Below, in pieces: positions 1 through 64,000 of a DNA stretch of 64,000 bases. A model generated the notes under the pieces. That model was not told where the DNA came from. It made no database searches and saw nothing but the letters and a program-made list of their open reading frames with translations. Origin of the DNA: Rhodosorus marinus CCMP1338 (taxonomy: Eukaryota > Plantae > Rhodophyta); assembly GCA_029953675.1 (NCBI GenBank), contig JAMWBK010000003.1, positions 3,289,002 to 3,353,001 on the forward strand. The letters run 5' to 3'. Made by a program: the position numbers and the translations under genes. Positions within the stretch are counted from its first letter, which is position 1. Every line of letters starts with the position of its first letter.

Positions 1-962
1 GTCCGGGGCAGATCGTCCCCGCTCACGCGGTCAAATCCCCAGAGTATTTTCCTTTGGCTTATAGTAGACGTCTAAAGAGCCGCGTGCAGCTATCCTGAAT
101 TGAGCTTAAGCCATATGAAAGGGAGATTTATTGTGAATTCCTTATAAACAGCTCCGTCGTTGGGGCAACGGATAGAAAATGAGGAATCAATTTACTCTTT
201 ATGAACCTCCTAAGGAATAGTTGGGGCGAGCTGCGCGGAAAACTTCGCACAGTCTCCCTCGTACCCAGACGAGCGTACCCAGCACCACAGTATTGAATCC
301 CTTTCCTCTCTCTCAATACAAGCTTGTAACAAAACCTGATTCCATATTTGTATGTTGCTCGTTACCTGCCGTATAACCCTTTTTTGTGAGCCATATTGTT
401 TATCGTCAAATTAGTACGACAGATTTGCCACGAAAATCGGCAATCCAAGGTGGTGAAATTAAATGGAACTGGAAGGAGGAAAATCTGGCAAAAGCCAAGC
501 ATGTGAGAAATCTTATTTAAGCCAGACTAACGTACTGCTGGGCGGCTTTGTAGGACTTACGTGGGGTTTATCCTTCTGCTCGGATAGAAATTGAAAAATT
601 TAGAAAGGGTTCATACGGATTGGAGCGACCGCGTCTTATGTGCAAAGCTTTTCGCCCTTCGTTTCTTTTCGAGTGTTGTATAGAGCGCGAAAATTGCTGT
701 GGGTCTTGGCGATTGTAGACTTGATTGTGAAGGTGAGTTGTATGTAGAAGCAGACGGCTATTTGACTTAGAGGAAAGCATCTACAGTATTGAACCCGAGC
801 TGTGGCCTTTCCTCGTCTCTCGATTCCTGTTCATTTTGATAGGTCTTGACGTCTTGCTGCGGCTAATTTCCCGGGTTCTCACCCATCACTTCTTGGCAAC
901 CGAATAGAGGGCGAGCATTGGACAACGGTCAGGTGCCTTCTTTTACTAGCGGATATTGATCC

Positions 963-1643
963 ATGCTGCTGTCTCGGGCAATACTGCTTCGAGAGCGAGC
1001 AGTCTTAGTCAGACTTGAGTACCCGCGATCGACCGCAGATACTTCGCTGCTATCTGAGATACTGAACCTGCGTGATCATGTGGATCCCTCGCTAAGTATG
1101 AGGTACTCGTGCCGTGAAGGAGTATGCGGGTCCTGTGCGCTCACAGTTAGCGGTCAGACAACTCTGGCATGTACCTACTTTTCAAGGAGCACCCCCGCGA
1201 TGGTCAGCTACGGACGCGTGCAAGCTATATCCGTCGGAGCCTTAGTTCGCGACCTGGTGTGGAGCCTGTCGATGCCGAATGCTGAGTATTCTGTTGCAGG
1301 AGCCAATGAAAGAGGGCAAATGAGCCCGGTGATGGGCAGACAGGCTGTTGGACCCAGCAGCAGGGCTCTCTTGGAAGGACATATTGAATGTGTGCTGTGC
1401 TATAGCTGTTCAATGAGCTGCCCATCCAAGTGGTGGCACAGAAGCAGCTATCTCGGGCCGGCGATTCTACTGAACCAGTTGAAATGGCGGCTGAGCAGAA
1501 ACCATCGAGAGTCTAGCGATAGCGAAGCAATGCTTCTGAGCTCTACGGAAAACTGCCACACTATCTTGAACTGCGTGCGGACTTGTCCCAAAAAATTGAA
1601 CCCTGCAGCGGCCATTGAAGTACTTCGTACGATCGAGAGCTAG
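963..1643 (+). CDS. SDH2: Succinate dehydrogenase iron-sulfur subunit-like protein, divergent and intronless
   Basis: All three Fe-S motifs are present: SCREGVCGSC...LAC, CVLCYSCSMSCPSKWW and CHTILNCVRTCPK. The N-terminus is short and divergent. Confidence 0.8.
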   Translation: MLLSRAILLRERAVLVRLEYPRSTADTSLLSEILNLRDHVDPSLSMRYSCREGVCGSCALTVSGQTTLACTYFSRSTPAMVSYGRVQAISVGALVRDLVWSLSMPNAEYSVAGANERGQMSPVMGRQAVGPSSRALLEGHIECVLCYSCSMSCPSKWWHRSSYLGPAILLNQLKWRLSRNHRESSDSEAMLLSSTENCHTILNCVRTCPKKLNPAAAIEVLRTIES

Positions 1644-2331
1644 GGCGCGCTAAAAATAAACGAGCCATCCTTTAGTGAAATCACTGCTGCAAATCAGCCT
1701 CAAACCGCAGCACATATCTTCTCCATTTTTGCTCCTGCTCACTCATTAGAACTCCCCATGGTGTCCGCTGTGATAAATCAAGAGTGAAAGCCGCGTAGTC
1801 TGGTCGCCACTTTGTCCGGCAATGTTAACTCTTCTGTTTCAGGTACAATCGGATGACGCAGTGGCGCAGGAATGCGCAGCTCACCGAGAGCTGTACGTCA
1901 ATCTTCAGTGGTCCTACGACCTGGAGCAGACTGACAGTATGAATACGCTTAGATCCGCTAGATACTAAAGAAAGAGGAATCCCCACAGCCTAAGATTATG
2001 TCACATGTCTTCCAAAGTCTGTCTGAACTGGATCCGAGATTCGAAGTATCACAGAGCTCCACCCTAGTTTCGGTGTGTTGTCCAGGATGCCTTTTTCCTT
2101 CGCAGAGTTGGGTTTTTCGTGTACGAAGGTATGGTTGTGTCGCAGGTGAGACATCTGAGAACAGTTCGTCCTCCTCGTTTATAGCAAGGTTTACAATCGT
2201 GTTCGGAGCAGCCTTGAGTTTTGCTTGCCTTTCTTAGGCAAGAAGTTGAGGACGAGCGTGGGAAAGTCCGAAGGTTGTATGCGTTTTCGTATAGGGTGAG
2301 GTATTGTGATAATTGAACGGTTGGATGGGGT

Positions 2332-3197
2332 ATGGGTAGTGAAGAACGGATTATTGCGCACCTGAAGAGGGTAAGTGACAGACTGAAGAAGTACGCGGCT
2401 GAACATGGAAGGTCGGTTGGCTTGAAGGTGGAAGAAATGGAGTTGATCGAAGAGCGACGCAAGCTTGTCAGGGACCTGAACGGGTTCTGGGTCAAGGCGA
2501 TGATAAGGGATGAGACGCTCTCTGGACAGTTCAGCACCAAGGACATAGAAGTTTTGAAGCATCTGGTGGATATCAGAACGGAGGAAAAGCAGGCGGATCA
2601 AGAGTTCACGATTGTTTTTGTAAGGGCGTTTGCACGTGCCAGGGCGTCGTACTTGAATATAAGTTGTTGTCTTCAACTCTCCTGGCTCAGGCGTTTTCAT
2701 GCTATGCTCTTCGCAGGTGTTTAACGAGAATCCTTTTTTCAGCAACCCGCAAATCTGCAAGAAGGTCACTGCGCACAGGTCAGATGGATTCGTCCGTGTT
2801 GAACCTGCCGCAATCAGTTGGTACGAGAACAAGGTGAGAAACTCATCCTAGCCGTTTCCCATATTACGATTCACTGTCCAACGGTCAACCAATGTCATCC
2901 TGGTTCAACTGCTGAAAAGATCGGTCGACAAAACTTTTCTCCGTGGTTCAAAAGCATTCTACCTTAGCTGAGGATCAAATGAACGATGCGTTCCGCGAGT
3001 GTTTCAGTTTCTTTGAATGGTTGGAGTCGAAGGAAGATCTAATGGGGATTGCGTTGCATATAAGAGGGGAGTTTCTGAGCTCTGCAGTGGACCTCTTTCT
3101 AAGCGAGGTTAGCGGTGACGACCTTTTCGAGACTGAAACGCAAACCGAAGACCAAGATGAAGAGAGCACGCTACTTAGTAGTGACGACGAATATTAA
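2332..3197 (+). CDS. Nucleosome assembly protein (NAP/SET family), spliced
   Basis: N-terminal coiled helix, then FWVKAM and DIEVLKHLVDI. After a GT-AG intron (~2620-2716) come VFNENPFFSN and ISWYENK; after a second intron come SFFEW and an acidic tail. Exon 3 start is uncertain. Confidence 0.7.
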
Positions 3198-3622
3198 CTT
3201 GAAAAAATCAACTCAACTGAAGGGAATATGTAATCAACTAAAATCTTGTGATCGAGGATGCCATGTCCGTTATGTTTATATCCGGTCACGAAGCCCGGGT
3301 TTCGCTGTGGTTGGAAGCTGGCTCGCCAACGACAGATTAGAGAACGCGAAACAATGTCACAGGACCCGCGTCAAGTGCGTATCAAAGAGCGGGGGAGCAT
3401 CGCTCAGAAAGGGAAGGAAGCTTGTCGTGTCTATGTTTGGTATTCGGCTGGAGTTGGCTTTATATTGAAACATAAAGAAAGTTCGCGTTCGAGGACATGC
3501 ACGCATGCACAGGGCTCGAGCGCTGGGCGGCCTCCCAATCGAAAAGTAAGCAACAAAAGCTCCGTGAGGTTAGTTGTGTTAGGTTGAGGGATAACTTGGA
3601 GCTATGCTTCTCAGTGCAGGAC

Positions 3623-5322
3623 CTATTTGGACACCTTGAGAAGCTTTGTTACTCTTTTCGTGACACTTTGCAACCCTTCTCCACTTTTGGGTTCCTTTCC
3701 GCTTGGATTTTGTAAATTTCGAATTGGACTTGATTCGTGCAATTGTGACTCTTCTCTACTCCGGGCTTTTGGGATTTGCTTCAATATTTCCTCTTTCAGA
3801 AAATACGCATCCCCTCCCAGGTTGTCGAAGTACTGTGGCTTCCACTCAGTTTTGTTTTCCTCTCGTTCCTTTCGGTGGGCCCTGTCCACACCACGAGAAT
3901 AGATCCAAGCCAAGTCAATCGTCGTAATTCGAAAAGAACGGGTTCATCGCTGTGGCCAGAGACGAAGGAGTCGATTAGCCCTTTGCAGCGAACTTACCTC
4001 TGGGCGTCCTCAACTGCTTTCTTTTCTTCATTGGCTAGCTTTGAATCCTTCTTCCAAATGGCATCGGAGCACTTCTTCCAGACTGCGAGAGAATTGGTCT
4101 CCTCGAGATCGGACTCTGGCGGGAGCCACACATGCATTGCATCCTCTGCGGACTCTTCCTTGCTGTAGAGAGTTGTACGTTCTCCCGTTTTCACATTGGT
4201 TGTCTTTACAACGCCGTCCCATACTCCTTCAACCTCATAGATGACTTCGTCGCTATCTAGCTTCCGGATTGACCCACTGACGCTGTGCTGAACCCCGGTC
4301 ATCCCGAAGAAAGATTTCCCCTTGAAGTCAATTATAGCCACGAGGTTGCTCTTCTCACAAACGACGTAGCTTAAGCCCATCAGTTCAACTCTCTGGAAAT
4401 GCAGAAAACGGATGACACTTGATAAGCAGGACACTTCGAATTGACCCCAGCAAAGATAGTCAGCAATGCAAAACCAAAGCAGTGTAGCAGTTCCTCTCTT
4501 CTAGAAAATTCTAGAAACGAAAGCCTATGCTATGAAAGTACCTTCGTCCCAATTCCGAGAAGGCCCGACTGGAAAACCGTTGGCCTCGTGAGGTGGTACT
4601 CCTCATCCAAGTCATGGAGATACAAACGCGAAATACCGTTCAACTTGATTTCAACGTAGTTGCCGTAAAATCTTGGCTCTGGCTTGCTGACAGAATTGAC
4701 TTCCCAGCCAACTGACGGATTGTTCAAATGGGTTGCTGTGATCGGCGGATGATGTGATACCTGTTCACAAACGAGGTAGGTTACACCATTTTCGGGATCT
4801 TTGTGCTTGAAACAGCAGCGGAACGTTTCTCCGAGAATCGGATTGTACGGCTTTCGAGATGAAGCAAAGTTATGCGTCGAAAGTAAAGAACAGTCTTGGA
4901 TCAGTTACACCATTCGCAAGCACTTTAAAATAGTGTGTGGAACATGGACACCAACATCGGCAAGACAGAAAGAGTCGCAAGGCCCACTCCATTACCTTCT
5001 TTCCAAATTTCTCCTTTGGCAACCCCGACAGGATCCATCGAATGACTCCCAAAAATCTTTCTTCCGCAGTCTCCATCTTGGGGATTCTCGGCAACAGTTC
5101 CCCCCTCTGCATGGATTTCTTTGACTTCTCCAAGGAAGACACAGGGTCTAGCACCGAAGCTGGAAGCGGAATATTGCTGACGTCAGTTCCACTCTTCACA
5201 TTACCCAAAACTTCCGTCACAACTTTGATCACAGAAACCTCTGAATCGGGCGCATCTTCGCCACGCAAAAGCTCCTCTTCCTCAGTAAAACACCCAAACA
5301 TGTTTTTTTCTTTCTCACCCAT
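3623..5322 (-). CDS. Oxysterol-binding protein (OSBP/ORP family), multi-exon
   Basis: The reverse strand near 4740-4770 encodes the signature EQVSHHPP. Other exons give DVSNIPLPASVLDP, EERFLGVIRWILS, EEYHLTRP, VEGVWDG and EKKAVEDAQR. Introns are short GT-AG. Confidence 0.85.
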
Positions 5323-7180
5323 GTTTAACCAAACAGCAGCTTAAAAACTAAGGACTTCCAAAACCGTACCTCCTCCACAAACAGCGCCCAGTACAAAAAC
5401 AAACCAAATTATACAGGCTCGTACCGTCACCACACCTTCACTCTGTCACCTGATTCCCGTTTGACAAGCAAATGAGTATGCCTCCTTGTTCGACTGTCCC
5501 TCTTTTACCCAAAATCACTTTCAATTCTCTAGAATCCTTGGCTGCTGCAGCTTTGGCAGCAACTCCATCATCGCAGCTCACAGAATCAACAATAAGACAA
5601 AAAACAACTGCTGCGTAACAAGAGCGCAGTTGTTTTTTGTCTTATTGTTGATTCTGGTAAAAATATGGAAAACCGTAGATCAGCACTGCCCCAAAAACCT
5701 AAGCTGCTCTTCACAGTTTCTCAATAAATTATTAATAATACCGGTAATAACGTGAAGGCGGAATAAATAAGGACATTATGTGGATAGTTTAAGGACTCCT
5801 TTAAGTTTCGTTGCGATCTCAAATGCTCAAATTAATATTCAGAATATTTATTCTCCAACTGAACAGCTTCCCGCTCACGAAAGTGGTCTTGGGGTTACAA
5901 GAAACCGTTGGGGGGTCCGGGTGACTGTTCTATCACAGGGTCCCTGAACGCGATAAGCTCAGTTGTGAGCAAGTTTAGCAGTTTCCTCATTGCTAATTGT
6001 TTTAGGCAAATAAGGGTGTTTCCTTTTTGAGAATCCTTTTGAGCAATTTGAGAACCGATCTATAGACTAGCTTAATAGTAATAGACGTATTTTATGGATT
6101 GGGTTTTTTGTTCCGGTCTAGCTTGCCTAGCTCGTTCTCGATTTACACGGCTGTTGTGTTTTTCCGGAGTTCTTGCTTTTTCGAGTACCGCTCACCTTGC
6201 TGCGGGTAGACTGGTCTGCCGAAGGAGCCTGTGACTCCTGACACTTGCGAAATCTGTATGAATCCGAACTCTTCGTTAGAGGGACCCGCTGAGGCGCCTC
6301 TGACTGACAGGCCGGTTATTGTTGCAACCATCAGTCGGTGGCCGCAGTGATGCCCAGTGAGAACGTCCTCGCGCGCCTAGTAGGTTTGAGTAGGAGGCTT
6401 CGAGTTGGAAAACGTGGTAGCGCAGTGGGTTGAGCCCTCCGCATTTGAACTTCAATGGTGAAAGATATCACACCTACATGGACTTAGCTAATCGTTGCAG
6501 ATCAAACCAAAGGAAGCCAGTTCAGCACTAGAGCACGCTCCCCAGCGATGAGTGTAAATGAAGCCATCCGGAGCTTTTCGCGTTTCCAAAGCAGAGTCTA
6601 AGCTTGATACTGCCTGTTACCGTGACATGGTCTGTCAGCATGTGAACATGAGTGTTCTGTTGTGGACAGTAGTTCTGTGTTTTTCCAAGTCACTGTATGC
6701 AGGTTCGGTGCTTGGTTTGCGCATTCAAATACCCTCATTAAGGAATCCCAAACAATGCGTCTTCTCAAATGTTTATTAAACTATTATCGCACAAACTTAT
6801 CTCTGATCCCCAGCACTGCTCTGGTTGGCTAAAACCCTTTGCTTGCAAATGGTATCTTGAGGTCAGAAATGTCTTCGGATTGCATCGCTTGAACCGCTTT
6901 CGCAGATAGGTTAAAAGAGTTTAGGATGCTGGGGTCCAATTTGGACATCGAAACTGTTGCTCATCGGAAAGGGTCTGCAGGGCTCCCGGGTTGTGGATTG
7001 GTAAACGGGTCTGGTGACACGCGAGGAATCAGGTTCTTCCCTTGGCAAAGCAAGAAGTATGTTCGTTTCCTTCTCGGCAGCGAATTGCTTGCTGGGTTTG
7101 GAATTCAAGAGTGTGCTCAAAGTGTGCAAGACAAGCAGTAAGTTTCTTTAACTCCTGATCTTCTGCTCGCACGATTTGAT

Positions 7181-7950
7181 ATGCTCAATATCTGGTTCAC
7201 GTATTCTAAAGGGAGGAAATGGGTGATTAGATCCCCGACCGAGTTGCGAGGGAGCTCCGTTCGTGCGATGTTAGAGCGGGAGGCCGGGGCGACTTCCGAC
7301 GCAGGGCGTAGTCCGCTGGATGGAATAATAATGTTAACTGGAGTATACATATTCTTAGCAGGGTCATTACTTTTGGCATTTCCTAGCGTTTTCGGACTTG
7401 CTGTCCCGAATGTGACCAACCCGGCGGACGGTCACGCCATCGCTTCAAGCTTGGGCGTATCAAACTTCTGGATTCGAGTGGGCGGGATTCTAAGCCAGAC
7501 GTTCGGTGTATACTATATCTCGGAATCCTTACTTCCCTACCGACGAGGTAAAGCTGAACTGAGTGAAAACTCACACCGGAACATAGTCAGAGCGGTCACC
7601 GCTGACCGATTGATCATTTGAATCCTATGTGAACGGCAGGCTTTGTGCTTGGAACTATCATTGGAAGGGTTTACTTGTGCTGTGCGTTCTTCACCATGTG
7701 GCTGCGAACTTTGAGCTGCCCGCTAATCATACCAATCTTAGGGACTCTGAACCTGATATCTGCTTCTATCACGGCCTTCAATCTGGCTAGAGAAGCTTCG
7801 TGCTTCATGCCGAATTTCGTTACCTCCCCGACGGGTAAGAAAGAGCTCCCATCGCTAAATACAATGCGTCCGGTGCGAAACAGTAATACACAGAAGCATG
7901 CAGAGCCGAACAGAGTGGCTGTTGACTCTACATATGACAGTGGGCGGTAA
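7181..7950 (+). CDS. Putative multi-pass membrane protein of unknown function, probably spliced
   Basis: Two adjacent ORFs (7181-7621, 7645-7950) carry several hydrophobic segments. No family recognised, and the 5' exons are uncertain. Confidence 0.35.
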
Positions 7951-8079
7951 GAGACCTTACTTCCAGGAGCTCTTTTTGCGAAGGTGAAGTCCACTCAGAG
8001 TTTCAGTCGTTTTGCCATATCCTGGGCAGGTGTATTGTCGCCATACCCGACAACAGCCTCTCAATATCATCGATTGAAT

Positions 8080-9331
8080 TAGATAGGCACGCTAGCCGAC
8101 TTGCTTTGTCTCTATCGGACGAGCGTGTCTGGGTGGTTGACGCTGAGAGCGGAAGCATTTTGGCGGATATCTGTCACGAAGGGTTGAAGGTAGAAGCATG
8201 AAGCTGCCGCATAGGAAAACGTCGCTTATATGTTGCCCAAACTGACGGCGGCCTTTCTCATGCTATTGCAGGTGTTAGCAGCTGGATTCTCCGACAACGG
8301 TGAGCTGTGGTCCAGTTGTGTTGACAACTCTGCGAACCTCTGCATCTGCTATATATACGATGGCGGAGACTTTAGCTTGAAGAGAAAGGTTGTTCATTCT
8401 ATCCATCCTGGATGAGGACAATGATTGCATGGCTGATGATTTGGGATGATATCTTCTGCCAGATTCTATTGCCTAGGACAGAAGCTTTGTCTATCGAAGT
8501 GGCTCCAAGAGGTGATAGTGTACTCCTGAAAAAGTTCCACGATGGAGCAATGCATCTGGAGTTGCGATCCCTAGAGGAACTGCCCAAGCTTCGGACCGAA
8601 TGGAGTCGAAAGCTAGGTTTTGACGGTGTACTATCCACCAGAGTCCTCTGGTCCCGAGACAGAACTTATCTGACGGCGGGGGTTGGTGCTAGTAAGAAGA
8701 ATGCTGCCGTGAGCTATGCAGTCGGGCCTAAGTCCAAAAAGGAAGTTTGAGTTCTGACTCGTTAGGTTGACGTGATCCCCTCGGAATATGGAGCTAGGTT
8801 ACTGTACTCAGTGCACAGACTGGGGAAGTTGTTTTCCTTGCTAAGACGGATTCCATACCTGTCAGCGTTGACCTGGACGAGAGCAACGGACGAGTTGTTT
8901 CAGGGTGCTTGGACAGGAAGATTAGGGTATTCGACTTGAATACCGAGGAAAAGGTGAACATCCTTGTGCTAGATTGGTTGACTATTTCATCAACATTGGA
9001 TTAGCCGCTAATAGTGGATTTCTGAGGGATTTGCGCTTCCCAGTTTTGCGAGTTAGATTCTGGCCTTCTAACGGGGTTGACTGCTGCGGTCCGGTTTTCT
9101 GGCGACGGTGGGGTGGTCCTTTCGGGCTGCGGGACAACGATGAGATTGTGGGTTATTTCAAAGAATGGAAATACACCATCTCAGAAGGATTCGAACAGAT
9201 TCGTAGACCTCAGTTCGGGTGGCGTAACGCCCAGGGGTAGCATGAGAAGCATAGATCTAGATAAGCGGACAGGGACAATAGCTGCGTTGTTCCCTGGAGG
9301 AGTTACCATATGGAAGTCGCGGTCAAAATGA
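8080..9331 (+). CDS. WD40/beta-propeller-like protein, multi-exon, boundaries approximate
   Basis: Exon fragments read ERVWVVDAESGSILADI, VLAAGFSDNG, LWSRDRTYLTAG, AVRFSGDGGVVLSGCGTTMRLW and SIDLDKRTGTIAALFPGGVTIWK. Confidence 0.5.
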
Positions 9332-9822
9332 GATCAGAGGAGGGGAGGGTTAGATCCTGCTGAATGTAGAACGCCTTTTCAGGACGCCAAGAATAGGGAT
9401 CGACCAGTCAACAGTGACGCGTTCGGTCCTCTGACTGGAAATCGCTCTAGCCTGGGAACCTCTCATGGCTTAGAAGGGTCTAGAGGATAAAGCACGAGTA
9501 GTGCGCGCCGAACGATACATGTAAACTTGTCAAAGAATTCATCGATCGACGCGAGCGAAGCAGCAGCACTACATGCGTGCAATTTCGAAAGTAAATTAGA
9601 ACTATATGAGTTCGATATGACCGTGACCATGACCATGATTTGCAATTAACCACGTGCAGAAGCACGTGGTTATATCCCTAAAACATCTTCTTAGGCCCGG
9701 GCCAATTCGGTTGCCAAGACCCTCGACTTTTTGGAGGTTAAGTTGATCCGTACCCGGGAGGTGGATGCCAGCATGCCCTCGTCGTTGGAAAGCCTATGCT
9801 GAGGGCTACGCAATCACTAACC

Positions 9823-11051
9823 GTAAGCTTTACTGGGCAGCTGCCTACTGCAGCGTATCACTATTTCTACTACTATCTAGGGAAAAGCTTATGCTAACCC
9901 CGCTACCGGGGTCTCATGCTACGTTCAAAAGAAAAAACAGGGACCAGTGGATTCGCCAACTGGTCCACTCGCAGAGCGCCTATCGCTATCTCCGCGTTCC
10001 CCTGCCATAATTTCCGGTTGATCTGAGCCCGAACATCGCTCAGTTCAAGGCTCAGGCAACAAATGCTTTTGCAGCTATCTCGTAGAAATTCTTGGGCCGT
10101 TTGTCCTGTACGCCCAAAGCTCTCGATCGCCAATGGGAATGAACTTGTCTTCTGGCTTCTCCACTGACATAGACTCTTTGTAATGTGCAATTTTCCACCT
10201 CCACGCTCTTTTCGCTGCATATCTGTTCTCTGACCCACTCCGATTCACGTATTTCTCCTGCACTGGCGATGTGACCGTCACATTCAGTGCATACCTTTGG
10301 AACGTCCTGGGATGAGTGGCAATGATATCCGGTCTTAGTCGGTAGTTCTCTAAGTACCCCTCCGGTTCTTGCTTAATGTCGATGAAATTCCAGCGATTCA
10401 GCCATCGCGCCGGCTCCATACAGATTTCGTCGTGCCTTCGCTGCCATAGTCCCGTCGATGTTGGGCAGTGGTGAAACCTTTGTACGCCTTTAGTACCATG
10501 ACTACTACCACAACTAGTACACTTCGCGAACGTCCGTATTCCGGGTATCGGCAAACCCAACAGCTGTCGTACATTCACTTGCGCTGTACTCAGTATTTTC
10601 GGCGCGAGCGTCGGCATTTCCCGTAACCACACTCCTGATCCAGCTCCGGCTGCTGACCGAATTCTGGCCCGATCTTCAGCCGAGATTTAGTTCCGTGGGA
10701 TACCAGTCTCTGGAAAGCTGCATGGTGTGCCTCTCTGGAGAAGGTTTGTTGAATGGAACCATGTTTCCATGCTGGGGGATCGGCTTCTTCTGCTCCTGGG
10801 GCGGCTTCGATTCTCTGCCTCAGGGTGGCCAAGTTCTTGATTCGCTCTGGGACCTTTGGGCGCAGTTTGCGTTGTGTTGCTGCTGCAGACACGCGGATTT
10901 GGTCAGCAAGCTGTGCTGTCGACCTTTGGATTCTCCTCAGTGTGTGTGTGTCTGCAGGTACCTCTGAAGATGATTGCTCTTGGACCTCGGTGAGATATGG
11001 CCATTCCCCGTTATTACCTTTGAAAGTTTCGCACCAGGCCGAGTAGGAGGC
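9823..11051 (-). mobile_element. Family A CRE-like non-LTR retrotransposon, 3' fragment (RT C-terminus, Zn knuckle, RLE, 3' UTR), frameshifted
   Basis: ORFs 10590-10892 and 10075-10632 match the end of ORF 60937-63495 (RRHDEIC, RPDIIATHP, FERSMRPR). The 3' end AGTAAAGCTTAC abuts GGTTAGT. Confidence 0.9.
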
Positions 11052-11379
11052 CGCAGGAGGATCGCTAGGCCGCAGGAGGATCGCCTTCTACTCGGCCTGG
11101 TGCGAAACTTTCAAAGGTAATAACGGGGAATGGCCATATCTCACGGAGGTCCAATAGCAATCATCTTCAGAGGTACCTGCAGACACACACACACTGAGAA
11201 GAATGCAAAGGTCGACAGCACAGCTTCCTGACCAATTTCGCGCGTCTGCAGCAGCAACACACGCAAACTGCGCCCAAAGGTCCCAGAGCGAATCAAGAAC
11301 TTGGCCACCCTGAGGCAGAGAATCGAAGCCGCCCCAGGAGCAGAAGAAGCCGATCCCCCAGCGAAACATGGTTCCATTC
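10751..11379. repeat. Long imperfect inverted repeat (~300 bp arms) with a 31-bp spacer
   Basis: 10751-11051 is the reverse complement of 11083-11379 with few mismatches. The centre holds AGGCCGCAGGAGGATCGC twice. Confidence 0.9.
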
Positions 11380-11606
11380 CTAGAACTGAGCGATATAAGA
11401 TCGCAGATGAACCGGCAACTTTGGCGAGGTAATGCGGAGATAGCGCTAGGCGCTTTGCGCGTAGACCAGTTGGAGAATCCACTGGTGCTCGTTTTTTCTT
11501 TAGAACGTAGCATGAGACCCCAGTAGCGGGGTACGAGTAAGTATTCCCCTAGATAGCGATAGAAGTAGTGTTACTCTGCAGTAGGCAGCTGCCCAGTAAA
11601 GCTCAC
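11083..11606 (+). mobile_element. Family A 3' fragment with internal deletion
   Basis: Right arm of the palindrome jumps to the LENPLVLVFSLERSMRP region, then the A 3' UTR ending AGTAAAGCTCAC. Confidence 0.85.
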
Positions 11607-11625
11607 GATTACGTTAGTCTGGGGT
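11607..11625 (+). repeat. Interstitial telomeric repeat remnant
   Basis: GATTACGTTAGTCTGGGGT, one mismatch to the terminal repeat. Confidence 0.9.
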
Positions 11626-11995
11626 AAATTGCTCACTACAAGGAAGCGATGGTGATCGAGAAACCGGATGACAAGTTCATCCCGATAGCGATAGAGACGT
11701 TTGGGCGTACGGGGCAAATGGCACAAGAGTTTCTCCGCGACAGCTGCAAACACTTACTGCACAGGAGTGAGGAGCTGAGATATGCAGGATCGCAGATGAA
11801 CCGGCAACTATGGCGAGGTAATGCAGAGATAGCACTAGGCGCTTTGCGCGTGGACCAGTTGGAGAATCCGCTCGTGCCTGTTTTTTCTTTTGAACGTAGC
11901 ATGAGACCCCGGTAGCGGGGTTCCAGTAAGTGTCTCCCTAGATAGGATTAGACGTAGTGTTGCGCTGCAGTAGGCAGCGGCCCAGTAAAGCTTAC
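11626..11995 (+). mobile_element. Family A, 5'-truncated copy (RLE end + 3' UTR)
   Basis: ORF 11649-11915 reads KFIPIAIETFGRTG...FERSMRPR. Ends AGTAAAGCTTAC. Confidence 0.9.
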
Positions 11996-12010
11996 GGTTA
12001 CGTTAGTCTG
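11996..12010 (+). repeat. Interstitial telomeric repeat remnant
   Basis: GGTTACGTTAGTCTG. Confidence 0.9.
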
Positions 12011-12070
12011 AGATTTTGGACGGCCATATTTGTGGAAAACAACGGTAAAAGTTTATAAGCAGTTACACGT

Positions 12071-13156
12071 ATGATTGTGAAGGAGGTACGCGGGGCGTAC
12101 CCCGAACCTCTTGTGATCCCGGGCCCACACCCCTCAAGTACACGGGAAATGGAGAACGGGCAGCAGCAGCATATAGGAGCAGAACAGGACGCAGAGATGA
12201 AAGCAGAAAACAGAGCAGAGGGGCAGGGGGCAGTCGACCCAGCTGCCGCCTTTCCCCACCAGCTGCACAGCTACGACCGGTGCTACCAAGCCCTGGGAAT
12301 TGGCGAGACTGACATCGTCGACTTTTACCAGGCAGTCTTCAACCTTTACTCGCGGATAAATTGTGCTAAAGAACTGCAAGAAGTAGCAGCCCGTCTGAAC
12401 GAGCTAGCCAAAAAACAGCACATGTGGCAAGGTGGACCAGCCACAACGACCTCGCCTCAACCCGCGGAGCAGCACCTGTGGACGGCGGCAGTCAATCAAT
12501 ATGCGCCAGAACCGATCAGCAATCAACTTCCGGAGGGGACAGGTGTCCTAGCCTCAGTGGACTATGCCACGGCCGTCCCTGTCATGGGGACCAGCAGCAC
12601 ACGGCCAACGTACGCTCAGCGCACCGTCGAAAATACTCCAGCTCGAGCATCAAAGGCTCAACTGCGACCAGCAGGACGCACAGGCCCACAGACCCAGCAG
12701 GCAGCACTGCGACAGCTGCACGCCACAGAGGGAGGGTCCTCCTGGGGACCTGAGACCAAACCGGTGCTGGCGACCCTGAGGAATGTAAAACCGCCACGGC
12801 TGGACGAGGTAGTCCCGTCGGACTTCACCATGGTTCTTTGCAGAGCCTTGGGGATTCCGAGCTCTTATGTGGCGCACGTGGACTTCATCGCTTCACACGC
12901 GTGCTTACTATGCCATCCGGACGCGATTCCGATTCTACAAAGCGCCATCTCTCGGGGCGTTTTCAGGACGGGGATTTTCGGATCGTTCACCCAGAGATAT
13001 CCCGATCGGCAAGTGAGTCTCTACACGAGACAGGCGCTGGATACAGACAACCTGCTGGGCTATAATGAACGTCAGCAGATTGCCCCAGCGAACAGAGATG
13101 CACCGACTACTCGAAACCGCCCTGGAGCACCCTCCCCGCCAATGGAACCCAGCTGA
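12071..13156 (+). CDS. Family A ORF1, 3'-truncated (element 5' end at ~12011)
   Basis: Homologous to ORF1 pieces at 26789-28416 and 49178-49958 (HQLHSYDRCYQALG, TLRNVKPPRLDEVVPSDF). Similarity is lost after ~13093. Confidence 0.85.
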   Translation: MIVKEVRGAYPEPLVIPGPHPSSTREMENGQQQHIGAEQDAEMKAENRAEGQGAVDPAAAFPHQLHSYDRCYQALGIGETDIVDFYQAVFNLYSRINCAKELQEVAARLNELAKKQHMWQGGPATTTSPQPAEQHLWTAAVNQYAPEPISNQLPEGTGVLASVDYATAVPVMGTSSTRPTYAQRTVENTPARASKAQLRPAGRTGPQTQQAALRQLHATEGGSSWGPETKPVLATLRNVKPPRLDEVVPSDFTMVLCRALGIPSSYVAHVDFIASHACLLCHPDAIPILQSAISRGVFRTGIFGSFTQRYPDRQVSLYTRQALDTDNLLGYNERQQIAPANRDAPTTRNRPGAPSPPMEPS

Positions 13157-13189
13157 TGCGAGCGATGAATCTCTCCTGGGACTGATCTA

Positions 13190-14050
13190 AATCGGAATTT
13201 CGCAGCAGTTACAAAGTGTACTCCAACTCTATCGAAAAAAACCAGAGGCCAACTTTTTCCAAAATACCCCCCCTACCCCAAAATCCGCTTTCACGTTTTT
13301 CTGCGTTTTCAGCAAATCTCTCTCACCCCTCTTTCATTCTTCATTCAGCCCAGGAATATACAACTAAATAAATTTATTTTGATTGTCCACGCGCCTTAAC
13401 CAGAAAATGAACATCCTACTGGACGTCAATCCCATTGCGAGAACCAATCACTTCTTTACCCCTCTCAAAAGTTTTTGTTGACATCCCCGAAGCCCTCGAG
13501 AGCTCTCAGAGTGCAACGTGTACGCCAAATGGGAATAACGATTGACGACGGCCAGGGAGTTCGTGGAACATCCCCGAAGCCGGCGAGACCTAACAGAATG
13601 CAAAGTGTACTCCAAATGGAAATTTCAAAACAACTACAAAGTGAACTCCAAATCGGAATTTCACAACAGTTACAAAGCCAACTCCAAATAGTAATTTCAC
13701 AACAGTTACAAAGCGAACTCCAAATCGTAATTTCACAACAGTTACAAAGCCAACTCCAAATCGGAACTTCACAAGGGAGCTACAAAGTGTGTTCCAAATC
13801 CATCGAAAAAAACGAGAAGCCAACTTTTTCTAAAATACCCCCCCTACACCAAAATCCCATTCGCGTTTTTTCAGCGTTTTCAGCAAATCTCTCTTACCCC
13901 TCTTTCTTTCTTCGTTCAGGCTGGAAATATTGAATTAAATAAATTTATTTTTATTATTCATGCTAAATATCCAGAAAACGAACACCCTACTAGACGTCCA
14001 TCCTACTACGAGAACCAATCACTTTTTTACCCCTCCCTAGAAAGTTTTTT
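13190..14050 (+). repeat. ~290-bp direct duplication enclosing a 36-bp minisatellite (~5 copies, 13607-13790)
   Basis: Unit is AAATCGGAATTTCACAACAGTTACAAAGCCAACTCC. Blocks 13190-13480 and 13770-14050 are similar. Confidence 0.8.
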
Positions 14051-14582
14051 ATTGAGCTACCCATCACACGAAATACATTCTTGTTTGGTACCTGAAATTC
14101 AATTTTATCAGTCACTATAGAATATACATCAATCAATCAGAAGATTTGTTTTTTTTACTGAGTTTTACTAAAATGGCCACGGGATAGTATGGCTTCGGAG
14201 AAGAGCAACTAAAAGCTTGGAAAGAAGTAGTCCAGCCCAAAGGGCAGTGGCGAGCGGCATACTACAAGAGGATCGCTAGAGGGTACGGCCTTTAAACAAG
14301 AAACGGCGCGAGATATTGAACCGAATAATCACGGTGGTATTTCCGTAGCCGCTGCAAACGGAGGAGGTCGATGACGATGAACGTTTTAAGTGGGGGTGGG
14401 CTGGACGCTATATAAGCCCTGAGCGTTGGCAACACAGGGAGAGAAGCGCGGGGGAGGGCTTTCTAGGGAGCAGAATGTTGGTTCTACTAGCATAGCCTGA
14501 TGCGCATAAGACTGATGCTCTAAATAATTTGAGAAGCTTCTAGTAAAACCACGCGGGGATAGATTAACGTTGGGTCTGAGAC

Positions 14583-16355
14583 ATGTACAGCGTTTCATGG
14601 GTTTTTCTTATTTTTGGCGGAGTGTTGTGGGCTGAGCGCGTGGGAGGTGTCTCTACGGGAATAGGAGATCTGACTTCAATTAGGCAGAAAGTGTCAAACT
14701 GTGAGAGCGAGCTTCTTAAGACTCAGTATGTGCGATCCTTCGATAAGAAATGCAGTGATCTCCTTGACAACAAGAGCAAGGTACTCGGTCGGGTGTGCTT
14801 TACAACGAACAAGGGCAACGACATAAAGCCGCTCAAGGTCAAATTTGAGGCAGCTTCTGGAAGTCGTCTGAAGGAGGTGAGTGTTGGTGCATATTCCAAC
14901 TGTGGGCTCGTGCCAGACGGCAACAAGAAGTTCACAAAGACGGAGAAGCTGTCGTCGGTCAAAAAGCACTCGATTCTGCTCCGTACAGAGAGCATAGTTG
15001 CGAACCGAAACTGTTGCGAGAGAGAGCTCTGTCTTGTCGTCGCCGCTAGGGTGATCAAGTCGAACGGAACCTCCAAGGACGTTGAGCCCGATGCAGTCTG
15101 TCCTGTCAAAGGCCCCGGAAAAGGTGACGGGCATACTTGTCGAGTCATGATGAACTGCGTTAACGTTATTAAAGGCACTAAAGGAGACGACAAGCTCGAC
15201 GGAACAGAGTTTGTCGACTACATCTATGGCTACGGCGGGAATGACCGGCTTCGAGGTTTTGGAGCGAACGATAAGCTGTTCGGAGGAGACGGAGATGATC
15301 GGATATTTGCTGGAGAAGGTGACGATCGCGTCTACCTTGGCGATGGTGACGATGCGGCGATTGGAGACCCAGGGGACGACGTCATCTTCGGTGGCGACGG
15401 TAACGACAGGATTGATGGTCAGGAAGGGGATGACTTTCTCTACGGTGAGGGCGGGTACGACACTCTGTACGGCGGAGAAGGAAAGGATAATCTGTACGGC
15501 GGTGATGAAGACGATAGGCTTTACGGAGGCGACGACGATGATATTCTACGAGGAGGCGACTACCGCGACATTTTGAACGGTGGAGACGGCGACGATGATT
15601 TGAACGGAGACGCGGACGAGGATGTTCTACGCGGGGACGACGGGAACGATGTTCTCCGAGACAGTGATAAGGATTCGGTGGCTGGCTACGCTAGCAACGC
15701 ACTCTACGGAGGCGATGGGAACGATGATTTGAGGGACACCGCGGATAACAGCAAACTCGACGGTGGGAATGGAAACGACAACCTTGTAGGTGGCGGATCT
15801 CAGTTCGGAGGAAAAGGAAAGGACAAGCTTAGCGCGGGTGGGTATGGCGGCTTGTATCAGTCGGGAGGTAAGTGTGCGACCCCGGAGATCAGCGAACGAG
15901 ATCTGCAGAAAGATTTGAACTCAGCTCGACCTTTTTTTGTTCGCGGCAGGTCCTGGAGATGATTTCATATCCAATGATGGGGGAAACTTTTACAGAGATG
16001 TGACTCTGGAAATCCGCGGTGATGACGGTGATGATACAATCGATATTACTGCTTTTGTTAATCCGAAGAATGTCTATGGAGGTAACGGGATTATTGAGTC
16101 TTTGAGCGGGTTCATGAATCGCCCTCTTACCGTGGTTTTGGAATGATTGGATTAGGTGAGGGAGATGATGAAATCAACTTTCGGGGTTTTTCTGACAGCA
16201 TTCTGGGGGAGAAGAGTAAGGTGTTCGGCGAGGCTGGCAATGACGACATAACCGCGAGCTGGGTCATTTACAACAACGACTATTACCTCGAACATATCGC
16301 ATTTTTTGGCGGACCTGGAGAGGATACGCTAAACGGGAAGCCGCTCACTACTTAG
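14583..16355 (+). CDS. Secreted protein with a Cys-containing N-terminal domain and hemolysin-type (RTX-like) Ca-binding GGxGxD repeats
   Basis: Signal-peptide-like start and more than 15 GGxGxDx(L/I)x nonapeptides. GT-AG introns ~15868-15949 and ~16082-16155 restore the frame across ORFs 14583, 15937 and 16143. Confidence 0.8.
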
Positions 16356-16527
16356 CATCCAAGCATCGCCGCACGGTTGGCATCCCCGCGGTCCGTGTCA
16401 TATAGCAAACGACACTGAACTAGTTTGGCCTAGTTTGACAATATGCAAGACTGTTCACGTGGACAACCCTTAACTTGAATACGTTTCATCCGCGACTGAT
16501 AGTACGTTGTTGAGTTTCGGAACGCCT

Positions 16528-19310
16528 TCAACACAGCGTCTCGCGGACGCACGTATTGGAAGCAAGATCAACGGATGTGGCTCGGCGGCTGTCGTCACTG
16601 GTGATCACCAGGACGGCTACTCCGCGTTCATCGTTTTGGAAGTCCCCGCCGGGTGAAGGCCTTTCACGTCCGATTTCCAGACAACTAGCAGGGGCTGTCA
16701 AACCTGTGGCGGAAGCTAGCAGGGAGGTTCTGTTCAACTTCATCAGCTGAAAACAAAGCTGAATATGCACTCCTTTTAGTTTTTGCGAATGAATGAATGG
16801 CCCTTTTATTCTATTATGAAAAGGTGACCGACGTTGGTTGGTCGCTTCTTCCCAATTGAAAACTCCCTCCTCAACCCCCCCGGGATCCGCCTCCTTTCAA
16901 GCACAACGAAGGGAAAGAGCTTCTCACGTCATATCGGTTTCACTAGCAAAATACCACCTACGTTGATCTTGCGGTTCCTACCCCTCAATCTAGTGGTTAT
17001 CTCGCGGCTGCGGGGGAGCACCGTGGATCTGCCGCCACCAGTATGGAAACAGATCAAATGTGCGATGGCTTTGTCTTCCCCAGGTGTCGTGCTTCGGCAC
17101 TAGCACATCGCTTGGGACCCCTGATCATTGAGTGCTATGCGTTTGCGTGGAAGGACTCTGTTGGCTCTCACTAGAACGAGAATCGACGGAAGGATACGCG
17201 TAGAAATGATTGGCGCAGACGGCGAAAACTACGAACTTGCGAGAGCCGGGAATCCCACGTGAACATACAACTACTTTTGAAAGGGGAGAAAGGGGGGGGG
17301 AAGGCGCGCGCGGGTGTTAATAACCAATCATGAGGGTTAGCAGAACATTATGGCAACGTAACGCAGCGCTTGCGCTTGGGGCCTTCCCCGTCGACCATCT
17401 GGACAATCCACTAGTCCGTCTGTTTCCTTTTGAACGGAGCATGAGACCGTTGGTAGTGGGGTTCCCCTGAACTTTTCCATGCCGACGTTGATAGATTTTG
17501 CGCTGAGCTGCGCTAGGCAGCGGCCTGGTAAAAGATGCCGGAAGACTATCGATTGAAGTCTAGTTCCTGGAGGGAGATCTTATCTGGACTTACCGTCGGG
17601 CTGCAACGCAATCCGGCTGCGCAAGCTCCTGTAACTCCGCAGAGAGCTTATGCTGCGCGACTTTCCCGCATCCAGTCGAGCCTCGTTGCTCGCTTCATCC
17701 CGCCCCCCCCCCTACGGCGTTAGAGGTCTTCCTCTCCGCCGAGGCCGCTCTACTTGAAACACATCCGGCATTTCAACTCTGTCAAGCGAATTCTGACCGC
17801 GCATCCTCCCCTCCTAAGACCAGTGCTGCTCCTGATGCTGACATGTCGGCGCCTCACCTAGTCTCCTCCAATCCGCTAACTTTGGACGTACTGAGCCAAG
17901 AGTCCGTTCCAGACAACCCTGTGTCTGCCTTCTCTTGGTGATTTAGTTTCTTCGCTCGCCCGCCCCGTAAGCGTAGGGCGGCTCCTGAGCCCACCGCCGA
18001 GTTGCCTCGACTGGATCCCCACAACGCCTCCCCGACTAGGGGAGGCCTGATATCTGAGTCCTCCTCTGCCGTCGATGCGTCGCCTCGGTCCGTCCTCCCC
18101 ATCCACCGGTCTTGGACTTTCTTTTGCAGGAAGTTTCAGAGCACCCTCAATGCTCTCTTCGCTGGCTTTGCTGGCTTTACTGGATTTTCTAAACTGAAGC
18201 GCTGCGCAAGGCGTGAAAATGAATTGAGAACTAAGGAGGGAAGCGTGCGAACCCAGGCGCCGATGGCCCGCCTGGGCAAGCATGCGTCTAGAATATCGCT
18301 AAGGCCATGTTAGTAAAGTCCAGCAAAGCCATAATATAGCCGCAGGGCATGTAATCGCGAGGTCAACATATGCTGAGCGTCTGGCGGCAGCGTCTGAGAC
18401 GAGGAGATCTGGGATACAGCGGGGCGGCTCCGTGTCCGAGACCGATCTCGGTAGTTCCGATTCCACCTCAACCGTATGTCCTACTGGAGTCAAATATTCG
18501 CTTAGGATTTACCTGAGGCGAGTGTGACGCCTCGTACGGAGACCTCTCAACAGTCCGCAACCCAAGAAGTGGTAGCTACAAGCGTCAATCCGACTCTAAC
18601 ATCCCTGACAGAAAGACGGCCGAGTAGAGTGCTATGCTAGTAAAGTCCAGTAGAGTGCCACGGAGCCTATGGCAAACATAGGGAGATCCCTGCGGCAGAG
18701 CGGAACTGGAAGGCATCGAGACGGTGACCCTGGGACGAAGGCAGAGTGGTTAACTATAAGTGCGAGAGATTGCCTCCCACGACGCGGAGACGAGGGGCGG
18801 TGGTAGGCAGTGTGAGGGGAGAGTTGAGCAAGATTGCGTGAGCGGCACTGTGTTGGTCCCAGGTGAGGCTATGTTGAATCACATCAGTGCGAGAGCTCCA
18901 CAATCGGCTCAGACCCGGGTAAACTGCAACGGGTGACCTGGGGCTATCTTCTCCCTCATCGGCAAGAACTCTGTCAATGGGAGAGTCCTTAGTCACCTCT
19001 GTTCGTACCAATAACAGCTCCCTCTAGGAGCGAAAATGGGATCGATTCTCCTCCGTCACAGAGTTGCACTTCCTGAACGCCCGTTGTAGACCATCATAGA
19101 TCATCAGAAGCTGGGGCGGGAGGGTCACGGGGTCCTCGCCAGTCAGTGCTAGAGCCAAAACGCAGGCAAATCAGCACGGTACGAAGCGCGGTAGCCCAGG
19201 CGGCAACCGCCGAAGGCGAGCATACAAGCCCACGGTCTGCGACGCCAAATCCTCCCAATCGCAACGGTAGAGCGAGCTGGGCGCTACACTCGGTTGCTGA
19301 AGTAAAGTAA
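16528..19310. mobile_element. Cluster of degenerate D, A and C retrotransposon fragments in both orientations
   Basis: D-like RLE pieces at 16528-16770 (-) and ~16960-17150 (+), a divergent A 3' end at ~17380-17540 (+), and C-like pieces at ~18230-19310 (-). Confidence 0.7.
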
Positions 19311-19554
19311 TAAGCAGCTCTGATTTCCTCCTACCGCTCGAACCTGCCATTATAGTGCAAACTTCCCTTCACCGGTCTGATGCCGGCGGATGCTTCACGT
19401 ACAACTAAATCATTCAGATGTTACGACTGCGAACACAGAGTATTTCCAGTTTTACCGATCGCACAACACGGACGAAACGAAACTGAATCCGATTTGTTTG
19501 CAGAAAAAAAACCCGTATAGATTTGCTATCAAGTTCTTACCTTTTTCGTAAATG

Positions 19555-22371
19555 CGACGAACGAATGGTTTAATCGGAGGCTGAAACAAAACCCCGAGGG
19601 GAAAAAAAGACTAAGCGCGGCGAAGTACTCGCGCCTCCAACATCAAAGCGGCATTCATGCGCCACAGCAGGAAACTTAAGCGGGTAAACAACGATTGAAG
19701 ACGGTCAGGGCGTTCGCGGAACAACTCCCGAAGCCAGCGAGAACCAACAGAGTCCATGAACCCAAAGCACTCAATGATCAGGGGTACCAAGCGATGTGCT
19801 AGTGCCGAAGCACGAACACCAGGGGAAGACAAAGCCCCCGCGTATTTGATCTCTTTGCGGCGTCTCATGCTGGCGGCGGCAGATCCACGGCGCTCCCCCG
19901 CAGCCGGGAGATAACGACTAGCTTGAGGGTTAGGAATAGCAAGATCAACGTATGTGGTACGGCGGCTGTCGTCACAGGTGATCACCAGGTCGGCTACACG
20001 GCGTTCATCATTTTGAAAGTCCGCGACGGGTAAAGGTTTCTCACGTTCGATTTCCAGACCGGCTTGCCGGACTATAGGCCGAAGTTCCCGGTATAACAGG
20101 TTCAAGATCCGTGTATGGCGGCGGGTTCGAGCACCTTTCACCGCCGGGCAACTAGCGAGCAGGTGGGCGCCAAAATCTGCGTTGTCTTCAGTCTGAGAGC
20201 AGAGAGGGCACGACGAACCCATCTCGTACGGCCAAGGGGGCTGATGTAAGCCGAGGTATAAGCGCAGTGAAGTACGCACTTCGAAATCCGACAGTGTGAG
20301 TGGCGGAAAAGCTGGTACGGTCATGAGCCACTGAGAGCTAATAACCCCTCCAAGACTACGTAGGCGGGCGCGAGCGCGAGAAGATGAGACCATCTGCGCG
20401 AGGAGTCGGCCATATGCAGCACGGTGCAAGTCCCAAGAAAGGATATTTTGCAGCGCATCCGTGCGTGCTTGAGCTCGGCTCCCAGCGCGCTGGGAATCAT
20501 CAGGAGGATCAACTGGAACTTCTTCTTCTGCGGCAGCCACTGGGTCAATCTCCCCTAGAACAGGTTCAGGCGCAGGACGAATCCCCGGGGCGGAGCCTCG
20601 AGAGCGGTCAAATACAGCTCGCCAGTCAGGAAGACGGGGTTGAACGGTTTCGGGGAGACTAGTACAAGAATTTTCCTTCTTCCCTCCCTAGTTATTAGTA
20701 AAGTCCAGTCCAGTTATTAGTTCATCTTCACGCCTTGCGCAGCGCTTCAGGCTATGCTAGTAAACTCCAGTACAGGAATTCAGGGCGGTTTGGAGCTCCA
20801 GAAACAAGTCTTGGGCGCTTTCCGGTACGCTGGGAAGCAAGACACCCCGCGAGAGGCTCGCCATCAAATTACGGAACTTCGAGATACCCAAGCTGCTCAA
20901 AGTGGGAAGTGCGGTTCCCCAGGCCCCTACTGCGGCTGCAGGTTGGACCACAACACGGTTGCAGAGGCCCAGTCCCCCCAATCGCAATGGGAGGCCTACT
21001 TGGGCGCGCACAACATCACAGGTGGGTCGCGGCAGAGCGCTCAGCTCTTCATCGAGAAAATACCCGAGGTCACGGAAACTTTCAGCATCCGCACGAGTGG
21101 CCAACCACCGGCCCCAATGAGTTGGAAGTGAGCGGAGCCAATAGGTTAACCGCTGACTGCAACAATACCGAAACAGCAACAACGAGCACTGGAGAAAGCC
21201 CGGAGGTAGCCGTCGAAGCTCTGCAACCAGCTGTCTGTGCTTACCGAGGAGCTGCAGCAACTCGCCTTCAACGAAGGACGGCGACCCGTAGGGGATGCCT
21301 AAGTGGACAAAACCATCCGGTCTCCAAATATCCTGGAACGACGCAGGTACCTGCTGCTCTTGTGCAGCTACACCTCCCCAGTAGAACGATTTGTGATGAT
21401 TAACCTCCAAGTCAACCCGCGAAGCCAAGGAGCGGAGACGATCATAAGCGAGCGCTAGAGTATCAGGGGGCCCCAGCAGGCACACGTCGTCGTGGTATGC
21501 AACCGTACGAACCTGCGGGAATTCGGAGCGAAGACAAAGCAAGACGAGTTGTAGTCCACAGGCATGTAGGAAAGGGGACAAGGGATCACCCTGTTGTACC
21601 CCTGTGCGCGCCGCAAACGTGTGTGAGGAAGCGCCAAGGGTGTCATAGGTAGCCCCACGACCAAGCGGAGAATAAAGTCTACGAACAAAGGGACAGCCTA
21701 CAGGGAAGACTTCGCGCACCACGTGCATGAGAGCCGGACGAGAGACGCGGTTGAACGCATTGGTAAAATCTACAGAGAGGAGCCCAGAATCTGGGGAGTA
21801 CGCCATTTCCGAACGGAGTAAAACAGACAACAACTCACAGCCACCACGATCACAACTCACAGCCACCACGATAGCCCACGCCTAACTGCACGTGCCCAAA
21901 GAAACGGCGGGATTCGGGAACCAGGATTTTCACTAACCATCGCGCCGCCAATTTGCGGACCACCTCAACCAGGCCAATAGGGCGAATAGCAGGGCTCGAG
22001 GCCGTGTGACCGGGCTTCGAAAGCAGACACAACTGCGAACGCCCGACCAAGAACCACGCACACTCACACAGGGGATCACCATTCACAAGCGCTTCGACCA
22101 CCCACGCCAACGCCTTCAAACCTTCATCACTTAAGAAACGGAGATATTCCACTCGCAGCCCCGAGGGCCCTGGGGAACGGCCCTTCGGAGCATCATGAAC
22201 CAACTCACGCACCGCCTCCAGATTGACCACTAACCGCGCACTGGGATGTGGCGCGGCGCGGTACTCTTCCAACACTGATTCAATATTGGCTTTCGTAAAT
22301 GAAAGCCAATATTGTAAGCTAAGTTTCAGCTTGGCAAATATTGACTGGAACATTGTTGGGAGTCCCCCCAT
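19555..22371 (-). mobile_element. Family D CRE-like non-LTR retrotransposon, 5'-truncated and disrupted
   Basis: Motifs SPGPSGLRVEYL, RPIGLVE, DFTNAFN, GVQQGDP, AYHDD, CPLC..H....C and ADLVIT...YVDLAI, across ORFs 21850-22371, 20757-21869 and 19611-20540. Confidence 0.9.
20673..20768 (+). mobile_element. Family C 3'-terminal fragment (96 nt) inserted into D, itself carrying a nested 13-nt C tail
   Basis: Flanked by AGTACAAGAATT (20661-20672) and AGTACAGGAATT (20769-20780). The nested TAAAGTCCAGTCC is flanked by AGTTATTAG twice. Confidence 0.85.
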
Positions 22372-22389
22372 AGTTCTAGTTGAGACGAT

Positions 22390-23990
22390 GAATGAATGGT
22401 TTAATCGGAGGCTAGAAAAAAAACCTCGAGGGAAAAAAACGACTAAGCACCGCGAAGGTCGCGGGCCTCCAATAACAACGCAGCGTCATACGCCACAGCA
22501 AGAAACTCAATCGAATAAACAAAGATTGTAGACGGTCCGGGCGTTCGCGGAATATCTCCCGAAGCCACAGCGATCCAATGGAGTCTACAAACCCAAAGGA
22601 TTCGATGATGAGAGGCACCAGGCGGTGTGCGAGAGCCGACGCACGGACCTCGGGGGTCGACAGTGCCCTCGCATACGTCACCTCCGTATGTCGACGCATA
22701 CTGGCGGCGGCAAAACCACGGCGCTCCCCTGCGGTCGGCAAATAACGACTAGCCTGGGGATTCGGGATAACCAGGTCCACATAAGTGGTTCGGCGGCTAT
22801 CGTCGCAGCTAACCACTAGGTCAGCCACTCGGCGCTCTTCAGTTTGGGAGGCTTTAACCGGCAGGGGGTTTTCACGTTCAATTTCGAGACCGGCTTGCCT
22901 AACGATGGGCCGAATTTCGCGGTATAACAAGCTTAAAAGGCGCGTGTGGCGACGGGTGCGAGCACCTTCCACCGCAGGGCAACTGGCGAGCAGGTGGGCG
23001 CCAAAATCGGCGGTATCTTCCGTCTGGGAGTATATCGGACACGGCGAACCTCTCTCGTACGGCCAGGGGGGTTGGCGTAGCCCGAGGTATAAACGAAGAG
23101 AGGCACGTACTTCGAAATCAGTAAGCATTAGGGGCGGGAAAGCTGGTACCGTCGTCAGCCACTGGGAACTAATGCAGCCGCCAAGACCCCGTAGGCGGGC
23201 GCGATCACGGGAAGAGGAGACCATCTGCGCGAGGAGGCGGCCATATGAAGCACGGTGCAAGTCCCAAGAGAGGGTGTTTTGCAACGCATCCGTGCGCGCG
23301 GCGACTCGGCTCACAGAGCCCAGTCGATCAGAGGGAGGGTCGCGAGGGACCTCAGGATCCTGCTCCACGTCAGGGTCAAGTGTTGCCGTACCAGGGACAG
23401 AATCAATGCGCGGCGCAGTGCTTCGGGAACGCGCGAAAACGGCTCGCCAGCACGGTAAACGGGGCTGGATGTCAGCGGGGAGGCGGGTACAAGATGATAA
23501 CGTAACCCCCGCCGATTGGAGTTCCAAAAACAAACCTCGGACAGTGTCGGGGGCACTGGAGTGTAGTTCGTCACCGGACAGACTGACCTCGAGAGAGCGA
23601 AAACTTGAAACGCCTAACGCGCACAACGTCGGGAGCACGGTACCCCAGGACCGTACCACGGCTGCAGGTTGAATGACAGCGCGGTTAGAGAGACCGAGAC
23701 CGCCCAGGCGAAGAGGGAGGCCCACTTGTGCGCGGACGACATCACGAGTGGGGCGTTGGAGGTGAACCAGCTCCTCATCCAAAAAAAAGCTTAGTTCCGA
23801 AAAGCTCTCATCATCCGCACGTTTAGCGAGCCACCGAACCCAGTGATTCGGAAGCGAGCGGAGCCAATATGTGAGCCTTTGACTGCAGCAATAGCGATCG
23901 AGCAACAAGGAGGTCCGGAGAAAACCACGCGGCAACCAACGGAGCTCCGAGACGAGCTGCCGGTGCTTACTCAGAAGCTGCGACAACTCA
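22390..23990 (-). mobile_element. Family E (D-related subfamily), 5'-truncated
   Basis: ORF 22412-23986 has RYCCSQRLTYWLRSL, QVGLPLRLGGLGL, ADLVVS and YVDLVIP. It carries the D-type 3' end ATTAAACCATTCATTC. Confidence 0.85.
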
Positions 23991-24064
23991 CTTTGAGACG
24001 ATTGCGTTTCTCACGTCCCCACATGATTTGATAAATCATTCAAGATGGAGTATGGCTTGTACAT

Positions 24065-24357
24065 CAGTGAACGAATGGTTTAATCGGAGGCTGAAAGAAA
24101 AAACCCCGAGGGGAAACAAAGACTAAGTGCGGCGAAGAACTCGCGCCTCCAACATCAAAGCGGCATTCATGCGCCACAGCAGGAAACTTAAGCGGGTAAA
24201 CAACGATTGAAGACGGTCAGGGCGTTCGCGGAACAACTCCCGAAGCCAGCGAGAACCAACAGAGTCCATGAACCCAAAGCACTCAATGATCAGGGGTACC
24301 AAGCGATGTGCTAGTGCCGAAGCACGAACACCAGGGGAAGACAAAGCCCCCGCGTAT
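24065..24357 (-). mobile_element. Family D 3' fragment
   Basis: YAGALSSPG...EARVLRRT plus the D 3' UTR. Confidence 0.85.
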
Positions 24358-24539
24358 CGGAATCGAGGTAGTGACCAGAATAAACACCTCGGTTTTGCCA
24401 CCTCAAGAGGGGTTCTTAACCCCTCACCAATAAGGTGATTTTTCCTCAAATGCGGATCCGATAAACATTTATCAGCAGACAGCTCGATACTTATTTACTC
24501 GACGCAATCGGACGTTCATTTACCGGACGGACATGACAA

Positions 24540-25650
24540 CCTTATGCAAGTGTGCAAAAAAAACTACCCCAATCATTGATCCGGAACTACTACTGAGAAT
24601 GGTTTTACGAACTACTGAGAGTCGGTTTGGAAAAGGAGCGGACTAAATTTCTGTCCGTCCAAAGTGGACGTTCTTTTATGGGACGGAGATGATATCCTTA
24701 ATTGGGTGTACGAAACCCAAATAAGGACATCATCCAAGTATGAGTCTGCACAAAAATGTTGAAACGGTCACGCGATGAACGGTGACGATACGCTCTCAGC
24801 ATCTAGGAGGGTGATTCACACACGGTCACACATACGGTAGGACCGATGTGCGAACAGTATACGGTAGACAAACCATGTAGAGGTTCAAACATTTGAAGTA
24901 GTTTGAACAGTACAAGGTATCGATCTTCCCCACAGTATAGTAGGATACTTAAGTGGTAGATATCGAACGCAAGGGTCAGGGAAAACAATAAAGAAACTAT
25001 CGAAGTTTGGCTGACGGGACTTTGGTCAAGGTTGGGAATCCTTGAAAATTCCAACATACTGAGAGTCGGTTTGGAAAAGGAGCGGACTAAATTTCTGTCC
25101 GTCCAAAGTGGACGTAACCTTATGCAAGTGTGCAAAAAAAACTACCCCAATCATTGATCCGGAACTACTACTGAGAATGGTTTTACGAACTACTGAGAGT
25201 CGGTTTGGAAAAGGAGCGGACTAAATTTCTGTCCGTCCAAAGTGGACGTTCTTTTATGGGACGGAGATGATATCCTTAATTGGGTGTACGAAACCCAAAT
25301 AAGGACATCATCCAAGTATGAGTCTGCACAAAAAAAAAGGAATCGCGCTAGAAAGTTAGGGAGCATATATAAATAGCAGAGAGCATATATAAATAGCAGA
25401 GAGAGAGATTCCGAATGCGGACTATGCAATCAAAACTCTCTAATGAGCACTGACGGCTAAAGCCAGGGGGGGGGGGCAGGCAACGTGGAGGTCGGTTTGG
25501 AAAAGGAGCGGACTAAATTTCTGTTCGTCCAAAGTGGTCGTTCTTTTATGGGAACGCAGATGATATCCTTATTAAGGATATCCTTAATAAGGATATCCTC
25601 TCCGTACGATAGAAGAACGTCCACATTGGAGGGACAGAAATTTAGTACCT
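24540..25650. repeat. Local repeat family: ~210-bp direct duplication, a ~58-bp core in 4 copies, and a fold-back at 25512-25646
   Basis: 24540-24753 is similar to 25118-25335. The core GTCGGTTTGGAAAAGGAGCGGACTAAATTTCTG occurs at ~24614, 25058, 25193 and 25490, with an inverted copy ending at 25646. Confidence 0.85.
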
Positions 25651-25992
25651 ACGAGGGATTACCGGGATTTCCACGGCTGACATACGCTTAATTTTTTGTT
25701 TAAGTTGGGACACTACAGAGCCTTGCAAGGGGTCCCTATAGTCGCGACTTCGCCAGAATGCCCGTTCACAATGTCCACAGTCTTTGCGCGTGGTTTTATT
25801 ACAGGGTTATAAGTAGAGCGACGAAGGCTAGATGTTGGGATGGGTTGAACAAGAGATATGTCACAAGTCATACATTGCTAGAAGCGGAGATTGTCATATA
25901 CGCTGAGAACTGAATTTGGAGTGGAGTGAAAGAGTTTGTAGAGCGAAGGCGAAAATTGTCCTTTTTCTTTTTTGTGTAGGAGCGGATTGAAC

Positions 25993-26425
25993 ATGATGAA
26001 ACTGAGTGCTTTCGGTCTGGTCACCTTACTAGGGTTCACAATGGCGGTTCCATTGATGCAGAAAGTTCATCTTGATAAGAAAGTACACGCAGAGGTCGAG
26101 GAGGCCGTAGCCCGCGTTGACGAGACCGTATTTCCCTTTTCAGCTGAAGGGGACGGAGCCAGCGCGTCCAAGGAAGCCGTAAACCGCAAGACCCTTTTGG
26201 TCTTGGATGGTGCGGACACAAACGCCGTTAAGGTAGAGAGGGCCGTCGCCCGCCTTGGCACGTCCGGATATGACGCAGTTGCCGCTGAGAGGTTTCAAAC
26301 CGGAGACGCCCCCCGAACTCTAGCCAGCATGGCCAAGGGAGCCGTAAACCGCGTGACCCTTTGGCTCTGGGGTGGTGCCCTCCCATTCTTCGTTCAGATC
26401 CCTACTAAACCAACTCCGCTTTCGC
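25993..26425 (+). pseudogene. Secreted-protein gene, 3'-truncated by a family C fragment
   Basis: Starts MMKLSAFGLVTLLGFTMA (signal-like). Sequence switches to C ORF1 homology at CTCTCTGAGCA (~26426). Confidence 0.55.
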
Positions 26426-26654
26426 CTCTCTGAGCACGAGACCAGTGTGAAAGCCGCCATCCATCGCATTGAGCGGATACTTATGGAGCGTTTCGCGTCG
26501 GGTCCACGCCATCTGCGGGCAGCCGCCTCTACCTTTTTCGACCTGGAGGTCGGCCGGTTGACCAGTTTGGTGAGGTTAGGAGGCAAACGCGCGAGGACCG
26601 ACTCCCCCGGGTCTAAGGGGGAGAAGCAGGATTAGCTCCCCGGGCACGGCTGCG
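26426..26654 (+). mobile_element. Family C (divergent) ORF1-end fragment, truncated at both ends
   Basis: LSEHETSVKAAIHRIERILMERFASGPRHLR and LVRLGGKRARTDSPG match ORF 33568-34242. Confidence 0.85.
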
Positions 26655-26656
26655 TT

Positions 26657-26738
26657 GGTTACGTTAGTCTGGGGGTAGGATTAGACGTATTGTTGCGCTG
26701 CAGTAGGCAGCTGCCCAGTAAAGCTTACGGTTACGTTA
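26657..26738 (+). repeat. Interstitial telomere remnants (26657-26674, 26729-26738) flanking a 53-nt family A 3' UTR stub
   Basis: GGTTACGTTAGTCTGGGG, then TAGGATTAGACG...AGTAAAGCTTAC, then GGTTACGTTA. Confidence 0.9.
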
Positions 26739-29700
26739 AGGGAGGCGTTGGGGAAGACAAAAGGAAAAGTTCGTAAGAGAGTCCGAAGATGATTGTGAGG
26801 GAGGTACGCGGGCCGAACCCGAACCTCTTGTCATTCAGGGCCCGGACCCCTCGGGCACCCGGGAAGTTTTGCAAAGGCACCAGCACCAGTCTGATGGCGA
26901 CATGCAGGAGGCACCGACGGAACCACAAGCAGGCGATGTTCAAGCACGAGCGCGGACCGAGTCTGCAGCCGCAACCGACCCGGCAGCCACATTCTTGCAT
27001 CAACTGCGTAGCTTCGACAGATGCTACCAGGACCTGGGCATCGCTGCGTCCGAAATTACAGACTTCTACAAAGCAGTTTTTCAACTGTACTCGCGGGTCA
27101 ACAGCTCGCAAGAGCTGCAAGGCGTCACCGGACGCCTTACGGAGTTGTCCCGGAAACCGGATATGTGGGAAGGTAGAGCCGCTACTACGAATTCTGCACC
27201 ATCTCCGCATGATCTCCCACGACAGGCCGTAGGCAACCACCTCGCCCCCGAAACCGGTTACCGTAACGGTTGACTGCCAGGAAGTTATGACGTCCATGAT
27301 TTAGGAACCCGGCTCCCTGCGCCCCAGGGAGGGACAGGTGTCCGGGATCTAGGACACTATGCGGAGGCGTTCCCAGCAATCGGGGAGGGCCCTACAAGGC
27401 CAACCTTCGCCGAGTTTGCAGCTCAGAAAGAACCAGGGAGAGAAGGAGATGCTCGTTCCAGAACTTTTGGACGCCCCGGACCCCAAACCCAGCAGGCTGC
27501 CCTGCGGCAACTGCACGCTACGGTCGGGGGGTCTAGTTGGGGACCCGATGTTGCTCCAGTCCTCGCGACGCTACGGAATGTCCGACCCCCAAGGCTGGAT
27601 GAGGTGGCCCCTGCGGATTTTGCAACGGTTCTTTGCAGAGCACTGGGTATGCCCAGCTCTTATTTGGTGCATGTGGACTTTATTGCCTCCCATGCCTGCC
27701 TGCTGTGCCATCCAGACGCAATTCCGATTCTCCAAAGTGCCATCTCCCGAGGAGTTTTTCTGACTGGGATTTTCGGATCCTTCACACAACGACACGCCGA
27801 TCGACAAGTAAGCCTTTACACTGGCCAGGCGCTGGACCCAGACAACCTTCTGGGTTACCTCGAACGTCAGACCATCGCTCCCGGGGATATCGCTGCCCAC
27901 ACGCTGAAGCGGGCCATCGAGCAGCTTGTCCGCATTCGTTCGAGGATCCGCAGGCGACAACTCTCCTTCCACACTCTCGCAGCGCTCTACGAGTTTCTGG
28001 AGGCACGACTAGAGCTCCTAAAAGGCGGACAACATCCGCCTGAGGTACCCGGGGAGTGCGCGGAACCCCCTGGGCCTGCAGCCGCTTCGAACGCAGACCC
28101 TGAAGCCTCGTCCCTTCCAGGGGATGCACAAGCAGACCGTGGGACAGTTGACGCCCAGTTTGAGACTAGCGCGACTTCCCAAGTACCTGAGAACGGAGCA
28201 CACGAGGACAATCCCCATGCGGAGCTCCTCTGCAACCTTCCGGAGCCACCTCAACAGAAGCGCTCGCGAGTATCCGCCGATGGAACCGGACCGGATACTG
28301 AGATGACCTCGGCAGCCGTGGAGACTCCACCGGATACCACTGTGACACAGGTTGCCCTTGACGGCAACCATCACGCGATGGACACGCAGGAGAGCCAGGA
28401 AAACCCAGCGCAATAATGCCGAGCACACGTAGGGGAATTAAACGACGCCGCGACGAGCCTCTGTTCTTCTCGGATCGTCAAGACTGGATCAGGCGGTGGA
28501 GCGTCTTCGTCGACGACGTCACGGAAGGAGGCAGGCAGTGGACGCGCCTTACACACTGCCCGGTTCCCACACGGCGATTTGTGCCACGCGCCCAGGTTCA
28601 AACATGGAGCTGCCTCTTCCGTGCTGCATTAGAGCTCTCTATGGACAGCACCGCACCAACAAAAGCCAGCCTGCTTCTTGTCGGACTTCCAGGCCTTGTC
28701 CTTGGACACTCTGCACTTGATGTTGGCATTCAGGTATCGCATGTGCTTGAAGGAGAATCCTCTACGGTCTGGAGCGCTCTAGAGGACAAGGCGTCTATGC
28801 TGTCGCATACTACCGCACCGCAAGGAGCTGAAGCGGTTCGACGCCAACATCTCGGGCGCCACAAGCGAGCGCTGAAACTAGCACACCTTGGCCGCCTTTC
28901 AGATGCAGCTCGAAGCCTACAGGCCACCGAAATGGCACCTTTTACCGCGGCTACGTGGAGACAACTACAAGCGCTCTTTCCCAACCCGGCGGAAGGTGAC
29001 ATACCAGACGAGATTGCACACGCCCTGCAATCTTTGCTCGCTCTGAATACCGAAATACTAAAGCGGCGGTGGGATTCAAGAAAAGCTGCCGACGAGGGCC
29101 TGATGTCGATCGCGGCACGTCTTCCTCAGGGCAAGAGCCCAGGTCCTAGCGGTCTCCGAGCGGAACACCTCCAAGGTGCAACTCAACAGACGCAAGTGGC
29201 GTTGATTCGTGTATTGCGACAACTGGCGACCGCTCCTGAGAAATTTTCCCCGGCTCTGACCCGCGCCCTTCGCAGTAGTCGACTCCTACCGTTCGCGAAG
29301 CCTAACAAGGGTTCAGTGCCACAGGAGCATCCCGGAGTTCGCCCTATCGGAGTACCAGAAGTTTTGCGCAAGGTAGCAACGCAATGGACTCTTCACGCGG
29401 TTATGGACAGGGTGCGTGAGCTCCTGGTGTCCTTACAACTGGGTATTGGAGTAAGTGGCGGGTGCGAACGCTCACTTCACGCGATCCAGGCCCATTTGTC
29501 ATGCGAACCCGATTCGGTGGTCCCTCGGCTAGACCTAGAGAATGCCTTTAATCGCATCGACCGACGCCTTGCCAAGCAACTGGTGGACGAACACTTGCCG
29601 GAGCTTGCACCAGTGTATAGACTTGGATATGGAAGCGACAACGCGGACTCACCGACGCTCTGTGGCTGGCGATCTTCCCCTGGACAGAACGAAACCGACA

Positions 29701-30472
29701 CCTCTCGCCTGACTCTCCAAGCAACTACAGGAGTCCAACAGGGAGATCCACTGGGGCCGGTGCTACATGCACTATCCCTGGCGCCCTTTCTAAGAGCGTT
29801 GCGAGCCAAGCTCCCCAGCGAAACGATTGTTGCTATCCACGACGATATCACGATTGTCGGGCCGCTACAAGCCTTGAAGGCATCCCGGGCATGGGGAAAA
29901 ACTGTGCTCCCCTCTCTTGGAGCACGCCTGCAACTCGGCAAGTGCACTGTGTACGGGCGAACACTGACTACCACGCGAGTGGTCAATCATGAGATTCCTG
30001 GAGTGCAAGTGACCAGAGACGGAGTCACCATCCACTCGATACCGATAGGCAGCCGAGAATATATCGAACAGGAGTGCCGGGGGCTGCAAAATAAGCATGA
30101 GAAACTCTTTGAGCAAATTGCCAAGCTCCCACAACCGGAGCTTACGACGCAAATTGCCCTCTTCAGGTTCTGTGCGGAAATGCGGCTAGACTATGTTCTA
30201 CGATGCCTCGCACACGAGTTTGGAAGAACTCTGGCACGCGAGGCCGATGTGATGACCAGATATCATCTGGAAATTCTATTCGGAGGCCTCTCTACGACAG
30301 CTGTAGAGGACGACGAGTACGCAGAGCTGATCTCGGACCAAATCGCTCTGCCCTGCCGCTGGGGGGGGTTGAGTTTCGCTACTCGAAAGCGCGTCCAACC
30401 CATTGCGTTTTACTCGTCATGGAGAAACACCTTCCGGAACAATGAAGATGAATGGCCATACCTGACTGAACT
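26739..30472 (+). mobile_element. Family A element with intact 5' end, frameshifted ORF1 (26789-28416) and 3'-truncated ORF2
   Basis: Starts directly after a telomere remnant. ORF1 and ORF2 overlap as TAATG (28414-28418). Cut off at ~30472 by a C element in the opposite orientation. Confidence 0.9.
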
Positions 30473-30494
30473 GGACTTTAGTAGCATAGCCTGA
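28416..30494 (+). CDS. Family A ORF2 reverse transcriptase, truncated
   Basis: SPGPSGLRAEHL, RPIGVPEVLRK, QLGIGVSGGCE, DLENAFN, GVQQGDPLGP, AIHDD. Confidence 0.9.
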   Translation: MPSTRRGIKRRRDEPLFFSDRQDWIRRWSVFVDDVTEGGRQWTRLTHCPVPTRRFVPRAQVQTWSCLFRAALELSMDSTAPTKASLLLVGLPGLVLGHSALDVGIQVSHVLEGESSTVWSALEDKASMLSHTTAPQGAEAVRRQHLGRHKRALKLAHLGRLSDAARSLQATEMAPFTAATWRQLQALFPNPAEGDIPDEIAHALQSLLALNTEILKRRWDSRKAADEGLMSIAARLPQGKSPGPSGLRAEHLQGATQQTQVALIRVLRQLATAPEKFSPALTRALRSSRLLPFAKPNKGSVPQEHPGVRPIGVPEVLRKVATQWTLHAVMDRVRELLVSLQLGIGVSGGCERSLHAIQAHLSCEPDSVVPRLDLENAFNRIDRRLAKQLVDEHLPELAPVYRLGYGSDNADSPTLCGWRSSPGQNETDTSRLTLQATTGVQQGDPLGPVLHALSLAPFLRALRAKLPSETIVAIHDDITIVGPLQALKASRAWGKTVLPSLGARLQLGKCTVYGRTLTTTRVVNHEIPGVQVTRDGVTIHSIPIGSREYIEQECRGLQNKHEKLFEQIAKLPQPELTTQIALFRFCAEMRLDYVLRCLAHEFGRTLAREADVMTRYHLEILFGGLSTTAVEDDEYAELISDQIALPCRWGGLSFATRKRVQPIAFYSSWRNTFRNNEDEWPYLTELDFSSIA

Positions 30495-33400
30495 AGCGCT
30501 ACGCAAGGCGTGAAGATGAACTAATAACTAGGGAGGGAAGTATGCAACCCCAGGCGCCGATGGCGCGCCTCGGAAAGCATGTCGCTGGAATATCGCCAAA
30601 GGGAGACACTTAAACGCCTCAAGAGCGCCAAATATTCAGTAGGATGCTCAGCAAAACATTTCCGCAACCACTCTAAACCCGACTTATCGACGTGACCAAA
30701 GCTTTCCACAATGAATGGCTGGAACCGGTGAGAGCGACCCTCAGCGCAAGGCAGACTGGCCATGCTCTCAGCATACCGTCGTTCCTTAACTCTTCGAAGG
30801 GCTGAAGCCGCGGCGCCCCGGCGGCGGGCGGCTGCGGTGAGGTGGGCGCTGGCCACGGGGCAGGTAATCGCAAGGTCCACATATGTTGAGCGTCTGGCAG
30901 CAGCGTCGGAGACGAGGAGATCGGCTATACAACGGGGCGGTGCAGAGTCCGAGATTGATCTGGGCAGTTCCGACTCAACCTCAACCGTATGCCCTATCCG
31001 AGTCAAAAATTCGCTGAGGATGTACTTGAGGCGAGTGTGACGCCTCGTACGGAGACCTCTCAACAGTCCGCAGGAACCCAGGAAGTGGTAGCCACAAGCG
31101 TCAATCCGGCTCTCACATCCCTGACAGAAAGACGGCCGATTAGAGTGCCACGGAGCCTGTGGCAAACCGAGATAGATCCGTGCGGCAGAACGGAACTGGA
31201 AAGCATCGAGACGATGACTCAATGACGACGGTAGAGTGGTTAACCACAAGTGCGAGAGGTGGCCTCCCATGCCGCGGAGACGAGCGGCAGTGGTAGGCGG
31301 CGTGAGAGGAGAATTGAGCATGACTGTGTGAGCGGCACTGTGTTGGCCCCAGGTGAGGCTATGTTGAATCACATCAGTGCGGGAGCTCCACAATCGGCTC
31401 AAACCCGGGTAGTCTGCAACAGGTGACCCGGGGCTAGCCTCTCCGTCATCGGCAAGAACTCGGTCCAGGGGACAATCCTCAATCGCTTCAGCTCGTCCCC
31501 ATAACAGCTCCCACCAGGAACGAAAGCGGGACCGATTTGCGTCCGGCACGGCGTTGCACTTCCTGAACGCGTGTTGAAGACCATCATAAATTGTCAAAAG
31601 CGGGGGCGGCAGGGTCACTGGATCCTCGTTGGTCAAAGCTCGAGCCAAGAGGCAGGCACTTCGCATCTGGAAGGTCACCAACGTTCGCAGCGCGGTAGCC
31701 CAGGAGGCAACCGCCGCTGGCGAGCATACCAGCCCACGGTCTGCGACGCCGAATCCCCCTAATCGCAACGGTAGAGCGATCTGTGCACGAATTAAGTCCC
31801 TGTCGGGAGCAGCTTCAAGATCGAGGGGCTCATCCAAGAGCGTTCCCCAGTGTTGCAGGGTCATTTCGTCGGCTTTAGCCGCGATCCACGAGCCCCAAGC
31901 TGGAGGCAGGCTGCGCAACCAGTAGTTGAGTCTGGGACCGGCACAAAAGCGGGAAAGCAAGCAGGCCGATTGCAGCATGCTGTCGGGTAGGTGCTCAATG
32001 GCGTCGGTGAGTTGCTTGTGCCGTGCCAAAACTCGCTCGCAGGATGCTTGGACAAACTTGTCAGTCCCCAATCCGACGCCGTGGTGTTCGAACCCTTCAC
32101 GTTCGCTGATTAGTCGCAGAATGGGTGGCAGAGAGTTCAGCGACACGTCCCTCGGGGGGAGAAAGCGACATTTTTCTGTTTCCAAAGTCAAACCGACGCG
32201 ACGTGCAATCGCTTCGATCGCGGTCAGTCCCCTAGCCAGGGTGTCAGGGGTGCCCAGCAATGTTACGTCATCGTGGTACGCGCAGATTCGAAGATCCGAG
32301 ACCTCAGTCGAAAGACGTAAAAGTACGAGCTGTAGGGCACAGGCATGAAGAAGAGGTCCGCAAGGGTCGCCTTGTTGGACGCCAGTATGTGCTTGAAAAA
32401 CAGTGCCCTCCGTTGTCAAGTAGGGGAGGCTCTCCCCTCCGTAAATACCCGATAGAAACGGCCACGCCTCCGGAAACACACGTCGGAGCACCTCTAGCGC
32501 ATGCGTCCGCGACACGCTGTTGAATGCGTTCCGGAAATCAACCACCAAGACTCCCCAATCCGGCCTACTGGCGCGTTCTAGCTCGATCCCATGGGTGATC
32601 AGTTCGCAACCCCCAGAAAATCCCACCCCTACTTGCAAGGGCGCCATAAAAGCTGTGACGCGCTGGCGAAGGCGCTGGCATAGCCACCTCCCGGCTAACT
32701 TCCGTAGGCTCTCCACCATCCCGATCGGCCGGAGACGCGGGTGGGCCGGCTGGTGGTCAGGTTTCGTGAGCAAGCAAAGCTGTGCCTGCCGGAGATGTTC
32801 CCATGGCGCAGACGCACCCGATACGCCCTGGAACAACTTGTTAAGGATCCTCAGAAGCGCGCTCTGGCCAGGCTGGCTCAGGGCCTGCAATAACTCTGTT
32901 CTTAGTCCGGAGGGTCCGGGACAGCGTCCCCGACGCGAGGTACGAAGCAAATCCTCCAGGTCAGACTCACTGAGCGTCAGATCGATGCGAAACCTGGCCA
33001 ACTCCGGACGGTCCAAGAATACCTCGAATTCAGGGGACAAATCCACGTCGGACTCAGGGAACAAAGACGACACCGTCTGGGCGAGACTATCATCGTAGGG
33101 GAGGACAGGCGCCTGGCCCTCCAAAACCCGCGCCGCTCGACTTAAATCGCCCACTGCTACCAATTTCTGTACTCGAGCTGGCACGGGCGACACTGTGCCA
33201 TGCCGAGTCCGACAGGCGGATGGTGCTGACGACGCCAAATAGCTGCGCTGTAGTACTTCGAAGTCTCCCTTCAAGAACAGGGCCAGTCGGTCTCGTACTC
33301 GCCATCTGCGCTCCGATGTGTGAATGGGGGCCAGAATCAGGCGCGGCATGACCCCCAGAAAAACCCAAATGACTGTGTCCCGAATGTTGCGAGCCAGGCT

Positions 33401-34616
33401 CGTGAAGATGAAATCGAGAATGGTTCCAGCTACTAGAAGGTCTCCACGAGGAAGGACGACTGGGGGAATGCCCCCACGGAGGGGAAGCGAGCCTCCTTCC
33501 AAAGAAATCCACCGCCGGAGCCAACTCCGAAAACGCGTACGCCAAATGCCCCAGTCTCCGCCCTCCTTCAGGACATAACACTGTAGATCCATAGGCTGCG
33601 ACCTCGCAGCCGTGCCTGGAGCGCTAATCGTGCTTCTCCCCTTAGACCCGGGGAGTCGGTCCTCGCTCTCTTACCTCCTATCCGCACCAAAGTCGTGAGC
33701 CGCCCACTCCGCGAGGCTCGCGGAACGGATCCCGCGGGCTTCAGCAAAGTAACCTGGGCGTCCTCCACCGCCATGCCCTCAGTCTGCTCCCCTGCCTCAC
33801 CACTCTCGCTGGAAGTAGTGCTGGAAGCAGAGCCCTCCAAAATCCCCACCCGCTGCAGCTCTGTCTTGTAGCGCGAAGTCAGCACAAGTCGCCTCTCCAG
33901 ATCGAAGAAATTGGAAACCGCCATGCGCAGGTGACGAGGGCCCGACCGGAACCGCTCCAACAAGATCCTCTCAAGGCGCTGAATCCGTAGCCAATGGATC
34001 GCTGCCGCCTTCACGCTGCTCTCATGCTCAGAGAGCCCTGCCGTTTCTCCCGGAGACAGGAAATTGCCCGAGAAACGGTCAAAATCGAAGTGCAAAACCA
34101 CCTGCGGGTTGCAGCGCAGCCACCGGGCGCTCTCAGGCCACTGCTCGGTAGGCTTCGCCAGCAAGGCCTCCAGGTACTTGGCGGCGGTTGCGGAGACCAA
34201 AAAGCACATCGCGGCCCTCATAGTTTGCGAAGAAGAAATCACCCCGGCTGCACCCTAACGATTCCGCAAAAGTGTCCCGGAAGTCTCGCATAGACGGAAC
34301 CTGTCCTCGTGTAGTCTGGGGCCGGACATTTCGCACCCACAGAAATTGGAGAGTGGTCTCCACAGGTCCATCCTGAGGCTCGCGAGATGGTATGAAACGG
34401 AGCATAGCCGCCGTACGTGTGGCAGTGGTGCCCTTCCGCAAGACTGATGCGTACGAAGCGCCCCCCTTGCGGCCACCACGTGCCCCCGAAGTAGCCGGGA
34501 GCTGGTGACCACCTGAGGGCTGGTCCAAGAGAGGGAAGTCCACAGCTGCAGTCTCCTCCACACCGGTTGCCGCACAGTCACCACCACCATTGCCTCGAGT
34601 CCCCGAGCGCTGAAGC
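30473..34616 (-). mobile_element. Family C element: complete ORF2 plus the 3' half of ORF1
   Basis: 3' end TAAAGTCC at 30473-30480, ORF2 at 30521-33592, ORF1 fragments at 33568-34590. Confidence 0.92.
30521..33592 (-). CDS. Family C ORF2: RT + CCHC Zn knuckle + restriction-like endonuclease (1023 aa, open)
   Basis: CPGPSGLRTELL, RPIGMVE, QVGVGFSGGCE, DFRNAFN, GVQQGDPCGP, AYHDD, CQGC-X9-H-X4-C, IADLLVS...YVDLAI, KERRY. Confidence 0.92.
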   Translation of the reverse strand: MDLQCYVLKEGGDWGIWRTRFRSWLRRWISLEGGSLPLRGGIPPVVLPRGDLLVAGTILDFIFTSLARNIRDTVIWVFLGVMPRLILAPIHTSERRWRVRDRLALFLKGDFEVLQRSYLASSAPSACRTRHGTVSPVPARVQKLVAVGDLSRAARVLEGQAPVLPYDDSLAQTVSSLFPESDVDLSPEFEVFLDRPELARFRIDLTLSESDLEDLLRTSRRGRCPGPSGLRTELLQALSQPGQSALLRILNKLFQGVSGASAPWEHLRQAQLCLLTKPDHQPAHPRLRPIGMVESLRKLAGRWLCQRLRQRVTAFMAPLQVGVGFSGGCELITHGIELERASRPDWGVLVVDFRNAFNSVSRTHALEVLRRVFPEAWPFLSGIYGGESLPYLTTEGTVFQAHTGVQQGDPCGPLLHACALQLVLLRLSTEVSDLRICAYHDDVTLLGTPDTLARGLTAIEAIARRVGLTLETEKCRFLPPRDVSLNSLPPILRLISEREGFEHHGVGLGTDKFVQASCERVLARHKQLTDAIEHLPDSMLQSACLLSRFCAGPRLNYWLRSLPPAWGSWIAAKADEMTLQHWGTLLDEPLDLEAAPDRDLIRAQIALPLRLGGFGVADRGLVCSPAAVASWATALRTLVTFQMRSACLLARALTNEDPVTLPPPLLTIYDGLQHAFRKCNAVPDANRSRFRSWWELLWGRAEAIEDCPLDRVLADDGEASPGSPVADYPGLSRLWSSRTDVIQHSLTWGQHSAAHTVMLNSPLTPPTTAARLRGMGGHLSHLWLTTLPSSLSHRLDAFQFRSAARIYLGLPQAPWHSNRPSFCQGCESRIDACGYHFLGSCGLLRGLRTRRHTRLKYILSEFLTRIGHTVEVESELPRSISDSAPPRCIADLLVSDAAARRSTYVDLAITCPVASAHLTAAARRRGAAASALRRVKERRYAESMASLPCAEGRSHRFQPFIVESFGHVDKSGLEWLRKCFAEHPTEYLALLRRLSVSLWRYSSDMLSEARHRRLGLHTSLPSY

Positions 34617-34805
34617 GCTTCAGGCTATTTCTGGACTTTACTAGCTTTTTTTTTTTTTTTTTTTTAGTTCATCTTCACGCCTTGCGTAGCGCTTCAGGCT
34701 ATTTATAGCATAGCCTGAAGCGCTACGCAAGGCGTGAAGATGAACTAATAACTAGGGAGGGAAGTATGCAACCCCAGGCGCCGATGGCGCGCCTCGGAAA
34801 GCATA
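34617..34805. repeat. Cluster of C 3'-end fragments in alternating orientation, with a T-run and a 37-bp perfect inverted repeat
   Basis: AGTTCATCTTCACGCCTTGCGTAGCGCTTCAGGCTAT, then TTATAGC, then its reverse complement (~34666-34746). Confidence 0.85.
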
Positions 34806-35344
34806 TCCAAACTAGCTCGTCCTCCCTCCCCATCAATGACGCACACACAAGCATGCACCAAGATTTCTCTCGCAAGGACGTCATCTCATATGCCTCCGGA
34901 TAGTTATAAGATGACATGTAGAGATGGAATCATATCCGTGGGAAAAAGGGTCCTCTATAATAACATGCACGGTCAGTACTTCCGGGTACCTTTTTGGGAG
35001 ACGCAGCTGGCTCCGGCTAATAGGTACGACCACATAGCCTCACTGTAGAGACTTTTCTATGCGTGGAAAACGTGTTCCAACAGGTAAGTGACCAGTAATA
35101 CCCGAATACCTGTAATACTGAAAACGAAATCAGTTTCGGGGTTTTGCCTTTCGTGCTTTTCGAATTCGAGAAAACGACGCACTGTAAGGCCCGGCTAAAG
35201 ATGGAGTAATCGCCCTATGATGTGCAGCGGCGCTATGGGTTTACCACTCGAAGACAGGTGCGACCGAAAAATAGTGCCCAGAAGTATTGAACCACACGTA
35301 TCGGTATAGGGAAAGCACTCGTATTTTCTGAACAATTGTAGAAT

Positions 35345-35999
35345 GACGCTTGTGGCTACCACTTCCTGGGTTCCTGCGGACTGTTGAGAGGTCTCCGTAC
35401 GAGGCGTCACACTCGCCTCAAGTACATCCTCAGCGAATTTTTGACTCGGATAGGGCATACGGTTGAGGTTGAGTCGGAACTGCCCAGATCAATCTCGGAC
35501 TCTGCACCGCCCCGTTGTATAGCCGATCTCCTCGTCTCCGACGCTGCTGCCAGACGCTCAACATATGTGGACCTTGCGATTACCTGCCCCGTGGCCAGCG
35601 CCCACCTCACCGCAGCCGCCCGCCGCCGGGGCGCCGCGGCTTCAGCCCTTCGAAGAGTTAAGGAACGACGGTATGCTGAGAGCATGGCCAGTCTGCCTTG
35701 CGCTGAGGGTCGCTCTCACCGGTTCCAGCCATTCATTGTGGAAAGCTTTGGTCACGTCGATAAGTCGGGTTTAGAGTGGTTGCGGAAATGTTTTGCTGAG
35801 CATCCTACTGAATATTTGGCGCTCTTGAGGCGTTTAAGTGTCTCCCTTTGGCGATATTCCAGCGACATGCTTTCCGAGGCGCGCCATCGGCGCCTGGGGT
35901 TGCATACTTCCCTCCCTAGTTATTAGTTCATCTTCACGCCTTGCGTAGCGCTTCAGGCTATGCTACTAAAGTCCAGTAAAGTCAAGTAAAGTCCAGTCC
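35345..35999 (+). mobile_element. Family C, 5'-truncated copy with reiterated tail
   Basis: ORF 35384-35926 gives the same protein as the C-terminus of 30521-33592. It ends TAAAGTCC followed by AGTAAAGTCAAGTAAAGTCCAGTCC. Confidence 0.92.
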
Positions 36000-36266
36000 A
36001 GTTCATGGTTTGGTCTAGATGGAAGACGAGTTGTGACCTAGTCTAAGGTTCTAAATTGGCTCGAATGTAGTTGTAGTTAGGGAGACCACGTAGATGAAAG
36101 CGAAGGGACCCTTGTGAGCATCCGAGCGAGACCTACCAGAGGTTGGCCCGAAAGTACGTTGTGGGGGAAATTTCTGAACAGTTTTTTCCGGGAATAGACG
36201 GTAATGTCGGTAATAAGTTGCTGGTTGCGTTAAAAATCGGCTCTGCGCTAATATATCTATAGGAAC

Positions 36267-36362
36267 GTGCGCCAACATAGCTGTAGGGGAATCGTGCGCC
36301 AACATAGCTGTAGGGGAATCCTGCGCCAACATATCTGTAGGGGAATCCTGCGACAACATATC
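36267..36362 (+). repeat. 27-bp minisatellite, ~3.5 copies
   Basis: Unit is (G/C)TGCGCCAACATAGCTGTAGGGGAATC. Confidence 0.85.
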
Positions 36363-36599
36363 GACCCCAAAAGGGTAGCAAGACGCTGAAACCTGCTCCT
36401 AGAGCGGATTCTGGCTCAGTGCTTTGAGATCGAGTGAGGGCTCATCATTAGTTTATTCAGAGCCTGACTACCCTGAGAAGCGAGAGACAAGACGATGATG
36501 GACGCATGCCTACAAAGCAGCATTTGAGCGTCACAGGGTCAAAGAAAGCTCCGTGAGCAGACTAACTAGGCGCCCTGGGTCGTTGCAAGAGAAAGCACG

Positions 36600-37870
36600 G
36601 GGTCTGTGGCTAGTCGGGTGAAAGCAGTTTGCTTTGGGTGTGCCTCTCTCGATAGGGTTGTTGAACGGAGCCTCGCTTCATTCCAGGCAAGTCAGCGGGA
36701 GGGATGGACTGCAGGTGCAATAGACAGGTACATGGGGCTGGTAAGTCGTCGAATGCGGGGGGTTGCTGAAGGTCAAGTCGCCGCTTCGATTGCCTCGCTC
36801 GCGGTCATGATTTGGAGAGGCACGTTTTCGGTAGAGCGGAGGAGACCTCTTGAATGGTTGAGAGATTGAGGCCTGCGGCTTGCACAGTCTTGTCTATTGG
36901 CGTCTTCAGGTGAGGGCAATAGCCCCTGTTGGCCGTCAAGGTTTGCATCCAAGCCGCGTAGAGGAGATGGATTGGATGCGCCTTCGCGTGCAGAAGACCA
37001 GCCACCGTCATCAACAGGGGAGCGCCATCTGTTTCCAGGCCGGGTGGTTGCCATCGGGATCTTCTGCGTTGGTGGTAAGGAAGGTGGGCAATCTCCTTCG
37101 CCAGGACTTCATGTTGGTTCTGAATGCTACGAAGTGTCTGCATCACATATTTTCTCGTCCCGACCGGGATCGAGTGAATGGTTACTCCTTCGCGTGATAC
37201 AAGGACCTGTTCCATATTGCTGGTGGCTAGACGAGGGGATGGAATGTGGTGCCCAAACAATGTGCCTTTTAGAGGTTGGAGCACTACTCCAATTGTAAGG
37301 AACGTCTTCTGACTCCATCGTAGGGCCGCTTTCAGGGATTCCATTGGGCCCACGGGAATAGCCGCAGTAGTGAGCTCCGGACGCCTGGTGTGTAGTGCTT
37401 CGATGAAAGGTGCCAGGGCTAGGGCGTGCAGAGCGGGTCCAAAGGGATCAGCTTGTTGTACTCCCATCGTCGCTTGTTAAAAGAGTCGGTCTGGGTGTAG
37501 GTTGCCATCCGTAGCCTAGGGGCGCCAGCCGAGAAGTGTAGTTGAGTCCTTACAGTCACGGCCATATCCCAGCTGTAGATGGCCGCCAGTTCAGGGTAGT
37601 GGTGGTTGACGAGTTGTTTAGCAATACGCCGATCAATTCGGTTGAACCCATTGGCGAGGACGAGTCGTACGACCACCGATTTTGGCTCAGAATACAGGTG
37701 GGCCTCTATAGCGTGCGGGCACCTTTCGCATCCTCCGCTGACGGCCTAGGACCCACTGTGTTGCGAGTTTCCGGAGGACCTCTGGAACGCCAATAGGTCG
37801 AAAGGCAGGGTTCGTATGTGACGACCCAGTGGTAGAGGCTAACAAACCCCTACCACCACCGCTCGCCTCC
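36600..37870 (-). mobile_element. Degenerate family A-like RT fragment
   Basis: FRPIGVPEVLRKLATQW, NGFNRIDRRIAKQL and GVQQADPFGP are spread over several frames. Confidence 0.75.
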
Positions 37871-38650
37871 GCGGCATGGGAGGCCATCTATCACCTTTGT
37901 GGTTAACGACCCTGCCTTCGTCACTGGGTCACAGTCTCGATGCCTTTCAGTTCCGCTCGGCCGCACGAATCTATCTGGGCCTGCCACAAGCTCCGTGGCA
38001 CTCTAACCGGCCGTCTTTCTGTCAGGGATGTGAGAGTCGGATCGATGCTTGTGGTAACCACTTCTTAGGTTCATGCGGACTGTTGAGAGGTCTTCGTACG
38101 AGGCGTCACACTCGCTTCAAGTACATCCTCAGCGAATGTTTGACTCGGGTAGGGCATACGGTTGAGGTGGAATCGGAACTACCCAGATCGGTCTCGGACA
38201 CGGTACCGCCCCGCTGTATTGCAGATCTCCTCGTCTCCGATGTTGCCGCCAGACGCTCAGCATATGTTGACCTCGCGATTAAATGCCCTGTGCCAAGCGC
38301 CCATCTCACGGCTGCAGCCCGCCGCCGGGGAGCAGCTGCTTCGGCCCTCCGCAGAGTGAAGGAACGACGGTATGCTGAGAGTATGGCCAGCCAGCCTCGC
38401 GCTGAGGGTCGCTCCCACCTTTCATTGTGGAAAGCTTTGGTCACGTGGAGAAGTCGGGTTTGGTGTGGTTGCGGAAATGTTTCACTGAGCATCCTGTTGA
38501 ATGCTTGGAACTTTTGCGGCGCTTAAGTGTCTCTCTGTGGCGATATTCGAGCAGCATGCTTGGCGAGGCGCGCAATCGGCGCCTGGGTTTGCACGCTTCC
38601 CTACCTAGTTCTTAGTTCCTTTTGGCGTTTTGCGTAGCGCTTTAGGCTAG
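37870..38650 (+). mobile_element. Diverged family C 3' fragment
   Basis: ORFs 37876-38526 and 38427-38615 match the C Zn knuckle and RLE. Confidence 0.85.
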
Positions 38651-38929
38651 GCTAATTAAAGCAACTAAACCAGTATTCTGCACAACGAGTGTGACCGCTC
38701 TTCCCATCTCTCTTCTCTACAAACACCCGCACCCGTTCCGTCCAATTCCTCCTTACCGACTAACAAAAACTCCTGTCAGCGCCACGCTCAGTAGAAGACT
38801 TTACCGTAGCTGCCCCTCCACCGCGCCCATTCTCATCCACCTACAAGATCTCCAGCAAAGCGGCCTTAACCTCCACATGGAACAAGATGTCCTCCGAATC
38901 CATATATAGACGATAGCAACCACCTATGA

Positions 38930-39480
38930 AATATGAATGAATTGTTCAATCGGAGACTGAGAAAAAAACCCCGAGGGGCAAAAAGACTAAGCGCCGCGAA
39001 GGTCGCGCGCTTCCAATAGCAACGCAACGTTCATACGCCACAAATAGAAACTCAAGCGAGTAAACAAAGATTGTAAACGGTCCGGGCGTTCGCGGAATAT
39101 CTCCCGAATCCGACGAGATCCAATGGAGTCTACAAACCCAAAGGATTTGATGATTGGAGGCACCAAGCGGTGTGCAAGAGCCGAAGCACGAACCTCTGGG
39201 GTAGACAGAGCTCTCGCATATTTGGCCTCTTTATGGCTACGCATACTGGCTGCAGCATATCCATGGCGCTCTCCCGCTGCAGGCAGATAACAACTAGCCT
39301 AGGGAGTCGGAACAGCCAGGTCAACGTATGTGGTGCTGCGGCTATCGTCGCAGCTAACTACTAGGTCGGCCACTCTGCGCTCATCGTTTTGGGAGTCGGC
39401 GACAGGCAGGGGCTTCTCACGTTCAATTTCGAGTCCGGCTTGCCGTGCGATGGGCCGAATTTCACGGTATAATAAGCTTA
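38930..39480 (-). mobile_element. Family E 3' fragment
   Basis: ADLVVSCDD, ALAHRLVPPII, EARDLRGA and a D/E-type 3' UTR. Confidence 0.8.
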
Positions 39481-40320
39481 TGGAATAAGCGCTCACCACC
39501 TCTAAGCGCAGCCCCTCGTCTCGAGCGGAAGCAGCATCACGCTTTTCCCCCCTACGCCGGGTAAAATTCGAACTAGTTCAAGCCCGATAATACCGACACA
39601 AGAGTCCTCTCAACCAGCCCCCTTTCCCTACCGGTCTCTGACGTTCAGCCTCCGATTCAGCTGGCTTGGCTTTATGGCTTTATAAACCAAAAGCCATAAA
39701 TTAAAGCCTCCGATCGTAAGGTTTGCACGCTTCCCTACCTCGGATTGGCTGGATCATCCAACCTAACGGTTTTATTAATTCATCATCATCATTTATTGGT
39801 TCTATTCATTTGTTGGCATCCATTGGCTTTATTGGTTTTATTACCCATGCGCCGATGGCGCCTGGGTTCGCACGCAATTGGCTTTATTAGCATCCATTAG
39901 CATCCAACCTACTCAACCGACATTTCTTCTGAGTACCGTAGTCTCTCAAAAATGAGTATGTTTTACAGAGCGAGATATCCGCTGACAATTCGTTCGACGA
40001 TGTAAACTGCGAAAACTGATGTGACCGTCTAACGACGTTTTGGTAGTCTCGGATTGGCTGTATCCACTTTTCTTCTGGGATCGGATCGTGCAGCTGCAAC
40101 GTCAAAGCAGCGTTGGAGCGTTCATACGCCACAGCAAGAGACTGGGCTGGACTTTTGAATGAATTGTTTAATCGGAGGCTGGAAGAAAAAAAACCGGAGG
40201 GGAAAAAGATACTGAGCGCCACGAAGGTAGTGCGCCTCTAATATCAACGCAGCATTCATACGCCATAACAAGAAACTTCAGGGTGAAGACATTCCGGGCG
40301 TTCGCGGAATATCTCCGAAA

Positions 40321-40645
40321 GGTTTGCACGATTTCCCTCGTTCTTGTTTGTACCTTTTTTCACGCCTTGCGTAAGGTCAGGCTTTGATAGGAAACTTGAC
40401 AGCAAAGATTCACCCCCCCCAAGGGAGCAATGACCTAACCCCCTGTCGATCTCGCCCTTCGGGAGATATTCTAGCAACATTCATGCCATGGCGTGCCATT
40501 TGGCCCCTGGGGGGTTTGCACGATTTCCCTCGTTCGTTGTTTGTATTTTTTTTCACGCCTTGCGTACCGTCAGGCTTTGATAGGAAACTTGACATCACAG
40601 ATTCACCCCCTCCCCAAGGGAGCAATGACCTAACCCCCTGTCGAT
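40321..40645 (+). repeat. ~130-bp direct duplication containing a divergent C-like 3' UTR
   Basis: GGTTTGCACGATTTCCCTCGTT...TTCACGCCTTGCGTA...GACCTAACCCCCTGTCGAT occurs at 40321-40450 and ~40514-40645. Confidence 0.7.
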
Positions 40646-41338
40646 GTTCTCCCGACCGAGCGAAACCGGGGCTGGTCTATCGTAAGAAATCCATCTAACA
40701 TCGCCATTTTCCTCCTCCCCCCCCTACTCCCTCGCGACGAAAATGCAGGAAAATCCAGAGCGCCAAAAGTCGAATTTTTGGGTCAAAAGGTTGCGTACAA
40801 AAAAAATGTACGCGAATACGGAATACCGTAAAAAAAAACGGAATGGTCGGGCCCCAAAAGTTGGTTGTTCGGAGAGAGGTGGTGTGAGGAGGGTTTTGGG
40901 GTTTTCGGGGATTGGGGAGGGTGGTGGTTTTTCTTTGGTTTGGTTGGTGTCCAAAAAAAGAGAATCTGTTTTGAGGGGAGATTTTTATTTTATTTTTTTT
41001 TTGGGGGGGAGCGGGAGGGGGTGGATCCAGCCGAGCGCTACCAGAAGGTCTTTCCTGTGTTGTAGCGAATTTTTCCACTCGAGTACAAAGGAGGAGAGAC
41101 GTTGGCGATTCTCGGGGGATGGTGCCGGAGGGGCAGGAGGGGGGAGACGGGGGAGTGTGGGGTAGTTTTCCTACTTGAACGAAGCGCGGGGGGCTTAGAG
41201 GGCGAGGAGAGAAGTGGGGGAGAGGGAAGCGACTACTAGTCGGGGTGGGTGTTTTTTATTTTTTTAATTCTGTGCGGTTGTGTGGTGGTCTAGTCTGGGT
41301 TTGGAGCTCGCCGTCTTTGGTTCTGTGGAATCGGCGAA

Positions 41339-44300
41339 ATGCTTGCTTTTCGGGGCCGTCGGGCGGCGCTGGTCTTGCTCCCGCTGCTTGTGGCGGCGAG
41401 TTACTCTTCTTCTCTGAAGATGGAGGTCTTCTCGAGGGAGAATTACAAGTACAGCTGTTTAGACAGTTTATCCAGTACGGACATTGCCATGCTTGGTGAG
41501 GATGGCGAGGTCTGTGTGGACCTCTCGACAAAATCGGGCGACCGCCGTCGGCATCCTGACCTTCCAGAAGTACTGGCACGTGCCTGTGCAAGCTTGAACG
41601 AAGACAGGGACCGACTGCAGGTCCAGTTCAAAATTCTTGATGGGTTTGCGGGTGATTTTGCGCTCAAAAGGACTCAGGGAGGAGCGTATGGGTGGTTGGG
41701 ACAGATTCCACGCGCCGCCTTCCAAGCGTATAGAACGACTACCTGGCATACGGGCGATACGACAGAAACCACCATGAGTTTGGACTTGACGATCGTCCAC
41801 CGCGAGTGCTGCTCCAAGGGAATCTTGCTAACCTTGAGAGCGATGGTTTATCCGACATCGTCTCCGGGATCCCGCCTTCTCCTCTACCCGGCTGAAGATG
41901 ACAGCCGGATTTGCCGGAGAAACTATCAGAGCCGTGTGATGACGTGCAAAGTGCCTGTCTCTTGCGAAGAAGATTCGTGCCCGGTTCGCGACACTGGTGC
42001 AACAACCTGCGATCGAACCGAGTGCCCGGATACGACTTCTACCGAAGGACCGGTTGATTGTGAGATCGTCGAAGAGGACGTAGGTTCAGAGTGTAGTTTC
42101 TATGGAGACGCAGGAGTAGGTTTCCCAAAATCGGTGCAATAGCTCGCTGAGCTTTCCGAATACTCACTCTGTATTGCACTCTATTTCTAGACATGGCAAT
42201 TGGGTACGATCGGAAACCAATGTGTCTGTGAGCTCAACGAAACCCCGGTGCCCTGTAATATCCCCACCGAGGAGGACGAGATCTTTCCAGGCGATCGCTG
42301 CTTCTCTAGGTCGGCCGTGAATGCTGTAGCCATTCGTACTTCCACTAACGGTGATTGCACGTGCTCCGACAACCCTGACGCGGTCATTTGTCCCGGCGAG
42401 CAGGTGTCTGGAACCGAGTGCCTGGGCCGATTCGGAGCACCCGGGGTAGGCGATTTGTTCATGAAGCTCTTGGGAAGATCTTCTAAACCTAGGAGTGCTC
42501 ACCTGTTGCTTACTCACGTTTTGTCTAAAAACAACCAAGGTGCTGGTGAACCTCGGCGATGGTCCTCGGGGTAGGAAGGAGGTAAGTCACGGCACAAGGA
42601 CAAACTATCGAAGAGGAAAAGAACACAGCAGCTCATAGTCGGGTCGTGAACCTCCGCAACGGATTGCGAAACAGTGCGTCTGCGCGGTGCCCTGTGAATA
42701 TGCTACAAACCCCGTATCGAACCCGAGTGCAATTGCCGTGGGTCACGATGGACAGGGGTGCATTCCAGAGCTAGCTGGTTCCGATGTGACACCTCCAGGG
42801 GTAGGCTAATAACTCGCGTCTAAAGAGGTGTTGGAAGCCAAATCGACGAACCTGTGTTTCTAAAACAGCTGCTTCTTGATGAACTCTTCTGCTTCTCACC
42901 TAGGTACTCCGTCAATCGGAACTGGAACTGGGAACCTGCTCCTGCCAGCCATTGCGGAGCGCACTCTTCGACGAGTGCGATATTCCTAATGAAACAGATT
43001 CTTCGGGGGAACCTCTTGGCATACCCGCCGTTCCCTATAGTGCCTGTATCCTCCTTGGTAACATCCGCGGGGTGAGTATCTAAGGGGCACAAGCCAAACG
43101 GACAAAATGAAAGGCGATCAGGCACCGGGGGTTAACCATTGTCGTTTTACGCTTGTATTTCTAGGTCTCTATTCCGACGGACGCGGATCCGGATGTTTGT
43201 GACTGTGTACCGAAAGAGGCTTGTCAGTGTGTCCCTGGTGAGACGTGCGAGTATACCGGTATGTTTCCGGGGGATTCGTGTGAGACCGAGTTTGGCACTG
43301 GGGTAGGGCGCGAAAGCTATGTAAATTGGAGCCGACTTTCCCGTTTCAATTGGGAGTTCTTACCATTTCACATCTCTGCCATAGCTCGTAGCACAGAGAT
43401 CGGACAGTATTGGGTGCAATTGCAGAATTAATTGTACCCTTTCGCCTTGTGACGGCGACCCCGAAGACTGCGAAGACTACACCTTCGGCACATGTGATTT
43501 GGAGGATGGCGAGAGAGGGGTAGGCAGTGAACCCGCTCGGAGACCTTGCCCATAAACGTGCTTCTCACTGAATACTTTTTTTCTTATTACCCCTGGAGTT
43601 AGATCGTAGTACCAACTTCAGTGCCTGGCACATGTACGTGTGAGCGTTGTGATCCGGGCAAGTGTGCGCACCCTGACGCTGGATGCATTGTCGAAGGAAA
43701 GTCGTGCAGTAATCTTAACGGGCTAATGGACGTAAGTTCAATATCTAGAAGTAGAATCGCTTGGCTAGCCGGAGAAGCTCACGTACGCATGCGATCTTTT
43801 TCTGCGCCATTTCAAAACCTTTACAAAGGTCTTCTTCACCGACGACACGACGAAATGTAACTGTGGTTGTGATTTAAGTATCCCAGACCAAGCCGGTAGG
43901 TCCGCAAGTTTAGGAGGCGTTTGTCTTCAAGGTTTAGCCCGTGGCGTGGTATGTGGGAAATATCGAATTGAACGTGCCGTCGAGATGGATCCAGGTGTCG
44001 TGCTTACATATCTCGCGCTCTCTGTCCACACGCGCAACACAGGTCGTGACTGGAAACGAGGAGGGCGAGTGTGGTTGCCAAGTGCAAAACTGCACTTCTT
44101 CAAGCTGTGAAGGCCCCGATTGTGAAACGTTCGATGGCGTCCTAGGAGAGTCATGCGACTCGGACACTGGCGTGAGTCTAGAATCTTCAAGTCAAGATAT
44201 GCGATATCGGAACTCACCGTCCCCTTTGACTCTTGTCCTGTTCCTTCCCTCGAGTGCAGATCGTCGAGATTCTCCAAGACGGCAGTTGCAAATGCCAACC

Positions 44301-44911
44301 GATTTGTCAGACTGTCAACTGCGGCGACGGACCGGAAATCTGCACTGATCCAGACGGGACACCAAAAGTTGGAGATGTGTGCGTCCTTGAATTCGGTAGT
44401 CTTGGGGTTAGTAAATTTCTGGATGAGCGGACAAAAATTCTTGAGGAATGTGACCCCCCAACTTTTCTCCACGGACTGTCCTTCCAGGTTCTAGAAGCCT
44501 CTTCAGATGTCGCTGGTGAATGTGACTGCGTTGCTCCAACCTGCGTTTACACGTATCAAATAAGGATTGGCCGTAACAGTATTGGGACAGGTTTTGGTAA
44601 TCCCGGCGACGCATGTACTACAAGTGAGGCCCCCGGGGTAGGGAGGAAATTCGCCAAGGTCAAAACTCGTCAGCCTTTCGAAATGTCCTCACCTGCATCG
44701 TACGATTCTTGCCGACCAGGTGGTCAGCGACGAATGCGAGTGCGAGCCGTTGTGCGATGTGGAATGCATTCCAGTAGGTTGTCAGACGAATACCGGTCGA
44801 TGCACAGAGGAAATACCCCCAGTAATTGTCAATGGACAATGTTTGACGAGCTCGGAAGTAGCTGGGGTAAGTGGATGTGTTGTATATGACGATGGGCGAG
44901 GCGGAGTATAA
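41339..44911 (+). CDS. Large secreted Cys-rich repeat protein, many short introns, 3' end approximate
   Basis: Signal peptide MLAFRGRRAALVLLPLLVAA. In-frame splice across intron ~42116-42190. Recurrent CxC...PGDxC...GxCxC modules. Confidence 0.65.
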
Positions 44912-44999
44912 TAGTTCTACCAAATTATTGCTTTCGACCACAGTGCTCTTTTGCTACACACATTGAGAAATTAGGTTTTCTCCGGCTCACGCTCTCGTA

Positions 45000-46000
45000 T
45001 GTCCGATTCATTTGTGCTTTAGACCTACCAGCTTGTATCAGGATCCGGCCAATTCTGCGAGTGCGTTGCATCGCGCTAGTATCCGGAAGACCCACTGCGA
45101 GGATGACGGCGGACGATGGCGCGAGAGTCCAGCACCTCAGAAGGTACAGAGGTAACGATAACGATAAATGTGGCCCCTGTGTTCTACGAAGAAACTGTAC
45201 TAGTTGTTTAGCAATGCGCCGATCGATGCGATCGAACACATTGCGAGGTCCACTCGATAAGCGTGGTCGATTATGGTTCGTCACAGTAACAGTAAAGAAA
45301 AACGGCGCTGGCGCGCTAGCTCTGGGGAAACATCGTTAGCTGTCCACTTTGACTCCGTCTGGAATGCTCTAGAAGCCCACGGGACATAGTAGGTGGCCGC
45401 CGAATACAGGTTACGGGACACAACCGAGGCCGGTTACACCGACTAACCGCACAGCGGTTTAGGGATACAAGCACTCAACAAAAAACCGCGGACGCCCGAA
45501 ATAGGCCCTCAAAAGCTCACGCAAAAGGTCGCCTTTTAAGGCTCGTTTTCACCGGTTTCTATCAGAATGGCCTGAAGCGCTACGCAAGGCGTGAAAAAGG
45601 AACTACGACCTAGGGAGGGAAGCGGGCAAACCCAGTCGCCGATGGCGCGCCTCGGCAAGCATGCTGCTAGAATATCGCCACAGGCACAAGTCGACACCAA
45701 TACGTCGTAAGAGTTCGAAGTATTCGGTAGGATGCTCCGCAAAACGTTTCCGCACCCACTCCAAACTCGACTTCTCCACGTGACCAAAGCTCTCCACAAT
45801 GGAGGGCTGGAACCTGTGGGAGCAACCCTCAGCGCATGACAGACTGGTTTTTGAACGAATGAATTGTTTAATCGGAGACTGAAAGAAAAAACGCCGAGGG
45901 GAAAAAAGAAGACTAAGCGCCGCGAAGGTCGCGCGCCTCCAATAGTAACGTGGCGTTCGTGCGCCACATCAAGAAACTCAATCGCGTAAACAAACAGTAT
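45000..46000 (-). mobile_element. Stacked short fragments of A-like RT, C 3' end and E 3' end
   Basis: NVFDRIDRRIAKQLVQ (45150-45284), ESFGHVEKSSLEW (45603-45797) and the E 3' UTR (45850-46000). Confidence 0.7.
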
Positions 46001-47345
46001 CGAGGGCCCGACCGGAACCGCTCCAACAAGATCCTCTCAAGGCGCTGAATCCGTAGCCAATGGATCGCTGCCGCCTTCACGCTGCTCTCATGCTCAGAGA
46101 GCCCTGCCGTTTCTCCCGGAGACAGGAACGGTCAAAATCGAAGTGCAAAACCACCTGCGGGTTGCAGCGCAGCCACCGGGCGCTCTCAGGCCACTGCTCG
46201 GTAGGCTTCGCCAGCAAGGCCTCCAGGTACTTGGCGGCGGTTGCGGAGGCCAAAAACAGCACATCGTTACCCTCATAGTTTGCGAAGAAGAAATCACCCC
46301 GGCTGCACCCTAACGATTCCGCAAAAGTGTCCCGGAAGTCTCGCATAGACGGAACCTGTCCTCGTGTAGTCTGGGGCCGGACATTTCGCACCCACAGAAA
46401 TTGGAGAGTGGTCTCCACAGGTCCATCCTGAGGCTCGCGAGATGGTAGGAAACGAAGCATAGCCGCCGTACGTGTGGCAGTGGTGCCCTTCCGCAAGACT
46501 GATGCGTACGAAGCGCCCCCCTTGCGGCCACCACGTGCCCCCGCAGTAGCCGAGAGCTGGTGACCACCTGAGGGCTGGTCCAAGAGAGGGAAGTCCACAG
46601 CTGCAGTCTCCTCCACATCGGTTGCCGCACAGTCACCACCACCATTGCCTCGAGTCCCCGAGCGCTGAAGCGCGTTTTGGCCCGGCCTGCCGCTCCCCAA
46701 CGTCGTACTGTCCCGTGCAGAAGCAACCGCACTCGCCTGTCCCGGGACAGGTTCATGTTGATTGACCTGATGTTGACTGCCTTCAGCCAACGTTGCCACT
46801 CTGGGGCAATTCAAATTCTCGTCCGAATTTGAATTTGACCTGGCCAGCAATCCCGATTCCAGCCCACCTAGCTTCTGGGTGAGCTGAGGTAGCACTCCAC
46901 GATCACTCGCAGCCGTGATCAGGCTGGTGACAGCGGAGATAAGTGCACGCGCCTGGGTGCCAGAAGCGCCTTCCAAGTCAACCTCGGAAGAAAAGGTGCC
47001 GCAGCTGAGGCGAACACGGAGTCCCCCACCTGGCAGTGCCTCCTTGGGAGGAGGCTCCGTCGAGCGCGGAGATATCCCTACCATCCTGAGGGAATGCGCA
47101 AAGTAAACGTTGCACCACCAATATGAAACCGCACCGAGAGAATAATCGACCAAACCCAACCCAAATAGGAAAGGCCCCGCACAACACACCCACCCGGAAG
47201 ACAGAAGTAGTTGCAAATGCAAACGACGCCCCGCGGCAAATCGAGGGGAAGGCGTACCAGAGGAAGCGCTTCCCGTAAACGAACACGCTCGCGACCGAAA
47301 AAGAAACAAAACCCCAATCCTCGACAACAACTCACAGCTGACTTG
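46001..47345 (-). mobile_element. Family C 5' part: 5' UTR + ORF1 (likely ATG at 47084)
   Basis: ORF 46077-47330 contains MVGISPRSTEPPPK and is near-identical to 34000-34616 where they overlap. Confidence 0.85.
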
Positions 47346-47354
47346 GACCGTTTC

Positions 47355-47866
47355 TGCTACGCAAGGCGTGAAGATGAACTAATAACTAGGGAGGGAAGCA
47401 TGCAACTCCAGGCGCCGATGGCGCGCCTCGGAAAGCATGTCGCTGGAATATCGCCAAAGGGAGACACTTAAACGACTCAAGAGCGCCAAATATTCAGTAG
47501 GATGCTCAGCAAAACATTTCCGCAACCACTCTAAACCCGACTTATCCACGTGACCAAAGCTTTCCACAATGAATGGCTGGAACCGGTGAGAGCGACCCTC
47601 AGCGCAAGGCAGACTGGCCATGCTCTCAGCATACCGTCGTTCCTTAGCTCTTCGAAGGGCTGAAGCCGCGGCCCCCCGGCGGCGGGCGGCTGCGGTGAAG
47701 TGGGCGCTGGCCACGGGGCAGGTAATCGCAAGGTCCACATATGTTGAGCGTCTGGCAGCAGCGTCGGAGACGAGGAGATCGGCTATACAACGGGGCGGTG
47801 CAGAGTCCGAGATTGATCTGGGCAGTTCCGACTCAACCTCAACCGTATGCCCTATCCGAGTCAAAA
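47355..47866 (-). mobile_element. Family C 3' fragment in tandem with the previous copy
   Basis: ORF 47379-47864 differs from the 30521-33592 C-terminus at only a few residues. Confidence 0.9.
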
Positions 47867-47993
47867 ATGTCTCTAGCTACGATAAAAAAGAAAAATAAGG
47901 GATCAGTGGCTGGTCCGACTGATTCACGCGCAAAGCCCTAACGCGAGCTCTGCGTTACCTGCCCAAAGTGTTCTGTTTAGTTGAGCCCGCACG

Positions 47994-49958
47994 TTGCTCA
48001 ACTCGTACACGGAATCAGTTTGTCATCTGGATGCTCTGTCACCATCGCCTCCTTATAGTGTGCAAGTTTCCAACGCTCCGCCTGTTTTGCTGCATAACCA
48101 TTGTTGTCTTTGCTGTTGGGTAGGTGTCTCGCCTGTAGGGGTGACATCACCGTCACATCGATCGCAAATTGTTGCCATGTTCTAGGGTGTATAGCTACCA
48201 AATCAGGTTGTAGATTCGAGTTCGTGAAGTAGCCTGTAGGTTCTTGCTGAACATCTCTGAACTGCCATCTGTTAAGCCAACGCGCCAGCTCAGTGCAGAG
48301 CTCACACCAGACTAACGTAACCTCCGCCAACTCGTCTGGTAAGTCAGCTGCCGCAGGTTCTGGGAAGAGTCCTCAGAGTTGGCTCCAGGTAGCCTCGGCG
48401 AAGGGAGCCATTTCCGTTCCCTGTAGTCGACGAGCAGCATCCGAGAGGCGAACGAGATGTCCCAGTTTCAGGGCTTGTTTCTGGCGTCCTAAAGCTTGGC
48501 GGCGAGTCGCTTCGGTTCCCGGTGGAGCAGTACTCTGCTGCAGTGGGGACGTCCTGTCTTCAAGCGCGGTCCAGACCGTATGGAATTCTCGCTCGAGCAC
48601 ATGTGTGACCTGAAGACCAATGTCACGAGTACAACGTCCTAGCACTAGGCCTGGAAGTCCGACAAGAAGCAGAGTGGCGTTGGCAGATGCAGCGGTGTCC
48701 ATGGAGATCTCAAGAGCTGCACGAAGAAGGCGGCTCCAGGTATTGACGAGGGCACAAAGCGCCGTGTGGGTACCGGCAGTGTGTTAGGCACGTCCAATGC
48801 CTGCCTCCTGTCGTAACTTGGTCAACGAAGTCGGTCCACCGTTTGATCCAGGCTTGACGCTCCGAGAAGAACAGAGGCTCGTCGCGTCTTCGTTTGATTC
48901 CCCTTTGTCGGCTGGGCATTATTGCGTGGGTGGTGTCAGTGTGGTCGGCCTGTGGTCCAGTGTTGCCCTGTGGAGCCTCTACGGCTGCCGGAGTCATCTC
49001 GGTATCCTGGCCTGTGCCATCAGTGGATACTCGCGACCGCTTGTGTTGAGGAGGCTCGGGAAGGTTGCAGAGGAGCTTTGCGTGAGGGTTATCCTCGGGT
49101 GCAGCTTCTTCAGGTACTTGGGAAGTCGCTAAGGGATTACCCGGAGCGTCGACTGTCCCACGGGCTGCCTGTGCGTCTCACGTGAGGGACGAGGCTTCAG
49201 GGTCTGCGTTCGTGGCGGCTGCAGGTGCTGGGGGTTCCTCGCTCTCCCCGGGTACCGTTGGAGTACGTTGTGTGGCTTGTAGGGCTCCGAGTCTGCTCTC
49301 CAGGTACTCGTGTATCGCTGCGAGAGTGTTGAACGAGAGTTGCCTTCTGCGAAGCCTCGCGCGGATCCGGATAGTCTGTTCAATGTCCCTTTTCAGGGTC
49401 TGGGCCCCGACGTTCGCTGGGGCAATGAGCTGACGTTCATTATAGCCCAACAGGTTGTCTGTATCCAGTGCCTGGCCCGTGTAGAGAGTCACTTGCCGAT
49501 CGGGGTGTCTCTTGGTGAACGATCCGAAGATCCCCGTCCTGAAAACGCCCCGAGAGATGGCGCTTTGTAGAATCGGAATCGCGTCCGGATGGCAAAGTCC
49601 AGTCCAGAGTAAGCACGCATTGGAAACGATGAAGTCCACGTGCGCCACATAAGAGCTCGGAATCCCCAAGGCTTTGCAAAGAACCGTGGTGAAGTCCGAT
49701 GGGGCTACCTCGTCCAACCGTGGCGATCTTACGTTCCTCAGGGTCACCAGTACCGGCGTGGTCTCAGGTCCCCAGGAGGACCCTCCCTCTGTGGCGTGCA
49801 GCTGCCGCAGCGCTGCCTGCTGGCTCTGTGGGCCTGGGCGTCCTGCTGGTCGGATTTGAGCCTCTGATTCTCGAGCTGGAGTATTTTGGACAGTGCGCTT
49901 AGCGTACGTTGGCCGTGTGCTGCTGGTCCCGGCAACAGGGAAGGCCGTGGCATAGTCC
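47994..49958 (-). mobile_element. Family A fragments (ORF1, TAATG junction, ORF2 start; then an RLE piece) separated by an inverted telomere remnant
   Basis: ORFs 49178-49747, 48710-48997, 48373-48702 and 47998-48330. TAATG lies at 48917-48921 on the minus strand. Confidence 0.85.
48307..48322 (-). repeat. Interstitial telomere remnant, inverted
   Basis: CCAGACTAACGTAACC is one exact C-strand unit. Confidence 0.9.
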
Positions 49959-50177
49959 TGTTAGAACTTGCCCTGACAGCTGTGTAAACTATGTAAGACA
50001 CTCCCTACTTTAGTGTAAGATCCCTACTTTAGTGTAAGACGCTAGTGTGCTAGTATTTCTACTTTACTGTCTGGCACGTCTTAGTTTACAGATACCAAGA
50101 CTATATAAGACCTAGCATTGCTAGATCTTGAGACCTAGAATGGAGTAAAGGACAAGTTGGTTAGAAGAGTTCTAACA
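49959..50177 (+). repeat. 5' LTR (219 bp)
   Basis: TG...CA ends with a 6-bp terminal inverted repeat, TATATAA at 50102-50108, and an internal ~20-bp tandem duplication in U3. Confidence 0.9.
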
Positions 50178-50266
50178 GTGGTCTCATCGCTCAAAGGTTT
50201 AAGAGGATACGAACGGAGGGAGGGGCGATCTAGCGGAAGCAGGAGGACTCGAGTAGCCAACTTCAA

Positions 50267-50959
50267 ATGACTACGTTTACCATACCCCCGCCCGAGGCTT
50301 ACGACGGCAAGCGGGATTTCGTCAAAATTCAGACGTTCGTAGCCTCACTGCGTGGCTACCTGAACTTCCATCACGCAGCAGACTCCGGCCGCCAGTCAGT
50401 CCAGTACGCGGGGCTGTTTTTGAGAGCCCAGGCCCAGGTCTGGTACCAGGGTCTTCGACAAGCGGCGGATGGCATCCCGGAGGCACTGGACTCCCTCGAA
50501 GACTTCGAACAGGCCCTGCGAGGACAGTTCGAGCCTCACGACCATATCGAGCGAGTCCGGGCCAAACTGCGCAGCGCTCGACAACGCGGCCCTGATGTCA
50601 CCCGTTACGTCGACTATCTGGATGAACTTTTCATGCAATTGGGCGAGTTCATCAGCGACTCTGAAAAGCTGGAGCGCTTTAAGGCGGGCTTGACTGGTCG
50701 TGAGCGAGACTTCGTCTATTATGGTCGACCCAAGACCTATGAAGAAGCGAAAGCCATCGCATTGAGCCTGGCGGGTGCCCACGAGATGCCGAAGGAAGCG
50801 ACGAAGGGATCCTCGGATCCACCAAGAAGCAAACCCCGCACAACGTCACCGCGCCGGCCCCACACGCGCAGCATGGGGTCACCGCCAACCTGCTACCAGT
50901 GTCAAGAGGTAGGACACTTTAAACAAGACTGCCCCCGGCGACTGGCGTATTTGCAGTGA
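50267..50959 (+). CDS. gag: Gypsy Gag with CCHC Zn knuckle
   Basis: PEAYDGKRD, retrotransposon gag-like helices, CYQCQEVGHFKQDC. Confidence 0.9.
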   Translation: MTTFTIPPPEAYDGKRDFVKIQTFVASLRGYLNFHHAADSGRQSVQYAGLFLRAQAQVWYQGLRQAADGIPEALDSLEDFEQALRGQFEPHDHIERVRAKLRSARQRGPDVTRYVDYLDELFMQLGEFISDSEKLERFKAGLTGRERDFVYYGRPKTYEEAKAIALSLAGAHEMPKEATKGSSDPPRSKPRTTSPRRPHTRSMGSPPTCYQCQEVGHFKQDCPRRLAYLQ

Positions 50960-51013
50960 GGTGACACGCTTATCGAGCCTACAGCAGGAAAACTAACGGA
51001 CTCCGGACGAGGG

Positions 51014-54000
51014 ATGCCGTCCGAGAGTCCAACGACCAGCATCCCAACCGTTGGGTTACAGCAACGGGGTAATGCAGGCCTAACTGCAATAGGCGTGGTA
51101 GCGGCGGAACCGGTGGAATGTCTCATCGACACCGGTGCGGTGACGGCAATTAGAGAGGACGTTGCGAAAGCCGCCAACCTACCGAGGTACGACGAGCCAC
51201 GGACATACGGGTTGGCTGTCGGTGAGGAGACCGTGATCAGCCCCGGAGTGACGGAGACAACGATCACACTCCAGGGACGACAATTCAAGACGAAGCTACG
51301 AATATTCAAGCATCTAAGCCACGATGTATACTTAGGTCTCGATTTCTTGAGGCAACATCGAATAACTGTCGATTGTAGCGCGGAACCCCCACAGCTGGTA
51401 CTGGGAGCGGAAGACACCAGCATGCGGGGAATAACAAGTATGGAGACGGAGGAAGAAATAGGGGAGAGGTCTGGCGCGGTCATCCGGGAAGGGAAAGGCC
51501 TAGAGAAAGGCGGAAAGGACCAGGTTGCTGACCCAGGAGAGAAGTTTGGTGCCGTCATCCGGAAAGAGTTTCCCCAAGTTTTCCAAGATACACTGCCGTT
51601 GCCACCGAAGAACCGGCAATTATATGCACTCAAAATCGAATTGGAACCATGGGCGAGTACACCAGCTCAACGCGCATATTCGATGTCACGGGTCGACCGA
51701 GAGCGGCTACAAGGAGAGTTGCACGACTTGGAAGAGCAAGGATTTATCTCACGGAGCAGAAGTCCGTATGCTGCACCTGTGTTGTACGTGGACAAAAAGG
51801 ACGGTGGGCGACGCCTCTGCATCGACTATCGCCGGTTGAACCAGATCACCGTGCGAGAAAGAACGACCCCGCCTAGAGTGGAGGAACTATTGGATACCCT
51901 GAGCACGCGCGGGTTTTCACAACGTTAGACCTCCGCTCGGGATATTGGCAGTTGCCAATTGAACAGGCATCACGCGAGAAGACGGCCTTTGTCACGTGCT
52001 TCGGACAATACCAGTGGAATGTCATGCCGTTTGGGTTGAAGAATGCGCCCTCGGCATTCATCCGCTACTTGACGGATGTATTATATGATCTTCTCAACCA
52101 GTGCGTGGTGTTATACGTTGACGACATTCTGGTATATTCCCCAGATGACACACAACACCAGGCCGATGTTCGAAAGGTGCTACGACGCCTCGAGCAGCAT
52201 CAGCTGATCGTCAAATATTCGAAGTGCGGTTTTGGATTACGCCAAGTTTGCTACCTAGGCCAAATCTTGGCGGGAGGCACTCGACGTCCCGATCCGGAAA
52301 AGGTCAAAGCAGTTCAGAATTGGAAGACGCCAACGACGGTTAAGGAGCTACGGGCCTTCATGGGTTTCGCGAACTTCTTGCGCCCCTTTGTACCACACTT
52401 TGCCCAGGTGGCGGCGCCCCTCCACAGGCTAACGAAGAAAGACCAAAAGTGGGGTTGGCAAGCGAACGAACAACAAGCCTTTGATGGGTTAAAGTCCGCC
52501 ATATCAGCAACCACCATGCTGTACATGGTTGATCCGATCCTCCCCTTCATCGTGCAGACGGACGCAAGCGACACCGGGGTGGGTGCTGTCCTATTCCAGA
52601 CCCGCCAGGATCGGGAGGTGCCCGTGGCGTATATGTCCCGATCCTTCAATAGCACCGAGAAACGCTACAGTACGTACGAGAAAGAACTCTACGCTATCGT
52701 CCTGGCCATCCGCGGGTGGTCCGTGTATCTTGATGGGCAACAGTTCACTGTGCGTACGGACCATAACCCGCTACGCTTCTTGCAAACACAGACGACATTA
52801 ACTCGTCGGCAGGCGCGGTACGTGAACATATTACTACCCTACTCCTTTGAGGTTCAATGCGTACGCGGCAAGATAAACGTCGCGGATGCACTGAGTCGCG
52901 ACGCACTACGAGCCAACCGCGTCACGATGGAAGCCGATTGGACTCCAGAGTACCAAGCTGATCCAGAATTCTGCACGCAATTTCGCAGCCCGGACCAGTT
53001 TGAGGGTTTCCAACGAAAAAAGGGTCTATTATTCCTCCATGCACGACTTTGCGTACCCGAACGCCGTGTTAATGAGGTCATCGATGGGCACCACCAGTCC
53101 CTAACGTCAGGCCATTTTGGCGCACAAGCTACTTACCGTGTGGTGCGACGACGCTATTACTGGCCCAGCATGAGGAAGGACATCTTCACGCGCGTCCAGC
53201 AATGCTCGGTTTGTGCACGAGAACAACCGCTGCGTCGGCATCAAGGGGAACTACAACCCCTCCCGATACCGGAACAGCGGGCCTCTGATTGGTCGGTGGA
53301 TTTCATCACTGCATTTCCCAACGTCGAGGGCTATGATGCCATTCTGGTGGTCGTTGACCGGCTTACGAAGTATGCCGTGTTCATCCCCACAACGAAGACG
53401 GTGACTGCAGAAGAGGTGGCAGCGCTAATCGTGAAGAATATTATCACGTGGTTCGGACTACCACGAAGCTTCGTCACTGATCGTGATAAGGTCTTTACCG
53501 CCACATTCTGGCGCCACCTAATGCGAATAATGGGGATTGACCACCTACTTTCGACGGCATATCACCCTGAAACGGATGGGCAAACAGAACGCGTCAATCA
53601 GACCCTCCAGATCATGCTGAGATGCTGTTGTACGAGCCACACTTGGGTACAGAGTTTACCCCTGCTTCAACTGGCGTATAATAATCATACTTCAGCGAGT
53701 ACCGGGTATTCACCATATTTCTTGTTAACAGGAGGGCACCCGCGGCTCAATTTGGACACCTCAACCCCTACTACTACGATTCATAATCTGGCCGATGCTG
53801 TTACTGCCTTTTCGCAACGTCAAGAACGAATCCTCGCTGACGCACGGAAATCTATGGCCCTGGCGCAAAAGTTATACACGGAACAAGCAAATTCACGACG
53901 TCATGCCAAAATCTTCAATATCGGAGACAACGTTTATTTGTCAACGCGGAATCTCTCACTGGAGGGCCCAACCCGCTTCCAACCTCGATGGTTGGGCCCG

Positions 54001-54366
54001 TTTCCCGTGATCGAGAAACACTCTGATGTGGCATACACTCTGCAATTACCGGATGAAATGCGGATACATCCGACATTTCACGTTTCCTTGCTAAAAGGTG
54101 CCCCTACGTGTCCTCCGAATTCTCCGATACGGAGTATCCCTCTCCAATCGGATCTCTATTCAACGTTACCGATCCTGTCGGTATTGGGAGTCCGCCATGC
54201 GGCTACCGGTGTCCGACAGTTCCTATGTTATCGCGAAAACGAATCCTACTCTGATGCGACTTGGATAACCGAGCCGGACTACCCCACCGATCTACAATCT
54301 CGACGACGCTTACGACACTACCTCAATTATCGCAAGGCGCTTGACGCGCTACCTTCAACTTCTTGA
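51014..54366 (+). pseudogene. pol: Gypsy Pol (protease-RT-RNaseH-integrase-GPY/F-chromodomain-like) with a 1-bp frameshift near 51908
   Basis: LIDTGA, SPYAAPVL, CIDYRRLN, YVDDIL, QTDASD, integrase HHCC and DDE, WLGPF...HPTFHVSLLK, and ATWITE. Adding one G at ~51908 restores TARVFTTLDLRSGYWQ. Confidence 0.9.
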
Positions 54367-54413
54367 GTTTGTCCCCAAACTCGGCGGGAGGAATGTTAGA
54401 ACTTGCCCTGACA

Positions 54414-55069
54414 TCAGCCCCCTTGGCCGTACGAGATGGGTTCGTCGTGCCCTCTCTGCTCTCAGACTGAAGACAACGCAGATTTTGGCGCCCACCTGCT
54501 CGCTAGTTGCCCGGCGGTGAAAGGTGCTCGAACCCGCCGCCACACACGGATCTTGAACCTGTTATACCGGGAACTTCGGCCTATAGTCCGGCAAGCCGGT
54601 CTGGAAATCGAACGTGAGAAACCTTTACCCGTCGCGGACTTTCAAAATGATGAACGCCGTGTAGCCGACCTGGTGATCACCTGTGACGACAGCCGCCGTA
54701 CCACATACGTTGATCTTGCTGTTCCTAACCCTCAAGCTAGTCGTTATCTCCCGGCTGCGGGGGAGCGCCGTGGATCTGCCGCCGCCAGCATGAGACGCCG
54801 CAAAGAGATCAAATACGCGGGGGCTTTGTCTTCCCCTGGTGTTCGTGCTTCGGCACTAGCACATCGCTTGGTACCCCTGATCATTGAGTGCTTTGGGTTC
54901 ATGGACTCTGTTGGTTCTCGCTGGCTTCGGGAGTTGTTCCGCGAACGCCCTGACCGTCTTCAATTGTTGTTTACCCGCTTAAGTTTCCTGCTGTGGCGCA
55001 TGAATGCCGCTTTGATGTTGGAGGCGCGAGTACTTCGCCGCGCTTAGTCTTTTTTTCCCCTCGGGGTTT
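54414..55069 (+). mobile_element. Family D fragment, truncated at both ends
   Basis: ORF 54436-55047 is near-identical to the end of 19611-20540. The 3' UTR stops at CTCGGGGTTT. Confidence 0.92.
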
Positions 55070-55099
55070 ACGTTAGTCTGGGGTTACGTTAGTCTGGGG
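55063..55099 (+). repeat. Interstitial telomere (about 2.3 units)
   Basis: GGGGTTTACGTTAGTCT GGGGTTACGTTAGTCT GGGG. Confidence 0.92.
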
Positions 55100-55100
55100 G

Positions 55101-55596
55101 TGACATTCTAGCCCGACACCCACGAACAGGCAAGCTCTACGTGATCGATGTGAAGGTGACCTCGCCTTTGCAAAGAACACACCTCCACAAAGCGTCTTGG
55201 GAGACCGGGTATGCGGCACGGAAAGCGGAAAAGTTTAAAGAGTCCAAATACCGTGACAGTATCGGAGAACATAACGACGACATCTTCGTCCCCTTCTGCC
55301 TGGAAACATTTGGGCAGATGGGACAACAAGCGAGTGAGTTCCTCAAGGAAGCGACTATACACCTGGATCAGCGGGCAACGCAAGTAAGTGAGGCTCGGGC
55401 GATCTTGAACCGCACTTTGTGGAAAGGAAACGCTATCCTTGCCACCCAGGCACGTCGTGTCGACGAAGCAGACTATGACATCGTCCCTATCTTAGAACGT
55501 AGCCACACAACCCATTAGGGGTTTCTTTGCTGACCAATAGGATCCTTATTGCTTCTTAATGGGCTCCAATAGGGAGTTCTTCAGTAAAGTGTACGC
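55101..55596 (+). mobile_element. Family B, 5'-truncated copy (RLE + 3' UTR)
   Basis: Appears identical to 59983-60478. Confidence 0.92.
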
Positions 55597-55658
55597 GGTT
55601 ACGTTAGTCTGGGGTCATTGAGGGTTTGTTAGTCTGGGGTTGACGTTAGTCTGGGGTT
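55597..55658 (+). repeat. Telomere remnant plus variant repeats
   Basis: One exact unit, then TCATTGAGGGTTT-GTTAGTCTGGGG-TTGACGTTAGTCTGGGGTT. Confidence 0.85.
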
Positions 55659-55726
55659 GGACTTTGGAGTTTATCGTGGTGATAAAGTTACACTTTCATT
55701 CTTTCTACGAACGCTTATCGAGTGAT

Positions 55727-57112
55727 ATGACTACTCTCGAGCCCGTGCCTCCGGATGGGGGGGGCTTTTGCACAGACGCAACGATGGAAGACCTCCCGGC
55801 CGTTAGCCTGAGGGCAGACGGACCCGAGCCTCTGCCCGTACCTGTTTCTGAGCCTACAACTGCATCTGCACTTGACAACGACGTACCTACTCCCTTGGCT
55901 ATTGACCTGAGCTGCGGAGCGCTGAAGCTGCATCTCGACGCGCCCAAGCATAAGACCCCGCTCTACAATGGGCTTATGCTGCGGTTTATGGGTCTCTTAG
56001 CCCAGGCACACGCCAATGGCACCGAGGCTCAACTCCTTCACAATCTGACTACGACGCCACACAAAGCTGCCCCGAGGGCACAACGCCCCCTCCCTGTCTA
56101 CGAACCAGCAAACTACGCCACTGCAGCAGCCCGCCCGCGATCTCCCGAGACACGTGATCTCGATTCCAATGCATTCCCAGATCTCGCAACGGCCAATGAG
56201 CAAGCACGGACAAGGACTCGAGCTCAACCTCAACCAATGAGCTGGACGACACGTGTCCGCGCCAACCAGACCCCAGCAGCTGCCAATCGCTCGTTTTTCG
56301 CGAGCATTCATGGGCTGCAGTACCAGAGCCAGAAGGACGTTGATGCATTTGTGCTACTCAATGCTCGACCTCGGGACTCCACCAGAAGCAAGGCCCATCA
56401 TGCTTGGGATATCGAGCGCCTAGCCGGCCTTCAGAAAAATTCGCTGCTCCAGCTGGACTACTTTGATCATCATGTACACGTCATCGCTCATCATACCGCC
56501 TTCCAACTACTCCGCGACGCTACCAACGCAGGGGCCTTCGAACCCACCAGAGGAGCACACCTGCCTCCTGATCAACGTATCCAAGCTGTCAAGCTCTCTC
56601 CAACGTCACACGAATACCTGAGCATGAGGGAAAAGCTCCGTCACCAACCGGCAGACTATCCCCGCGCTGCACTGATCCACAACCTGCTCCGCTACCGACG
56701 GATCCAGCGGATTGTTACAAATCGCAGGAGTCTCCCACCCAACAACCGAGAGGCACTCCTGGGCCACGTCAGGGCCGAGCTCGATCGCACCCTGGCCAGC
56801 CTCCACGCTCACGCTCAACGAGCACCCGACAGTTGCCTGCGCGTGCCATTCTCCGACCCTGAGCTTCCAGAGCACTCGACAACAACCGAGCGCAGAGAGC
56901 CACGCTCTCTGGACCGAACCCGGGTAGCTGACCCTCAACCGGCGGCACTGGAGAGGGAGAGTGCGGAACCCCTCGCAGCGACTACGCATAGCGCTGATTC
57001 TGCCCAAGTCCCAGCCGCTCGGGAGGACAACACGCCTGAGACGCCTGCCGCGACAGCCCGTGATCCACTAGACTCGGAGCCTGACCCTCCACCACTAGCG
57101 ATCAACCAGTGA
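55727..57112 (+). CDS. Family B ORF1 (first ATG at 55727)
   Basis: Long open frame. The segment VLLNARP...LQLDYFDHHVHVIAHHTAFQLL aligns by eye with A and C ORF1. Confidence 0.8.
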   Translation: MTTLEPVPPDGGGFCTDATMEDLPAVSLRADGPEPLPVPVSEPTTASALDNDVPTPLAIDLSCGALKLHLDAPKHKTPLYNGLMLRFMGLLAQAHANGTEAQLLHNLTTTPHKAAPRAQRPLPVYEPANYATAAARPRSPETRDLDSNAFPDLATANEQARTRTRAQPQPMSWTTRVRANQTPAAANRSFFASIHGLQYQSQKDVDAFVLLNARPRDSTRSKAHHAWDIERLAGLQKNSLLQLDYFDHHVHVIAHHTAFQLLRDATNAGAFEPTRGAHLPPDQRIQAVKLSPTSHEYLSMREKLRHQPADYPRAALIHNLLRYRRIQRIVTNRRSLPPNNREALLGHVRAELDRTLASLHAHAQRAPDSCLRVPFSDPELPEHSTTTERREPRSLDRTRVADPQPAALERESAEPLAATTHSADSAQVPAAREDNTPETPAATARDPLDSEPDPPPLAINQ

Positions 57113-57242
57113 CCCCTGCAGAGCCGATGCAAGGACTTTCGACGGCCCAAGACAAGAGACAAGTGGCTCCACCCACTAAGCGCCCTAAGCCTGCCAACGC
57201 CGTCGACGACCTCACGCCCGACTCCCTCTCGTCGACTCAATC

Positions 57243-59921
57243 ATGAGCAGCTCCTCAGACGAATATACTCCGAACCGCTCTCGCTCATCCCGCCGTGCTC
57301 GTGCTCGTCGCCAACGACCTCCCACTTCGACGCAGTCACTCTTCGAGACCGACTCGAACGCCTGGCTCTCGTCTCTGCACGACTTCACTCTCAACGTAAC
57401 CGATAATGGCAACCGCTGGTGGCAGCTGACTCAGGCTCCGACGCCTACTCGCCAATTCGTCCCCGATAACCTGAAAACACGCTGGAACCATCTCATGTCG
57501 AAAGCCCTGGAACTTGCCCTTGATACGTCAGCGCCGAACCTGTCACGCCTGTTCATCTTCGCTCTCCCCAGTCTCGCACTCGGCTACACAGGCGACCTGG
57601 CCCCTTCTGCGCAGATGCTCGCCGTTATGGACGGAAGGTTCTCCACGGTGTGGGAACACCTTACTGCTCACAGCAAAACCCTTGACACCAACTGTATCGT
57701 ACCTCCGCCGCCTCAGACCCGCCACCGACAGAAACGAGCCCTACAACTCGCCAAAGCTCAACGTATGTCCCAGTCTAGCCAACTCCTACTGGCCACCGAT
57801 CTTGCCTCGAAGACTCCTGCCACCTGGCGCGTTCTGACTACGCTCTTCCCTGAGTACGAGGCCGCAACGCTCTCCTCGGAGCTTGAAGACGCCCTACAGG
57901 CAAAGCTCAACGGACTGCAACGCAATATATGGGACCCGACTTTGGCCTCTGACGAGAGCCTCCTGTCAACGCTGGAACACCTACCGTACGCCACAGCCCC
58001 CGGGCCGAGTGGACTCAAAGCCGAACATCTGCGAAGTCTCACCATGACAACGCAACCGGTACTTGTACGCTTCCTTCGCAAGCTTGCCACCACTCCGGAG
58101 AGCTTCCCTGACGTGTTTCTCGAAGCCATGCGCAGCAACCGACTCCTCGCGAAAGACAAGCGAACGTCTGCCGAAGCTAGACAAGGGTACCCTCTTCGCC
58201 TACGCCCGCTAGGGATTCCTGAGGTACTGCGGAAGGCCGTCACCCAATGGACACTTCGCGCTGTCGCCACGCCCCTTCGCGACTTTCTGCTCCCGGAACA
58301 ACTCGGCATCTCGGTCAGCGGCGGCTGCGAACACGCCATCCACCTCGCGGAAGCCCACCTCGCAGCGCGCCCGAATGACGTGCTCCTCAAACTTGATCTC
58401 GCAAACGCGTTCAACAGAATCGACCGACGCCTCGCAAACCGTATCATCGAGCTAGCTTTCCCCGAATTGAAGTCGCTTATGACAATGAGCTACGGACCAC
58501 GAGGCGAGAGCGCCCCACGCCAATTCGGATGGCGAGACAGCGATGTCGATGACTGGCTCCAGCTCCGAGCCTGGACTGGAGTCCAACAAGGCGATCCGTT
58601 GGGACCTGCTTTACACGCGCTCGCCCTTTCCCCACTCCTACGAGCACTACGAGACCGGTTTCCGAGGATCACCCTTAGCGCAATCCACGACGACCTCACC
58701 TTACTTGGCCCTCTGAAGGACGTGAAAGAAGCGCTACACTGGAGCGAGCACCACCTCCCCGAAATAGGCGCACAACTTCAAAGGACGAAATGCGAGCTTT
58801 TTGGACTCCAACTGCCGACGACCAGACTCGTCAACAGGGAAATTCCCGACGTACATGTCACCCGGGACGGAATCCAACTTTATTCCATCCCTATTGGCAC
58901 ACGGACCTACGTCCAAGACGCGAACAGGAAGCTACAACGAGAACATGAAAAACTCGTCCAAGAGGTCATCCGTCTACCGACCACTGAGCTACCAATTAAA
59001 CTGTGCCTATTCCGCTACTGCGCAGGACCGCGTCTAGACTTTGCTCTACGCACGCTCGCCCTACAATACGGAGCCAATCTCGCACGCGAAGCCGATCGCA
59101 TCTCGCTCCTGGAACTCGACAAACTGTGCGGCTCGCTCCTCGAAGGCCAGGGCCTCACAGGACCCGCAAAAGACGTGGTCGAAGCGCAGATCCAGCTCCC
59201 TTGCCGATGGGGTGGCGCAGGCCTAGCGATGAGAACACGAATACAACCCCTCGCCTTCTTCAGCAGTTGGCGACAGACTCTGAAGCTCAATTGGACTGGA
59301 TCTAGCCACCTAGGAGCGCTACTCGATGCCTGCACATCGACGAACCTGACCGAGCACCATCACATTCGACCCCTGCTCCACTCGACGGATCAACTTGGAG
59401 CACAACTAATCGAAGCGAGCCTCCACTCAAAACGCTGCCTGGCACGAGGAACACCGGCCCCCATACTCCGCCTAACAGAATGGCAATCGTTGGAGAGCCA
59501 AGAACAAGCAGAGAACCCGCACACACCACCCGACAGGCCCTTGATCGGTTCAACCCAAAAACTCCTCTCCAACTGGAGTCACCGACGGGCATTCGAGGAA
59601 ATGGTGGAGAACGCGGAGATCAGCGAGACGGCACGTGCGCGAATACGCTCCTGCAAGGGATCAGGAGGGGGTACTTGGCTGCGAGACTTGCCAAGGAAAC
59701 ACGGACGCGGCCTAAGTAGCGGAGAACTGAACCTGAGCCTTCGACAACTGTTGGGATTACCCCTGCCGGGTGTACGAATACTTGGTACGTGTACGATATG
59801 TTCCCAACCACACGACGCTGCAGGCATTCAACGCCTTCACCACTGCACCAGCTCTACCGGCAGTTGGACAATTCGGCATAACATGGTCAGGGACGCCCTG
59901 GCGACAGTGCTGGGGACGTAA
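57243..59921 (+). CDS. Family B ORF2: RT + variant Zn knuckle
   Basis: APGPSGLKAEHL, RPLGIPEVLRK, QLGISVSGGCE, DLANAFN, GVQQGDPLGP, AIHDD, CTIC...HHC. Confidence 0.92.
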   Translation: MSSSSDEYTPNRSRSSRRARARRQRPPTSTQSLFETDSNAWLSSLHDFTLNVTDNGNRWWQLTQAPTPTRQFVPDNLKTRWNHLMSKALELALDTSAPNLSRLFIFALPSLALGYTGDLAPSAQMLAVMDGRFSTVWEHLTAHSKTLDTNCIVPPPPQTRHRQKRALQLAKAQRMSQSSQLLLATDLASKTPATWRVLTTLFPEYEAATLSSELEDALQAKLNGLQRNIWDPTLASDESLLSTLEHLPYATAPGPSGLKAEHLRSLTMTTQPVLVRFLRKLATTPESFPDVFLEAMRSNRLLAKDKRTSAEARQGYPLRLRPLGIPEVLRKAVTQWTLRAVATPLRDFLLPEQLGISVSGGCEHAIHLAEAHLAARPNDVLLKLDLANAFNRIDRRLANRIIELAFPELKSLMTMSYGPRGESAPRQFGWRDSDVDDWLQLRAWTGVQQGDPLGPALHALALSPLLRALRDRFPRITLSAIHDDLTLLGPLKDVKEALHWSEHHLPEIGAQLQRTKCELFGLQLPTTRLVNREIPDVHVTRDGIQLYSIPIGTRTYVQDANRKLQREHEKLVQEVIRLPTTELPIKLCLFRYCAGPRLDFALRTLALQYGANLAREADRISLLELDKLCGSLLEGQGLTGPAKDVVEAQIQLPCRWGGAGLAMRTRIQPLAFFSSWRQTLKLNWTGSSHLGALLDACTSTNLTEHHHIRPLLHSTDQLGAQLIEASLHSKRCLARGTPAPILRLTEWQSLESQEQAENPHTPPDRPLIGSTQKLLSNWSHRRAFEEMVENAEISETARARIRSCKGSGGGTWLRDLPRKHGRGLSSGELNLSLRQLLGLPLPGVRILGTCTICSQPHDAAGIQRLHHCTSSTGSWTIRHNMVRDALATVLGT

Positions 59922-59935
59922 CCCCATGACTAGAA

Positions 59936-60400
59936 GTGACAATAGAACCGACCGGACACTACCAAGGCAGTCGGCTTCGGCCTGACATTCTAGCCCGACA
60001 CCCACGAACAGGCAAGCTCTACGTGATCGATGTGAAGGTGACCTCGCCTTTGCAAAGAACACACCTCCACAAAGCGTCTTGGGAGACCGGGTATGCGGCA
60101 CGGAAAGCGGAAAAGTTTAAAGAGTCCAAATACCGTGACAGTATCGGAGAACATAACGACGACATCTTCGTCCCCTTCTGCCTGGAAACATTTGGGCAGA
60201 TGGGACAACAAGCGAGTGAGTTCCTCAAGGAAGCGACTATACACCTGGATCAGCGGGCAACGCAAGTAAGTGAGGCTCGGGCGATCTTGAACCGCACTTT
60301 GTGGAAAGGAAACGCTATCCTTGCCACCCAGGCACGTCGTGTCGACGAAGCAGACTATGACATCGTCCCTATCTTAGAACGTAGCCACACAACCCATTAG
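59936..60400 (+). CDS. Family B restriction-like endonuclease domain, out of frame with the RT
   Basis: RPDILARH...YVIDVKV...KAEKFKESKY...FVPFCLETFG. Confidence 0.88.
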   Translation: MTIEPTGHYQGSRLRPDILARHPRTGKLYVIDVKVTSPLQRTHLHKASWETGYAARKAEKFKESKYRDSIGEHNDDIFVPFCLETFGQMGQQASEFLKEATIHLDQRATQVSEARAILNRTLWKGNAILATQARRVDEADYDIVPILERSHTTH

Positions 60401-60478
60401 GGGTTTCTTTGCTGACCAATAGGATCCTTATTGCTTCTTAATGGGCTCCAATAGGGAGTTCTTCAGTAAAGTGTACGC

Positions 60479-60924
60479 GGTTACGTTAGTCTGCCCAATA
60501 AAGCTCACGGTTACGTTAGTCTGGGGTTAGTCTGGGGTTACGTTAGTCTGGGGTAAAGAGGCGATGAGTGTGGAAAAGCCCGAGGAGAAGTTCATCCCGA
60601 TCGCGATAGAGACCTTTGGGCGGAGCGGGAGGTTGACGCAAGACTTTTTGCGGGACAGTTGTAAACACTTGTTGCATCGAGATGAGGAGCTGAGGGATGC
60701 ACGATCCCAGTTAAACAGGATCCTATGGCAGGGCAACGCGGCGATTGCGCTTGGCGCTCTACGTGCGGACCAGTTGGAGAACCCACTGGTTCCTGTTTTT
60801 TCTTTTGAACGTAGCATGAGACCCCGGTAGCGGGGTTGTTGTGAGTGATTCCCTAGATAGCAATCGGCTTAGTGTTACGTCGCATTAGGCGACTGCCCAA
60901 TAAAGCTCACGGTTACGTTAGTCT
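60479..60924 (+). mobile_element. Array: telomere 60479-60493 / 15-nt A stub 60494-60508 / telomere 60509-60554 / 5'-truncated A 60555-60910 / telomere 60911-60924
   Basis: Both A pieces end AATAAAGCTCAC|GGTTAC. 60555-60910 appears identical to 63220-63575. Confidence 0.92.
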
Positions 60925-63575
60925 AGCCCCGCCAGTGTGGATTCACCGGTGGAGATTGTGGAAGCCCTCCAAGGCCTACTCACGACGGCCCACGACACAC
61001 TGAAGAGGCGGTGGGATCCAAAAACGGCTGCCGACGAAGGCCTCCTCTCAATCGTGGCACGACTACCTCAAGGGACGAGCCCTGGACCGAGTGGAATGCG
61101 CGCGGAACATTTGCAAGGGGCGAACCAACAGACTCAGGTAGCACTGATTCGGGTCTTGCGCCAACTCGCCACCGCGCCCGGGCGATTCTCACCCCTTCTG
61201 CTACGAGCCTTGCGTAGCAGTAGACTTCTGCCTTTCTCGAAGCCAGCACAGGGGGGTAACTCCCAGGCCAAGGCAGGGATCCGCCCAATAGGCGTGCCGG
61301 AGGTCCTACGCAAAGTGGCAACTCAGTGGGCGCTGCGAGCGGTGATGGACCGGGTCCGCGAGCTGTTGGTGCCGTTGCAGCTGGGAATCGGGGTCAGCGG
61401 TGGCTGTGAACGGTCACTGCACGCCATCCAGGCCCACCTGTCATGTGAACCAGACTCGGTTGCACTTCGACTGGACCTCGAGAACGCCTTTAACCGCATT
61501 GACAGGCGAATTGCCAAGAAACTGGTGGCCCAGCACTTCCCTGAGCTCACAGCGGTGTATAGGCTCGGATATGGAGGCGATGGGGAAACACCGACGCTTT
61601 GTGGATGGCGGACGACGCAAGAAGACAACCACCTGCACAAGGACAGACTGACGCTGCAAGCAGAAACCGGAGTACAACAAGGCGACCCTTTAGGTCCGGT
61701 GCTACATGCGCTCTCCCTGGCCCCTTTTCTCAAGGCACTCAGCAACAAGTTTCAGGGAGTCACGATCGTCGCCATCCATGACGACATCACTCTGGTCGGC
61801 GCATTGCCTATATTGAAGGAGGCTCTCCAATGGGGACAGACCCTGCTACCGTGCCTTGGAGCCCGCCTGCAGCTCAGCAAATGCAGCCTTTATGGTCGAT
61901 CCCTCACCACTACACGCTTGGTGAACCGTGCGATTCCCGGCGTTCAAGTGACTAGGGAAGGCCTCACAATCCACTCCATCCCCATCGGCACTCGGCAGTA
62001 CATCGAGCACGAGTGTAGACGGCTGCAGAACAAACACGAGACGCTGTTCAAGGAGATTTCGAGCCTGCCAACCGATGAACTGCCTATCCAGCTTGCGCTT
62101 TACAGGTATTGCGCTGAAACGAGGTTGGATTACACCTTGCGATGCCTTGCCTACCCGTTTGGACGAGCTCTGGCCAGGGAAGCGGACAGTATGAGCAGAT
62201 ACCACTTAGAGGTCTTGTTTGGTGGCCTCTGCACGACGGCCTTGGTCGAGGATGAGCTGATACACCCGGTCAACGAGCAGATTTCGTTGCCCTGCCGATG
62301 GGGCGGATTGGGGTTCGCGACCCGTGCAAGAATACAGCCGATTGCGTTCTTCTCGGCCTGGGCGCAGACCCTGAGAGACCATGCGGGTCAGTGGCCCTAT
62401 ATAACGGAGGTGGAGCGACAGGTCAGGCAAGGTGGCGACATACACATCAGCCACTTAGGCCGACTGCAGGTGTCAACGGAGACGATCGGTGAGCAAATCC
62501 GCGCGTCTAGTCGTGCTATAGAGCGGAGACTGTGCCCAGACACGGCGCCGCGGATCCGGAGACTGGCCAAGCTGCCCGAATTGAGAGACGAAGCCGCACC
62601 TGAAGTAGCGGACTCCCCTCGCGATTGGAACCATGGTTCAATACAACAAACCCTCTCTAGGGAGGCACACCATCGCGCGTTCCAACGTTTGGTCGGCAAC
62701 GAGGGCGTTTCGCATGAACACCGTGCAAGAATCCGATCGGCGGCCGGCTCGGGTTCGGGGGTATGGCTGCGGGAACTACCGTTGCTAGAGCCGAGAAAGC
62801 TGGACTCACAGGAATTGCAGGTAAATGTTCGACAACTGCTGGGGCTGCCGATTCCGGGGTTGCGGACAACGGAGCAGTGCACCAGTTGCCGTAGGAAACA
62901 TGGCCCAAATGGGGTGCAACGATTTCAACACTGTCCAACATCGACGGGACTATGGCAGAGACGGCACGACGAGCTCTGTACGGAGCTAGGGAGATGGCTC
63001 AACCGATGGAATTTTCTTGACATACAGCAAGAACCGCAGAGGTATTTTGAGAATTACCAGCTGCGACCAGATATCGTGGCGACCCATCCAAAGACCTTTC
63101 AAAAGTACGCGATCGATGTGACGGTGATTTCACCGCTACAGGAAAAGTACATAAGGCGTGGCAGTGCAGAAAACGGGTATGCAGCGAAACTGGCGGAGAA
63201 CTACAAGCTCGCGCACTATAAAGAGGCGATGAGTGTGGAAAAGCCCGAGGAGAAGTTCATCCCGATCGCGATAGAGACCTTTGGGCGGAGCGGGAGGTTG
63301 ACGCAAGACTTTTTGCGGGACAGTTGTAAACACTTGTTGCATCGAGATGAGGAGCTGAGGGATGCACGATCCCAGTTAAACAGGATCCTATGGCAGGGCA
63401 ACGCGGCGATTGCGCTTGGCGCTCTACGTGCGGACCAGTTGGAGAACCCACTGGTTCCTGTTTTTTCTTTTGAACGTAGCATGAGACCCCGGTAGCGGGG
63501 TTGTTGTGAGTGATTCCCTAGATAGCAATCGGCTTAGTGTTACGTCGCATTAGGCGACTGCCCAATAAAGCTCAC
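60925..63575 (+). mobile_element. Terminal family A element, 5'-truncated, directly abutting the telomere
   Basis: Open RT-Zn-RLE frame, then an 80-nt 3' UTR, then the telomere. Confidence 0.95.
60937..63495 (+). CDS. Family A ORF2 (RT + variant Zn knuckle + RLE), N-terminally truncated but otherwise open
   Basis: SPGPSGMRAEHL, RPIGVPE, DLENAFN, GVQQGDPLGP, AIHDD, CTSC...QHC, RPDIVATHP...YAIDVTV, FIPIAIETFG. Confidence 0.93.
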   Translation: MDSPVEIVEALQGLLTTAHDTLKRRWDPKTAADEGLLSIVARLPQGTSPGPSGMRAEHLQGANQQTQVALIRVLRQLATAPGRFSPLLLRALRSSRLLPFSKPAQGGNSQAKAGIRPIGVPEVLRKVATQWALRAVMDRVRELLVPLQLGIGVSGGCERSLHAIQAHLSCEPDSVALRLDLENAFNRIDRRIAKKLVAQHFPELTAVYRLGYGGDGETPTLCGWRTTQEDNHLHKDRLTLQAETGVQQGDPLGPVLHALSLAPFLKALSNKFQGVTIVAIHDDITLVGALPILKEALQWGQTLLPCLGARLQLSKCSLYGRSLTTTRLVNRAIPGVQVTREGLTIHSIPIGTRQYIEHECRRLQNKHETLFKEISSLPTDELPIQLALYRYCAETRLDYTLRCLAYPFGRALAREADSMSRYHLEVLFGGLCTTALVEDELIHPVNEQISLPCRWGGLGFATRARIQPIAFFSAWAQTLRDHAGQWPYITEVERQVRQGGDIHISHLGRLQVSTETIGEQIRASSRAIERRLCPDTAPRIRRLAKLPELRDEAAPEVADSPRDWNHGSIQQTLSREAHHRAFQRLVGNEGVSHEHRARIRSAAGSGSGVWLRELPLLEPRKLDSQELQVNVRQLLGLPIPGLRTTEQCTSCRRKHGPNGVQRFQHCPTSTGLWQRRHDELCTELGRWLNRWNFLDIQQEPQRYFENYQLRPDIVATHPKTFQKYAIDVTVISPLQEKYIRRGSAENGYAAKLAENYKLAHYKEAMSVEKPEEKFIPIAIETFGRSGRLTQDFLRDSCKHLLHRDEELRDARSQLNRILWQGNAAIALGALRADQLENPLVPVFSFERSMRPR

Positions 63576-64000
63576 GGTTACGTTAGTCTGGGGTTACGTT
63601 AGTCTGGGGTTACGTTAGTCTGGGGTTACGTTAGTCTGGGGTTACGTTAGTCTGGGGTTACGTTAGTCTGGGGTTACGTTAGTCTGGGGTTACGTTAGTC
63701 TGGGGTTACGTTAGTCTGGGGTTACGTTAGTCTGGGGTTACGTTAGTCTGGGGTTACGTTAGTCTGGGGTTACGTTAGTCTGGGGTTACGTTAGTCTGGG
63801 GTTACGTTAGTCTGGGGTTACGTTAGTCTGGGGTTACGTTAGTCTGGGGTTACGTTAGTCTGGGGTTACGTTAGTCTGGGGTTACGTTAGTCTGGGGTTA
63901 CGTTAGTCTGGGGTTACGTTAGTCTGGGGTTACGTTAGTCTGGGGTTACGTTAGTCTGGGGTTACGTTAGTCTGGGGTTACGTTAGTCTGGGGTTACGTT
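63576..64000 (+). repeat. Telomere, (GGGGTTACGTTAGTCT)n, about 26.5 perfect units
   Basis: Homogeneous 16-nt G-rich tandem array running off the window end. Confidence 0.95.

Follow-up and report, generated by a model that had tools for sequence, protein, structure and literature searches.

The window analysed here is the terminal 64-kb stretch of contig JAMWBK010000003.1 from Rhodosorus marinus; its base 64000 corresponds to contig base 3,353,001, the true contig end. The contig terminates in 26.6 perfect GGGGTTACGTTAGTCT units of 16 nt each, for which the chance expectation of a 16-mer in a 64-kb window is 0 occurrences. The distal 9 kb is composed of stacked copies of R2/CRE-type elements lying beyond a healed break, all with their 3' ends toward the chromosome tip, and a 425-bp perfect repeat array caps the chromosome end beyond the outermost element. 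The features of this distal stack are as follows.

54487 to 55068, plus strand: 3' part of a family D element, a distant RLE LINE (RLE domain and start of the 3' UTR; tblastn 27% identity to B residues 659-829)
55063 to 55100, plus strand: telomere tract, 38 nt, about 2.3 units with one extra T
55101 to 55596, plus strand: family A 3' fragment, 496 nt, 5'-truncated, with the tail motif and ending ...AGTAAAGTGTACGC; 100% identical to 59983-60478
55597 to 55659, plus strand: telomere tract, 63 nt, one canonical unit followed by variants GGGGTCATTGAGGGTTTGTTAGTCT, GGGGTTGACGTTAGTCT and GGGGTTG
55660 to 60478, plus strand: family A full-length copy, 4819 nt
55727 to 57112, plus strand: family A ORF1, no known domain
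57243 to 59921, plus strand: family A ORF2 (RT)
59936 to 60400, plus strand: family A RLE part
60401 to 60478, plus strand: family A 3' UTR
60479 to 60494, plus strand: telomere tract, 15-16 nt (one unit)
60495 to 60508, plus strand: family B tail only, 14-17 nt, CCCAATAAAGCTCAC, with CTG common to the upstream repeat
60509 to 60553, plus strand: telomere tract, 45 nt, including one short variant unit GGGGTTAGTCT
60554 to 60910, plus strand: family B 3' fragment, 357 nt, 5'-truncated; 100% identical to 63219-63575
60911 to 60926, plus strand: telomere tract, 14-16 nt
60927 to 63575, plus strand: family B copy, 2649 nt, 5'-truncated at about ORF2 residue 205, ending ...GACTGCCCAATAAAGCTCAC
63576 to 64000, plus strand: terminal telomere array, 26.6 perfect copies of GGTTACGTTAGTCTGG, G-rich strand running 5' to 3' toward the contig end

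The family D piece breaks off inside its 3' UTR at ...CCCCTCGGGGTTT, from which the telomere repeat goes on, and in the D copies at 19.6 and 22.4 kb the 3' UTR continues as TGTTTCAGCC...; owing to the GGGGTT microhomology, the join at 55068 has the appearance of a healed break. The variant units in the 63-nt tract lie just upstream of the full-length A copy, whose 5' boundary is provisional because it is the single full-length copy in the window. Judged against the intact relatives L002 and P0152, this copy has its frame broken at about 59905-59940, between its RT and RLE parts. The long B copy has an open ORF at 60937-63495 bearing RT, CCHC, and RLE parts but is without its 5' third; thus, neither distal long copy is autonomous.

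Related sequences were also located in four interior blocks.

9823 to 12010, both strands: older block of B-like 3' fragments
12011 to 13156, plus strand: 5' part (5' UTR and ORF1) of a B-like full-length element, starting directly after ...GTCTG
26657 to 30494, plus strand: mixed block of repeat unit, B-like tail, GGTTACGTTA, and B-like element
47886 to 48776, minus strand: mixed block of A-like piece, repeat unit, and B-like RLE part

The older block contains a minus-strand fragment (9823-11057) with GGTTAGT after its tail, two plus-strand fragments (11080-11606 and 11626-11995), repeat units at 11607-11625 and 11996-12010, and a fold-back centre near 11068. In the block at 26657, a repeat unit (26657-26674) following a truncated D piece is succeeded by a 54-nt B-like tail (26675-26728), the short repeat stretch at 26729-26738, and a B-like element (ORF1, 27604-28416; ORF2, 28416-30494), the 3' side of which is cut off where a D element sits. 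In the minus-strand block, an A-like ORF2 N-terminal piece with 3' truncation (48776-48322) is followed by a repeat unit (48322-48307) and then by a B-like RLE part with 5' truncation (48303-47886). Two chromosome ends were examined, and the second, a locus 24 to 2 kb from the end of contig 7 (L045), showed matching features: the repeat succeeds a B-like tail there, and an A copy, 99.7% identical to that of the window with a different 5' truncation point, comes after a repeat tract and is oriented toward the tip.

Both A and B carry two ORFs, a Pfam RVT_1 domain, and the RLE motif CX2C...HC-X9-RH(D/N)-X21-E-X10-RPD-X14-D, and in a search of their C-terminal profile against the PDB, the R2 CCHC/RLE region was the only significant match (E = 2.6e-4). 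These features support the assignment of both families, on sequence grounds, as RLE-type non-LTR retrotransposons, and the earlier note was right on this point and on the two-ORF structure. Its proposal of two distinct lineages on one site was overstated, since A and B share 47% identity in ORF2, a 3' hairpin (92.5% of cells paired, 3 compensatory pairs; slid controls, 17-67%), and an AATAAA-like motif, A(A/G)TAAAG, that is also common to the B-like copies, all of which indicates sister families. Their common target site would most simply be inherited from one ancestor. No DNA-binding domain explaining target recognition was found in A/B, nor was an N-terminal zinc-finger or Myb domain detected. 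In the supplementary table of the R. marinus genome paper, 2.8 Mb is listed as 'LINE/CRE', a label that its authors' RepeatModeler gives to nearly all LINEs; with this amount in the genome and two chromosome ends examined, non-telomeric A/B copies may exist.

Tail motif searches of the window identified 2 family A tails, 7 long B-type tails, and one 14-17 nt B tail, and the sequence after each was read directly.

55596/55597, plus strand: GGTTACG next
60478/60479, plus strand: GGTTACG next
60508/60509, plus strand: GGTTACG next
60910/60911, plus strand: GGTTACG next
63575/63576, plus strand: GGTTACG next
11995/11996, plus strand: GGTTACG next
26728/26729, plus strand: GGTTACGTTA next
11606/11607, plus strand: GATTACG next, one mismatch
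9823, minus strand: GGTTAGT alone next

Among the intact A/B tails, eight join exactly at ...C/GGTTACG (the slash marks the join), one does so with a single mismatch, and one is partial, and the probability that eight exact junctions fall in one common register of 16 by chance is about 4e-9 ((1/16)^7 = 3.7e-9). No recognisable repeat lies downstream of the degenerate tail at 17514-17533. The G-strand is the element sense strand, with the 3' end toward the chromosome tip. The one-register junctions claimed previously, their coordinates, and the uniform orientation of the distal copies were thus all confirmed by direct reading, the last across the whole distal 9 kb. In the tail-only B insert at 60495-60508, which looks like an aborted insertion, synthesis begins exactly at the element 3' end.

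Five junctions between broken (3'-truncated) elements and the repeat, located at 55068, 48323 (minus strand), and 26656 in the window and at 20868 and 21411 in L045, have no tail upstream, and the repeat starts mostly in other registers. They look like products of telomerase healing, with G/T microhomology at 55068 and 48323, and their differing registers provide an internal control for that of the intact tails. The repeat unit at 26657 is preceded by a 3'-truncated piece of another LINE family rather than by an intact tail; the minus-strand unit at 48322-48307 likewise comes after a 3'-truncated element.

At the 5' side, 12 of the 13 junctions in the window and L045 end between GTCT/ and GGGGTTA/, which places them at -2 to +5 nt from the inferred nick (binomial 0.0017 for a fixed 8-of-16 window). 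The commonest end was GGGGT/ (4 times), and 1-3 nt microhomology was frequent. This clustering, which fits a nearby second-strand cut, contradicts the view that the 5' junctions fall at varied phases, while the frequent 5' truncation was evident in most copies. The tracts between distal copies measure 38, 63, 16, 45, and 16 nt, some with variant units, so that the spacing is indeed short but reaches 1-4 repeats rather than the 1-3 first described. Since such a pattern is not expected from random insertion into a 26-unit array, the restriction of nearly all inter-element tracts to 1-4 units calls for an extra assumption, either first-repeat preference or loss of long interstitial tracts as demonstrated in MoTeR (PMC7367193).

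Taken together, we consider it probable (roughly 0.8) that A, B, and the older B-like subfamilies are sister RLE non-LTR families that parasitise the 16-nt R. marinus telomere repeat via TPRT. The RLE would nick the C-strand at or near 5'-...TAACC^CCAG-3', opposite GG^GG, and the distal C-strand 3'-OH would prime cDNA synthesis from a defined RNA 3' end, C-strand priming being indicated by the element 3' ends facing the tip. Annealing to telomeric read-through sequence past the AAUAAA-like motif may assist priming. Read-through RNA exists, as the related transcript contig L002 extends across a tail and into the copy that follows; the tail there is separated from that copy by just AGTCT, which counts against the present explanation. 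We infer the exact C-strand nick position from the junction sequences, and the fixed 3' register alone does not prove GG^GG because in-register annealing of read-through RNA may partly pass the register on. The conserved 3' hairpin would position the RT, the second cut, in the G-strand, would fall about 3 nt beyond (GGGGT^T) and leave small duplications or deletions, the 5' joins would be shaped by microhomology, and the last 9 kb would have been built by repeated insertion beyond the telomerase-healed break.

The suggestion that the stack represents a telomerase-plus-retrotransposon system of end maintenance was not sustained. The orientation of the copies implies insertion inside the tract and prevents extension of the chromosome 3' end, and the broken ends in the window are capped by the repeat itself; the elements are telomere tenants rather than maintainers, and a role in end maintenance is without support. 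The terminal array, with its typical G-strand polarity and GGGGTTA core, most probably originated from telomerase copying a long template; in yeasts, telomerase normally makes long perfect units.

It is unlikely that recombination, whether through break-induced replication, D-loop extension, or unequal exchange among interstitial tracts, was the main source of the stacks, with transposition rare or extinct. Such a history would suit the 100% identity of copies inside the stack, the non-autonomy of both long copies, the inversion and fold-back in the interior blocks, and the similar array dynamics of MoTeR and Cnl1 (PMC7367193; bioRxiv 10.1101/2021.08.11.455996). However, the 5' truncation points all differ (496, 4819, 14, 357, and 2649 nt, and another on contig 7), as do the tract lengths and variant repeats of each copy, which points to independent TPRT events rather than duplication of one unit, and recombination could not have generated the fixed tail-to-repeat join originally. 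Healing by telomerase of arbitrarily broken elements, with the arrays as remnants of breakage and capping rather than insertions, does appear to explain the repeat-capped D-type, A-like, and B-like pieces at 55068, 48323 (minus strand), 26656, and L045 21411, but is highly improbable as an account of the intact tails. Ten independent copies stop at the identical element nucleotide after a conserved tail and in one repeat register, whereas the healed junctions sit in other registers; the repeat offers no homology to the element's final C; an end in ...CAC or ...ACGC, with its AC or ACG aligned on the template, predicts ...ACGTTAGTCT instead of ...C/GGTTACG; and the 14-nt tail-only insert is impossible as a break product. 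The earlier note had named healing among the findings that would overturn its reading, and for the intact tails the fixed end nucleotide and register contradict it.

The two remaining explanations make the elements builders of the end. That the 16-nt repeats are tail repeats reiterated by the elements' own RT from the RNA 3' end is very unlikely: tail reiteration does have an example among related elements, given the 1-3 tandem TAAAGTCCAG units at the end of the neighbouring D family, and at least a partial unit lies 3' of every A/B copy, but the repeat also caps broken ends that lack an A/B tail, and the 26.6 perfect units with typical polarity and core speak against it. Addition onto the 3' G-overhang, as for HeT-A/TART or EN-minus Penelope-like elements, is scarcely credible even though at two chromosome ends no non-repeat DNA lies farther out than the elements. 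G-strand priming would put the element 3' end centromere-ward, opposite to all distal copies, whose orientation instead indicates C-strand priming from an internal nick; moreover, an RLE domain is present and a perfect array still caps the end.

Parasitism of the telomere repeat via TPRT has precedents: telomere targeting is known in fungi and silkworm, and is without earlier report in red algae. The claim of no prior description was accordingly too broad in view of the fungal telomere-repeat RLE elements MoTeR, FoTeR, and Cnl1, though the R. marinus genome paper is silent on telomeres. MoTeR1/MoTeR2 of Magnaporthe oryzae and FoTeR of Fusarium oxysporum are, like A/B, RLE-bearing non-LTR elements within telomere repeats that form head-to-tail stacks with very short intervening tracts, lack poly(A), and have variant telomere-like repeats where their full-length copies begin; breaks in interstitial tracts and their healing reshape the ends as here (PMC7367193, PMC12857005). 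They differ in having one ORF rather than two and the opposite orientation (5' end nearest the tip, sense strand being the C-strand TAACCC), and their 6-nt target unit conceals the register that the 16-nt unit of R. marinus reveals. Their hosts are fungi and not a red alga, and the comparison is one of features, without demonstrated close sequence kinship. Cnl1 of Cryptococcus neoformans/deneoformans, of the CRE group, occupies almost every chromosome end with subtelomeric arrays that span 5-80 kb and reaches hundreds of copies (bioRxiv 10.1101/2021.08.11.455996). This abundance may be set beside the 2.8 Mb reported for R. marinus; unlike A/B, Cnl1 also inserts into genes, and its host belongs to a different kingdom.

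SART1 and TRAS1 of Bombyx mori are LINEs specific to telomere repeats, which they cleave at a fixed position, and the 3' end of SART1 is followed by G-strand repeats, with 3'-UTR and read-through features serving a precise start of reverse transcription. SART1 polarity is that of A/B and opposite to that of MoTeR/FoTeR, whereas SART1/TRAS1 belong to the R1 clade with an AP-type endonuclease and poly(A) tails in place of an RLE and no poly(A). R2 (R2/R4/NeSL/HERO/CRE group) resembles A/B in its RT followed by CCHC and PD-(D/E)XK endonuclease, strict specificity for a multicopy target, precise 3' and ragged 5' junctions, and a second-strand cut a few bp from the first; its RT similarity to A/B is very low (26 bits), and it targets rDNA, whereas A/B target the telomere, have two ORFs, and lack its N-terminal domains as far as detected. 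SLACS and CZAR have two ORFs, as in A/B, but they and CRE1/CRE2, all from trypanosomatids, target the spliced leader. In its spacing, the A/B RLE motif agrees with the consensus given for the CRE1/CRE2, SLACS, and CZAR group (PMC12857005), and a 'SLACS reverse transcriptase' of Diplonema was among the few named protein matches; identity to any named relative is at most 30%, and the CRE label is a RepeatModeler annotation, not tree-based. HeT-A/TART/TAHRE of Drosophila are likewise retrotransposons forming the chromosome end, but they replace telomerase, attach to the terminus with poly(A) centromere-ward, and need no endonuclease, none of which applies to A/B, and the A/B 3' ends facing the chromosome tip exclude end addition of this style.

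The chromosome end of the stylonematophycean red alga R. marinus was found to carry a terminal repeat with a 16-nt unit, GGGGTTACGTTAGTCT. The terminal array (63576-64000, 425 bp) comprised 26.6 perfect units with the G-rich strand running 5' to 3' toward the tip, and window base 64000 was the last base of JAMWBK010000003.1 (base 3,353,001; assembly GCA_029953675.1). The genome paper on this member of the Stylonematophyceae reported telomeres on twelve contigs, its main text giving no telomere sequence and no mention of retrotransposons (PMC10250338), and a 2013 survey described rhodophyte telomeres outside the Cyanidiophyceae as 'recalcitrant to standard analysis' (PMC3622300). In the literature searched, the 16-nt repeat was absent in any rotation and on both strands, chance primer matches being the only hits. 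A metagenome scan with a 20-mer of the repeat gave 0 matches, and an Rfam scan of the window gave none. Two isolated pieces of the repeat lay far from the chromosome end on the minus strand: one of 13 nt (TACGTTAGTCTGG; chance expectation ~0.03) at 534-522, about 430 bp upstream of an SdhB-like gene (ORF at 963-1643), and one of 12 nt (GGGGTTACGTTA; chance expectation ~0.12) at 23509-23498. These pieces may be relics of former telomere tracts.

Self-comparison of the window defined two families, A and B, of telomere-associated elements, together with older relatives of B (B-like).

Copies of families A and B in the window
55660-60478: full-length copy of family A, 4819 nt
55101-55596: 3' fragment of family A, 496 nt, identical to the full-length A copy
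60927-63575: 5'-truncated copy of family B, 2649 nt
60554-60910: fragment of family B, 357 nt, identical to the long B copy
60495-60508: tail-only insert of family B, 14-17 nt
9.8-12 kb, 17.3 kb, 26.7-30.5 kb, 37 kb and 48 kb: older B-like copies, 72-78% nucleotide identity to B

The copies of 14, 357, 496, 2649 and 4819 nt shared a common 3' end and had the telomere repeat on either flank, bearing out the fixed 3' end with frequent 5' truncation proposed in the earlier note. The conserved 3' ends (tails) of A, B and B-like copies carry TAGGCRRCKGCCCARTAAAG and GAGTTCTTCAGTAAAGTGTACGC. Motif searches located two family A and seven long B-type tails in the window, and reading of their flanks showed all junction coordinates of that note to be correct. 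As for the register, namely the position within the 16-nt repeat, eight tails were followed by ...C/GGTTACG... (the slash marks the join of element and repeat), one by GATTACG, and one by GGTTAGT only; a degenerate tail at 17.5 kb had no recognizable repeat behind it. The chance of eight identical registers, with 16 possible, was 3.7e-9, and the claimed fixed 3' phase thus held. A repeat unit at 26657 was considered as the mark of a third tail type and rejected, its upstream sequence being a truncated piece of D, a third and distant family of LINEs with a restriction-like endonuclease in the window. A metagenome scan for the B tail returned 39 matches, all of them chance matches in unrelated contigs, and no exact-protein records were found for A ORF2, A ORF1 or the D ORF.

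A second chromosome end was reached through the annotated B-like RT NDN08_004844, which lies in a locus of contig 7 (L045) spanning 24 to 2 kb from the contig end. This locus again showed the pattern of the window, a B-like tail being followed by the repeat and then by a 5'-truncated B-like copy; it also contained two healed breaks and, behind variant repeats, the 5' piece of a further B-like element. The A copy of L045, 99.7% identical to the window A and truncated at another point, was directed toward the chromosome end and, extrapolated from the element length, should stop about 500 bp short of the contig end. At both chromosome ends the distal copies (5/5 in the window, and those in L045) had their 3' end toward the tip; the orientation of the older interior copies was partly inverted.

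The 5' junctions, which the earlier note had called varied, turned out to be clustered. Their upstream tract ends are listed below.

Ends of the upstream repeat tract at 5' junctions
60926: GTCT(AG)/
60493 (CTG common to tract and B tail) and 12010: GTCTG/
48307, minus strand: GTCTGG/
55099 and 26674: GTCTGGGG(G)/
60554, 11625, L045 8739 and L045 21439: GTCTGGGGT/
55659: GGGGTT(G)/
L045 20934: GGGGTTA/
26738: GGTTACGTTA/, the sole distant one

Twelve of the 13 junctions in the window and L045 lay at -2 to +5 relative to GG^GG, the presumed nick site, and so within 8 nt (binomial 0.0017 for a fixed half-repeat window; ~0.03 when the choice of window is allowed for). This clustering fits a second-strand cut a few nucleotides from the first, with GGGGT^T as its modal position; such a cut would leave a 3-nt GGT duplication, and microhomology or added bases would blur the 5' join. 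Degenerate repeat units stood directly upstream of full-length 5' ends, both of A (55615-55659) and of the B-like element (L045 20903-20934), as is likewise the case in MoTeR. Between a G-strand tract and a 5'-truncated A copy, L045 contained an inverted C-strand snippet, AACCCCAGACT (21440-21450), which suggests a template switch onto the other target strand in 5' joining. In addition, the long B copy (start region 60925-60945) and the downstream copy in L002 (start region 4119-4140), a related transcript contig from a different strain or species, began at the same region of ORF2, around residue 205 (...GTCT(AG)CCCCG...), only AGTCT separating the tail from the next copy in L002. Instead of random truncation, this common start may reflect an internal 5' end at a set position or a site where truncation is favoured.

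The same loci provided an internal control, as the repeat also stood directly behind broken elements lacking a tail at five junctions in the window and L045.

Repeat joined to broken elements
55068: D cut inside its 3' UTR at CCCCTCGGGGTTT, then ACGTTAGTCT; intact D copies go on TGTTTCAGCC
48323, minus strand: A-like ORF2 N-terminal piece ending ...GGCGGAGG, then TTACG
26656: D 5' piece ending ...GCTGCG, then TT+GGTTACG
L045 21411: 5' part of a B-like element ending ...GGGAGC, then TTAGTCTGGGG
L045 20868: ...AAGTAC/CTGGGGTTACG

In most of the five the register differed from that of the tails, and G/T microhomology was present at 55068 and 48323. Since shifted registers and G/T microhomology match de novo telomere addition, healing does occur at these ends and is distinct from the tail joins. 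The possibility, raised at the outset, that the tail junctions would be better explained as telomerase healing was accordingly not borne out at the readable loci.

The encoded proteins agreed with the proposal of two-ORF elements bearing a restriction-like endonuclease (RLE). Pfam RVT_1 matched A ORF2 (E = 5e-13) and the B ORF (E = 4e-9), and the nearest solved structures of the RT were R2 and LINE-1 ORF2p. C-terminal to the RT, A, B, L002 and relatives shared CX2C...HC-X9-RH(D/N)-X21-E-X10-RPD-X14-D(V)(K/T)V, the motif spacing of which agrees with the consensus quoted for CRE/SLACS-type endonucleases (PMC12857005). When eight relatives were combined into a profile of this region and all PDB sequences were searched with it, the R2 RLE region was the sole match (E = 2.6e-4), and it was also matched by single-sequence search. 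A and B are accordingly non-LTR (LINE) retrotransposons of the R2/CRE super-group, with CCHC and PD-(D/E)XK RLE behind the RT and an ORF1 upstream.

ORF1 comprised 461 aa in the full-length A (55727-57112) and 270-361 aa in full-length B-like copies, the two sharing a marginal common motif only. Neither ORF1 nor the N-terminal part of ORF2 gave any Pfam match at E <= 1, DNA-binding domains included, and no Cys/His cluster was visible in the A ORF2 N-terminus. CRE-clade elements typically have a DNA-binding zinc finger N-terminal to the RT; A and B did not display it. The B-like ORF1 (12071-13156, 27604-28416) contained the conserved core ...DFIASHACLLCHPDAIPILQSAISRGVF..., in which the residues H-x-C-x2-C-H occur, and A ORF1 was rich in histidine at the equivalent position (BLASTP E = 0.017); these may represent a metal-binding module, the sole hint of a nucleic-acid-binding part. 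In a homologue search the B-like ORF1 had two matches, the copy on contig 7 and a short Logan contig.

The two families had been regarded as distinct lineages sharing one site. A and B were, however, 47% identical across ORF2, and A, B, B-like and L002 shared a hairpin of 5 bp, located 15-20 nt from the end and looped by A-N-T-A-G, in which 92.5% of cells were paired (17-67% in slid controls) and three pairs showed compensatory change. An A(A/G)TAAAG motif lying 6-9 nt before the end was likewise common to them. These common features indicated that A and B are sister families, and their common target would most simply have been inherited rather than converged upon.

An exhaustive representative search gave a handful of unnamed close relatives (>=45% identity), all from transcript assemblies of MMETSP and JGI. 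The matches ranking after these were <=35% identical, came from dinoflagellates, sponges, Closterium, Porphyridium and Diplonema and offered no clade anchor; the Diplonema match bears the name 'SLACS reverse transcriptase'. Relatives in Porphyridium purpureum (L043) and in a GC-rich metagenome contig (L003) stood in no recognizable telomere context, and in L046 and L047, two contigs that share their JGI transcript sample with L002, a B-like 3' region was joined to other sequence and the repeat was absent. RepeatModeler labels in the genome paper (PMC10250338, supplementary files 8 and 9) comprise 24 LINE/CRE families, accounting for 2.82 of 2.89 Mb of LINEs. All families pooled, the CRE/SLACS LINEs amount to 4036 pieces and 2.82 Mb, or 9.04% of the 31.2-Mb genome; two young families (471 and 370 kb) show ~1% divergence, and LINE/CRE is undiscussed in the main text (PMC10250338). 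Support for calling A and B 'CRE-like' is indirect, coming from these labels and the one SLACS-named match.

Regarding the state of the copies, the sole full-length A in the window had its frame broken between RT and RLE (~59905-59940) in comparison with intact relatives, through two frameshifts or through one frameshift together with a TGA codon. The break sits on a G run in a Nanopore-based assembly, and a consensus error may account for some of the damage. The plus strand at 59905-59940 also reads ACGTAACCCCA, 11 nt of C-strand repeat; the window should contain ~0.5 such 11-mers by chance, and this may be coincidence. The long B copy had an open frame and lacked ORF1 and the ORF2 N-terminus. 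Given these defects of A and B, active masters must reside elsewhere, and the inter-copy identities of 100% and 99.7% argue for recent activity.

The orientation of the elements constrains how they could have been inserted. Because the element sense strand is the G-strand, the cDNA must be primed by the C-strand, the 3' ends of which face the centromere, and an internal nick is needed; priming from the G-overhang is excluded, and with it Drosophila-type addition, EN-minus Penelope-type addition and the polarity of MoTeR/FoTeR. In the tail-only insert (60495-60508), synthesis begins exactly at the last base of the element. The near-terminal AAUAAA-like signal and the read-through in L002 from a tail into the next copy suggest RNAs with some telomeric sequence, to which a C-strand primer could anneal in register, so that the 3' junction would be partly inherited. 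In that case the 3' junction alone would not fix the nick at GG^GG; cleavage at the GGGG block is better supported by the clustering of the 5' junctions. As for the history of this end, the break in the D element at 55068 would first have been capped by repeat, and five A/B events would then have stacked outward with tracts of 38, 63, 16, 45 and 16 nt under the 425-bp array. Nearly all interstitial tracts had 1-4 units, versus 26 in the terminal array, which may reflect either rapid loss or breakage of long internal tracts or an insertion preference for the first repeat beside non-telomeric DNA; the former is documented for MoTeR arrays, in which only tracts of <= two TTAGGG units are stable (PMC7367193).

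The suggestion that the elements take part in end maintenance found no support, since the insertions lie inside the tract, proximal to the terminal repeats, broken ends are capped by repeat and not by elements, and the tip carries a long perfect array. A conventional-telomerase origin of the repeat would imply a TERT and a telomerase RNA with a AGACTAACGTAACCCC-type template. That the 16-nt repeat is instead made or seeded by the elements' own RT, reiteratively copying a telomeric RNA 3' tail, appears very improbable to us, even though the related D family builds short tandem tails of TAAAGTCCAG; if true, the retrotransposons would be the end-maintenance machinery itself, and the alga would represent an extant transitional stage from telomerase to telomeres of the Drosophila type.

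The D family (window 30475-34618 and 19632-24004, both minus strand, and 35341-36001; L045 12186-16940 and 19067-19743) showed 26-30% aa identity to A/B and ended in ...GCTA(G/C)TAAAGTCCAG with 1-3 tandem TAAAGTCCAG units. Its 5'-truncated 3' fragments lay head to tail directly behind full copies, with no telomere repeat in between, and from this arrangement its target appears to be its own tail or a related sequence, not the telomere. Other residents of the window included a fold-back at 10674-11387, in which B-like ORF2 residues ~468-600 (minus strand) stand opposite 469-572 (plus strand) around a centre at ~11068 adjoined by a 19-nt x1.9 tandem repeat (11048-11084); it looks like an inverted duplication by break repair in an old telomere-element block. 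Placed among the subtelomeric repeats, a 459-aa ORF at 14583-15962 (plus strand) matched Pfam HemolysinCabind (E = 1e-33) with six stretches of calcium-binding nonapeptide repeats of the RTX type, an uncommon feature in nuclear genes of eukaryotes. Directly on the centromere side of the truncated D element and the distal stack of A/B copies, 50267-54366 (plus strand) was occupied by a Ty3/gypsy LTR retrotransposon with gag, protease, RT-RNase H and integrase.

Taken together, the observation is real and far beyond chance, and it is best explained by a group of related RLE non-LTR retrotransposon families specific for the telomere repeat. The 16-nt unit makes the register readable at every insertion and healing event, which is mostly invisible in telomeres of 5-8 nt, and thereby provides a natural readout of first- and second-strand cleavage by an RLE retrotransposon and tells transposition from telomerase healing inside one locus. 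The enzymes of RLE retrotransposons are now used for site-specific gene insertion. Our results also suggest that much of the 9% LINE/CRE in the R. marinus genome is subtelomere built in this way.

Fungi already provide examples of this kind (MoTeR, FoTeR, Cnl1), and so does silkworm, where the endonuclease is a different one (TRAS/SART). Like TRAS/SART and MoTeR/FoTeR, A and B have the repeat on both flanks, a fixed position, and uniform orientation at two chromosome ends. In Drosophila-type telomeres, elements are added terminally with the 3' poly(A) toward the centromere and telomerase repeats are lacking, whereas A and B have the opposite orientation, no poly(A), and a 425-bp array beyond them. 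MoTeR/FoTeR are stated in the respective papers to have the 5' end nearest the tip and TAACCC on both flanks; their sense strand is the C-strand and they have a single ORF, in contrast to the G-strand sense and two ORFs of A and B. What is new here is the host phylum, a 16-nt target that exposes both cleavage registers, the combination of SART-like polarity with an RLE, and the contrast with healing junctions, by which the range of telomere-targeting RLE elements is widened from fungi to Archaeplastida, with the polarity reversed.
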